Under the pieces are notes generated by a model, which saw only the letters and a list, made by a program, of their open reading frames with translations, was not told the origin of the DNA and searched no databases. A stretch of 59,031 bases of DNA, the filler included, from Sphacelaria rigidula (taxonomy: Eukaryota), in NCBI GenBank assembly GCA_964200075.2. It is 9 parts of 9 records of this genome, joined end to end, with 100 filler letters (N's around TTAATTAATTAA, not from the genome) between each part and the next. Parts side by side here need not be neighbours in the genome. Positions count along the whole stretch, not along the records: positions 26,282 to 32,751 come from CAXNAA020019879.1; 8 more parts are not named here. One strand, 5' to 3'. This document shows positions 1 through 59,031 of the stretch, one piece after another (within the stretch, counting starts at the first letter, position 1; every line of letters starts with the position of its first letter). Both the position numbers and the translations under genes were made by a program.

Positions 1-440
1 GTTGCTTGCCTTAGTCGTTTGACCATTGACCACGCATCCCTTTCGAGACGGAGCACCGTTCCTACTCTTCATAGAGACACTTCCAACATTCCGGTGCTCA
101 TTACGTTTCTTCCATACACTACGCAAAAATCTTTCACATATCTTATCCCGGTCCTGTTTCGCCGTCTGTGGCCACCATCTATCTCCTATTAAAGCCATCG
201 TTTCTTCGCTGCTGTCTATTGCATCAAACGATTTCATGCCACCTTCGTTCACGTCTCGCATTCCCCCCTCCAGCACGTCCCCTTCCCCCTTGTATAGTTC
301 CCATCCTGCTACTAGATGACTTCTGGTCTCTGTTGCTTTGCCACAGGGACAATTCTGTGCATCTACTCCCTCCTCCTCTCGACTACTGGTATACCTCCTT
401 TCTGGCAGGTCCAGGTTCCCCATCCGAAATTGCAGGATCA
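1..440 (-). mobile_element. 3' end of LINE ORF2 (family A), 5'-truncated
   Basis: Minus strand reads ...CPCGKATETRSHLV...IGDRWWPQTAKQDRDKIC...GAPSRKGCVVNGQTTKASN, including a zinc-knuckle-like segment. Homologous to 19712-19968. Confidence 0.85.
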
Positions 441-1834
441 CATTTTTCGCCGCGTCCATTGGGCCGTGCAACTATGTTTGAGAATGGAGTCATAAAGCAG
501 TAGGCTGGGGTTAGCGCGTTTTGAGCGATGCTTCCTGTGTGTCCCGGGCATCGCTATACGTATGTAACAGGCGCTGGCGGTGCGGACCCCTGCGCGCGTA
601 TAGGGAGGGGATGGAACAAATATTGTCTGCAACCCCGTTAAGAAAAACGGCATGTGCCACTTGCTAGGGTAGATTGTAGACTGCTAATTGGTACCGATCA
701 CGTGTCCAGATTCCTTGTTGTCCAGCCGCAAATGGCTCAAACGTCGGAAAACACCCCATTTCCGATAAGGTTTGTTCACTGAGGGGGTGCATTGATTTCA
801 TCCCCAGGGAAGGGGGGCAGGGAGAGAAAGGGGCCATAAGGGAAGGGTATATCATGGATACGTTCTAACGATGCCCTCCGCGTTTTGGGGGGCATTGCTG
901 TTCCCGCGTCAATAAATACCTATGTAACTAGCGAAAACGGTAGATAACACCCCCATTTTGTCTGGGTAGGGGATGGAGAGATTCCATCCCCGAGTGGGAA
1001 GAAATTGAGGGGCGGGGATAAGTGCTTTGTGTGCACATTCTATCGGCGCGTTCGTGTGCTTAAGATGTGTCGCCATGCCTGTGCAACAGGCTGAAACGGT
1101 AAATTCCACACGTGATACTTTTGGGCGGGGGGGAGCAGTGTTTAATTTAAATCTCCGGACAAGAAAATATTTGTATTTTTCCTTATTTCCACATTCAAAG
1201 TATCCCGAAAAAGCTTCCTAATCATCCGAACACACTTCCATATGCACGGTACAGGCCGAAGCGATATCACCCCCAATATCGGTGGTAGAAAGCACCCCCC
1301 GGGGACGGCTATTTTCTCGTCCCATGCGCTACCATGCACCCCCGGCCCAAATCCGACTTCAACTATGTTGTTATATATTATGCGTTATCTGTCATTTTTT
1401 GGGCTCTTACTAAGTTCCCTAATGTGCTGAACTCGAAAATCTCGAAAGGGTGGCCTAGATTCGCGTAGAACTGCCCATAAGCCTATCAATATCATGGTAA
1501 GACCGGTCAGTTCGCTACAGTTGTTTTTGCTCATTCTTCGTACAGGCAGACCGTTTCAGCAAACATCAGAGAGGAAGGGAGCGGGGAAGAGCTGGGATAT
1601 GTATATGTAACTGAATATGAAATCGCGAAAAAACAAAATAGGTTGGCCTCTGCAGCATATGGCTTTAGGTGAAAAAGATCTTGCGCAATGAAGCACACGC
1701 ATTTATACAACAGAGAAAACGAATAGGCCGCGGGAGCACGTTGCGTTTCATATACTGCTGCCATGCTACTTGGGTATGAGCTCTCATACATGAGCCCTGC
1801 GGAAGCAAGACACTAGGCTGCTATTTGTAAAACA

Positions 1835-1893
1835 GAGAGATATATAGAGATAGAAGGAGAGAGAGAGAGAGAGAGAGAGAAAGAGGGGGAGAG
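1835..1893. repeat. (GA)n microsatellite
   Basis: Directly visible GA run. Confidence 0.9.
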
Positions 1894-1915
1894 ATGACGT
1901 AGAAGAAAACAACTA

Positions 1916-2466
1916 CAGTAGTGGGCGGTCTAACTATTCAGGGGTGTTTGGGGGTTTTCCTCACGTATTGCTCTTCTAAAGAACTCGAAATGGTTTGTGT
2001 CTGTAGATTTTGGTACAAAAAGCATATCATCCTCGAAACACAGTGCCCAAGTCAGTGTTAGTTGGTGTTATCGGGCGATACGAGTAAATTCCCCGTTTAT
2101 CAGGAGTATCTTATTGACCGTGACACACAGTTTTCCGGCTCTAATTCAATGAATAGGTAAAATTTCAAAAACCTAAAGCTGTATCTTTCTTCGCAAACAT
2201 GATCGGGACAGGCTCGATCGACCGAAAATACCGAAGAGTGAGAATCTGGGCTGAAACGTGGGCAGGACCTTCGATGACCGGCCAGCCCGCAAGTCACTCA
2301 ATATTGAGTACAGATGATTTTGTTTTCTAGGAATGTGGAGCGGATACAAACATCTTCAGACCTCCAGTATGATGAACAGTGGCGAGCGAAAAGTGCCCAA
2401 GAAAATCGCCAATTACGAAAAAATCACAGAATGCCACAAAATGAATAGTCAGACCGCCCTCTACTG
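1916..2466. mobile_element. Tc1/mariner-type MITE
   Basis: TIR CAGTAGTGGGCGGTCTAACTATTCA / TGAATAGTCAGACCGCCCTCTACTG, flanked by TA. A second copy lies inverted at 17472-18025. Confidence 0.85.
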
Positions 2467-2689
2467 TACGTAAACGATGAAGCCCAAGGACGCAGTAGAG
2501 CATGTAAGAAAGCACCACCCGGGAACGTCGAAACACTACAGGTTATGGAAGAGGTCTGCAACCCACGAGAGAAGATAAAGGGTAGATCGATTTCCCTGTA
2601 AACCCAGCTTGCCCCACTCAGCCCTGTTGTGGTCGGGTACAAACCGGGATACTCCCCCGACCATTCCCATCCTGGATTCCTCGCGAGCT

Positions 2690-5600
2690 GTTGCTGTTGT
2701 TGTGTCAATGATTAGCGGCTCTCGAGGCAACAGCCCCTCGTTTGTGCCGGAGGTCCGATAGGACTTTGTCTTCGCATCGCCACGTCTGCTGGAAATTGTT
2801 CACCCCGCTCTCGGCTCCGGGATACCATTTGCCCATGTTCTTCGCCGCAGTGACCCAATCGTGTGCGGTTTTGCCTTCCATGCCTTAGACAAAACATTCC
2901 CGTCGTGCTTATTGCCGTGGAAGAACCCCTAGTGCATATCGGTCCTCCTGGGGGCGATTCATTCCAGTGTGTGGCGGCCGGCCAGCCTCCGCGGGCCCTT
3001 TTCCGGCTAAACGTCCGAGCATCATGCTTTTTGAAGACGTGTTTCGTCCTTTCGAACAAGCGCCTCCCCAAACCAGTCTCGACGCTTACTAAAGGTTTGT
3101 CTCGAAATATTCCACACGTCGGACAGATCAGCTCCCTGTAGCTCGAGCTAGCTCTTTTTTTAGCGTAGCTCCCTAGTGAGCTATGAGAGCTACATGATCT
3201 ACGCATGTTTTCCCTGGGTGAGCTACGAGAGCTACATGAACTACACATGTTTGCCCTACGTGAGCTACCAACCCGTCCCTCATCAGCTCATATTCGTCCT
3301 GGGTGAGCTATGGGAGCTGTATGAGCTACACACGTTTGCCATAGGTGAGCTACCAACCCGTAGCTCATCAGCTCATATTCATCCTGGGTGAGCTATGAGA
3401 GCTGCATGAGCTACGCATGTTTGCCCTGGATGAGCTACCAACCCGTAGCTCACCAGCTCAGATTCTCCCTGGGTGAGCTATGAGAGCTACATGAGCTACG
3501 CATGTTTGTCCTGGATGAGCTATGAGAGCTGCATGAGCTACGCATGTTTATCCTGCATGAGCTGTGAGAGATGCATGAGCTACACATGCTCGCCCCGGAT
3601 GAGCTATGAGAGCTGCATGAGCTTCACATGTTTGCCCTGGGTGAGCTACCGGACGTAATTCACCCGCATATGTTTGTCCTGGATGAGCTATGAGAGCTAC
3701 ATGACCTGCGCATGATTGCCCTGGTTGAGCTAAAGAGCTGCGGGAGCTACGCCGATCTTGGAGTTGTTTCTGTTCCGATGCTCATGCACATTGATAAGGT
3801 ACGTACGTGACGACGGCTGGATGTGCACGCACCTGTGTTTCGTCTGGTGTAGCGATGGATTTGCTTTCTGTAAACATCAACATGGCTGCATCAGAAGTCA
3901 TCCGTATCATAACTACCACATACACGCACAACCGCAGACATACGCACACAACCACACACACAAAACCATACACACACTCACAATTCGCCCTGCATGGCGA
4001 CCGCGGAGGGCAGCAGCTCTAGTGGCGCTAAAGTCGGAGATGATGCCGTGGATCTGGATCCTTCGCAACAGGCGATCGTTGTGGAGGAAAACGTGACGGT
4101 ACTCATTTTCGTGTAGCGATGGCTAAGCTCATCCGCTCATGTTTCCCCGGATAAAGTATAAGAGCTGCGTGAGCTACGTATGTTTGCCTTGGGTGAGCTA
4201 TCGAGCGTAGTTCATCCGCAGATGTTTTCCCTGAGTGAGCTATGAGAAGTGCATGAGCTACACATGTTTACCCTGGATGAGCGATGAGAGATGCATGAGC
4301 TACACGTGTTTGCCGTAGGTGAGCTACTGGATGTAGCTCATCCGCACATGTTCGCCCTACGTGAGCTACCAACCCGTAGCTCATGAGCTCATATTCGTCC
4401 TGGGTGAGCTATGAGAGCTGCATGAGCTATGCATGCTTGCCCTGGAAGAGTTACCAACCCGTAGCTCACAAGCTCAGATTCTCCCTGGGTGAGCTATGAG
4501 AACTGCATGAGCCACGCATGTTTCCCCCGGGTGAGCTTCCAACTCGTAGCTCATCAGCTCATATTCGTCCTGGGTGAGCTACCGGACGTAGCTCACATGT
4601 ACATGTTTGACTACAAGTGAGCTACGGCCCGCAGATGAGCTAGCTCATGACCTGTCCTACGTGTGAAATATTCGCAGTCGGCCATGTCGAAGACATCTCT
4701 GTACGAAAGAGTGTTTGTGGCCAGTCCACTCCTTCCTGCGGATACTAATCTCTCGCAGTGAAGGCTGATCGCGGGCTGTAGTATACCGGTACAGCATAGC
4801 TTCCACTACCCCCGCTTCGAGACAGCTGGATTTTCGGAGGTAACTGAGCATTGGGCTGATGACAGGGTTGAGAATCTTGCGCTCTCGGAAGCGTGCCGAT
4901 GCAGTGGTGATGCGGCGGTTGATTTCGATGGGAATATTCGCATTTGCGGCGACATGACCACCGAGGTAGACACACTCGGCCGTCTGTTTTCACCGCTAAC
5001 TTGCCGCCTATTGTGTGCAGTGCGGTCTCTGCGGAGCTGGGCACTGGCCACAGGCGCGTCGACTGTGTCTTACTCTCCGATGCTGCCAATCTGAACTCCT
5101 GATAGGCCACCACTACGACGACCATCATTCCAGCAAGCCCGTCTGGGTATCTCGAGACTATGCCGGCGTCATCCGCCTATGGCACTCCCAACACCGGCGC
5201 CGCACCCTCTCCAGCGGCATCCAGGGGTCCACCATCATCACCTTTTGGCGCACCATCTAGATATACCACGTCTGAGACGATGGCTGGGTCTTCCACATAC
5301 CGCTGTAAGATCATGTCGACCAAGGCTGCGCCGAAGACGTTGAGCACTATCAGGGAAGAAACGCATATTTGCCTGAGTCCCTGGCAGACGTGGAGCAGCA
5401 CTGATACAATAGTTTGTCATCATCCAGCTGTACCCGAGCTCGCGTGCCGTCGTGAAACATACGGATCACCTTTATCGTCCACTACGAAACTCCGAACCGG
5501 GGAAGCACTTCCCACAAGGGAGTGCGGTCCACGGACACGTGGACCTTCTGCAGGTCGACGAAACTCATGTGCAGTGAGACATTGCTCGCCCGTCCCAACT

Positions 5601-6471
5601 CCTGTAGTCGGCGTGCCACGAACGTAGTATTGGTGGCCGATCGTTGACGCTGGAACCCCCGCAGTCCTTCCGGGAAAACCCAGGCCTCGTCGCACGAACT
5701 ACCGAGTCTGTTGGCTACAATTTTGACGATAACTTTTTCAGCATGTGCCACAAGGGAGATCCCCTGTAGTCACCACACTCGATCCTATCCTTCTTGTGTA
5801 GTAGTTTGATGGTGTCATCTGTCCATTCCTGCGGAACCTCGTCAGATGTCCAGACTGCAATGATGTTGTGGAAGTGGTACAAAGCGTCCCCGACAAGCTT
5901 GAGGAATTCATCAAATAGATCACCCGGGCCCGTCGCTTGGCCGTTAGCCAAAGCTCTCAGGGTCCCCTCAGTTTCACTTGAGATTGGTAGGTCTCGAAGT
6001 GACAACGCTGTCGGTCGTTGCGCAATGTTCTCGATGACGACTCGATCGACAGTTACCGATATGGCATTCACCGAGGTGAACAAGGATCGTTCCCATCCTC
6101 TATAAATTAACCTTCGCCCTGCTGTGGATTCTCGTCCCCGTCCTTCATATACTGCTCGCTCTCTACTGCAAGCGATATTTGTGTTCTGGTGTGCTTCCAA
6201 GGTCGGGTCGGTGACACGCGTTTGGTTCCGTGCGACGCGTTGCCGAATCGTCAAACCCACCCATCGCTCGGTACAGTTCATATTTCATGGTACGCCACCG
6301 CAGCTCCACTTTGGTGCTTCCATGTTTCAAGATTCTGCACGTCAAAACTTCGGGCGCATCTTCCCATGCTGCAGATATAGTCAATACGTGTGGCTGTTGC
6401 CCGAAACGCCGGCGCTTTCTGTCAAAGAGGCTGTTGTGGTATTGATTTCATACAAAATCATATCACCACCC
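2690..6471 (-). mobile_element. Degenerate RTE-like LINE ORF2 (reverse transcriptase), interrupted at 3113-4665
   Basis: Frameshifted RT fragments: VPQEWTDDTIKLLHKKDRIECGDYRG, GFQRQRS..RRLQE..FVDLQK, QGLRQ. The YADD motif reads *ADD at ~5170-5181. C-terminal DWVTAAKNMGKWY segment at ~2820-2860. Confidence 0.85.
3113..4665. mobile_element. Non-autonomous TIR DNA transposon with 8-bp TSD and AGCT-rich 42-bp subterminal arrays
   Basis: Left end CACACGTCGGACAGATCA, right end TGACCTGTCCTACGTGTG. Perfect TSD AAATATTC at 3105-3112 and 4666-4673. Tandem arrays at ~3170-3750 and ~4120-4650. Confidence 0.9.
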
Positions 6472-6571
6472 NNNNNNNNNNNNNNNNNNNNNNNNNNNNN
6501 NNNNNNNNNNNNNNNTTAATTAATTAANNNNNNNNNNNNNNNNNNNNNNNNNNNNNNNNNNNNNNNNNNNN
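6472..6571. other. Artificial contig spacer (N-TTAATTAATTAA-N)
   Basis: The identical 100-bp spacer recurs every 6570 bp: 13042, 19612, 26182, 32752, 39322, 45892, 52462. Confidence 0.98.
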
Positions 6572-6721
6572 CTTTTCACTCTCAATCGTATCATCTACTC
6601 TCAATCTCACGAAAACACTGTTATACGTACGAACTTTCGTTGCACAATACTCATCGATTTCCTGCCGCTCTGTTTCCTACTATGTCCCATCTTTAGACTT
6701 TAAATTTCTCGCGGCAATTTA

Positions 6722-6962
6722 GTTACGAAGACATTTCTTATGCGCGAGCTGGCACTGGATCCAAATTGCCGCTTCGACATGAAATATCATTATTCTTCTG
6801 TAGTCACATTGAATGCAGTACAGAACGAGGTTGGAACTCTTACAAAGACATTTCCTGTGAGCGGTCCGACACTGTATCCAAATTGTCACCTTGACATGAA
6901 TCATCATCTAGTCTTCTTGTAGTAGTCGCAATGATCACGATGCAGGACGAGGTTGGAACTCC
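6722..6962 (+). repeat. Two-copy ~118-bp degenerate tandem duplication
   Basis: The segment GACATTTC...CCAAATTG...GACATGAA...ACGAGGTTGGAACTC occurs twice in tandem. Confidence 0.75.
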
Positions 6963-9699
6963 GTTCCACTGCACAACTTGTAGTACTACTTATAGTGCTG
7001 CTGTGGTCAACGGTCATGCCTCTCGGAAGATCGTCGATCATACGGCCAGCGAGATATACAACGTTGTCAATGGAACACGACAAAACAAACACAGCTGGTC
7101 ACCACCCAGCATTCACGGCCAGTCACGCGAAAGAACACAGCGGCCTAACTAACACATAAATAAAGTCATCCAAGATGGAGAATACGGCAACCGTGACACG
7201 AAACACACTCCAGAACACGTGTAGTGTAATCTACGAAAAAGCGTACGTACCGCACAAAACTCGACGCAGGCTCGCGTTGTACTGTGCAAGCTAACTTGTG
7301 ATCCACCATTGCCAATCCGCAGGACAGTCGAGCGCGATACCATCTGCTGTCATGCCTCACTTTCTCTCTAACGACCAAGGTGTGAGCTTCACGTCACACT
7401 GTCCACACACTCTTACAACGGATGTGTACTCGCATCGTAGTAACCCCGCCAAAGCCAGCGGTCAGGATCCACACCCAGACTGTGCCCAGTTCCCGTGCAT
7501 CAACGGCACACGCAATAGAAACAACACAAGAAATGAACCAACTACTCAGACCAGAGGTTCAAGTCAACAGCAGCCATCCTGCGGTAGCCCAGCCAAGTAA
7601 GTAACGGTCCGTCACAGTCCACACTTGAAAAAAACGCGACCATTTTCCCGCGAAACGACAAGCGCTCAACTCAGCGGTGTGCCAACGCCCACCCAACCCG
7701 CGGCTGACTCATGTCTTTCAGTCTGCGCCCCGCATCTTCCCCAAACTTCCTCTACGAATGTCGCCGACGGAACACGGTACCTGCACTTCTGACACGTTGT
7801 GCGCACAACATTAGTCTACTGCTTTGGAAGATCGCAGCCTCTTGAGGCTGCTCAGTCAGGCCCAACCAGGTGTATGTGTGTGTGTGTATGAGTGACTCTA
7901 TTTTTCAACACCTGCTGTGGTCGGGAATACTTTGTCCCGGCATGACTTCGACAAAAGCGTCCGGTTGAGCAGAGCGTAGATTACAAGAGTTGGGGAACAC
8001 TTCACTCATCGGAAGTGGCGCGTTTGTGAAAGCGAGGGTTCGTTCAGCACGTTCCTGGAGTTCCTGGGTTTCTCGGAACCGCGAGGGACTTGCTGTCCAC
8101 GCTCGGAATAAATATAAAACATTACGGTCGACTGGTGACACACACCTCATGGTCCGCGGGAAGTAGTGACAGGCTGTGTACTGTATCAGCCTCCAGAGTT
8201 GGTGTGATACATATATGTGTATACGACAACAAAATTGTGTACCCACCGACATCCATGCCTCACAAACATCCTCGTTGTTGGAACAAGAACGATGTTTCGT
8301 AGGATAAGACGACTTTCGTCTCTGTACTCTTGCGAATGCATGTGTCACACAAGATATTCATGAGTCACTATCCAGAAAAGACATCTATGACGTCATCGAC
8401 GAGCAGCCCCGCGAAGAGCGCCAGCCCGAAGATGATGAAGAAGACTACAACAGGGGTAGATGACGTTATCCGTCCAGTAAAGGGCGTTTTGCAGCCACCA
8501 AAACGCTCCGTGCACATTCTCTGCGAGAACGAAAACAAAAACAAAAAAGAGGGCGAAGGGGAACAAAGAAGACAACAACGAACAACCGACACGCTTGGTT
8601 GATCGTACGTTCATACGCACGAACGAAGAACTGTGCAAGTCGAAGCCCCGGAAACAGTACGACCCTAATACGATAATGCAAAGAGCAGTAAGTGCCTCGA
8701 GGTTCTCGCGGCTCTGCGATCTCCGCCCCCTCAACAACTTCCACGAAGGTTTTCCCTCAGTTTTCAGACAGGTTATGATCTGGTCCACACGAAACGATGA
8801 CCATCTGCCCCAAGAAACCTGCGTATGCCTCACACCACTACACCATATCCACAAACGTGTACCATTGCCGCGGCACTGCACATTGGGCAACTTGGACTAC
8901 ATTCAGCAAGAGCACGTGGTCCTCGCGATAGCCAGTCCCTCGTGGGAGGGTGTTGTAGTGTTCTCAGCAACACCCATGGATGACACGCCCAAAAAAGGAG
9001 ACACGGTGCGAACGTAGGCAGTCCCTCGCGTATTTCGTTGGCGCCCTCCGAACTACTCAGAACGAAAATAAAATAAAAAAAGGAAATGAATGGGATAGAA
9101 AATCCCTCAACGCACGAAGGCGTTCATGATTTTCTCCTGAGTTTAATGTTTCATCCCACTCCATTTTGTTCACCACAATTTTACTCATAACCTCTTATTC
9201 TTTCCCGAGACAACTTCAGGGTTTCAAGGAACTATCCCATCTCTCCCACGGCACTTTTGTTTGTCAAGAATTAGATTTCAGCACTCCCGCACTACGTCTA
9301 CTACCCTCATCGAATTTTCTGCGCTGTTCACATCCTCGCGTTATCAGAGACGGGAGGCGGATACTCCTACTCCTACTCCTACTCCGCAGGAAAGACCCAA
9401 ACCTGTCGGTATTCGACGCTCCACTCCACCCGAAACGGTATGAAGTTTTACTATTTTAACTTAGACCACCGGGGTGCGACGGAATTTGACAACCACGTGG
9501 TGACCGGAGTGTGAAGGGTCAACCTAAACCCCTTCATGCATTTATTTCCACATTTCATGTGGATAGTGAATGCATTCAATCAACAATACTGTGTTCGCAA
9601 CGAAACAGTCAGGCCGGCACCCGAGCTCAACAAATACACAAATTGGGAAACATTATATGTAGCTTTTTAGATTAGAGAATGTTTCCCTTTTGATGCGGT

Positions 9700-9800
9700 C
9701 CTCCCCCCCCCCCTCGCGCGCCCCTGTGCTCCGTCTCAAAAGAAATGAGTACGCCCCCCCCCCATGGATGCATGATCGTAAGTACACCCCTCCTTCCCCC
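9700..9800 (+). mobile_element. Stacked ultra-short retroelement tails (family A then family B) between C-runs
   Basis: C-run, CTCCGTCTC..AAATGAGTACG, C10, ATGCATGATCGTAAGTACA, then a C-rich tract. Confidence 0.7.
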
Positions 9801-10299
9801 GCCGAATCAGATGAGAGCCGAGAGTGTTACGATACCACGGCGTTCAATTTCCTTGGGGGAGCGAGTCAACGGCATAAGAGCCTCGCGGTAATATTTAGTA
9901 TATATATATATATATATATATATACACGAGAGTTTCGGCGGCTTCGCCGCCACGATCAGTGGAATAACACCCAAGATACATTAGCACCGGTGATAGCTTT
10001 GTGCGTTGCGTAAAGGCGAAGGTCATACTTTAGAGAGGCTGTAGCTGCTCACCAGCTGAGCATGTTGTGCGTGAAGATGATGCCGATTCGAAAAATGAAT
10101 ATTCTTGCGTCGTTTGCAATCTGAAGAGGAATATACGTGTCACGTTCACAGGGACACATGCAAAGGCTTGACATTTGATAAACAAGCCCAACACTATCAA
10201 ACGTGAACCTCTGGAACCCATTGCCCCTGCAAAAACAAAAACGCACAGCTCGACGAGCCGTAGATGGTCACTCCCTGAGCTGTGTTGGATCTTGCTTAA

Positions 10300-11064
10300 C
10301 CCTTGGACCGCGAGGGTAGTCCATGTGGATCATGCATAGTTTCTTCAAGCGGAATTGTACCGATTCAACAGATGACCCACTCTCGCCGTCCAAGGGTTAA
10401 CCCTTCGACCGCGATGCGGGTAGTCCTCCCTCTGGATCACAAATAGTTTCTTCACGTGAAATCGATGCCGATTCAGCAGGTTGTAATGCGTGAGAGGACC
10501 GCGTGCTTAGAGGACTGCATCGTTGTTCAAAACACCTCAGGATCGACGTGTTTCAAAACCAATCGGACCAGTCCCTGCAGTGACCACGCCCCTTGCCTCA
10601 ACCCCAACACTAACCCTGACCATAACCCTAACCATAAGAGGTCAGTTTACCCCTTGGGGTGGTGAGAATTTTCTCAGAAACTTATAACTTCGAACAAACT
10701 ACAACACCAACTCTAACCCTAACCCTAACCCCAACGAAGGCACACCGAGAACCCTCGGGCGAGGGGGTGGAGAGTGTAACATAGGCAAAGGGTGCGTTGC
10801 CAGACGTCAAATCGGCGCCCCAGGCGCCGATTTCGACCAAAACGCGGTATGCGCAAGCTAGGAGCACGCTTGGAGCATAGCCCTCATTAAAGATCTGTAT
10901 TTTCGCTGTTTACACTATAATCAAGTCGAACTATCTGAGAAATTTCTCACCATCCCAAGTGGTAAAATCTACGGAACCATAGGGGTGTGTAAATTCCGAT
11001 GCGGTCCCCTAAGCACGCGGTCCTCTCACGCATTATAAGGTGACCTACCCTTGTGGTGAACGGG
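10300..11064. mobile_element. Two tandem piggyBac-like MITEs; the second carries nested insertions
   Basis: TTAA|CCCTTGGACCGCG...GTCCAAGGG|TTAA|CCCTTCGACCGCG...GAACGGG|TTAA. A related copy lies at ~30360-30470. Confidence 0.8.
10482..11037. mobile_element. MITE with TGTAATGCGTGAGAGGACCGCG TIRs carrying CCCTAA-like repeats
   Basis: TIR of ~30 bp with AGGT direct repeat flanks. Further copies at 33182-33391 and 35304-35514. A different element is nested at ~10640-10975. Confidence 0.85.
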
Positions 11065-11739
11065 TTAATTAAATTTGTCAGTCAGAATTCACTGAGAAAC
11101 AATGATTTGTGTAAGACGCGCGCGAACCGGTGCTACTGTCCAGAATCCGATGAAGAACGATCCGGAAAACGATGGCGATTTGATGTCTGGAGTGATGCCA
11201 ACTGAGACTTGAAAAAACGTTGCACGCGTCGCGCCTCATCGTAAAAAACAGCTGCTCATCACTCGAGCTGTGAGTGATGTTGGTAATATTGAGGTAGCTT
11301 ATGAGCTGTCCCATGTGTGAAATGTCTGCATCTCAGATAGCAACGCTTTTGTTGCGTGAAAAGAGAATCAAACGGATTACGTCGTTCGCCAACTCGGGAA
11401 GGCGATCTACCCCTGCTGTTTCCTACGATTCCGGAACACTTTCGCCGCCATTTTTGAGCACGCACTTGTAGTTTAATTTTTGTAATTCTTTGGGCCGAAA
11501 ATAAATAAACACGTAAATAAACGTACGATACAAACATTTGGAAAGTCGACAAACAGAGCCCGAAACGAAATTAAACAGCCCGGAAGGGTGTCATGGACGT
11601 CTTGTCGATGACAATCTGAGAACGCTTGCCGTAATCCTCGGGGGGCAGTAAAGCTACAATGGGACATTCCAACGTGGCATTCCCCCTCCTGGCCGTATTT
11701 TCATCCGCGAGACGTCTTCAAAGAGCCGATATAGGCAAT

Positions 11740-12575
11740 ATATTATACGAAGTACGAGCTGGGTCAGCCTAGAAACAGATTCAAGCTTTCAAAGCAATAT
11801 CTCATCGACACAGACGAGTTGGGCCGTGAGCTGCACATCGTATTTATCTTCTAATCAAGGGGAAGGTGCTCATCTACTCGCTCAAAGTCTGGGCCAATAT
11901 TTTCTCGTTGATTACATCCCATGTCTACTAATTTCTATACCGTACGGAGATAGCGTCCATACTGAAATCTAAATGAAACCCCGGACGATACATTTAGCGG
12001 ATGACGACGATTTTTGGTGTGGACATTCCCTGGAGCACGGGGAGACGATAGGTACCCTCACTTTCACCTAATTCGTAATCTATCTCGAGATATGGCGCAG
12101 ATAAGGTCCATACTAATACCAATGTGTTACGAACAGAGGCACTAGATGCCCCAAACCTGGATATCGCGTCTCAGTGTTTGAGAGTTGTGCTATGAGATTT
12201 CGTATGGAGAATTACTAGTGTACAATAAAACTGAAGAGACAACTTGTTAAAATATTTTTTGTTTCTTTTAATTTGTTTTCTTGTTTTTTTAGGGGAGTTT
12301 TTAGGAGAAATGAACACTGCTCTTGGACCTTGTCTCAATTTTTTAGCTCAATTTTTAGAATTGTGGGTTGAAACTTAGCATGGAGAACCACAGGGATATG
12401 CTAAATAAAACAACAAAACGCGCCCCCTTTTTTTTGTAGAGATTCGGGCATTCTCGTAAAAAATGGTCGTTACCAAGGTCCTAAACCAGTGAAAAAAAAT
12501 GAATACCAACCTAACCCATTTTTTTTGTTAATTATGCCCTAGCGAGGTCCCACACAATATTTTAATACACAAAAG
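11740..12575 (+). mobile_element. Dispersed repeat family X (probable non-autonomous DNA transposon)
   Basis: Aligns by eye to 53745-53860 (same strand) and 57654-58631 (inverted). A related head lies at ~26118-26175. Confidence 0.75.
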
Positions 12576-12989
12576 AAAAAAATTCCCTCTTTCCATTGAA
12601 CGCGGGGTGAGGGTTCAAAGCAGCATCGACGGTGTCCGTGCACATTGCGGTATAGCTTGGTACGCCAACCAAAAATCCCTCATTTCGGGATGTACCCTAC
12701 AAAAACACAAGCTTGAAGTTAGTTGTTTCCAAGCATTCTAGCTTTGACAAAAGCCTTCCGATTAAAGTAACCGTACCACGGGAACGAAATTCTACTTGAT
12801 TTCCAGTGTTTACCTACATCACGCGTACGTTGTATCCCAAGCAGCGTCGACGCCACGGTGACAAGAAAAAAAACTAACCTGCGAGATGAGGTTGAGGTAC
12901 GCCGGGAAGACGAACACGACTAAAACCGTCAAGCAACCTGAGGAGAAGAAAGTAACAACAAAGATAACAGACGTCAAGACAAAATCAAC

Positions 12990-13041
12990 AGGGAGGGAAA
13001 GGGGGGTGTACTCATCATCATGCATGCCATAGTCATAAGAT
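12990..13041 (-). mobile_element. Family B retroelement 3' tail with C-rich end
   Basis: Reverse complement reads ...GACTATGGCATGCATGATGATGAGTACACCCCCC. Confidence 0.8.
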
Positions 13042-16000
13042 NNNNNNNNNNNNNNNNNNNNNNNNNNNNNNNNNNNNNNNNNNNNTTAATTAATTAANNN
13101 NNNNNNNNNNNNNNNNNNNNNNNNNNNNNNNNNNNNNNNNNGGTTAAATAGAAAGGAGGGTTAGCTTCTCTATTTCATGTCTATGTCCGGGCTGTGTTAT
13201 AGTAGGTCAAATAGGGGGGGGGGGGGGAAAGGGTTGTTACAGCATCATCCCCGCGGCGCCCTTTTCCCGTATCTGACTGTTCAAGTGTACGTCGTGGTCG
13301 TTCCTTAGAACAAGCTCGCACAAGGTCCTTGAGATGTGCTGAGAAATTTTTTGATTCAGACAGAAGGACGAAAAGTTGGCTTAGACAACAACTTATCGTC
13401 TGTTCTTATTTGTCCACGATGGACACCATTGAAAACGCGTCTTGCCCCACTCTGTGAAAATAAAAACGTCGATTTTGACCCCCCTCTGTCGTTCAACGAC
13501 TCAGACGGTCCAAGTTCTGAACATCGCTCACTTTGGGCTAGGTTACTGTACACTACCTATTATTTGTTAAAGACACAGCGAAGGGAATACAGTAGAGCTA
13601 GATAGATGTCATCTTCTGAAAGAACACGCAAGCAAACAAGGAGCGGGTCATGTCTTGCTAGCCACACGACAACGGGGAGCCTTGAAATGAAAGTGGTACT
13701 GGCTGGAATTGTGCGTTTTAGTACCCCACCAACATACCTGCTGCACGTGGAACTCTCGTTGCTTGTCTTCTTGGATCATTTCTTTTTCCTGCTGCACCAG
13801 CTCATCCGTCGCAGCATCGCTGAAGAATGCCTGCCACCATCGCGAATGGGAAGATTACTTTCATAAATACTTGAAACGGGCATCTCCATTCAGTCAGCAA
13901 ATGTACTATTAATAACGGAATTTAGTACCGGAGATGGACGCAAAGTCTGGCAGTATTCACTGTACAGAATCTGCGCCATGCTCTATTTGTTCGACGTTGT
14001 GCTACAAACACACAAGCATATGACGTGAGTTGCGGACACTGCGCCAAATTGGGAGGGAAGAGTACATCTATACGCACGGGTTGCAAGAGGACGATTTTGT
14101 GGAACTTTGGCAACGTACTGTGCCTCGGTCTTGTGCAAAAGATTATCAACCTCTGAATCTCAGCATACCGGAGAACATGTGGGAAATGTAAAAATAAGGC
14201 ATCGCCCAACGTCATTGGGACACAGTTATGGTGAATGCATTGCGAATGGCATAAAATATGTCTGTCGCAAATGTGTCCATTTCGTGAACTTCTGACTAAG
14301 GGGTTATCAAATTTCAGGTAGTCTAAAGATTATGGCATCCAACATAGAACTAATGGTTTATAAGAACACCAAGCCTGCGATGTTTACTAGACACCTGTGT
14401 GCGGATTCGGCGATAATTTTCCTGCATGGCTTCATTTGCTCAGGAGTCTCCATACATTTTTAGCGAAGGTATAACATTGTCGAATTTCGAGTGTTCAATG
14501 TTGGAGGGTTTTCCCGATGGTAGTAGCTGCTGTAGTAATAGTTTCATCTGTGCTCCATATTTCATCACGGGTTTTGTGGTCTTCGTTTCTTTGCAAATAC
14601 TAACATGATTACCAATAAGAAATGCAATCGCATTCTCCAAACGTGGTCTTACATGAGATCTCGCGTTCGTGCACGACCAATGATACGTCGCAATACTAGC
14701 CTACAAGAAAAAAATGTTGCCTCGTAACCCTCGACTGATATCTTTGTTAATATACAGGCCATGTACGTACATGTGCACGGTTGAACATGGTGTATACTGC
14801 GGATTAGACCTATGTAGTGTAGGCCTATAGAGTAGTGACACAGCATCACGGTGACGATGCTGTCGTGAGATATATGAGTACGGGAGGTTCCCATAAGGAG
14901 GTTCCAGAACAGTAGATGCGGGATATTCCGCGGGTTGTTTCCGAGTGTTTTCTGGGAGGATGGTGCTTCTCGGGGAAAAGCTAATGACAAGGACAACGAG
15001 CGACGCCCTCAGCGGGTTAGTTGCCTTACGAGGTACGTGAGAAGCATGGAGTTTGCAGTTGGAGGGTATGCAGCGGATAAGGGACTATTCTCTCTGCTAC
15101 AGCCGGACTGCGCCACATCGGGCGTTCCGAAGACCATGTCAACAGCGGAGCAGCGTAGGGCGGACGAGACTCATTAGTGCAACACACAGACGGTGCGGTT
15201 TCTCCTAGCACAGGCCAGGAGGGAGTCAGCAACAGCAATAGTCACACGTAGTCACACGATATTAGCGCAGCAGTAACCTCGACCGACGGCAGGGAAGCCT
15301 CGCTGGAGCTCGAAGGGATCTACGGAGGACGTGCCCAGGACGAACGGCCTGTGAAAATATTTTCATTGGAATGAAGACTGCGGGATTCCAGTGCAACTCT
15401 GCAGAAGAATCAGCAGATTTCGTGGCGGAGCTTGACACCATCTGGAGGGAATTCGAGGCACTTGGAAACTTCAAAGCAGGCAAGAAGGGGAGGGCAGCCC
15501 TTCTCATTGAAATTATGGTGGTGCTTTTCCAGGTGCTCACCCAACTAACGACGCAGACAGGTATGACGTACGATCAGCGTAAGCAAGTAGTCGTAGCCTC
15601 AGCATATCTGACATTAGACGTGGAGCGACGCGACTCGGCGCTCGTATTCCAATCGAGAAGTGACGGCAACAAAGGCGACTCGGCGCTCAATGGCAATCAA
15701 TGCGCGTAGTGCTTGAGGCGAAATAATATCTGGCGAGAATGCCGCTCCCACCTCAACGGCGAATTTCTCGCGAAACAACCGCCAGGCATGAACCCAGCAA
15801 GACAGTTCGTATCTCCTCCAACGAACAGAAGGAACAATCGAGGGAGACCCACCTCAACACCATTCAATGCCATAAACGTGGTCATCAAGGGTGAGCGAAT
15901 CTTGATAGGTGTGACGAAGTGGTTACGTATAGAACGACTGACAGTCGCACGGAGGTCTCGATCCTCTGTGACTAAGGAGCGAAGGGTCTATGTGACCTTG

Positions 16001-16564
16001 AGTATACATGATCTCACCCGGGGACATGCGGTCCATCGGAGCTGCGCATTGGAGAACAAAGGGCAACTGCAGGCACCAGCTACGAGGGCCTTTTCATTGG
16101 GAATGAGAGCTCCGGGAAAAGAGGCACGAACAAGAACATTGCTGAAAGACCACCTTCCCGACTCCTGAGTACCGGGACAAATCGTCGTAACGGAGGAGAC
16201 TCTCTAGACTTCGGGTCCAAGTAAATTACACTTCATCGGCAAAGACGGATAAAAAATGCTCCTAGCAGAAACAAAAAGGGGTTCTTCGTGCTGTCAGCAA
16301 CCGTGCGGGCAAAGGACAACGACTGTGACAACGGACATGCGGTGTACGGTGTATCGCGAGTACAAATCAGACGCGCTTTCGGACGGGAGGGAAGGCCGTA
16401 GTTCCAAGACTCCACGGGAAGCTGTTCGCACAGACGTGAAAGGATCTGTCCACCCTGACATTTCTGGCACACAGTACTTCCAGGTGTTTGTGGACGAAGC
16501 TACCTACGACAAGCGTGTCAGAGCACTGAGGACGAAGGATTCAGCCACGGACGCGACATTCAAC

Positions 16565-16875
16565 TTGATTGATTGTTTAATCAATTGTCGCACTTTGACT
16601 GACCCCCGAGGTAGTCATGATCCAACCGGGGTCATTTTCCACCTGATATACATACCCGAGACATGACGAAACCGAAGCACTCGCTGAAGAAAAGGACAAA
16701 AAGAAACCAGAAAAGGTGATGGAGTAATGTAAGACAAGAAACAAAATAGAGAACGACAGAAGAAGAAAAGAAACAAATAAATAGAAAAGGTCGGCCTCCG
16801 TGACATGGTGTCGATGAAAAAGGTCTTGCGCATAAACCAGACTCATACCCGTCGTGAGAAACAAAACACTGTGTG
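16565..16875 (-). mobile_element. Inserted repeat with (CAAT)n-like tail (probable retroposon 3' end)
   Basis: Interrupts the Copia integrase. Shares AGGTCGGCCTC..GAAAAAGGTCTTGCGCA with ~1635-1700. Confidence 0.55.
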
Positions 16876-17471
16876 AAAATATTGACTCAACGGAATAGCG
16901 GGGGAAGGCGTGCCGATCAAGTGTATCAGCGCCGACGGTGCGAGTGGACTTGGAACGCCCATCAAATTTCAGCGTATGCTGGCGGACCGGGGGATCAGGT
17001 AGAGGAGTTCCCCGCCTCGGACACAACAATCCAATGGGATAGCTCATGGAAAGAGCACAAAGTCAACTCGCAAAAGCATGAAAAGAAGAGGACTGCCGGT
17101 TCTTCGCTGTGACGGATGCCGCACTCAAGACGGCGAGAACGTCCCAAGAACATCTTGGAGAAGCCCCACACGAGCGGCTGACGGGTAGCCGTTCAACGAC
17201 GATCGTGTCTGCATGTGGGTAATGGAATGTTCAGTGCACTAGCATCGGCAAGAACGAAGCACAGGATCAAAATTCCCTCTGTACGCAGAACGCGGGATAG
17301 TGGTTGGGCATGATCGCCCATCCCCTTGCTGGTAAATGTGGCCGATACAGGACTACAGACTCGTGAAGTCGCCACACGGTACGTTCTAGTCTTAAGTCAA
17401 GGTCTTGGACATCGCGGGGGAGTTGAATGCTGTCGAGCTAAGCGGCGACAAGGACGGACCGGGGACATATA

Positions 17472-18025
17472 CAGCAGTGGGCGGTCTAACTATTAATTTT
17501 GTGACATTTATTTTTTATTTTTTCGTAATTGGCAACTTTCTTGGGCTCTTTTCGCTTGCCACCGCTTATCACATTGGGGATCTGAAGATATTTTTATCCT
17601 CTCAACATTCCAAGAAGAAAAAAAACATCTGTACTCAATATTGAGTGACTTAGGGGCTGACCGGTCATCGGGGGTCCTGCCACGTTTCAGCCCAGATTTT
17701 TACTCTTCGGCATTTTCAGTCGATCGAGCCTGTCTCGATCATATTTGTGAAGAAATATACAATTTTATTTTTTTGAAATTCTACCTACTCATTGCACTAA
17801 AGACGAAAAACTGTGTTTCACGGTCAATAAGACCCTCCCGATATACGGGGTAGTTAATCGTATCGCTTGATAACACCAACCAACACGGACTCGGGCACTG
17901 TGTCTCGAGGATGATCTGTTCATTGTACCAACATCTACCGACGCCAGCAATTTCGAGTTCTATCGAGACGTAGTACGCGAGGAAAATCCCAAAAGACCCC
18001 TGAATAGTCAGACCGCCTACTACTG
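17472..18025. mobile_element. Tc1/mariner-type MITE, second copy
   Basis: TA|CAGCAGTGGGCGGTCT...AGACCGCCTACTACTG|TA. Inverted homolog of 1916-2466. Confidence 0.85.
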
Positions 18026-18204
18026 TAGGCATTCAACAGAATATTAAGACGATGATGATGTTTCAGGTGGACAGCAAGAGGATTCGACATCACTAGAGCG
18101 CTCCTCTCCGGATAGTGAACCGCGTAGGTCCAATCGACTGGTCCAAAGACGTTGATGAAACACCACACACCAACGATTCAGAAGTCCTAACGCCATCGAT
18201 TCCG

Positions 18205-18480
18205 ACAATGAGAATTTCCCCATTGTCGAGTGATACTTTTTTCTACTTGATCTCAGAGTGAATACCGATATCCGGATTTTGAGAGGGGTTGACAGTCTCG
18301 AGCGCCTCTGCTCGTCCAGAACGTGTGTTCGTCCAAAATCGGTGCCGCAGGCGCCGATTTGAGGTTTGCTAACGCACACTTTACCTGGGACACCCTCGGC
18401 ACCCCCCTCGCCCGAGGGTCCTCTTATGCCTTGGTCGGGGTTATAGTCAGGGTTAGCGTTAGGGTTGGCGGCACCATATA
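18205..18480 (-). mobile_element. MITE-like repeat with TTAGGG-like array
   Basis: Homologous to ~10640-10975 (inverted) and ~53330-53590. Shared core CCAAAATCGGYGCC..GGCGCCGATTTGA. Confidence 0.65.
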
Positions 18481-19711
18481 TTTTACAAGTCATTGTGTAC
18501 GACCAATGATTAAGATCCCCTCCCCATCGAACATAAAGCTAATCAAAACGTGCTTCCTTTACAAACTTGAACGGAAGGCATCGGAGGACACAAGGCACGT
18601 ATTGTGGCAAAGGGTTTCACTCAATGCCCCGGGGCGGAATCCTTCAAGGCATCAGCCCAGCCATCGAGTTCGATGTAGTGTGCATTGTCCTCACCATCTC
18701 CGCCATGCGAGGATGAACACTTCGAGCGCTGGACTCCAAACACGTGTATGTGAGTGCCGCACTCTTGGAAGATGTATGGCTGTAGCTTCCTCATAGAAAC
18801 ATCGTGAAGGCACACTCAACGTCATCTTCGGCTTAAAGCTGTAGGTAACGGAATGGTACAAGGAGCTACAAACGTAATTCTTAACAGCGGATGGGAGGGC
18901 GGCGAATACGACGAGTGCACGCACTACTACCGCGCAGGCGACGAGCGGATTGACGCACTCGATACATATCTGGACGACGCTCTTCCAGTCAGGAACTTCG
19001 ACGAGTAAATGCAACAGCTTGTTGACAACCCTTTGCGAAGGTACCAAGGACGGGACTTGGATGACTTGGATACGCCGGACAGGGTAGTCGGCGTTGGCTT
19101 AACCGTGACGAAACAACGACATCAATTGGAGGCTGTCACCACAGCACTCACTCTACACTAGCGGTATCGCCGTCAAAGGGATGGGTTTCATCGAGTGCGC
19201 AAGGCCTCGACACCACTCGACCCGGGGACAGACCTATCGACAAGACAGTGCCACGAAGAGGACGTGAGAATATTCGGGAAGCTCATGTTCCCGGCAGGAA
19301 TAGCGAGGCCAGGTACCTCTTGCAGCGTTCGAGAGCTTAGCCGACGGGTCGCGTGTCCCTGTTCGCGGTACTAGCGGGGGCTACAAGACGTACTCGCGGG
19401 GGAACGCTCAACGGCGACATTCGGTAAGAAGTGCCAAGGATGGCAACCCTATGGTCGGATACTCGCATTCCGCCTGGAGCCAAGACACGGAGAACCGCAG
19501 GGGCATTACTGGATATCTTCTGTTATCCAACGGATTACCCATCGCCTGGAAGTCGAAGTCACAGATGAGTCATCCTACGATAGGGGGGGGGGTATTTGGT
19601 TGCACCAAAAANNNNNNNNNNNNNNNNNNNNNNNNNNNNNNNNNNNNNNNNNNNNTTAATTAATTAANNNNNNNNNNNNNNNNNNNNNNNNNNNNNNNNN
19701 NNNNNNNNNNN

Positions 19712-19968
19712 GGTGGGATGGAATCGTTTGAGGCATTAGACAGTAGGGAGAAAACGATGGTCATACTAGGAGATAGATGGTGGCCACAGACGGCGAAACA
19801 GGATGGGGATAAGATATGTAGAAGGTTTTTGTGTAATGTGCGGAAAAACGTAATGAGCGCCAGAATGGTGAAGGTGACTCTATGAGGAGTAGGAACGGTG
19901 CTCCGTCTCGAAAGGGGTGCGTAGTCAATGGTCAAACAACTGAGGTAAGCAACAAATGAGTACGCCTC
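19712..19968 (+). mobile_element. LINE family A 3' end
   Basis: GGMESFEALDSREKTMVILGDRWWPQTAKQ...VVNGQTTEVSNK* followed by GTACGCCTCC. Confidence 0.85.
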
Positions 19969-20744
19969 CATTCAGTTGTGGATAGTAAAGAGTTTCGGAA
20001 ACCGCTTTTTGTCGTTTCATAGTGCAAATATCTCGGGATGAGAGTGTAACGAAAAATTATTCGCCCTTCTGTCAAATGTGATATACCCTTGACTTTTTTT
20101 CGATGAGATGTTTTTTTTATCCTGCACTCTGATCCCGATATATTTGCCCTCTGAAACGACCAAAAAAGAGCGTTTTTCGAAACTATTTATCATCTCATCT
20201 TGGTTCCTCCTGTATGCTTCCATACTTTCTCGATTACGCTATCCCACCTTACTATGTTACAGAAAGAAAAATGTTCATAGCTCGTTCTTGATCAGCATTG
20301 CTTAAGCGATAGTAACACAACGAACACCGTAATTTGACAAGCCAACTAAATTTTGGCTACTGCTCGCTCATACACCCATGCATCACTGACTGTATGGATT
20401 TTATATTATCATTTTTACATGCGAATTGCCGTTTTTGTACATACATATCTCTCTGCGCGTAAGTTCCGATTTTAATTACTACATCAAGTGTTTGACTAAT
20501 CGCTTATAGAGCAAACAGCCGCCAACTCACGCACGGTATCCACCGACGGGGATGATGAGTCCAACGCAAAACACGTCACTCTGAACGTCAGGGTGCCTTG
20601 AGCACAGCTTCAAGGTGATGGTTTTCTCTTTCGTATTGGTGATGTTGAGAACTCAATCAAGGGTCAGCTTCGCTTACTTCTTATCAAGAGCATTTTGAAC
20701 ACCAAGGTCCCCCCCCATTCGATCCCGTCTTGAAGAATCCGCGT

Positions 20745-20818
20745 GGTCCGTCTCGAAAGGGATGCGTGGTCAATGGTCAAAAGACTGAGGCAAGCAACGA
20801 ATGAGCACACACACCCCT
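20745..20818 (+). mobile_element. Short family A tail
   Basis: CCGTCTCGAAAGGGATGCGTGGTCAATGGTC...ATGAGCAC. Confidence 0.8.
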
Positions 20819-20999
20819 GAAGAGGAACTGAATCCGACCGGATGCAAGGAGGCGTCTTTGTAACCATCGCGAACAGACTGAAAGATCCCCAAACTCTGAC
20901 TGGGATACCAGCCGGTCCCGCAATCAGCCTTACGGGCATCGCTAGTCGAATAGCTAGCCCATCCTCGTACTGACCCTCCACCACTACGCCGCGATCTAT

Positions 21000-23900
21000 A
21001 GCAATTCCAGCCTGCTCTTTCGTCATTTTCTTCCTACAGCCTTATCAACAAGGGTGGGCAATCTCTTTCTTGGCGTGCTCCTTACGTTATGTTGTCATTT
21101 CAATTTTCCCATGTATCTGTTCGTTCAAAATGTATACATCCCCAATTTTGCTCTCAATACTGTATTGCTCGTCGCTTTTGGGCATCCAAGCATTTTCTTT
21201 GCCGCTGTCATCTGTACTGTTCCCAGATGCTTCACGAAGTTCGCATTCCTTTCTCATACATATTCCAGCTTCGGTACAATCACAATCATCAAAATACAAT
21301 ACATCGCTTAACCCTAGTATCGAGGCGCGGGTCTATTGAGATCACGTCCATCTTGCCTATATACCTGTGCCCACGCTTTTCTATTTATATGTCGCTATGT
21401 GCATTCCAAGAACAGTTTTTCGGTATATCTACGCTAAGGTATGTCTGCTGATCTACAATCAGTCATTCTTCTTCGCCCCACTTTCACTTGAATGTTACCG
21501 GCTTTTTCATATCCTCGCTACGACCGCCGCGTATTTTTCTAAGTCTGCTGTCACTACCCATTTCCTTGTGTGTTCTGGCACCCTTTCTATTTGTTTTTGT
21601 AATCCTCCTGGCGTTTCTGATATCCCCACGAGATCATCTGCGAATACCAATAATGATACCGTATCTTCCTCACTCTGATTTCATGTTTTTCTACGTCTAC
21701 TGCTAATACCAGATTAATAGTCAACACTTTGAACCGAAAGTGGGTGATAACGTACATCCTTGCTCAACTACTTGTAAAACATCGACATATCTCGATATTT
21801 CCCCGTCTAGCATCACAGTACTTCTCAAACATTCTGCGACATTTTCCACACCTTTTCTCTGATTTCCCACACCGTTTTCTACAACTCATTTCTCCATACT
21901 GTGCCATAGGCCTTCTGTGCGCCTAGAAAGAAACGGTACGTTGTTAGCCCCGCGTCTTTCCTACCCTGAATAATCTCACCTAATGTGTACACATGGTCTT
22001 CGCAGCTACGGCTTGGTCTAACCCCAACTGCTCTTCGCTGATTTTTTCTTCCTTTTTCAGGATTGTTCACATTCTATTATTCAGAATATTGCGAAATGCT
22101 TCCCCTGCTGTGCTTAGTACCTTCATCCCTCTATAATTCCCTGGGTCAGCCTCAATTCCTTTCTTGAAAAGGTATACTATTCATTCCCTCCACCTCTTGG
22201 GTGTGTACTGGTTTTCCCAGATCCAACCATACAACATAATCATCATGGTAATCATTCCCTTCCCCCCGTAATTCACGATTTTATTCACCATTTCGTCTGC
22301 CCCTGCTGCCTTTCTATTCTTGAGTTCAGCTACACATTCCTTTACTTCCTCTCCTGTAAAATATCTCTGCAATTCTGAAACCATTAACTTCCCCCTTTTG
22401 ATGCCTCTACATTCGCCTCTTCCCACGCGTTCATTTCTTTCTAGAACTTCGCGTCGAACCTCCGGATAGCTGTTGGTATTCCTCGTTTCTGGTAGTGCTT
22501 TGTTGGTAGTTCTCTTTCTTCTTCGAACGACTAACCATTTTACCGTTTCATGCTCCAGGTGTGGCTATTCCCTTGTCTGCCTCTCTTGCCTGCTTGCCCA
22601 GTATCCCTTTCATCCCTACCCACATTTGCTTTCATCCCGCCATCAAAGCCTTCTTTTCTTTTGTGAAGTACATTTTTTCATTCCCCCTTCTTTTTCTTCT
22701 CCGCCATGTATTTTGCCTCTTCTCTGGCATTAGCATACTCCCCGCATCCTTCAGTACTTTCACCCGACGCTTGTGCAGCGTGGACCTCTGTCCTCACTCT
22801 TACAACCTCTTTTACTTGGTCACCCCACCATTTTACTGCTCGATTGCGTGCTGTGGTCTTGACCATTCCCTCCCATCCTTGTATAATCTTCGCTTCTGCC
22901 CGATCCCTCTCTATTTCGGTATTAGCAGTTTTGTTCATCTCCTTTTGGAACTCTAGCTGCTTTCCCTTTATTCATAGTTTATCTATTCTCCATTCGTACA
23001 CCTTCCTACCTCGCATATTTCTTATAACTTTCGTCTGCTGGCCGTCCATATGAGGCAGTGATCCGCAGTTCTTACGTCCGCTGCGTGTACGCGTATTTCC
23101 GTTTCCATACTACTTGCACATTCTACCACTGTATAGGCGAGGACATAGCTTCTCCCCTTTGTTTCCGTTGTTTAGCCTACTGCGGATCTGACTTTTGACC
23201 CTGTTGTTTAACGTCTTTATCTCTTCCTTCTCCAGAAACTTCAGTGTCATCACCCCGTTAACAGCCGATCATCGAAATGGAGGACGGAGCTCTTCATGGA
23301 GGATGACGACCAGGATTCAAATCTTCGGATCCACACTAAATCTTCGAAATATGGTTCCATTCCTTCACCTACTGGTAGGTATTCACAACTGCTACACGCC
23401 CTACAATTTTGGATTCGGATCACCTAAATTCCTCGAAAGTGGTTTTTCATCTAGGACCCTAACATTTCGGTTACATCAATCCAAAATTGTAGGGCGTGTA
23501 GCAGTTGTAAATACCTACCAGTAGGTGAAGGAATGGAACTATATTTCGAAAAATTGGTGTGGATACGAAGATTTGAATCCTCCGGGTTGTCATTCTCAAT
23601 GAAAAGCTCCATCCTCAATTTCGATGATCGGCTGTTCGTTCGTATTCTTGTTCGTTTCCCCGTATTGCCCAATATTATTATTCGGTTGGCTGGTTTTTCC
23701 AATCCTTGCATTCATATCATATACGAACATTGCTGACAGTGCTTGTCTTGCCTTTCATACTGCCGCACGTCTGCTGCTATCTTCCCCAATTTCTTCTGTG
23801 CATTCGTTACCCAGCCCCTTTTACCGTACTATTCAACCCTAGGGGCATAGTAGTACTCCTCAAGAATACATATTTCTCTCCCCGCTGTCCTGGTATCCTT

Positions 23901-24117
23901 ATCCACATGCTCTCGCCGATTTTTTTTGTGTTTGGTCACTCCTGTTACGTCACACAGGTTTTCCTTGACCAGGGATCCTACTCCCCTGCTCCAATATTTC
24001 CTTTTTTTCTGTCCTACTATTTCCTATCCACGCGTGCTCTTCAACAAATCATTCTATTCCCCCATCAATTTCTCCAATGAATCTTGGATTCCCACTATAT
24101 CTAGATCAAGCACAGTC
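21000..24117 (-). mobile_element. Degenerate APE-RT LINE ORF2
   Basis: RT fragments ELKNRKAAGADEMV..YTPKRWRE and QGRKDAGLTTYRFFLGAQKAYGTVWRNEL. Homologous along its length to 35520-38070. Confidence 0.9.
23260..23636. mobile_element. MITE with AACAGCCGATCATCGAAAT TIR and 4-bp TSD CGTT
   Basis: CGTT|AACAGCC...GGCTGTT|CGTT. Interrupts the LINE. Confidence 0.9.
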
Positions 24118-24241
24118 GGGGGGGGGGGGGGGGGGGGGTGAGGGGTTGTTCACGTATGGGTCACCCCGTTCGTGTAAGCCAAAAANNNNNNNNNNCTCCT
24201 CCCTGGACCCCTCCCCATCTCGGGACGAGCCGCAAAGGGAA

Positions 24242-24277
<36 letters not shown>

Positions 24278-24279
24278 CA

Positions 24280-24940
24280 GGGCTCCTCACGGTATACGTC
24301 ACACGTACGTTACACGTCACAAACGTTACGTCACAAGAGTGTGACGCAACGTAGAAAACGTTTTTCGGATACGTCAAAAATGTGACATGACATAACGTAC
24401 CGGTGGAAAAATGTGACGTGACGTAACATACAGTTTTTCAAGACGTCACAAATGTGACGTAACGTGATGTATTTTTTTATACGTCACACTAATTTATTTC
24501 GGAACATTTATGTGACGTGTAACGTATGAGACACGTCACGATAACATTCCAAAATACGTTACACGTCACAAGCGTAACGTATATTATTCACTACACGTCA
24601 TAAGAAGGTTTCAAAATATGTTACACGTCACAAACGTAATGTATACTATTCGTTGTACGTCACAATAACGTTCCAAAACACGTTACACGTTACAAACGTA
24701 ACGTATATAATATTCGTTACACGTCACAATAAACGTTTCAAAATACATTACTGTGACGTGGCGTAACGCATAACTTTTCAAGACGTTAAAAGTGTGACGT
24801 AACGTGACGTACCGGTAAAAAAATGTGACGTGACGCAACGTATAACTTTTCATACGTCACAAAGTGTGACGTGACGTAACGTATAACTTTTCATACGTCA
24901 CACTTATGACGTAACGTGTAACGTGTAACGTGAAGAGCCC
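24280..24940. mobile_element. Foldback-like TIR element filled with ACGT/GTGACGTAAC motifs
   Basis: Left end GGGCTCCTCACG, right end CGTGAAGAGCCC. Internal blocks of CGTTACACGTCACA occur in both orientations. Confidence 0.75.
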
Positions 24941-24959
24941 AATAATACGCAGCCTGTTG

Positions 24960-25147
24960 GAGACGAAACGCGCGTCATATTCTTCGCCAGTCACGGATTC
25001 TCCCGCGCAGGTGCACGCGTAGGTCACCTACGGAACAGTACGTTGGTCACTTATGGAACGAGAATGCATGGCTGTGATGTGGGGGATCCAACGCGTGAGA
25101 CCGTGTTTAGCCAGTAGGAGGTTTAGGCTAGTCGCTGACTTTTCAGG
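24960..25147 (+). mobile_element. Ty3/Gypsy RNase H fragment
   Basis: ERECMAVMWGIQRVRPCLASRRFRLVADF matches the Gypsy RNase H pattern E.E.LAVVWA...FRPYL.GR.F...TD. Confidence 0.75.
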
Positions 25148-25151
25148 TCAG

Positions 25152-25458
25152 AATAGCCGATCATCGAAATTGAGGATGGAGCTTTTCATTGAGGATAAGA
25201 ACCTAGAGAGTAATAATCGGATCGCCGAAATTCCCCGAAATCGATTTTTCACCTATATATAGGACCCCAACATTTCGGTCATCGGAATCCAAATTTGTAT
25301 AGCGTGTAGCAGTCGTCAATAGCCACCAGCAGGTGCGAGGGAATGCGATGGAATACCATATTTCGAAGATTTGGTGTGGATACGAAAATTTCACAGTAAT
25401 TCTCCGGGTTCTCATCCGCCATGGAAAGCCCCATCCTCAATTTCGAGGATCGGCTGTT
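25152..25458. mobile_element. Second AACAGCC-TIR MITE, TSD TCAG
   Basis: TCAG|AATAGCCGATC...GATCGGCTGTT|TCAG. Confidence 0.88.
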
Positions 25459-25615
25459 TCAGAGGCATGATCGTTTCGTAGCCATAATTCGTGCGGAGAA
25501 TACGTGTTGAACTTTTTCGGCCTGTAACATACAGCATATATATATACATATCGACCGGTATGCGATACACCATGGGCGACACGACAGCGAATACCCAACC
25601 AATCAATGCACTGAA

Positions 25616-25965
25616 CCGGTCGCCCCGGTGGCTCAGTTGGTAGCCTCGTAACCTTCTGACGGTTGAGTAGTAGGGTTCGATTCCCGGAGCGATCTGGGAT
25701 CTTTTCTTACACCATGCCCAACGGTGGAGAGCGACTATGTCGTGGGTACACAAAATTCGACTTCACGGTCGACGAGGGAGAGGGACTGCTGAACCCCTCT
25801 CGCGATAAAAAGTAGAGGCAAGCACCCCGCAGAAGGAAGGTGGGGTATTAATAACAAAAAAACTAAAAAAAAGCTCCTGTGTGACCCCGGCTGATGCGCC
25901 CACGTATACCGAAAGGTGTATTGTAGACTGACGCCCAGAATAAATGGGACGACAACACACACACA
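25616..25965 (+). mobile_element. tRNA-headed SINE ending in (CA)n
   Basis: A box TGGCTCAGTTGG and B box GGTTCGATTCC. Copies at 46946-47322 (+) and 53066-53690 (-). Confidence 0.8.
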
Positions 25966-26281
25966 ATGTCCCTCAACTCTTGAGCAACCGCATTTTTCTA
26001 CAACTTTAGTAGCCGGTTCTACTGTATGTCGGTCGGTAAAATAGTAGTTTCATATGTGGTAAAAACATGAGAATCTGAGAAGCCAAAATAATACTTCAAG
26101 TATAATATAGCAAACGCTTACGAACTGGGCCAGCCCAGAGACGGATTTAACCTGGCAGAGCAATATCTCATCACCGGAAACNNNNNNNNNNNNNNNNNNN
26201 NNNNNNNNNNNNNNNNNNNNNNNNNTTAATTAATTAANNNNNNNNNNNNNNNNNNNNNNNNNNNNNNNNNNNNNNNNNNNN

Positions 26282-26412
26282 GGCGGGGGGGGGGCGGGGG
26301 GGGGGCGGGGGGTCGGGGGGGGGGGGGGGGGGGGGGGGGGGCGTATTCATTTGTTGCTGGCCCAAGTCGTTTGACCATTGACCACGCATCCTTTTCGAGA
26401 CGGAGGGGGGGA
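26282..26412 (-). mobile_element. Short family A tail flanked by C-runs on the element strand
   Basis: G-run, GCGTATTCATTTGTTGC...CGAGACGG, G-run. Confidence 0.75.
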
Positions 26413-27540
26413 GTCGTTGCCATCAACAAGCACTTGTTGCCATACATCAACATAATCCGAAATCACACTCGTGATATCAACCCATACATGACATCTCGAT
26501 GGTATCCCGACCTATCTTCGCTCACCAAACATGATGAAAAGGCCGACGATATCGTGAAGTAATGTGGGGAGTGGGGTTTCGGGAGCAGATACCCGAAGCC
26601 GACTTCGGCAGGTGCGGTTGAGGCACAAAGTCGGGAAAGAAAGTCACTACACAGGGCAGGAAAGGGCACCAAGCAGGGTCGTGGTTGAGATTGCGCACGA
26701 CAACATCGTCAATGTACCTAGCCAAATAAGCTCTGTATTGTCTCCCCGGGACAAGTCTACTTTTCCGATTCGCTCGGCCACGAGGTTGCCAGAACGGCCT
26801 ATGAAAAAAAATTCAACTGGACATTAAAATATGTGATGCCATATGGTCTCAGCATTTTTGTGTGTCCAGTTGGAATTCTGTTTAAAAGCCGTTCTCGAAC
26901 ACCTCGGAGCCGAGTAAATAGGAAAAGTGAGCTAGACTACTCTCAAGCGAGGGAGTGCAAATTGTCCAAGAAACCTGGCGGCGACATTCCCTGTTTGGGG
27001 GGCAAAATCTGTGCGCATGTCCCGAAATTAGAAAATTCGACCAAAAAGAGATGGCGTAACCCTGCCCCCAACATTTTGTGACGTTTCCGGCTCAGGGTCC
27101 GTACATGGGGGCGATTTTGTAGCGAGTTGAATTATTTGCGCGAAGCGCGATCGTAGCCAAGCGTTCAAGATCGGCACCTACCAAGCACTGAGGACCCGTT
27201 GAAAATCAGGCGAAGAACTAGGATATCGGACTTGTCCTGTTTTACTTTACAGTAGCACAAGCACTCTCACGTCCTCTCTCATGTGCTGTAGCTATAGCTG
27301 TTCTGTGGTGTGACCTTGCGAAGACGGTTTGGTTTCCGCTGAGATTGCCTGAGCTCTCTCTGTAAAATATAGTATCACTCGAAGCGCAGTACTGTCTACA
27401 AACTGACTTGTCTGTTGAAATATTCAGGGTGTGTTGACTGTTTCGTCTTCCGTAAAACCAACAAGGTGTTGCCCAGACCCATCCTTTGCGCGATACCGAA
27501 CATTGCTAGGTAAAGACACACAAACAGCGCCGGTATTCAC

Positions 27541-27750
27541 CGCTCGACCGGCTGGGTAAGACCCCGTGCTCCGATTAAAGAAGCAACCCACAGCATAGTG
27601 CGGATATTCTCCACCGCCAGGGTACTGATAGCACCGGTCAGCATGGCGGCCGCTGCCTCTGGCATTGGCGCCAGCGCTCGCGGCCACGGAAAGACACAAA
27701 CAGCCGTACTACGATGGGGATATACCGAAACACGACCAAAGGGATGCCCC
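27541..27750 (-). CDS. Possible downstream exon of the minus-strand gene
   Basis: Open frame ..AAAAMLTGAISTLAVENIRTMLWVASLIGARG.. ending at a GTGAAT donor-like site. Acceptor uncertain. Confidence 0.3.
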
Positions 27751-28118
27751 CTGCGGCGGCAATGTACCACTCGCCGTCTGCTTGTCTGCTCGCAGATTCG
27801 TTTCTCTGCTGCTGCTCTATCCGTCCCGGCGCGACTGTTCACTCATGAACTGTAGTATTAATATGTACACTATAGGTGTAACTCGAGTCTGCGAGCTGAT
27901 CACAAGCATTTTTACATGATTCACTGATTTTTGCCATGTGATTCGTCACTTCGGCGCAGCAAAACCCGACAACTTCCGCAATTCGGGGGAACACACCGGT
28001 CACGATCGATACAGCCAGAGCCGGAGGTGGACGCTATTAAGGCGATTTTGTGATATGTTGGGGCCAGGTGCAAACGAAGCCCACAGGTGCAGCACAACAT
28101 TTACGTGTATTTTCTCAC

Positions 28119-28823
28119 CTCATTCCGCAACCGCTGTACTCGCTCGCGTAGCTTCTCCCCAGTTAACAGCAGCAGCTCCGGGCACCGCACCAGCATATCT
28201 TTCGCAGTTGTTTCTTGATGGCCGCCGCCAATACTATCGCCACCCCCCTTGTCCTCTTCTCTATCCCCCTGCTGAGCGACCATCCATAGGACGGCATCTA
28301 GAAGTTCGCGCAATTGGGCTTCAGCTGCATTGCGCTGTTGCGCAGGGGTGGCGGTAGATGTGCTCGCGGATAATCGCCTCTGCAGCTCCTCGGTAACCCC
28401 AGTGTTTCCGACGATCATGTTTATGTCGCTGTGCGAGAAATCCAGAGACGTCTGTTGGCGAAGAAGGAATTCTTGGATCAGCTTTTCTCGGGGTTGCCGT
28501 TGTAGTGGTGGTGGTGGCGACGGCGGCGGCGTTGATGTCCTTGACGTCATTTGTGCTGATGGTGTTTCAGTAGCAGAAGTGGATGCGTCGGGTGTTGTTG
28601 ATGTTGCAAGTGGTGCCGACCATGATCCTTCTCTATTGGATGCAGTCAACAGCGGCGCCATTGTTGACGTTTTGCACTCGGCTCTTGTGAGCACTCCGAT
28701 TTTCGACACAATATGCTCTTGATAGTGTCGCTGCCACGGAAACAGTTGCAGACCACTGGGAATATATCCATGCCGAGTCAGCGAAGGAGTGAAGCTCACG
28801 AAACATGCCGCGGAGAGCCACAT
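28119..28823 (-). CDS. Probable first exon of an unknown, possibly organelle-targeted protein (weakly mTERF-like)
   Basis: Long open frame with a hydrophobic N-terminus and S/T/P-rich region, ending DMLVRCPELLLLTGEKLRERVQRLRNE at a GAG|GTGAG donor. Start codon uncertain. Confidence 0.55.
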
Positions 28824-29214
28824 GAAAAAGCCGCATAATGTGCTACGAGTCTGCACAGCAGCAGCTGTAGCCAATTTGGAAAATAACAACGCCTCACGAG
28901 TGGAAAATGGCGATAGAGTATCTCCTGAGTACTTGTGCGAGAGAGCTTCCCCAGCAATATATTAGGTTGCATCCCACTAGAGATCTATCTGTATCAAGAA
29001 TCATGTACATCACGTACAATGCAGTACATATTACTAACGTTGTGGGGAATTGCGGTGTCGGGTGCGATCTGCTGCAGGCCGCGATGACGGTACGTGAAAG
29101 GCAAATAAAGTCCAGTGTGATTGGAAATAACTTGAAATGTGCAGTCAGTGCAGGGGCGACAACAGGCGAGAAGTTCAGTTACGTTGCACACTGAACCGCG
29201 TACCATTATGTGCA

Positions 29215-29448
29215 ATGGCCGAGGACCTCGATTTCGACTACGGTATCAGCCCTAATAAGCCAGTGGAAGATAATGCCGAGGATCAAGAGGAGGAAGAGGA
29301 GGAAGAGGAGGAGGGAGTCGGGGAAGATACCGGCGGCAGCGACGAGGCCGCCTTGAGAGCAGCGCTGCATTTCCAGGTTGGGGAAATATGCAGTGCGGAG
29401 ACGATGGGGAAGCCCATGACAGGGAGTGCAGTGTCTACCCTGGCAGAG
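29215..29448 (+). CDS. CENPS: First exon of centromere protein S / MHF1 (histone-fold)
   Basis: Acidic N-terminus, then LRAALHFQVGEIC...MTGSAVSTLAE, resembling CENP-S LKAAVHYTVGCLC...FSKQTIAAISE. Ends at a GAG|GT donor. Later exons not found. Confidence 0.75.
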
Positions 29449-29567
29449 GTGTGGCGGTGATCATTTTGCATGATGTACCTATGTACATGCCTGTGGAGAA
29501 AATCTGAACATGAGGCGAAATCGGAAGTCTCGTCAAAGCGTCGATCCGTGAACAATGGAAAAAAAAT

Positions 29568-30809
29568 CACACGTGTAACAGGACAGCTCATGAACTAGCT
29601 CATCAGCGGGCGGTAGCTCACTTGTAGCCAAACATGTACATGTGAGCTACGTCCGATAGCTCAACACAAGGTATACGTGCGCTGATGAGCTACGAGTTGG
29701 TAGCTCACCCAGGACAAATATGCGTAGTTCATGTAGCTGTCATAGCTCACCCAAGACGAATCTGAGCTGATGAGCTACGGGTTGGTAGCTCACCTACCGC
29801 AAACGTGTGTAACTCATACAGATCCCACAGCTCACCCAGGGCGAATATGAGTTGATGAGCTACGGGTTGATCGCTCACCCAGGGAAAACATATGCGGATG
29901 AGCTACGCTCGATAGCTCACCCAAGGCAAACATGTGTAGCTCACGCAGCTCTCGTGGCTCACCCGGGGAAAACACGAGCGGATAAGCTACGCCCGGTAGC
30001 TCACCCCAGGGACACATGATCGTGGCTCACTCCCGTCATATGCCTAGCTCGCCGCTGGTCAACCCCGTGTCGCTCACGGTGTAACATTTTTGTTCGAACA
30101 GATGGCGCCACATATCGTTAGGTTGTGATGTTTTGCCTCACTCCTCGCGATAGGTAAAAAAGAAGCCAACACATATCCTCGTTCGCTTGGTCGCGTGCCT
30201 AAAAAAAGTATCAATATTCAGTGTCTACAATAATCGACCGATTCATTTCTTTTGATCGATTGGCCGCGAGGGTACGAGTCCATCTAGCCATGCATACGTT
30301 TTTCAGTTGAAATCGGAGCCGATTCAATAGATTACTTATGCTCACCGTCAAGGGGTTAGCCCTTTGACCGCGAGGGTTGGCGATCTGATCAGTCAGCATA
30401 ATTAACTTTATTTTTCGGGTGTGAATGATGCCGATTCAGAGACCTCCTACCCTCGCGGTCAAACGGATAAACAATCGTAGCTCTCATAGCTCATCCAGGG
30501 CAAACATGTGTAGCTCATGCAGCTCTCATTGGTCATCCAGGGCAAACATGTGTAGCTCTTGCAGCTCTCATAGCTCATGCGGGGCAAACATGCGTAGCTC
30601 ATGCAGCTCTCATAGCTCACCCAGGGCGAATATGAGCTGATGAGCTACGAGTTGGTAGCTCACCCAGGAAGAATATGAGCTTATGAGCTACGGGTTGGTA
30701 ATTACCTATCGCAAACGTGCGTAGCTCATACAGCTCTCATAGCTCACTAGGGAGCTACGCTCAAAAAGAGCTAGCTCGAGCTATAGGGAGCTGATCTGTC
30801 TGACGTGTG
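29568..30809. mobile_element. Second AGCT-array TIR element, opposite orientation, in the putative CENP-S intron
   Basis: Ends CACACGT..AGGACAG and CTGTCTGACGTGTG. Same arrays as 3113-4665. TSD degenerate (A-rich). Confidence 0.85.
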
Positions 30810-31204
30810 GAAAAATATGGAATTTGTATTCTCTTGGACTTTTCTACTTTTGGGGTTTAGAACCATTCCGTTGTCACAACACAAAACGCCCTTTTCATGA
30901 ACATGTGGATATTTGTCATCTATATAGAAAATAGTAACGGAGAACCCCTGACCAGTTTTGACCCTGCAGTCAATTGTGTGCAAAGTCGGTGTGCATGTGT
31001 GCTTCATGTCTTCACTGGATACAACGGCAAGCGACAGTATAAGGGTGCCATCGCTCTCTACTGAACACAATTCACTGCATGCTGCTGATGCCTCTGCCTA
31101 GTGCTCAACAACAATACTACAGGCAGTGTGAAGCTACGCTGGGAGCACATGAGGAGTCAGGCAGGCGGCGTAGACCACGGACAGAATACAAAACAACTTG
31201 TTTG

Positions 31205-31605
31205 TACCCATCTATGCTTGATTTCCCATGACCAAAATGAGTCGTGGGGGTAGACAGTGGATGAGTCCAATGTAGTCCACCCAAACCGGAAGAACGTGCT
31301 CATTTTGACGACCGTGATTGGTCAGAATGGGCATCCCGCGCTTCTTGGGCCTCGTGCACGGCTCATAATTTTCCGCGGGAAACTTTCAAACACACATGGT
31401 TGACTTGGTAAACTTTTCGGCTCCTCTTCGAACAGGCACCCCCCGTCTCGAAAGGGATGCGTGGTCAATGATCAAACGACTAAGGCAAGCAACAAAGTAG
31501 TACCCTCCCTCAAAAACCGAACCCCCCGGCCACTGGAAACCCCCGGATGTCTCCGGACTTTCAGCCTCTGAAACTTTTTCGAGGCGACGCTCGCTGTCTA
31601 GGGGT
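31205..31605 (+). mobile_element. piggyBac-like MITE end with a family A tail inserted in its C-run
   Basis: Colinear with ~33075-33613 except for an insert at ~31443-31503. Confidence 0.8.
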
Positions 31606-32299
31606 TTACCAGGGATCTGTCGGGAGAAGAGTTTTGAACAGGTAGCCGCTTCCCAGGGCCTTGTCCCCCCCCCCTACCGTAAGGCATTTTTTCGAAAATT
31701 GTCATGATTTTTTTATTTTTCGTGTTTCATATTTTGGGAGACATTGATCAAGAACCACTGGCGAAAACCGAAAAGTCTGATGGACATTGCGAGGTTCGTA
31801 TATTAGCTTCCGCTCCTTGACTGCTCTGTCCCGATGAACTCGGATGTCAGCGATGCTCACACACATGTATGCACCCGAGTGCACGGCAGCGACAGCCTGT
31901 GCCAAAGTAGTAATAGTATTTCTCACGCCTCGCCAAACTTGCCCGAACTATTGGTGGGTACTCGAGGCACACGACGCGGAACATTATCCCGTAAATGTAA
32001 TCATGGTAAATGATGAACTTGGGGAGGGCTGCGTGTCCGCCATCTCAGCGGTCTCCAGGCCAAGGGTCTCTGTACAGGGGAGCTGACCACATCCGCCAAC
32101 GCCTCGGCTCTAAACTAGGGGACAGGGCAATCGCCAAAAACCGGTATACCGACGGTATTTTCGCCAACATCCGGTATAGCTCACACCCTCCCTCAGGAAA
32201 GCTACTAATGCAGCCGCCTGATTGGCCACATCCCGCCGCGTGCGCATTCTGGCGAAAAAACACACGGTATCCCTGTTTGGGGAAACTCAATTTGGCTTT

Positions 32300-32383
32300 C
32301 ACCGGTTTTTGGCGATCGAGACGGGTCTCACCGGTTTTTGGCGATCGAGACGGGTCTCACCGGTTTTTGGCGATCGAGACGGT
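32300..32383. repeat. 29-bp tandem repeat, about three copies
   Basis: CACCGGTTTTTGGCGATCGAGACGGGTCT repeated. An inverted partial copy ATCGCCAAAAACCGGT lies at ~32130. Confidence 0.9.
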
Positions 32384-33074
32384 AATGCTCAAGTTCCCGG
32401 CCAGCCCCAAAACACACACGGTACCATATTCTATGTTACGTTTCGACGGCTGGGTTGGAGATAATAATATCCGGAGTTTCGTTTCGTCTATCCGATCACC
32501 CGCCGTCCTGGAGCTTTGCCCGTCAATCCGACAGCAAGCACGCTTTGTCAATCCGTCAACGAACACGCCTTGTCGACGACCGACAAAGCACGTGGTAATC
32601 CACGGGTTTGAAGAAAACCTTCAGTTGAAAGCACACGGCGCCTTGTGTACTCCTGGCTGGCTGTCACGAGCCCACGAACTCACGACCGAGACCAACACGC
32701 CGAATAATACCTCTTTGCAGGACCATGCAAACTCCATCCAACTCATTCTCANNNNNNNNNNNNNNNNNNNNNNNNNNNNNNNNNNNNNNNNNNNNTTAAT
32801 TAATTAANNNNNNNNNNNNNNNNNNNNNNNNNNNNNNNNNNNNNNNNNNNNAACGCCCCTGTCTACCGTAGAGCAATTGCTCGGCGATGGCGGTCGCCTC
32901 ACCGTCGAAGTACTTGTCTACATCTACGTGCGTCGGGTATTCGTCGCCGCCGCTCGCATGTTGCACCATGACGTTTTATACCAGATGGAGGTGTGGAGCA
33001 AGTACGACGCTCGGGCAGTACTGAGCAGACAGACACAGGGTACCGAAGATGCTCGAACACCTACTTTTTGGTTA

Positions 33075-33613
33075 TATCATCTATGATTGATTTGGCATGC
33101 TCAAATGAGATTTGAGGGTAGACAGCGAATGTGTCTACCAGGTGAAATGTGCTCATTTTGACGACCATGATTGGTCGGAATTGTAATGCGTGAGAGGACC
33201 GCGTTCCTAGAGGACCGCGCCGTAGTCCGAAACACCCCAGGATCGACGTTTTCGAAACCAATCGGGCCAGTTCCTGCAGGAACCACGCCACGGACCCTAA
33301 CCCCAAAACTAACCCTAACCCTAACCCCAACCATAGGGATGTTCAAATTCAGGTGCGGTCCTCTAAGCACGCGGTCCTCTCACGCATTACAAGAATGGTC
33401 ATCCCGCGTCTCTCAGGCCTCGTGCACGGCTCATAATTTTCCGCGCGAAACTTCCTAACATAGATGGTCGACTTCATGAGCTTCTTTCATGCTCCGCGGA
33501 GAGACACCCCCCCCCCCTCGAAAACCCCCCCCTCCCGAGCTCTGGAAACCCCCGGATTTCTCGGAACTGTCAGCCTGTACAACTGTTCCGAGGCGACGCT
33601 CGTCGTCTAAGGG
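33075..33613 (+). mobile_element. piggyBac-like MITE end with nested TGTAATGCG MITE (33182-33391)
   Basis: Ends GTCTAAGGG|TTAA. Homolog of 31205-31605. Confidence 0.8.
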
Positions 33614-35303
33614 TTAAAGCCTACGATGCACACAGGAATACATTATTCTTGCGGCCAAATAACATGGTACTGTACTCATGGGTGGCGATGCCGGGTCCAT
33701 CTCCAGTTTGCCTTCTTCGTGCCTGACAGAAAGTTTTTGTGTGTCCTCGACCTGAGTTGTTCAAAGATTGTCGGCCTTCCCCCTAAGTTAATCCTATCGG
33801 CGGGACGAAGCCTGCGCCAAGCGTGAGTCGCCTCCGTGTTGATGACGTTACAGTGCTCGAAATTCGTCGTTTTGTATACAAACCTATCTTTTTCCACGTC
33901 TCCCGCTTTCGAACGTGGATACGTGGATACACGGGGCTGGCAGAATCCCGAGGTTGTTGGTTGACGTGCGTGTACTTGTTTCAGTTGTCCGGCACGCGAA
34001 GGCCCGAGGCTTCGCGCAAAACCACGAGGGCTTCCTCGTGAGTGGTGTCGCTCACGGTAGTCCTCTTCAGGGATTTATACGGTTGACTGAATGTGGAGTA
34101 GGTCGTGCTGCGGACAGGAGAGTGGGCGCCATGGTCCTCGTGCTTGCCGACGTGCTGCTCCTGCTGCTCCTGCTATGTGCGATGCAGGTTGCTGGTCACC
34201 AGCAACAGCAGCCTCCTAGGCTCAGCAGAGAATGTGGCATTGCCATCGCGCGCCTGTCCTGCTGCGCTTCTGTTGATGGAGGTTTCGGTGTCAATCGTGT
34301 TGCTATCAGCGGGAGCGCCCCACGACGACTGACGAGGCCAGCTCGGCTGTCGCCGTCCCTCGTGCCGTGACGGCAGGGTCGACCGGGTGTCACTCGTGCA
34401 ATATTCACCATGGGGCTGGATTGTTGCAATCAGCTAATGTGAGATAATCAAGCAATCAATCATCAATCAAATATGAACTACTGACATTGACGGCGACCCA
34501 TCTCTCGTGCTTCCTCTTGTTGTGTGAGGCACGAGAACTTCTGTATCATCCCCCATGTCAGCAACGCAGCGGAGCCTTGGCTGTAAAGACGGTGTGTCGT
34601 GTCTGCGGCGAAGGTAAAATTAAATGTGCCCCCCCCCCCCCCAAAGCGTAGGTCCCAACACACGGGCAGCAAGGAAAACATCCTGCTTTTTTCTTAAATC
34701 CTGCCATTTAGCAGGATTCTTGAATGAAGCAGGATGAATCTCCCTCAAAGATCCAGCTGAAATTCCTGGATTTTCCTGTAGTGATGACTCGCGGAACATC
34801 AAAGTTTTGGTCTTTTCCAAGAAAGGTCGCGAACTTATTTCCAACTTTCAACCATATGTATTGGAAAACGTGACGTGGCGATGCGCATTACACTAATACT
34901 TGGTGAAACTGTCAAATGAAAGCTGTTCATCACCGTTCTTCACCGTTCTTGGCGCCCCTTCACGTCATAAACCGGGGGGGATCTTCCTCAAAGATCCATT
35001 TGGAGAATCCTCGATGTCATTTCGGGATTTCCGTTGACTTATCTCAAACTCGTAGTCCAGGACATCCTGGACTATTCGTCCAATGATCCAGGATCGCCGA
35101 GTTTGAAATACCACTAGCAAGAGCTTGCACAGAAGAGAACAGATGCTTCCCCAAACCTGGGACAAGTACGGCTGGGAGCCCTACAGAACGTTGGTGCCCC
35201 TCAGAGTCAATGACCACGGTGTTCAGAACTCCTTTTGCTGTATCATGTAGTAGATGGCGTCCCGCTGTTCAAATAGTCATCGGTGGATCGAGTTTGACCA
35301 GCT

Positions 35304-35514
35304 TGTAATGCGTGAGAGGACCGCGTGCTTAGAGGACCGCATCGGAATTTGAACATTCCTATGGTTAGGGTTACGGTTAGGGTTGGTGTTGGGGTTAGGG
35401 TCAGGGGCGTGATCCCCGGAGGGACTTGCCCGATAGGTTTTAAAGAATGTCGATCCTGAGCTTTTTCGAACTACCATTTGGTCTTCTAAGCACGCGGTCC
35501 CCTCACGCACTGCA
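35304..35514. mobile_element. TGTAATGCG-TIR MITE with TTAGGG-like array
   Basis: Same TIR as 10482-11037. Internal GGTTAGGGTTACGGTTAGGGTT. Confidence 0.85.
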
Positions 35515-35519
35515 ATTTT

Positions 35520-38500
35520 TCTACTGTTCCTGAAATTGCCACAAAATCATCCGCAAACATCAATGCTGATACCATATCTTTACCCACCTTGACCCCTTGC
35601 TTCGCTGCTTCTATTGCGATTATCAAGTCGTTGGTAAATACCTTGAACAAAGTAGGTGATAACGTACATCATTGTGCAACTCCTTAAAAAGTATTGGGAT
35701 GTTTCGATATTTCCCCGTCTAGTATCATGGCACCTTTGGAACATTCTGTCATCTCCTTCACCATTCTCCACACATTTTCTCTGATCCAAGCTTCTCGCAA
35801 CTTTTTCCACAACACGTTTCTCCATACTGTCATAAGCCTTTTGCACGTCCAGAAAGGAACAGTACGTTGTCAGCCCGGCGTATTTCCTACCCTGAATAAT
35901 CTTTCTTAGTGTGTACACATGGTTTAACCAACGACGGTTTGGTCTAAATCCTGCTTGTCCCTGGCTGATTTTCTCTTCCTCTTCTAGCATCGTTCCTACT
36001 CTATCGTTCAGAATCTTACAGGATATTTTCCCTACCGTGCTCAGTAGCGTTATCTCTCTATTGTTTCCTGGGTTAGCCTTGTCTCTTTTTTTGAGAAGGT
36101 TGACGACTACTCCCTCTCTCCATCTCTTGGGTGTGTACTCGTTTCCCCAGATCCAGTTATACAGCATAACCATCACGGTAATCTCTCCCCCCCGTACTTG
36201 AAATTTTTCGTTCATTATTCCGTCCGCCCCTGCCGCCTTTCTGTTCTTGAGTTTAGCTATGCGCTCCTTTACTTCATATCTAGTGAACTCTCTCTGCAAT
36301 TCTTTGAAGCCACTATCCTCCCGTTTCGATGTCTCTACATTTACTTCTGCCCACGCGTTAATTTCCTATTCGAACTCTATGTCGAACTCCGTGGTTGTTT
36401 CTGATGTTCCTAGTTTACGGTTTTGCTCGACTAGCACTTCTCTCTTTCCCTGCGAACTACTGACCATTCACTGCTCCGTGTCCGGAGTGTAGCTATTCCC
36501 CTGTCCATCTCTCCTGCTTGATTTCTCGTCATCCCGTTTATTCCTGCCCACATTTGTTTGATCCCGCCAACGAAATCTTCATTTGCCTTATCTACTACAC
36601 CTTCCCATACTTCCTTCTTTTTCTGCTGTACCATATTTTTAATTTCCTTTCGAGCTTTAGTATACTCCTTCCATCTTACCGTAGTTTTTCTCGACATCCA
36701 CCTCGCGTGGGGCTCTCTCCTTACTCTGATAGCCTCTTTCCCTGCCCCATCCCACCATTTTACTGCTCTGTTGCATGCGATCAGTTTCCTCCCTATGACC
36801 TTACTCGCTGTGTTCTTGACCATCTGCTCCCATCCTTCTACGATCTTCGCTCCTGCCCGATATCTTTCCATTTCGGTATCCACTGTGCCTACGCGTTCCA
36901 ACAGCTCGAAACATTTCACTGCATTTTTGGCCATCTCTTCTTGGAACTCTTGGCGTTTTTCTTCCATATCTTGCTTATCTATTCTCCATTTGTACAACTT
37001 CCTACCCCGCCTACTTTTTTCAGCTCTCGTCTGTTGGCTTTCTGTCTATATTAAGCAATGATCTGTGGTTCCCACATCCTCTGCGCATACATATACTTCC
37101 ATTTCTTTACTATTTCGATGCTCCACCACTATATAGTCAAGAATGGGGTGTTCTCTCTTTCTTCCTTCGCATTCTCTCGTCCATGTCCATTGCGCCTCTG
37201 GTTTTTGTTGTTCATCGTTCATCATCTTCATCTCGTTATGCTCGAGGAACTTGAACATTTCTACCCCATTCGTGTTCTTCTCATCTTCCCCGTGTTGCCC
37301 AATAATATCATCCGGTTGACCTGCTCTTTCCACCCTTGCATTGAAATCTCCCACTAGCATTACTTCTCCTTGCCTTTTGTACTTCTATATATCTAACACC
37401 ATATTCGTGAGATTCAGAGTGTATTTTCAGATTCAGAGTCAGGATTCCAAACGGAAGAACTGCTTTCTTTGTGGTCAATTCTTATGCGAAACAGTTTGCG
37501 TCACTAGTCAACCAACCCGAGTAATAAACGTGCGTGTTTTCACAGCCTCCAATAATGTTGGTTGATTCATGACGCGAACTGTTTCGCATAAGAATCGACC
37601 ACAAAGAAAACAGTTCTTCCGTTTGAAATCCTGACTCTGAATCTGAAACTACACTCTGATTCTCACGAATATAGTGTTATCTGCTGCTCTCTCTCCAAGC
37701 CTCTGTGTATATCGTTCACCTTGCTCTTCGCTTCTGGGGGCATGTAGATGTTACCTATGAAGAAGTCCTTCGTTCCCCGCTTTCCTGGTACCCGCATCCA
37801 TATGATCTCGTCTAATTTCGTGTCGTCGATCACGCCTATAATGTCACACAGATATTCCTTGGCCAAGAATCCTCCTCCCCCCGCTTCCCTCTTCTTGGAC
37901 TTCTGTCCCTTCCGCTTCTTCCCCATCCATGCGTACTCTTCAATTTTGTATCCTATTTCCGTCCCCTCTGTCTCCCGTGACTCTTGGATTCCTCCTATAT
38001 CTAGGTCGTGTTTACTCACTTGTTGCGCTATCTCTTCTAGTTTGCGCTTGTCTGTGGCGAATCCACACACAGTTCACGATCCTATTCTTAACTTCCTTCC
38101 CGAATCATTATCTGCTCTCGTGTTGTCTACTGTTCTCTCTCTGTCGCTTTCACTTTTACTTTCCCTCGCTTGGTTGTTTTTCCCGTTTCTGCATTTGTTT
38201 TTGTCTATTTGCCTCGGGCCGCTATGTCCCCTCCCCTTCCCCTTCTGGACACTCACCTGTTCCTGCCTCTCTTCCCCTCTGTATACCCGTGCACGACGTC
38301 CTAGGTTCGTTGTTCCATTACCTATGCATACTCTCCACCCTACTCTTCTAATCCACGTCGACACCTTGCTTGTCTCTACGCAATCCCACTCCTTGCCCGC
38401 GCTATGTTTTAGCGTGACTCGGAAGTGTTTTCCCTCCCTTTTTACACACCCTCTTGCCAAACAGTATAGTCGAACTCCATTGTATTTCCGTTCAAACTCT

Positions 38501-38740
38501 ATTCTCGTCATATCGCCACGAAGTCCGAATAAGAGTACTACTAGTACTCTACCCGTCCACTCTTTACTTCTCCACCCGTCCTTCCTTACCGTCTCTCTCT
38601 CGATCTCTTTCGAGATAATCTCCAGCTTGTTCGTTTCAATTTTATTGGTGGGATGTAGTCAGCGCACTGAGACATCCCAATCCTACTACTCATTGGGGAT
38701 CAGGTGTCTTTCAGTGTTTTTGCTTGCTCACCGACATTAA
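35520..38740 (-). mobile_element. APE-RT LINE with apparent 5' region, 3'-truncated
   Basis: APE endonuclease motifs DLDIGGIQES, NIYMPP, LVGDFNARV, ILDYIVV and TDHCLI. RT motifs KRDKANPGNNREITLLSTVGK, QAGFRPNR and FLDVQKAYD. Short upstream ORF at 38074-38511. Confidence 0.92.
37395..37678. mobile_element. Hairpin MITE (~120-bp TIRs) with 4-bp TSD ATCT
   Basis: ATCT|AACACCATATTCGTGAG...CTCACGAATATAGTGTT|ATCT. Splits the LINE endonuclease. Confidence 0.9.
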
Positions 38741-39688
38741 ATGATGCCTCCAATACGTGCTCGTAGCCTGACGACAAGTTCAACACCGAGTGATGCTGCG
38801 ATAGGGTCTGCAATTTTTGGGCCAAAACCGGCCTGATTCAGGGGTTCCTAAAATTAGGAACTACACAAGAATATGGGTCAGGATATCCCCGTGTGCAAAT
38901 TCATTCGGGATATCCCTAGCAAATTGGAAGAAAACCCTGGCGTACTCTCACCTGTTTCGAAAGTCGTGTTTTGGATGAGATAAAGGGTACCTAACAATGC
39001 TACTCTCAGGCCGTAAAAGTGCTGACCCTCTCGCAGCATCACTCCACCTTTGACACAAGTACCCCACGTTTGTGCCAGCCGATCCTCAGGCTAAACCATC
39101 CAGGCGACTCACGATCGTATTTTTTATCTTTTTGCCCATTTGCTGTACTGGATACTTTCCTGAAGGGAGGTCATTTTCACCGTATAAGGTTCAAGGACGG
39201 CTTGCATAACACAAGGCCTCACTCACACCGGGATGTCCCGTACATTCCGTTTTCCACTGCGTGTACGATTCACCATGGGTCGCGACTCCAGTGGTGCTTC
39301 CGAGTAGACCTTCGCTGCCGGNNNNNNNNNNNNNNNNNNNNNNNNNNNNNNNNNNNNNNNNNNNNTTAATTAATTAANNNNNNNNNNNNNNNNNNNNNNN
39401 NNNNNNNNNNNNNNNNNNNNNTGTTTCTGCCCTTCCCCGGCTGCAGGGGGGGGGGGGTACAAGTCAAAAAAAAAAAGGAAAAAAAAAAAATTATACCCCC
39501 CCCCCCCCCCCCCCCCTCCCCACCTGTTGAGAAATCCTCTGAGGAAAACATGAAACGCACGGCAGCTTGTGACCACGGCTGTATTCGTCGTGGACGAGTT
39601 AACGTGCGATCTTACAACCAGCCAACAAGCTAAAGTCAAGCAACTGAGTAAATCGACAACGAAAATCCGGAAATATTTCGATGCGCAG

Positions 39689-39938
39689 ATGCGGCTACCG
39701 CGCTGCGCGTCATGGCGCTCCTCCGAGATGTGGCGAATGGTGGCACCACCGTGCTCTGCAGCCTGCACCAGCCCAGGCCTCGAATGCTCAACCTGCTGGA
39801 CAAGGTCATGCTCTTGTCGAGAGGGCAGGTGGCGTACTTCGGATCTCCGTCCGATGCGAAGTCGTTCTTTTCGTCGATCGGTCGACCGTTTCCCGCCGGA
39901 CAACCGCATCCGGCAGACGCCATGCTCACGCTTTGCAG
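39689..39938 (+). CDS. ABCG (White-type) transporter exon, NBD D-loop to H-loop region
   Basis: AG|..AATALRVMALLRDVANGGTTVLCSLHQPRPRMLNLLDKVMLLSRGQVAYFG...HPADAML|GT. Confidence 0.92.
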
Positions 39939-40113
39939 GTACCTTGACCCCCCCGTCTGAGTAAGCTGCTCTACACGGTACCTTAGGAGCCAGTACTGTT
40001 CAGAACAAGACATCGCCAGGAACGGTTCAGGAACCGAAGCCAGTACGGTTTAGTGCAGCAGCAGTATTTTTCTTGAGCACGCACGCTCAGAACTCGTGTC
40101 CTTCGCCTGCAAA

Positions 40114-40159
<46 letters not shown>

Positions 40160-40169
40160 TTCCCTTTTT

Positions 40170-40659
40170 TTCCGCGGCAACTGGGGGATGGGGGGGCGCG
40201 GCCCCCTCTCTTCCAACGATCCCCTTATTCTGAAGGCACTCACAGCGCATCCGGCGACGCGGCAACGTTGACCGTAAATCCGTTGTCGACTCACAACAAA
40301 GATTTAGACCTCGAAGGGACTTCTCTGAGCCGCCATTCATCCCTACGCGGACCCCCGCTTCGCCCGGCCGAGCCGTCGGAAGCCGAGAGCGGGTTTTCAT
40401 CGGAGCAAGGCAGATGTTCCATGTTGTGCTGCTGCGGCAGTGACCCGTGCGGGTCAGGCGGGGATGGTGCCATCGCTGTACCCCCGAAGGCGGGTTTCCT
40501 AGTGCAAACGGAGGCTTTATCAAGACGTTTGTTGTTGAGGGCGGTGCGGCACCCTCTGTTACTGATGCTGCACTTTGGAGGGGCTGTGGCGATGGCTGTT
40601 TGCCTTGGGACTATATTCCAGGGGAAATTGGAGTTTACCTTCGATGGCGCGCAAAGCAG
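40170..40659 (+). CDS. ABCG exon: linker and first TM helix (5' boundary obscured by low-quality C-run)
   Basis: GFLVQTEALSRRLLLRAVRHPLLLMLHFGGAVAMAVCLGTIF...GAQSR, ending at an AG|GTGCGT donor. Confidence 0.85.
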
Positions 40660-41331
40660 GTGCGTTGTCTCTCGGCGAGAGTCAGACGAATCACCTCTGG
40701 TTCATATCACCAAATTTACGATTTTTGTCTACTTTTTTCTTTTAGGTCTGATCGCTCGGAAAAGAGATGAAGGTTGACCGCGGGTCCAAAAACGTCTCTA
40801 CAGTATGCATATTTTGCGCTATTTTTCCCACGTGCCTGCCTGGGGTGAGCGTGCGCACCTGGGGTGTATGCCATCCTGAAAGCATAGCCCAAGGATCCAT
40901 TCGTATAGTACGAATCAGTTACAGTTGAAGCGAGCGATGTTCAGACGAACCAGTTTTCATTCGACCCTTGGTCTTGTATGCAGTACAGGGACGATCCCAG
41001 GTTGGTCGCCAGCCCGGCATGACCTCCACTATAGTGGTACAGTAAAACTACTTGATATTAGTATAGCGATTCGGACTTGTGGCGCGTGATTTTGACTGTA
41101 CTGTGGTGGGGCCTCCACTGTTGTTCGTTGCTTTTGGGCTGCGCTGCCTGTCGGTGTTATTCGTTGATGCTGGGTGGTGTTATTTTGTGTCTTGTGCGTG
41201 TGTGTGTGTGTTTTTTTTTTCTGCTGTCCGTTTTGCTTGTCTCGCCTTGTGTGTATGTGGTCGGGTTTTTTTCATGCGTCACGTATGTGTGAGTTCGCTT
41301 GTATCTCTCGTGTCACTCTACCCACATGTTT

Positions 41332-42054
41332 CACACATCGGACGAGTCATTACTCGTGGAAACGAGTACTAAAGTAGATGTTTTTTTAAACACAACGAAC
41401 ATGACTCGTGTGCTCGAGTCATTGATATTTTTTACAACGGGCAATGGCTCCTTGCTCGAGCCATTCAGTTTTTTCACGACAAGCAATGACGCGTGTGCTC
41501 GAGCTATCCAGTTGTCCACAACGAGCAATGACTCGTGTGCTCGAGTCATTCAGTTTTCCACAACGAGCAATGACTCGAGTGCTCGGCCCATAAATGTACT
41601 ACTCGAGAGGTACTTTCCGCTGCTTTAGTAGAACTTTGATCCGTGGAGGAGGGGAGGGGGGGTCGGATCAAATTAAAACGAGCTTTGGAGCTTGACGCTT
41701 TTGACGCTCGTGTATGTGCAGATATACATATGAAATTGAAGATTCGAGGTTCAAGACCGTCGAAGATCTCATCATAATTATTTACTCGTCGGATCGCTGA
41801 CTCCTCCATTCAAGTCGTTCATCACGAGCAATGACTTGTGTGCTCGAGGGTTATTTTCTTTTCCACCACGAGCAATGACTCGAGTACTCGCCCTATCATT
41901 TTTTTCTACAACGAGGAATGACTCGTGTGCTCGAATTATCTTCCTCTCCACCATGAGCAATGACTCGAGTACTCGCCCAATTAATTTTTACGGCCAACGA
42001 GCAGCCTAACGAGTGCGGGTGCCACGAGTCATACTCGTGCTCGTCCGACGTGTG
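41332..42054. mobile_element. CACACRTCGGAC-TIR element with CTCGAG/GACTCG-rich 42-bp arrays
   Basis: Ends CACACATCGGACGAG and CTCGTCCGACGTGTG. Unit ACGAGCAATGACTCGTGTGCTCGAGTCATTCAGTTTTCCACA. Flanks ACATGTTT and GAATGTTC. Confidence 0.85.
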
Positions 42055-42082
42055 GAATGTTCTTGTTCAGGCTGTGATTATA

Positions 42083-42897
42083 CTTCCTCTGTCCCATAAG
42101 TCTGGTCGGTTATGTTTATACGAGCCCTTAACGGTTTCCGATCTGATTTTCGATCTTTTTTTTTCTATGCTATTTTTTCAGTCAAAAGCATATCTTGTTT
42201 CTTTCCAGTTCGCTGTTGAACCATGCGGCCGAACGGCCGCAAAAATATCAGTCGGCCAAAAAATGGCCGTACTTCGCCCCTTTCCCAAGGCAAAAAAGTG
42301 CTGGTTGACCTTCTTCAGCGCCGCCACCTTGGTAGGCGTGAGGAGCGACGCACGTCCAGTTCTTGCGCTGTTCGAAAGGTCGAACTCCTGGGTCGCGTCC
42401 ATCTGGGCTCTGGCGTTTTTCCACAATTTAGTCGGGTACTCGGGACCAACACCGTAGCGTTCGCAAATTGGTCCCAGTCAGCCCTTGGGCACCCTAGTCT
42501 TGCCCGGTGGAATAGCGAGCGCAACCACCATCGCAATCGCATAGCGGCGACCCAATGTGAGCTCACCACCCGTTTCGCGAGATGGGGGCTAGTCGGGGGT
42601 AAGTCCATCGTATTGTGATGTCTGTGGGCTAGATATGGGACGGTAATCACGAATTCAAACAGAAAATCTAATAAAAACTGAAAACAAATCTCATGAAAAA
42701 TCTAGAAAATGGCCCAAATGGGGTATATTCTGGCCTAACTTTAGTATTGAAAACGAACTTCTTTTTTTTTCTTTTATTTTATCTGCTGCGTCTGCGTTTT
42801 ATCTTTCAATAGATCCCAACTATAGGGTAATCGTCAACATCGTTCCACCCAAACAAAAAAACGCCCATAACCGACCAGACTTATGGGACAGAGGGAA
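42083..42897 (-). mobile_element. Internally deleted Tc1/mariner element with Stowaway-like TIRs
   Basis: TA|CTTCCTCTGTCCCATAAGTCTGGTCGGTTATG...CATAACCGACCAGACTTATGGGACAGAGGGAA|TA. Minus strand carries an HTH-like ICERYGVGPEYPTKLWKNA..RTGR fragment. Confidence 0.85.
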
Positions 42898-43132
42898 TAT
42901 AAATATATATATATATACATTTATACTCCAGTATAAATATTTTCATGTATACATACTTTTGAAGACATTGAGTCAGGTATTAGCAATCAAGTTCTTCGTC
43001 CCAGGTGCGGGTAGAGGTTTGCTCACTCCATTGAACGATCAGGATCACAAAGATTTGGATTTATCGCTAGCGTCGTTCTGCAGAGTACCGACGTTGGCGT
43101 TGCCTCATGCTGACCAATAATCATGTACTACT

Positions 43133-43369
43133 GTCATCCAAATGCGAGGTAATAGGTAATCAGTAGGCTTCGGGCCGAACTGTTTCAGCAGGATGCAGCT
43201 GTCCTTTCATGCGACTCGCCAAACATAGCACGGCGCTCCGCGCTTGGTGATTGTGAGCCTGGTCCGGCGAAAACCCGGCGGGCTCCGTCCCGGCTTTTGT
43301 AGTGATGCTAGGTCAAGGGTCTTCTGACTCGGCATGCGAGATGATGAGTACACCCCCGCTCCCCGCCCT
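43133..43369 (+). mobile_element. Family B retroelement 3' portion
   Basis: Homologous to 44746-45075 and 46330-46610. Ends ATGAGTACACCCCCGCTCCCC. Confidence 0.8.
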
Positions 43370-43379
43370 CTGCCTTCAG

Positions 43380-43650
43380 GCTGGGCGTTCTGTTTTTCCT
43401 GCTTCTGTACCTGTCCCTTCTGTCCCTCACTTCACTGCCGGTGTGGCGAGAGGATCGACGGTTGTTCCTCACGGAAAGCATGGGAGGAGCCTACGGTCAC
43501 CTGTCCTACTTCTTGTCGGTGGTATTGGCGGACATTCTGCTGGTCAGGGTTATCCCGCCGCTTGTTCTGGCCGTTGTGGCCTACCCGCTCATGGGCCTGA
43601 ATGATTTTTCTGACGCGGGTTGGACGCTGCTGTGGTTTGCTCTCATCCTG
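43380..43650 (+). CDS. ABCG exon: transmembrane domain
   Basis: CAG|G then LGVLFFLLLYLSLLSLTSLPVWREDRRLFLTESMGGAYGHLSYFLSVVLADILLVRVIPP..., ending CTG|GTGAG. Phase matches the previous exon. Confidence 0.92.
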
Positions 43651-43974
43651 GTGAGTGAGAGTGTGTTGGAGCATTCGGCCGGTAGGGGGTGATCATGTCG
43701 GTGAAACACCGACGTCACAATCACCGTAGGTGATGTATATATTGTTGGGATTGATCTTGACATTCAATATTCATTTAGTAACAATTATCGAGTATTTAGT
43801 TTGTTTTCAATATTGATGTATGTAATAGAAATGGTGCAGTGCTGGTATTGTTGATGATGTTATTATCAAGGGGTGGCAGGCACATCTCTCGATTCCTGCA
43901 CACTAGCCTTCCCTTGCGCCAACGCTGTTTCCTGTTTTGACCTTTTGTAGAGTGCATGTGTGTGTCTTTTTGAG

Positions 43975-44046
43975 GCGGGGGGGAGGGAGGGCGTACTCAT
44001 TTGTTGATTGCCTAATGGTCGTTTGACCATTGCCCACCCATCCCTT
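43975..44046 (-). mobile_element. Short family A tail with C-run
   Basis: G-run then GCGTACTCATTTGTTG..GGTCGTTTGACCATTG. Confidence 0.75.
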
Positions 44047-44088
44047 TTTAATTTTTTGTGTACTTGGTTTTATGTCTGTCTCTGTCTC

Positions 44089-44122
<34 letters not shown>

Positions 44123-44178
44123 TTGGGGGCGTTCCGCTGTCCCCGCTTTCCAACAACCTCAAAACGGTNNNNNNNNNN

Positions 44179-44215
<37 letters not shown>

Positions 44216-44745
44216 TTTTCCCCCCCCCCCCCCCCCCTTCCCCTTCCCCTTTTGGGGGCTTCTCGGTATCAAAGCATTGAACAAAACTACAGTAGTTCGT
44301 AGTTTGATCAGCTATTTTTTTTCGATCTATCCTGTGAGCTGCTACGTCGCATTTTTTTTTCTTTTGGGGCGCAGGAGGGGTCTTCGCGCACAGCCTCGCG
44401 CCCCAAGAGGTTTGAGGTACAGTGCCATCTATTGATCACCACTGTGCGTTCTGTATACATTGTGCACACGAGTAAGGGGCCCTATGTCACTCAGTTGATC
44501 ACCGGCATTACACACGCAAGTGCTCGTTTTGAGCTTGAAAAAGAGATGTGAGTGGGGGAAGGGAAGGTAGCCTAGGTAGTGAGAGACCCCCCCCCCCCCC
44601 CCCCCCCCCCCCCGCACACCGGGGGGCGACAGGCAGAGCAGGAGGCNNNNNNNNNNCGGTTGTTCTTTTTGGGGGTGAAAAAAGGGTGGGGGGGGGGGGG
44701 GGGGAGGGGGGCCGGGTGGGGAGAGGCCCCCCCCCCCCCCCCCCT

Positions 44746-45075
44746 TGATGCGAGATGGGAGACACCCATGAGGCAGTGTAGAAGCCGTGGTTGTCTCTGG
44801 AAGTGGCGATACCAAAAAATGAAGTAACTCATAGTAGGCTGTCGTTTAAATGCAAGATAATCAGTAGGCTTCGGGCCGAACAATCCTAGCAGGATGCAGC
44901 TCATCCTTCATGCGACTCGACGAACACACCACGGCGCCTCGCGCTTTGTGATCGAGTGCGGGCCTGGTTCGACGAGAACCCGCCGTGCTCCGTCCCGTCT
45001 TTGTAGGGATGCTAGGCCAATGGTCGTATGACTACGGCATGCATGATCATGAGTACACCCCCTCCCCCTTCCCCT
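44746..45075 (+). mobile_element. Family B retroelement flanked by C-runs
   Basis: C-run immediately upstream; ends CATGAGTACACCCCCTCCCC. Confidence 0.8.
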
Positions 45076-45224
45076 ACGGCGCACGCCATCCCCCATGTCG
45101 ACACTCTTTCTGGTATCTTGTTCTTTCAAAACATTCGCGCACCAAACGTACACAACATTCTCCCCACCCAACAGCTATTCTTGTTGCTTCGCTACATGTT
45201 GCCGTACTTTGGCATATCCTTCAG

Positions 45225-45375
45225 GTGCTTTCGAATATTGCGGTGGCGTTGGGTGCTATGGGTGTGGGTGCCCTAGGCCTGGCCTTAGATCTGTCGAATC
45301 TACTGGGAGGGCTCATGGTGCTGATTTTCATCTTGTTCAGCCGCTTCTTGCTCAACGAAAACAGCATTCCCGCCG
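45225..45375 (+). CDS. ABCG exon: transmembrane domain
   Basis: CAG|VLSNIAVALGAMGVGALGLALDLSNLLGGLMVLIFILFSRFLLNENSIPA G|GTGAG. Confidence 0.9.
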
Positions 45376-45991
45376 GTGAGTATTTGGCCCCTACTGCTTT
45401 CTGTGCCCGCGTCGATGGTCTATATAGTGGTGTAACTGACACCGTTAGGGACAGGGGTGGGAAAGAACGTGCATACAATTCCCGCCTGACACGTCTTTGA
45501 TCCTCCTGGTTTGACGTCTTCTGTCACGTGTACGAGCTGGGCCAGCCGAAAAACACTACCAGCTGGCCCAGTTCGTACTTGATCTCCCTCGTTAGAAACG
45601 TGAGGGCGTACGTTGATGAGGAAAAGTCTGTTTAACTGAGGTTGTTGGACGACAGTCGACGCAGTGCGCCGGAGTGGTAATCCAATCCGCTATCCCGGAG
45701 TGTAGGGCGTGTTTACCGAGGGCGTGGAGGAAATAGGTTTGATCCCTCCTGGGACCACGGACTCGTCCCGACGAAGGGGAGGGGTTGAAAGTAAGACACC
45801 TTGCCCCCTGCCCCCCCCCCCCAAAAAAAAAAAAAAAGCCCCCCCACCCCCCCCCCCCCCCCCCCTCCCCCCCCCCCACCCCCGGGGGATGNNNNNNNNN
45901 NNNNNNNNNNNNNNNNNNNNNNNNNNNNNNNNNNNTTAATTAATTAANNNNNNNNNNNNNNNNNNNNNNNNNNNNNNNNNNNNNNNNNNNN

Positions 45992-46610
45992 GGAGTAGGA
46001 GCCCCGCTCCGTCTCGAAAGGGATGCGTGGTCAATGGTCAAACGACTAAGGCAAGCAACAAATGAGTACGCCCCCTCCCCTAAGCCTGGCCCGGCGAAAA
46101 CCCGGCGTGCACTGTCCCGGCTTTGTTGGGGCGGACCCCCCTACGGGGTTGGCATCGGTTGTCGATGAAATTGTACAACACGCTACTCACGCCGTGAGCT
46201 ATGCAATCAGGTTTGTTGCCGATTTTTGTTTGTGCGGTAAAAATGATGGTGGTAGACCTAGATTTATATTGTGCGAGGTGGGAGATCCTCAACTCCGCGC
46301 AAAGGGGATGGTATACCTACGTGATGTTGGGACAACCATGAGGCAGTGTAAAAGCCGTGACTGTCGCTGGACATGGCGATACCAGAAAATGACTAAGCAA
46401 CTCATTGTAGGCTGTCATCCAAATGCAATATCATCAGTACGCTCCGGGCCGGGCAATTTTAGCGGCACTCGCCGAGCACACCACGACGCTTCGCGCTTGG
46501 TGAGATGAAATGCGAGCCTGGTTCGGCGAAGCCTGGTGTGCTCCCTGCCGGCTTTGTAGGGATGCGATGTCAATGGTCTCACGACCATGACATGCAAGAT
46601 CATGAGTACT
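45992..46610 (+). mobile_element. Family A tail followed by family B fragments
   Basis: The A tail ends at 46080 in CCCCCTCCCC. B fragment at ~46083-46125 and B copy at ~46330-46610. Confidence 0.8.
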
Positions 46611-46945
46611 AGGCTTTAGCTTTGTATGCGCGCGTAAGGTTTAGCTTAATTTGTTTTTCATGGGCTTCAAATGAGTTTTTTTTACGAGCTTGAGGCGAGC
46701 TCAAAATTTCTGACAAGCTTACACGATGTGCTTGAAACGAGCATAAGGTTGCGATACATTTTCATGCGCCTCCTCCAGCCATTGCAGCAGCTGTCCGAAC
46801 GTGCCCCCCACGGCCTATTGCGTGACTCGTCACCCGTCACTTAGTACCCCCGCCCCCCTCCCGGTGTTCAGTTCTTCGGCGGTTCTTCATGTGGTCGTTC
46901 GTGAGTTCGTCGAGTACTCGATGAATATAATATACTGTATGATCA

Positions 46946-47322
46946 GCCGGTCGCCCCGGTGGCTCACTTGGTGACCTTGAAACCTTCTAACGGTTGAGTA
47001 GTTGGGTTCAATTCCTGGAGCGATCTAGGATTTTCCCTCACAACATGCCCAACAGTGAAGAGCGACCATGTCGTGGGTACACAAAATTCGACTTAACGGT
47101 CGACGAGGAAAAGGGACTGCTGGACCCCTCTCGCAATGAAAAATAAAGGCAAGCACCGCAGAAGGAAGGTGGGGTCCTAAAAGCAAACAAAAGAAGAAAA
47201 AATCCTGTGTTGACCTTCCTCCTGTGAGACCCCGGCTGGTGCGCCCACATATACCGAATAGTGCAGACTGGCGCCCAGAATGAATGGGACGACAATACAC
47301 ACACACACACACATACACACAC
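46946..47322 (+). mobile_element. tRNA-headed SINE with (CA)n tail
   Basis: Homolog of 25616-25965. Confidence 0.8.
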
Positions 47323-50300
47323 GTGGGGACCCCTGTTCAAAAGTCAAGGCGAATCAGTAGAGCTCGGAAATGGTGCCATTTATAACTGGCCATTATCATT
47401 ATAATGGTAAGAATGGTAATGGTTACATGGAACTTTTGGATAATGGTATGAAACCATTATTTACCTTTACCGGCTACGTGTGCTACGTACAGCCCTTGAA
47501 TATTGGCCCAAATGTATCGTACCTTGTAGCTCTAGTCAAGCTAAATCGCGTAATAAGGTGTCTCCGGCTCGGCTCCCAACGTAGTCCCCGTCACCCGCAG
47601 TAGTACAAGTTCGGCTTACTTAGGACGACTTTTGACGTAAAACGGGAACATAACGAATGTAACGTGCTCACCCTTGGATTTTCTCTCTCCAGTTCGTCGC
47701 TATCCATCTCATACTTTTTTTGTCTGAGGTACGGCAGATTCATGCAATATAAAGCGGGACCCAGTATAGTGCGGTAAACATCGCGTGTTACAAGTTCGAC
47801 CCGCGATGCTGTACCACTTTCGAGTAATTTCACTCTACTCGTGCATTCCGTCGCGCTCCGGTCGGGTAATCTCACTGTATTCACCAGCCACCAGGTAAAG
47901 ACGGCTTTTACCAATGGGGCAGTTTTCTCAGAATTTTTTACTTTTTCCAAACAATCGGATATTTGCTGCGACTTCGTCGGGAAAACATTGCTGAACAAAA
48001 ATCTGACGCTTCATTTCGGGAGAAATCTGTCGCCTGTCTTGAGTACGTTCATTTTCCTAATATCACATTTTTCGGCGCAAAACGTTTTTCCTCCCGAAAA
48101 GTTCTACATTTCCGAACGTAAAAGGAAAGAAAAACGTCAGGAAGGTACCGAAGGTGGACGTTTACGGGTTGAAATTCGGGTTGAGTCGATCTTTTGGAGC
48201 GCGATGTAGGGGAATGTTGATGGTCATGATCCACTCTACTCCGCCTGACCAGAATGCCAGACGGAGTTAGTATCGAGGTAGAGATGGGTTGATTCCTCGA
48301 GATTACGGGCTCGTCCCGACGAAGTGGAGGGGTTGAACCAGTGCTGTAAAAATTTTTGGTGTGGTGCAGACGTTTTTACCTACAAGTCTAGTCTGTACTA
48401 TTTTCAAGGTATTGTACCGTACCAGCGTGGTGCATGGATCCGTTGTAGTGCGGTCGTGCCGACTGGCAGCCCATCGCATCACGGTTGAGATACACCCTCT
48501 TTTTTCTTTTCTACTTTCTGAAATCCTGGAAATTTCGGGTCATGATTCGTAAACAACATCGCAGTTTCGAAATATAATGGAGATCGGCGCAGACTTTTTA
48601 CGGGGCAGGGAAGAAAACGGAGTACCGTTGGGTGTACCAATGCAGCCCGGTGATTTTGGCGTCTTCCATGCATGCAGATAGGCGCCTCCGTCGCCGCGTG
48701 AGACCCTCCACTGCGGGGATCGATACTCACTGCAGTGCATCGTACTAGGATAGTTTTGTGTCGCAATAAAATTGGCGCGCGCGCCCTCCACGCCGGGTTG
48801 TGCAACTAGGGACTGGTCGCGTTGCAACCGGGCAAGCAGAGGTTGACAGTACCGGGGTTCGTCCTGCATCCAGGACGGCATCTCCGGCTAACGAAGGATC
48901 CGTTTTGAAAAAATGTGTGACGGAGGGATTGTGCAAGCAGGCACTGGTGACGTTGTAGCCGGATAGGCAGGGTGGTTGTTTTGTAGTATGAGAGTTGGTC
49001 ATTATTCGGCACAGCATCGGCAGTTGACGAATGATCCACATGATGCATACAATGTGTCGCCTCCGTGAATGTTGATTATTCTGGTGCGATGCAGAACTAC
49101 ATACGCCAAACATGGTGGTGCGGGGAGAAACATGCGCCCTAATAATACAGGCGGATCCGACCTCCTTTACATACCCTTATTTCTTGCTTGAATCACGCGT
49201 TGAACGAACAAAGATACGTTCTCCACGCCCTGATGCAGGGGGATGAACAGTATTTGTAGGGTAGCCCCCCCGCCCCCAAGCCAACGAGTCTCCGAGACAA
49301 GAAAAAAAAAGTCGCTTGTTGGTCGCCAGAAGCCCCCACAATCCAGGCTGATCCAACACGCGTGTTGGACTCGATTCGGAGCCGTGATATTACCGACTTG
49401 TTTTCTTTTCCGGGGGCAGTAGAAGCAGAAGTTTCGAAGATCTCCCGACGGAAACAGCGTGGTCCTTGTAATTTTTTGGGTAAGGGCATTGTAGGAACAT
49501 TACCCAACCATAGTTATATGCAAGAGGGACGGGGAATCGGCTGCCCCGCGCTGTACTACACAACCGATGGCAGACGCTTGCTTCACACTTGGTTGGCATT
49601 ACCCAACCCAACATTTTACCCTTATTTCCGCACTACTAGAACCGAGAGGTTGATTGCTCCGTACTGGAGCCAAACGCAGTTTCTCGATCCAATCCATACT
49701 GGAAAGAAGCGCGCAATATTTCTGGGTATCATGGAGTACTTACTACCAGCCTTGGATATGAGGTATGAAATCTGCTCTTCACCAGTTCACAAGATCGAGC
49801 TCGGGTCGGGCCGAAGGTGAGGTAATTCTCTCTCCGGAAGACACGACGATTTCATGACATCGTGTCATTATTTCAATGTAATGTTCAAATAAACCTCGGA
49901 CAACTTGTGGCGTAAAAGTGTAGCTCTACGAAGCCTGCCCCTGCCATGGAGTTACTCGTTGACTCATACTAAAGAACCAACTTGTTACTCTCGGTGCATA
50001 CCAAAACCAGTATTCCGTTGATTTTTTTTAAAGCCAAGTAGAATGTTGTCCACACTTACTTGAGCACGGTAGTTCGTCGATTCACTAAAGCGAAGTAGTG
50101 AGCAGATTAATACTCAACCTAAGTACTTAGTTCACCCATTCAAGTGCACAAGACTTTATCCAACATTCATCACGACTGAAATATCATCATCCCACGGGTG
50201 AATTCTTTCCGCTACGACTGCCCAAAACAAGGCACACGGACATGCAAACCCTGGGTGGTGAAAGTATCGTCCAATTCCTTACACTGTTGGACAAACAGAG

Positions 50301-51763
50301 AGGAAACAGAGAAGAGAACGTTTCTTGAAATCCTGTTTATTCTTCCTCGAAGCCGCCGAGGGGGGGGAGGGGCTGGCTGGCCCCTTCACTTTGTTTCGTA
50401 CGTGACAGCTACTGACGAGTGGATCATGACTATTGGCACTTCTCCACTCCGACGACTCTAATTGATTTCCCTTTGCCCTTCCCGCGCCCTCATGTTTGTA
50501 ACAACAAACATTATTTTCGTGAGATTGTGGGTAAAGGATACGAGTAAGAGTGAGAAGCGGTCAATAAGCAAATGAATCGTCTCAGTTCCGAAATGCCTCT
50601 CCACGAGGCCCGATGTGCTTTCCGTAGTAGCTTGGCACTGAAGCCCTTGATTTCCCCGAGTAGGATGGATATCGACTTACAGCTGTAGGCACACGGTAGT
50701 GATACAGGCGAAGCAAATCACACACGGAAGGAACAAATAGCCAAGTGAAGGGGAGTGATGGAACCCACTCTCCATCAGTGCTCTACTCTCAAAAGAGAAA
50801 GCAGATTCTGCTGAAGGATACGGTCATTTGACGAGATTCGAACCCGAGGGCAAGGGCTTCGTATGTGGGACTGTATAAGGTCGTGTTTGGATGGGGTGCA
50901 CCCGAAAGTTGGGAGCATTTGATTGGTTTACTAAACCATACCGAAATGTGTACCAAACACTCCTGTATGGATCTGCAGGGTATTGAGCCCGGTTTTGAAC
51001 ACTCCGGTATGGTTTGGAAGGGCATTTGCCGATGTTGAACCTCTATTATAAGTAAATATGTGAGTTTCAGTCGGTATATCGTACAAAACACCCCCTTCGG
51101 AGTTTACGTGTGATTCGGTTTGCTCGGGCCCTACCCATTTTTTGCGTTCACCAGAATAATGTTTGCGTGCGTGTGTGTATGCGTGTGTTTGTTGTTCTCT
51201 CTTCAACTCGTTACATATCAGTTTCGGGTGTCGAGCTAGCTCAACTCAAGATTGTTGTGGCAGAGCGCTTGTGGTCATCATTGATACCGTCCCTCGTGAA
51301 AGCTGTGATATTTTTGGTGTGTATCCTTGTCGTTGTGCAGGCATCGAGTTCGGCTGAATTTTGGGGGAGGCACGCAGTTCATGTCATCTTGAACATACAG
51401 TTCCTCTGAAGCGTCGCAAGAAACGTCACAGTCACGCTATTAGTTTCACATATCGGGTTCTTATGTGTATCATGTATCATGTGTGTTCTGTTCCGATTTT
51501 GCTTTCGATATGGTCACGAGTATATAACGTCATGAGCAACATCCACATCCCGAGCGATAAATTATTTTGTCCATAAAAGCGTACTACGCACGTTATGGAA
51601 TCTTCTGTATGTCCCGATATATTTGTTGGCAATGTAGTCCATTGCCATTATCCAGGGTATGGAAATCAAAAATATATATCACGGTTCCGTTATTCCCATG
51701 TTGAATATCGGGTTCTTGTGCTGCGTCACCATGTGTCATGTGTTTCTGTTCCGATTTTGCACA

Positions 51764-51910
51764 GGAAAGGGGCTCGGTGTACGTCGCCATCTTGCCGATT
51801 CCGATGAGAAATACGCCGAGTTCGTCGTGAGCTACATCGACGACCCCGGAGAAACGGCCGCTTCTGCACGTGCCATCGCTGGCATCAGCCGCCTACTGAA
51901 CTCGACATCG
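51764..51910 (+). CDS. Possible isolated exon of unknown function
   Basis: GC-rich block bounded by TTTTGCACAG| and |GTAAAC. Open frame RRHLADSDEKYAEFVVSYIDDPGETAASARAIAGISRLL. Confidence 0.3.
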
Positions 51911-52376
51911 GTAAACTGTTCGTTGTTTTGTGTGTTGTGTTTTGTGTTTCACGTTTGCCCATGCTTCGATGTCTTTCATACCCTGGACGATTGAACTAAT
52001 TACACTGTCAAATTGTCTGCCTCGGGTTTTGGGTTGGGGTTTTTCAGTGCCTTTGTTGATGTGGATTTCAACAGTTGCACACCCTGGGCAGTAGATTGCG
52101 TCGTCAAAAAGTGTACCGCGTTCAGTGTCGACTATTGCGTGCGCTGTACATCTCTTCGACAATGTAATAATCTATTGTCCAGGGTAGGGTGTAAAAAAAT
52201 GTAAAGTATTTCAATATTTTATCAACCATGGCCGTTTCGGCGTCGAGCTGGGACGAATCCGACAACATCGGACGTGAAGAGCGAACATGAGAAACGTATA
52301 TGGTCAAAAATCAACGCGGTGCGTGAGTGACCTGATCACATCCGCGATGATGAAGAAAATGCGAGGCGTGTGTACC

Positions 52377-52461
52377 GGGAGGGGGGCGGTGTACTCATGA
52401 TCATGCATGCCATAGTCATCAGACCATTGACCTCGCATCTCTACAAAGCCGGGACGGAGCA
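52377..52461 (-). mobile_element. Family B tail with C-run
   Basis: Reverse complement ends ATGATCATGAGTACACCGCCCCCC. Confidence 0.8.
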
Positions 52462-53065
52462 NNNNNNNNNNNNNNNNNNNNNNNNNNNNNNNNNNNNNNN
52501 NNNNNTTAATTAATTAANNNNNNNNNNNNNNNNNNNNNNNNNNNNNNNNNNNNNNNNNNNNGATATAGGGGACACCGTCACGAGGCTCCCTGGGTCTTTC
52601 GTGCATATCATTAGTGGAAATTAGACGACGCCAACACCCGATATCACCGAAACATCATGGTTTCGGGTATAATTCGACCCGCACAGTATCCGTTTTAAAA
52701 GTATGATTTTCTCGTTAGCTTCCCGTGTAGATGGCGGTTACTACGACGATTCGAAGCATGTAGAGATTGGGTGAAAATTGGGCTTGGTATTCGTAATTCA
52801 GATCTTGGAACAGGTTAAAGGGCGCTGATTGGCTGAGACACATTTTCGTCCATAGCGCCACTGCTACGGCCTTCAACAAAAATCCGGCTATGTCACCCTC
52901 TTCGTCTCTTCATTGCGGTCAGCATGATACCATATATGCGACTATTGGGTGGGTATTGCGGAAGGCATTTGCTGATGACACCATTTGGGGTGGTCACCGT
53001 GAACCAACCTGTATCACTTGGGTATGACATTGATTCTCTCTACTCAAACTTTGAGTAGATCGAAT

Positions 53066-53690
53066 GTTGTCGTGTGTGTGTTATCGTCCCATCTATTCTG
53101 AACGCCGGTCTACACCTTTCGGTATATGTGGGCGCATCAGTCGGGTCACACAGGGGGAACGTCAACACAAGAGTTTTTTTTCTTTTTTGTTTGTTTTTAG
53201 TACTCCACCTTCCTTCTGCGGTTATTGCCTTTGTTTTTTATCGCGAGAGGGGTTCAGCAATCCCTTTCCCTCGTCGACCATTGAGTCGAATTTTGTGTCG
53301 CCACGACATAAGTCGCTCTCCATTGCAGTAGATCTGAGGATTTGTACGTAAATAATGGTTGGTACTCGGTTTTACCTGACTTCAGACTCAACAAAGTTCT
53401 AAGAAAATTCATGGTCTGGGGCAGGTGAGCAGTGGTGAGCAGTAGATCCACCTCGTCCAGAATGTGTTTTGGTCCAAAATCGGCTGAAAGGCGTCGATTT
53501 GAGTTTTGGCAATGCACACTTTGCGTAGGGAACATTTTGTACCCCCTTGCCCGAGGGTTCAAATCCTCAGATCCCCTCCTCCACTGTTTGGCACTTTGTG
53601 ATAAAAATCCCAGATTACGCCGAGATTTGAACCCACGACCCAGCCGCGAGAAGGTTGTGAGGTTACCGACTGAGCCGCCGGGGCGACGGA
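53066..53690 (-). mobile_element. tRNA-headed SINE interrupted by a MITE (~53325-53590)
   Basis: Head (reverse complement) at ~53600-53690; body at 53066-53325. Confidence 0.75.
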
Positions 53691-53860
53691 TTGAGTACGG
53701 GCTCAAATTCTTTTCTCGAAATTTGAGTATTAAAAGTATGACTTTTCTAAAATACCGAGAAGTGAGTACGAGTTGGGTCAGCCTAAAAACGGATTTAAGC
53801 TCTCAAAGCGATGTCTCAACGACATAGACGAGTTGGGCCGTGATCCGCATATCGCATCAA

Positions 53861-56800
53861 CCCTTCTGGGACCGGACCCCCACCAACACAGGGTTGACCC
53901 TGTGTTAGTGAAACAATGAAAAACAAGTCTTCGAGCGACCTGCCCAATCACAGCGAGGCGAAATTTATCGACCAGACCCGAACGATCAGCGCGGGGATTG
54001 TTGTCTAGCGCAATGCCACTGCAAAGATCGTGTGGGGGTCCTATCCCTGGCCCAGAGAAGCCTCTCCAGGTTTTTAAGTGCAGGGAGGTCGCAGCTTGGT
54101 TGTATGATATGACTTGCACTCAGTATACCGTTCCCGAGTTTTTCCGGATTGTTTTTTGGGTCTCGATTCCCTACCAAAACGTAGTAATTTACACTAACAC
54201 AGGGTCGACCGGAAAAAACCGAGAAGGAGTGTACATGCCACCGTGTGGTCATTTTCACGGGGCACCAAACCCAGGTGGGCCGTGGGAAGACAAAAGGGGC
54301 TACCGTAATGAATTCTGCGTATCCCTCTGCCGATGACTTGCAGTGTGTAGTCCACATGTATGTAGTGGACAGGGATGACGAAGCTCTTGATAAGCAGCTG
54401 ATTTTGGTAGCTGAGAAATGCCGAGAACGTAGAAGGGAGTATGCAGCGGCAGCTGCTGCTTCAGTTGGAGAGACTACAGTGTACTGCACTATACTCTTGT
54501 ATGTATGCGCGCCGTAACGCTGATACCCTTCGAAGAGAATATTTGCCGCATGCGACGAAGGGGGCAATGGCGGCCCGCCCCAACCACAAAGGGCTGTGTG
54601 GCAAGGTGATGGGGGCAAAAGTATCACTCAAAGCCACAAGTGGCGGGCGGCCCGCCGGTTGCCGCATCCTGTTCGTTAGAAGCTCTCTACCGCGACACAT
54701 ACTGCTTGCTACATCAGATGTACACCACCTAATGCGCACCCTGCACCTGAAAATAGATTAGTGTGTTTGCGAAGACCGAAATCGGGTCCAGCCTTGAAAT
54801 CCGGAGCAAGATCGGAATGTAACCCCATTTTTCAACAACTAGGTTTTCAAGAGCCCACCGGCTTTGGTGATGTGAAGACCAAATTTAGGTCTTGGGCTCG
54901 GGCTTTCGTATTGGTCAACGTTCCCAAGTCCGCATTACGGTTTGGATCACTCTGGTCTGGGGGGCATATTTGCCCCCAAAGTCCGCAGCCAAAAGACCAT
55001 TCTGGTCTTCCCTTGGTTTGGTCTGTTAGATATACATGCTATTGGCTGAAAGGCCCGAAGGGTTTTCCGTTCCCCCGGCACATACCACACCAGCTCCATC
55101 ATCGCGCGTAGGGCGCACACCAGGCCACACGCCGAGAACGGTTGGTATGACAGTGGTGTTTTCGTGGAGTCAGCACAGCAGCATGTATTATGCACAAAGA
55201 ACGAATGTTGAGCACAACTTGACACAGACAGCGAGTAGCTCGAACAACATGAAACAAACGCGACGTGCATACGGCTTGCACGAAAGTTTAGAGCACGGGA
55301 AGGGAGCAAGCATGTGATACAGCAGGAGACGTTTATTTACTCACCTCCCACAGCTGAGGGTAACTCAAGGTGAATCGCAAGATTTTTGCGAGAAGCGCCA
55401 GCATGGCCGAGCGTTCAAAAATTGGCGCTCGACAAGAATTGGGGATCCGTCTAACATGAGGGCAAGAACTATAACATGGGACGTTTGCTATTTCACCGTG
55501 CTGCAGCACAAACATACCCACGCTCTCTATCGTGTGTTGTAGCTATCACTGTGGTGTGGTGTGGTCGGACCTTCACGAAGACCGTTTTATGTCCGCTGGG
55601 ATTGCGTCAGTTGCCTTACTGTCCCTGCCTTGGTTCTTACAGAAAATGAGGAAAAATATGTTTTTCGGCAAGTTTTCGGTACGCAGTGCTATCTACACTA
55701 CTGTGTGTAGTTGTCTGTTGTGTGTTTCGCTGTTTCGTTTTCCATGAAACGAACAAGGCGCTTCCTTCACCCACCATTTCTTTGCTGTAGTTGTCGCTAT
55801 GCTGTTGTGCATTTGAACACTCTACGATAAACATGGTGTGATGTGCCCTGGAGAGTGCCTGAACAGCTGTAGTGCTGCATGCGATGTTCCGGTAAGCATG
55901 GAAGTGGGGTGACATCAAATTGCTACACTAGCTACTGTCTGTACACAAAGGTGAAACGATGAAACCATCACGTGACGACTGTACTGTGCAGCTGTCTGTG
56001 GCGTCCCCGTCCGTGCTTCAGCTATAGTCGGGTGCTGGGATCGGAGAAGACACGCAAGGCGGACGCGTGCACGTTGGGGCGAACAAATTGAGCCAGCACG
56101 GAGCTGCTTATCCCAAGCGTTTGATGACAGGAGCCGTCTGCCTTGACGTCCCATGTGATAGTTCTTCCCCCCATTTCAGACGAGTGCTCATTTTTTGCCG
56201 AGATCCAATTTTTGAACGCTTGACCATGATCGCGCTTCGCGTGAAAAGTGCAGTTATGGCCCAGCGTTTGTAAACCGCCATTCGGCCAACATCGAGCTCA
56301 TCCGAAATCAGGGGAAGAACTATCGCATGGGACATGTTCTATATCACTGTGCTGTAGCTGTCGCTGCGCTGTGGTGTCTCCAGACCTTTTCGAAGACGGT
56401 TTGGTCGTTCGTCTCCTCGAAAAATCATGCTGTCAACCCTGTGTCAACACGTAGTGCACTCTAGACACCGTTCCTGTTGACACCGTTATGGTGTGTTGGC
56501 TATTTCGTCTCAAGTCAAGCGAACAAGGCGCTTCCCAAACCCACCATTTATATGCTGCAGTTGTAGCTGTGCTGTTGTGCATTTAAAGACTCTACGACGA
56601 TCACGGTGCGATTGGCGCTGGAGAGTGCCTGAACAGCTGTCGTGCTGCATGCGGTGTTTCGGTATGTATGGAGTTGGGGTGGCACCAAATTATTGATCGC
56701 CTTTTGGAGGAATGATACTTGGTTTGGGACAGACTGAACACGGATAACACACTTTACAAGACGACCTACTGTCAGTTACCTAGGGTTTACCTGGACGCTC

Positions 56801-57649
56801 CGGAAATATAGGGAAAATACTACAGAAGAAACCCTCACGACTTCATATCCACCCGCACTCAAAGTGCGGACAAAGGAAGTATCAGTTGTATATCTGCGCT
56901 GGACTCAGCAGCAAAAAACAGTGAGCGTGCATCGTTCTGCACTTGACACAGTCTACTGCATGAAACTGGTGTCTCTACTTAGTGTTCCACAGCAACACTA
57001 TAGTACAGTGTGAAGCCATGTTGGCACACAAGAGGCGCAGGCAGGGGGCAAAGACAGGCCACGAGTAAAAAGTACGCTGTATGTGCCCACGTGATTCATG
57101 ATTTGTGATCAAAATGATTCTCCTTGTCTGCAACAACTTCTGTGCAAACCGGATATACACATCATGTCAATCGCTGTCTGTGTCAAGTTGCGCTCAAAAT
57201 ACCATCTCTCTGTGCATATGTTGATGTGCTGACCTCAAAAGAACACCACAACCACACCATCACCCGCTGATTCGCCATGTTCTGGGCGCGTGATCTAGTG
57301 CTTGCGCGAGCAGCGAGGTGGCTGGTGTGGTGTGTGTTGTCGGGAGGACGGTTACACGCTACACGTCACGCCTGTTGGCCAATAGAATCTCCTGATAAAA
57401 GTCCAAACCGAGCGAAACGCAACCATCGGACTTTGGACTGACTTTGGACTTCGGGGGAATAACAAAGTCCAAGTCCTGACCCTCATTTGATATCCGCAAA
57501 CACCGTACTAGATGAAACTTTCGGTCTTCGTCATAACCCTGCAGTTACATCCGCGGATTTTCAGCAACACGCCACTGTTTCGTGCAGACGCCAGACACGT
57601 CATTCGTGACCAGCCTCTTGGTCGTTCTGGAGGCCCGGTCCCTGAAGGG
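53861..57649. mobile_element. Large non-autonomous piggyBac-like element
   Basis: TCAA|CCCTTCTGGGACCGG...CCGGTCCCTGAAGGG|TTAA. No intact transposase seen. Internal duplication ~55340-55920 versus ~56200-56690. Confidence 0.7.
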
Positions 57650-57653
57650 TTAA

Positions 57654-58631
57654 GGGCATTTTACTAAGACCTCAAAACTGATTTTTGCCCTAAACTCATG
57701 AAAAATTGAAAAAAAACTTCGGGACCTCACAGACAGATTTTTTTCATGCCCTGTTGATTGTCCATACCAAATTTCTCTGTCCAACTCCAAGAAAAAATTG
57801 CGGATTTACCTTTGAAAAACCGGGCCGGCGTGAATTCGGAACAATATTTTGCATGCCGTTTATCGGCGCACGTTTGGTGTTTGTGGGTTGAAACTTTGTG
57901 CGGGACCTCGCTAGGTCATGATGAACGAAGAAAAGTGGGTGAGGTTGGTTTTAATTTTATATTTCACGGATTGAGGGCGTTTTAGTGTGGTAACGACCAT
58001 TTTTTTTATGAGAACGCCCGAACCTCTCATGAAAAAATAAGAAAATAAAGGTCCATTTTTTTTTACTCGGCATACCTCTGTCGTTCTCCATGCCAAGTTT
58101 CAAATCACAATTATGAAAATTGAGCTGAAAAATTGAGATAAGGCCCAACAGCAATGTTCATTTCTCCTCAAGACTCCCCTAAATACACGAAAAAAGTGAA
58201 AAAAAAAACGAAAACAACCCGGAAAGGCTGTGTTCTTTATTTCATTATGCCCTAGCGGTTTTTCATATCGAATTTCATAGCACAACTCTCAAAAACTGAG
58301 ACGCGACATCCAGATTTAGGTCATCTGGTGCCTCCGCTCGAAATATACTGATTTTAGTATGAAAATTTATGTGCGCCATATCTCGAGATAGATAACGAAT
58401 TAGGTGAAGGTGAGGGTATATATCATCTCCCCATGCTCCAGGGGAGGTCCACACCGAAAATCGTCATCATCCGCTTAATCGATCGTTCGGGGTTTCATAT
58501 AGATTTGAGTGTTGACGCTATCTCCGCTAGATAAAAGGAATTACTAGACATGGGGTTTAAACAACGAGAAAAGAGTTAAAGAATTGGCCCATATTTTTGA
58601 GCAGATGGGCACCTTCGCCTTGATTAGACGA
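57654..58631 (-). mobile_element. Right part of family X, inverted
   Basis: Its reverse complement aligns to ~11845-12575. Bounded by TTAA on both sides. Confidence 0.8.
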
Positions 58632-58635
58632 TTAA

Positions 58636-59031
58636 CCCTTTTGGGTCCGGGCCTCCAGAACGACCAATGAAGCTGGTCAGGAATGACGTGTCTGGCGTCT
58701 GCACAAAACAGTGGCGTGTTGCTGAAAATCCGCGTAAGTAACCGTAGGGTTGTTATGACGAAGACCGAAAGTTTCATCCAATCTGTTATCAGGTGCAGGG
58801 TGCGCATTGGGTGGTGTGCATCTGATATAGCAAGCAGTATGAGTCGCGGTAGAGAGCTTCCAACAGGATGTGGCAACATGTGGCTTTGAGTGATACTTTT
58901 GCCCCCATCACCTTGCCACACAGCCCTTTGTGGTCGGGGCGGGCCGCCATTGCCCCCTTCGTCGCATGCGGCAAATATTCTCTTCGAAGGGTATCAGCGT
59001 TACGGCGCGCATAGATACAAGAGTATAGTGC
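58636..59031 (-). mobile_element. Second piggyBac-like copy (deleted derivative), opposite orientation
   Basis: 58636-58778 is an inverted homolog of 57512-57649; 58790-59031 is an inverted homolog of ~54484-54750. Confidence 0.85.

Follow-up and report, generated by a model that had tools for sequence, protein, structure and literature searches.

Empty and filled C-runs in a piggyBac-like host repeat

Two colinear copies of one host repeat lie on the plus strand of the 59,031-nt stretch of Sphacelaria rigidula DNA analysed here (the window). The copy at 31209-31606, which aligns by BLAST to 33078-33615, carries an insert in its C-run, whereas the copy at 32852-33617 is empty at this site, ends in AAGGG-TTAA and is split by a second, unrelated insert at 33179-33401. 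The empty copy reads GAGACA-C11-TCGAAAACC, with the C11 run at 33507-33517. The filled copy passes from C6 (31439-31444) into the 3′ end of a LINE family, termed family A (31443-31503), then into CCCTCCC (31503-31509) and back into host sequence. The preliminary description of this DNA had proposed such a pair, and both the sequence and the alignment bore it out; according to BLAST, the two copies are paralogues of only 78-80% identity, not alleles. The insert corresponds to the last 61 nt of the LINE, is 5′-truncated and matches the family 3′ end at 95%; it codes for the end of the ORF, its translation matching the C-terminus of the homologous protein P0001 described below. Its first two C are shared with the C6 run, the target run at the 5′ junction, while CCCTCCC at the 3′ junction comprises tail plus target. 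The target-site duplication (TSD) of this insertion falls within the run and is therefore unresolvable.

The host is a ~0.9-kb TTAA-flanked repeat, the fetched copies of which have the termini TTAA-CCCTT...AAGGG-TTAA. The right end AAGGG-TTAA was present in most of 20 copies inspected, and the matching left end was found ~0.8-1 kb upstream in 8 of the 20. Its CCCTT...AAGGG termini and TTAA TSD are those of a non-autonomous piggyBac element with terminal inverted repeats, and the same termini are given for PiggyBac-1/-N1_Ec32 of Ectocarpus in the supplement of PMC12477816.

To census the host copies, the host right flank alone was used as the anchor; it had 33 exact matches, 30 of which were fetched and scored by eye. 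Twenty-three copies were empty with a C-rich run, two (L232 and L233; L numbers denote fetched loci) carried a family B tail in the run, and five were uninformative owing to a contig end or replaced upstream sequence. The family A copy L058 also appears, by eye, to occupy the same host site. The 23 empty copies and the independently filled ones indicate that the run is ancestral and has been hit more than once; the insert is therefore not, as might have been feared, shared by most host copies. Two further searches, one with the empty allele (30/30 loci empty) and one with a query that included C-runs, were excluded from the main counts as biased by design. Among the rows shown for the contigs of four public runs, there was no joint skipping the insert, and none bridged the site by a 31-letter rule. 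Two other host repeats have C-runs that were hit several times with different 5′ ends (L006, L028, L051 and L052; L039, L068 and L080).

Family A is an APE-type LINE

The RT piece at 35880-36362 had 23 protein matches, the best of which was P0001 (1360 aa, 73% identical). P0001 is a single ORF with APE and RT domains (Exo_endo_phos and RVT_1), and Pfam assigned PF03372/PF14529 and PF00078 to both P0001 and P0002. The copies of family A in the genome map along aa 1-1360 of P0001. Among solved structures, the best matches were RT regions of L1 ORF2p; the APE domain, compared by sequence, matched only ExoIII (E=0.15) and no LINE endonuclease.

The ORF was joined to the family A tail in 12 fetched long-copy loci, 11 of which had been picked as long bodies, which identifies family A as the 3′ end of the LINE itself. 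The stop codon and the C-run are 5 nt apart, so that the conserved 3′ RNA module doubles as coding sequence (L201-L217, L291-L293 and 19712-19963 in the window). The C-terminal motif encoded by this 3′ end is kept in Ectocarpus proteins, and three relatives from metagenomes (77-97% aa identity) also end in TGA-(5 nt)-(C)n. No relative was present among 97 pattern matches in viral contigs. The 5′ UTR of family A opens with an array of ~60-nt tandem repeats (L205, L211, L216 and L218).

The APE domain is N-terminal to the RT in one reading frame, LTRs are absent, and the copies are 5′-truncated with a fixed 3′ end, a simple-repeat tail and TSDs of variable length, as in APE-type non-LTR retrotransposons. 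The long copies seen in the S. rigidula genome are all broken, and family A copies are mutually ~77-87% identical. Homology to Ectocarpus proteins and a matching annotation suggest that family A is a brown-algal RTE-X-type LINE.

Family B shares the 3′ end of family A

Family B is non-coding and ~560 nt in length (consensus 562 nt), and its last ~65 nt are common to family A, of which it is the non-autonomous partner. Exact anchors occur 1285 times genome-wide for family A (30-mer) and 1783 times for family B (24-mer). The 5′ head of family B repeats a sequence located 99 nt from its 3′ end. The lengths of B copies cluster at 28-56, 95-99, 298-305 and 561-562 nt, and the 5′ end of full-length B starts with the same sequence as the 95-99-nt class (L151-L180, L251-L290), as if this common start motif defined RNA 5′ ends by a promoter or a cleavage site.

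Copies of A and B stack in one another's C-tails and form mixed chains (L011, L020, L030, L170, L176 and L259; 9703-9800 and 45992-46140 in the window). An older A or B tail served as the landing site of 6/67 A copies and 7/59 B copies. Short A tails were also seen in antisense orientation within C-tracts of the family's own RT coding sequence (L016 and L046): the target of L016 is CCCC inside the RT gene of the element, and the empty form of the L046 site is found at 36187-36193 in the window.

Other copies in the window

Two degenerate long bodies of family A lie on the minus strand. The body at 35510-39321 retains part of the 5′ UTR, APE and RT with stops and frameshifts but has lost its 3′ part; it was recognized by tblastn to P0001 aa 1-930 (54-74% identity), by Pfam RVT_1 and by the match of its 5′ UTR to other long copies. 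The body at 21011-24107 was assigned to family A by tblastn to P0001 aa 195-1127 (34-65%). The latter is the long LINE that had been described as abutting a C-run, and its 5′ junction indeed lies 10 nt from a C21 run (G on the plus strand, 24118-24138); its 3′ end is lost, so that its TSD is uncheckable, and N gaps are close by. A 5′ UTR repeat unit of family A follows directly after a C14 run at 13142-13227 (minus strand), as judged by eye against the 5′ tandem repeats of L205 and L216. At 1-471 (minus strand), the 3′ part of family A (tblastn, aa 1201-1359) breaks off at the contig start, directly ahead of the tail.

C-runs at both ends of further copies, another claim of the preliminary description, were present at 9703-9763, 26315-26411 and 44727-~45066. 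Within these intervals or next to them, an internally deleted A copy and a B tail are stacked between C-runs (9727-9786, plus strand), a short A copy is flanked by C7 on the 5′ side and by a long C-run on the 3′ side (26342-26404, minus strand), and a B copy lies between C18 and CCCCCTCCCCC (44745-45056, plus strand). On the plus strand, a family A 3′ end at 19712-19963 is followed by CCTCC, and the C-tail of another at 45992-46070 contains the start of a B copy. A further B copy is located at 43154-43352 (plus strand), and B 3′ ends lie at contig edges at 52391-52461 and 13002-13040 (both minus strand). Three counter-examples had escaped the earlier account: a B copy represented by its 3′ part (46331-46609, plus strand) has no 3′ C-run, a short A copy (43985-44047, minus strand) has no 5′ C-run, and a short A copy at 20747-20808 (plus strand) ends in CACACACACCCC.

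Several other repeats were observed in the window. A second repeat of ~220 bp, bounded by terminal inverted repeats and containing (CCCTAA)n-like units, occurs at 33179-33401, 35295-35517, 10481-10639 and 10975-11042; the empty host repeat is split by one of these copies, and another is located at the break-off point of the long LINE. A degenerate second LINE at 5069-6284 (minus strand) is 24-27% identical to P0001 and presumably RTE-like by its motifs; we looked for its tail and found none. Related arrays of ~84-bp tandem units lie in opposite orientations at 3110-4666 and 29567-30812. An ACGT/GTGAC-rich, internally palindromic repeat (24283-24940) is located beside a G34 run, and a similar sequence is found upstream in L204. 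Long open frames surround a C45 run at 39370-40777; they may be exons of a host gene, possibly ABC-transporter-like to judge by a motif.

C-runs often precede the elements genome-wide

We analyzed the junctions of both families with internal anchors. The first 90 of 100 listed places for family A yielded 91 distinct anchors, 67 of which were free of N and had a 5′ flank of 60 nt or more, leaving 61 after six copies in older tails were dropped. For family B, the first 30 places and a further 40, picked at a distance from contig ends among the 70 remaining on the list, yielded 71 anchors, 59 of which were usable and 52 remained after dropping seven tandem copies. On the 3′ side, 75/91 A copies read TACG followed by ~90% C over six positions, and B copies read TACA followed by C to the same degree. 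On the 5′ side, a C-run of at least 6 within 25 nt of the junction was present in 28/61 A and 26/52 B copies, compared with 23/1745 (1.3%) and 24/1374 (1.7%) background windows from the same loci. Thus, C-runs are not confined to 3′ ends; such a confinement would have spoken against the earlier claim. With a threshold of at least 4, the counts were 42/61 and 39/52 against backgrounds of 7.0% and 8.8%, respectively; 19/61 A and 13/52 B junctions had no such run. G-runs of at least 6 occurred at none of the 61 A and 52 B junctions.

The bias is genome-wide and strand-specific. Among the 1315 plus-strand sites of the 23-mer that starts most short copies, 278 of which continue into LINE sequence, C5 was found within 20 nt upstream at 632 and G5 at 11. 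The minus-strand count (3126) includes sites counted several times, and the genome-wide ratio is thus based on the plus strand only.

Could the C-runs be an artefact of assembly or sequencing, with poly-G/C called at gaps? The assembly is fragmented (244 Mb in 27,214 contigs), run lengths near N gaps are unreliable, and 22 of the 100 listed family A tails fall in the first 120 bases of a contig. On the other hand, the runs are impure and come with matching TSD markers, the same ends were found in contigs of four public runs and in three metagenome contigs, and the same annotation was given to Ectocarpus elements curated on the v5 reference genome, according to the parts of PMC12477816 consulted. 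The four public runs, one of which may be the source sample, come from two studies and have the same C-runs at both ends. We consider an artefact scarcely credible, and only the exact run lengths stay uncertain. By their position at contig starts, family A tails seem to rank among the main reasons why the assembly is broken.

Targets are degenerate C-rich tracts

A TSD was called only with a unique marker after the run, and cross-paired flanks served as the control. Marker TSDs were found in 18/53 A and 12/52 B copies, as opposed to 11/2756 and 12/2652 cross-paired controls (~0.4%). In the remaining 35 A and 40 B copies, the lack of a marker TSD is likely due to nesting, to decay or to a position of the TSD within the run. 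The 5′ copy of the TSD, which represents the preserved target, contained a pure C-run of 1-14 (median 5) for A and 2-23 (median 5.5) for B, and the 10 nt before the marker had a median of 7-8 C in the TSDs of both families. The pure run was no longer than 4 in 8/18 A targets. The C-rich stretch on the 3′ side was usually longer than the target run (median 10.5 for A and 8.5 for B) but sometimes shorter: the target and 3′ counts were 6 vs 3 in L068, 7 vs 3 in L270 and 5 vs 3 in L265, in contrast to 3 vs 14 in L048 and 4 vs 13 in L115. These run lengths indicate that the target is a degenerate C-rich tract, that the tail adds C, and that the nick can fall inside the run.

The claim that the family is site-specific for C/G homopolymers was thus retained in part. 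The C-run does pre-exist at the target, being ancestral in the host repeat and contained in the 5′ TSD copy, and the insert is missing from the majority of host copies. What acts on it is only a strong preference for sense-strand C-rich tracts, given the range of pure runs in the 18 A TSDs; with such variable runs and unrelated flanks, these targets also differ from the one defined target in fixed phase of Tx1/R1-type elements. The opposition of encoded tail and target, under which the C-runs had been discussed, proved to be a false one: both hold, as the 3′ stretches are usually longer than the target run.

A tail without a target would require that the 5′ C-runs are older copies' tails or later expansions of a run. 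Slippage is known to expand homopolymers, and the A and B copies sitting in older tails are real examples of the former; these tandem cases, nevertheless, were removed before counting, the run is ancestral in the 23/30 empty host copies, and the 5′ and 3′ runs precede the same unique marker. An explanation by the encoded tail only is therefore very improbable.

A 64-70-nt length class of family A

The lengths of family A copies pile up at 64-70 nt (33/67), with 16 copies of exactly 66 nt. The class was noted among copies L031-L120 and at 31443, 9727 and 26404 in the window. Eight of the 66-nt copies have marker TSDs, and several of these eight have 0-2 extra bases at the junction, which argues that they are real insertions rather than joins by C-microhomology. 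Genome-wide, the preceding six LINE bases were present at only 556 of 2633 sites of the 23-mer, compared with 5/9 long copies, a small control (n=9); contig breaks at the same point inflate this deficit.

That the 66-nt peak marks a module boundary common to both families was not supported, as family B has no peak at the equivalent place. A tRNA-like or ribozyme terminal module was rejected: the folding energies of five copies were not beyond those of shuffled sequences (z from -0.77 to +1.44), and HDV and hammerhead topologies did not fit by eye. Rfam returned 11 weak matches of miRNA models over G/C runs in 43000-46700, far below the gathering scores and none on the tails. A and B have two short stems in common, with differing loops and no compensatory changes. 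RT drop-off, RNA cleavage or a separate mini-master is a possible origin of the class. Our literature search, outside of which lie Repbase Reports and most subscription journals, found no truncation class of ~66 nt.

We also considered a C-based alternative to poly(A)-primed retrotransposition, in which APE would nick in G-runs, a dedicated step would make or expose the C-tail of the RNA, and a ~66-nt 3′ module overlapping the ORF end would be released by RNA cleavage or programmed RT drop-off, giving about half of the insertions. We regard this scheme as unlikely; if true, the ~66-nt module would be a mobile unit of minimal size, creating fresh targets at every jump.

A probable C-for-A mirror of L1 priming

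The LINE anatomy, the pre-existing C-rich targets, the fixed orientation, the TSDs, the extra 3′ C and the stacking in older tails were all observed directly. As a whole, they are very probably best explained by an RTE-X-type LINE and its B partner that use target-primed reverse transcription (TPRT) as a C-for-A mirror of L1. By analogy with established LINE biology, both families would insert by TPRT. The strand with the G-rich tract would be nicked in or at the tract, the G-ending 3′-OH would pair with the C-tail of the RNA and prime cDNA synthesis, and a second-strand break ~5-25 nt away would generate a TSD starting with the C-tract. Under TPRT, the fixed orientation makes the G-rich strand the presumptive primer strand. 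We think that the bias arises from both the endonuclease and the pairing, with pairing contributing the larger part.

The preliminary description had centred on the endonuclease. If the endonuclease sets the target, APE would read and nick G-runs as in Tx1/R1-type elements, and the C-tail would be a by-product of copying the target run. This agrees with the strong one-strand bias and with L068, L270 and L265, whose deficit of C on the 3′ side relative to the target implies that a long tail is unnecessary and that the nick can be internal. The loose targets, as seen in the 8/18 A TSDs with short pure runs, speak against it, as do L048 and L115, where the C of the 3′ side greatly outnumber those of the target. 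Moreover, in the parts of PMC12809410 available to us, the L1 endonuclease is described as modestly specific and its consensus as partly a product of priming. Since the L1 consensus reflects both steps, an endonuclease-centred reading is not the default, and we hold it to be possible but rather doubtful.

Conversely, priming alone might select the sites, with nicks being broad or located at lesions or unusual structures of G-runs and only those ends that pair with the C-tail being extended. G-runs are prone to oxidation and to G-quadruplex formation, which counts in favour of such a damage-assisted route. The loose target, the fixed orientation and the variable TSD length also agree with it, as does the L1 precedent (PMC12809410, as far as consulted). 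Nonetheless, the regular short TSDs suggest staggered breaks made by an endonuclease, and the homologue P0001 keeps a full-length APE domain. This route has some plausibility, short of an even chance, and we prefer the combination of endonuclease and pairing in TPRT.

Comparison with known systems

The insertion bias is real, strong and well supported, and it is a preference in a lineage already annotated for it. It had been taken for a specificity that was not described, which does not hold: it is annotated for RTE-X elements of Ectocarpus (PMC12477816), and (C)n targeting is reported for Penelope-like elements of Chlamys (PMC8557442). In Supplementary Material 3 of PMC12477816, RTEX-1_Ec32 is annotated as 'single EN-RT ORF; (C)n 3′' and RTEX-2_Ec32 as '(C)n termini/TSD', and 'C-rich' is the TSD entry in all six RTE-X rows, including RTEX-1/-2/-N1/-N2. 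The phenomenon is thus on record for Ectocarpus RTE-X as a spreadsheet annotation. The trait appears to have been recorded but not analyzed in the main text of PMC12477816, because 'C-rich' and 'homopolymer' are absent from what we saw of it, and the passages searched contain no quantification or mechanism of C-rich targeting. Our search, with Repbase Reports and most subscription journals outside it, yielded no publication specifically on the targeting of C-runs by APE LINEs. The present analysis contributes numbers for the bias, a test on empty and filled paralogues and a sharply delimited class of ~66-nt copies.

Family A resembles RTEX-1/-2_Ec32, as annotated in the parts of PMC12477816 consulted, in its single EN-RT ORF, (C)n 3′ end, C-rich TSD and thousands of mostly short copies, and it shares with that lineage close Ectocarpus homologues and a ~600-bp partner. 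Ectocarpus proteins account for 8 of the 23 matches to the RT piece and are 49-64% identical; in the comparison with RTEX-1/-2_Ec32, Ectocarpus proteins of 58-60% identity to the RT piece have the C-terminal motif in common with family A. The eight proteins are unnamed, and their assignment to RTEX was made by elimination among the LINE types in Table 1 of PMC12477816. Family A differs in residing in another brown-algal genome, in which its copies are older (~77-87% identity) and broken. The (CAA)n tail of Ectocarpus RTE-1/-2 is not that of family A, which is (C)n. RTEX-N1 is described as 604-607 bp with a 60-bp 3′ end shared with the LINE and possible tandem copies (PMC12477816, in part). Compared by description, family B is alike RTEX-N1/-N2_Ec32 in length (~560 nt vs 604-607), in carrying the last ~60-65 nt of the LINE, in its C-rich TSDs and in its tandem copies. 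Identity with the named RTEX families is probable from the annotation and homology, the families having been compared by description. An RTEX-1 is also listed for Saccharina, with no target data in that account as far as consulted (PMC4421812).

The Chlamys elements, which are reported to be inserted at (C)n repeats (PMC8557442, in part), belong to a different retroelement class with a GIY-YIG endonuclease, a Penelope-type RT and pseudo-LTRs, whereas Pfam detects only APE-type domains in the family A homologues. The shared 3′ end of A and B fits the stringent type of recognition reviewed in PMC3747384, as far as that review was consulted. 

Like mammalian L1 and Alu, A and B have a homopolymer tail and a TSD starting with the same base; unlike them, they use C for A, family A has a single ORF, and what its partner has in common with it is a defined 3′ sequence, not just the tail. 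Microsatellite-specific LINEs of the Tx1/R1 clade are APE LINEs that reside in simple repeats at a fixed phase of a defined repeat. The target of A and B, in contrast, is a degenerate C-rich tract. Every insertion leaves a further C-run that can be hit in turn, so this preference may account for the abundance of C/G runs and of contig breaks in the genome. L1 has a loose consensus target, 5′-TTTTT/AA, and a modestly specific endonuclease, and the consensus reflects both nicking and priming (PMC12809410, in part). The respective roles of endonuclease and pairing are still argued for L1 in that account, and a LINE with a C-tail and C-targets, in effect an L1 with the base exchanged by nature, could be used to tell the preference of the endonuclease apart from the pairing of tail and primer.
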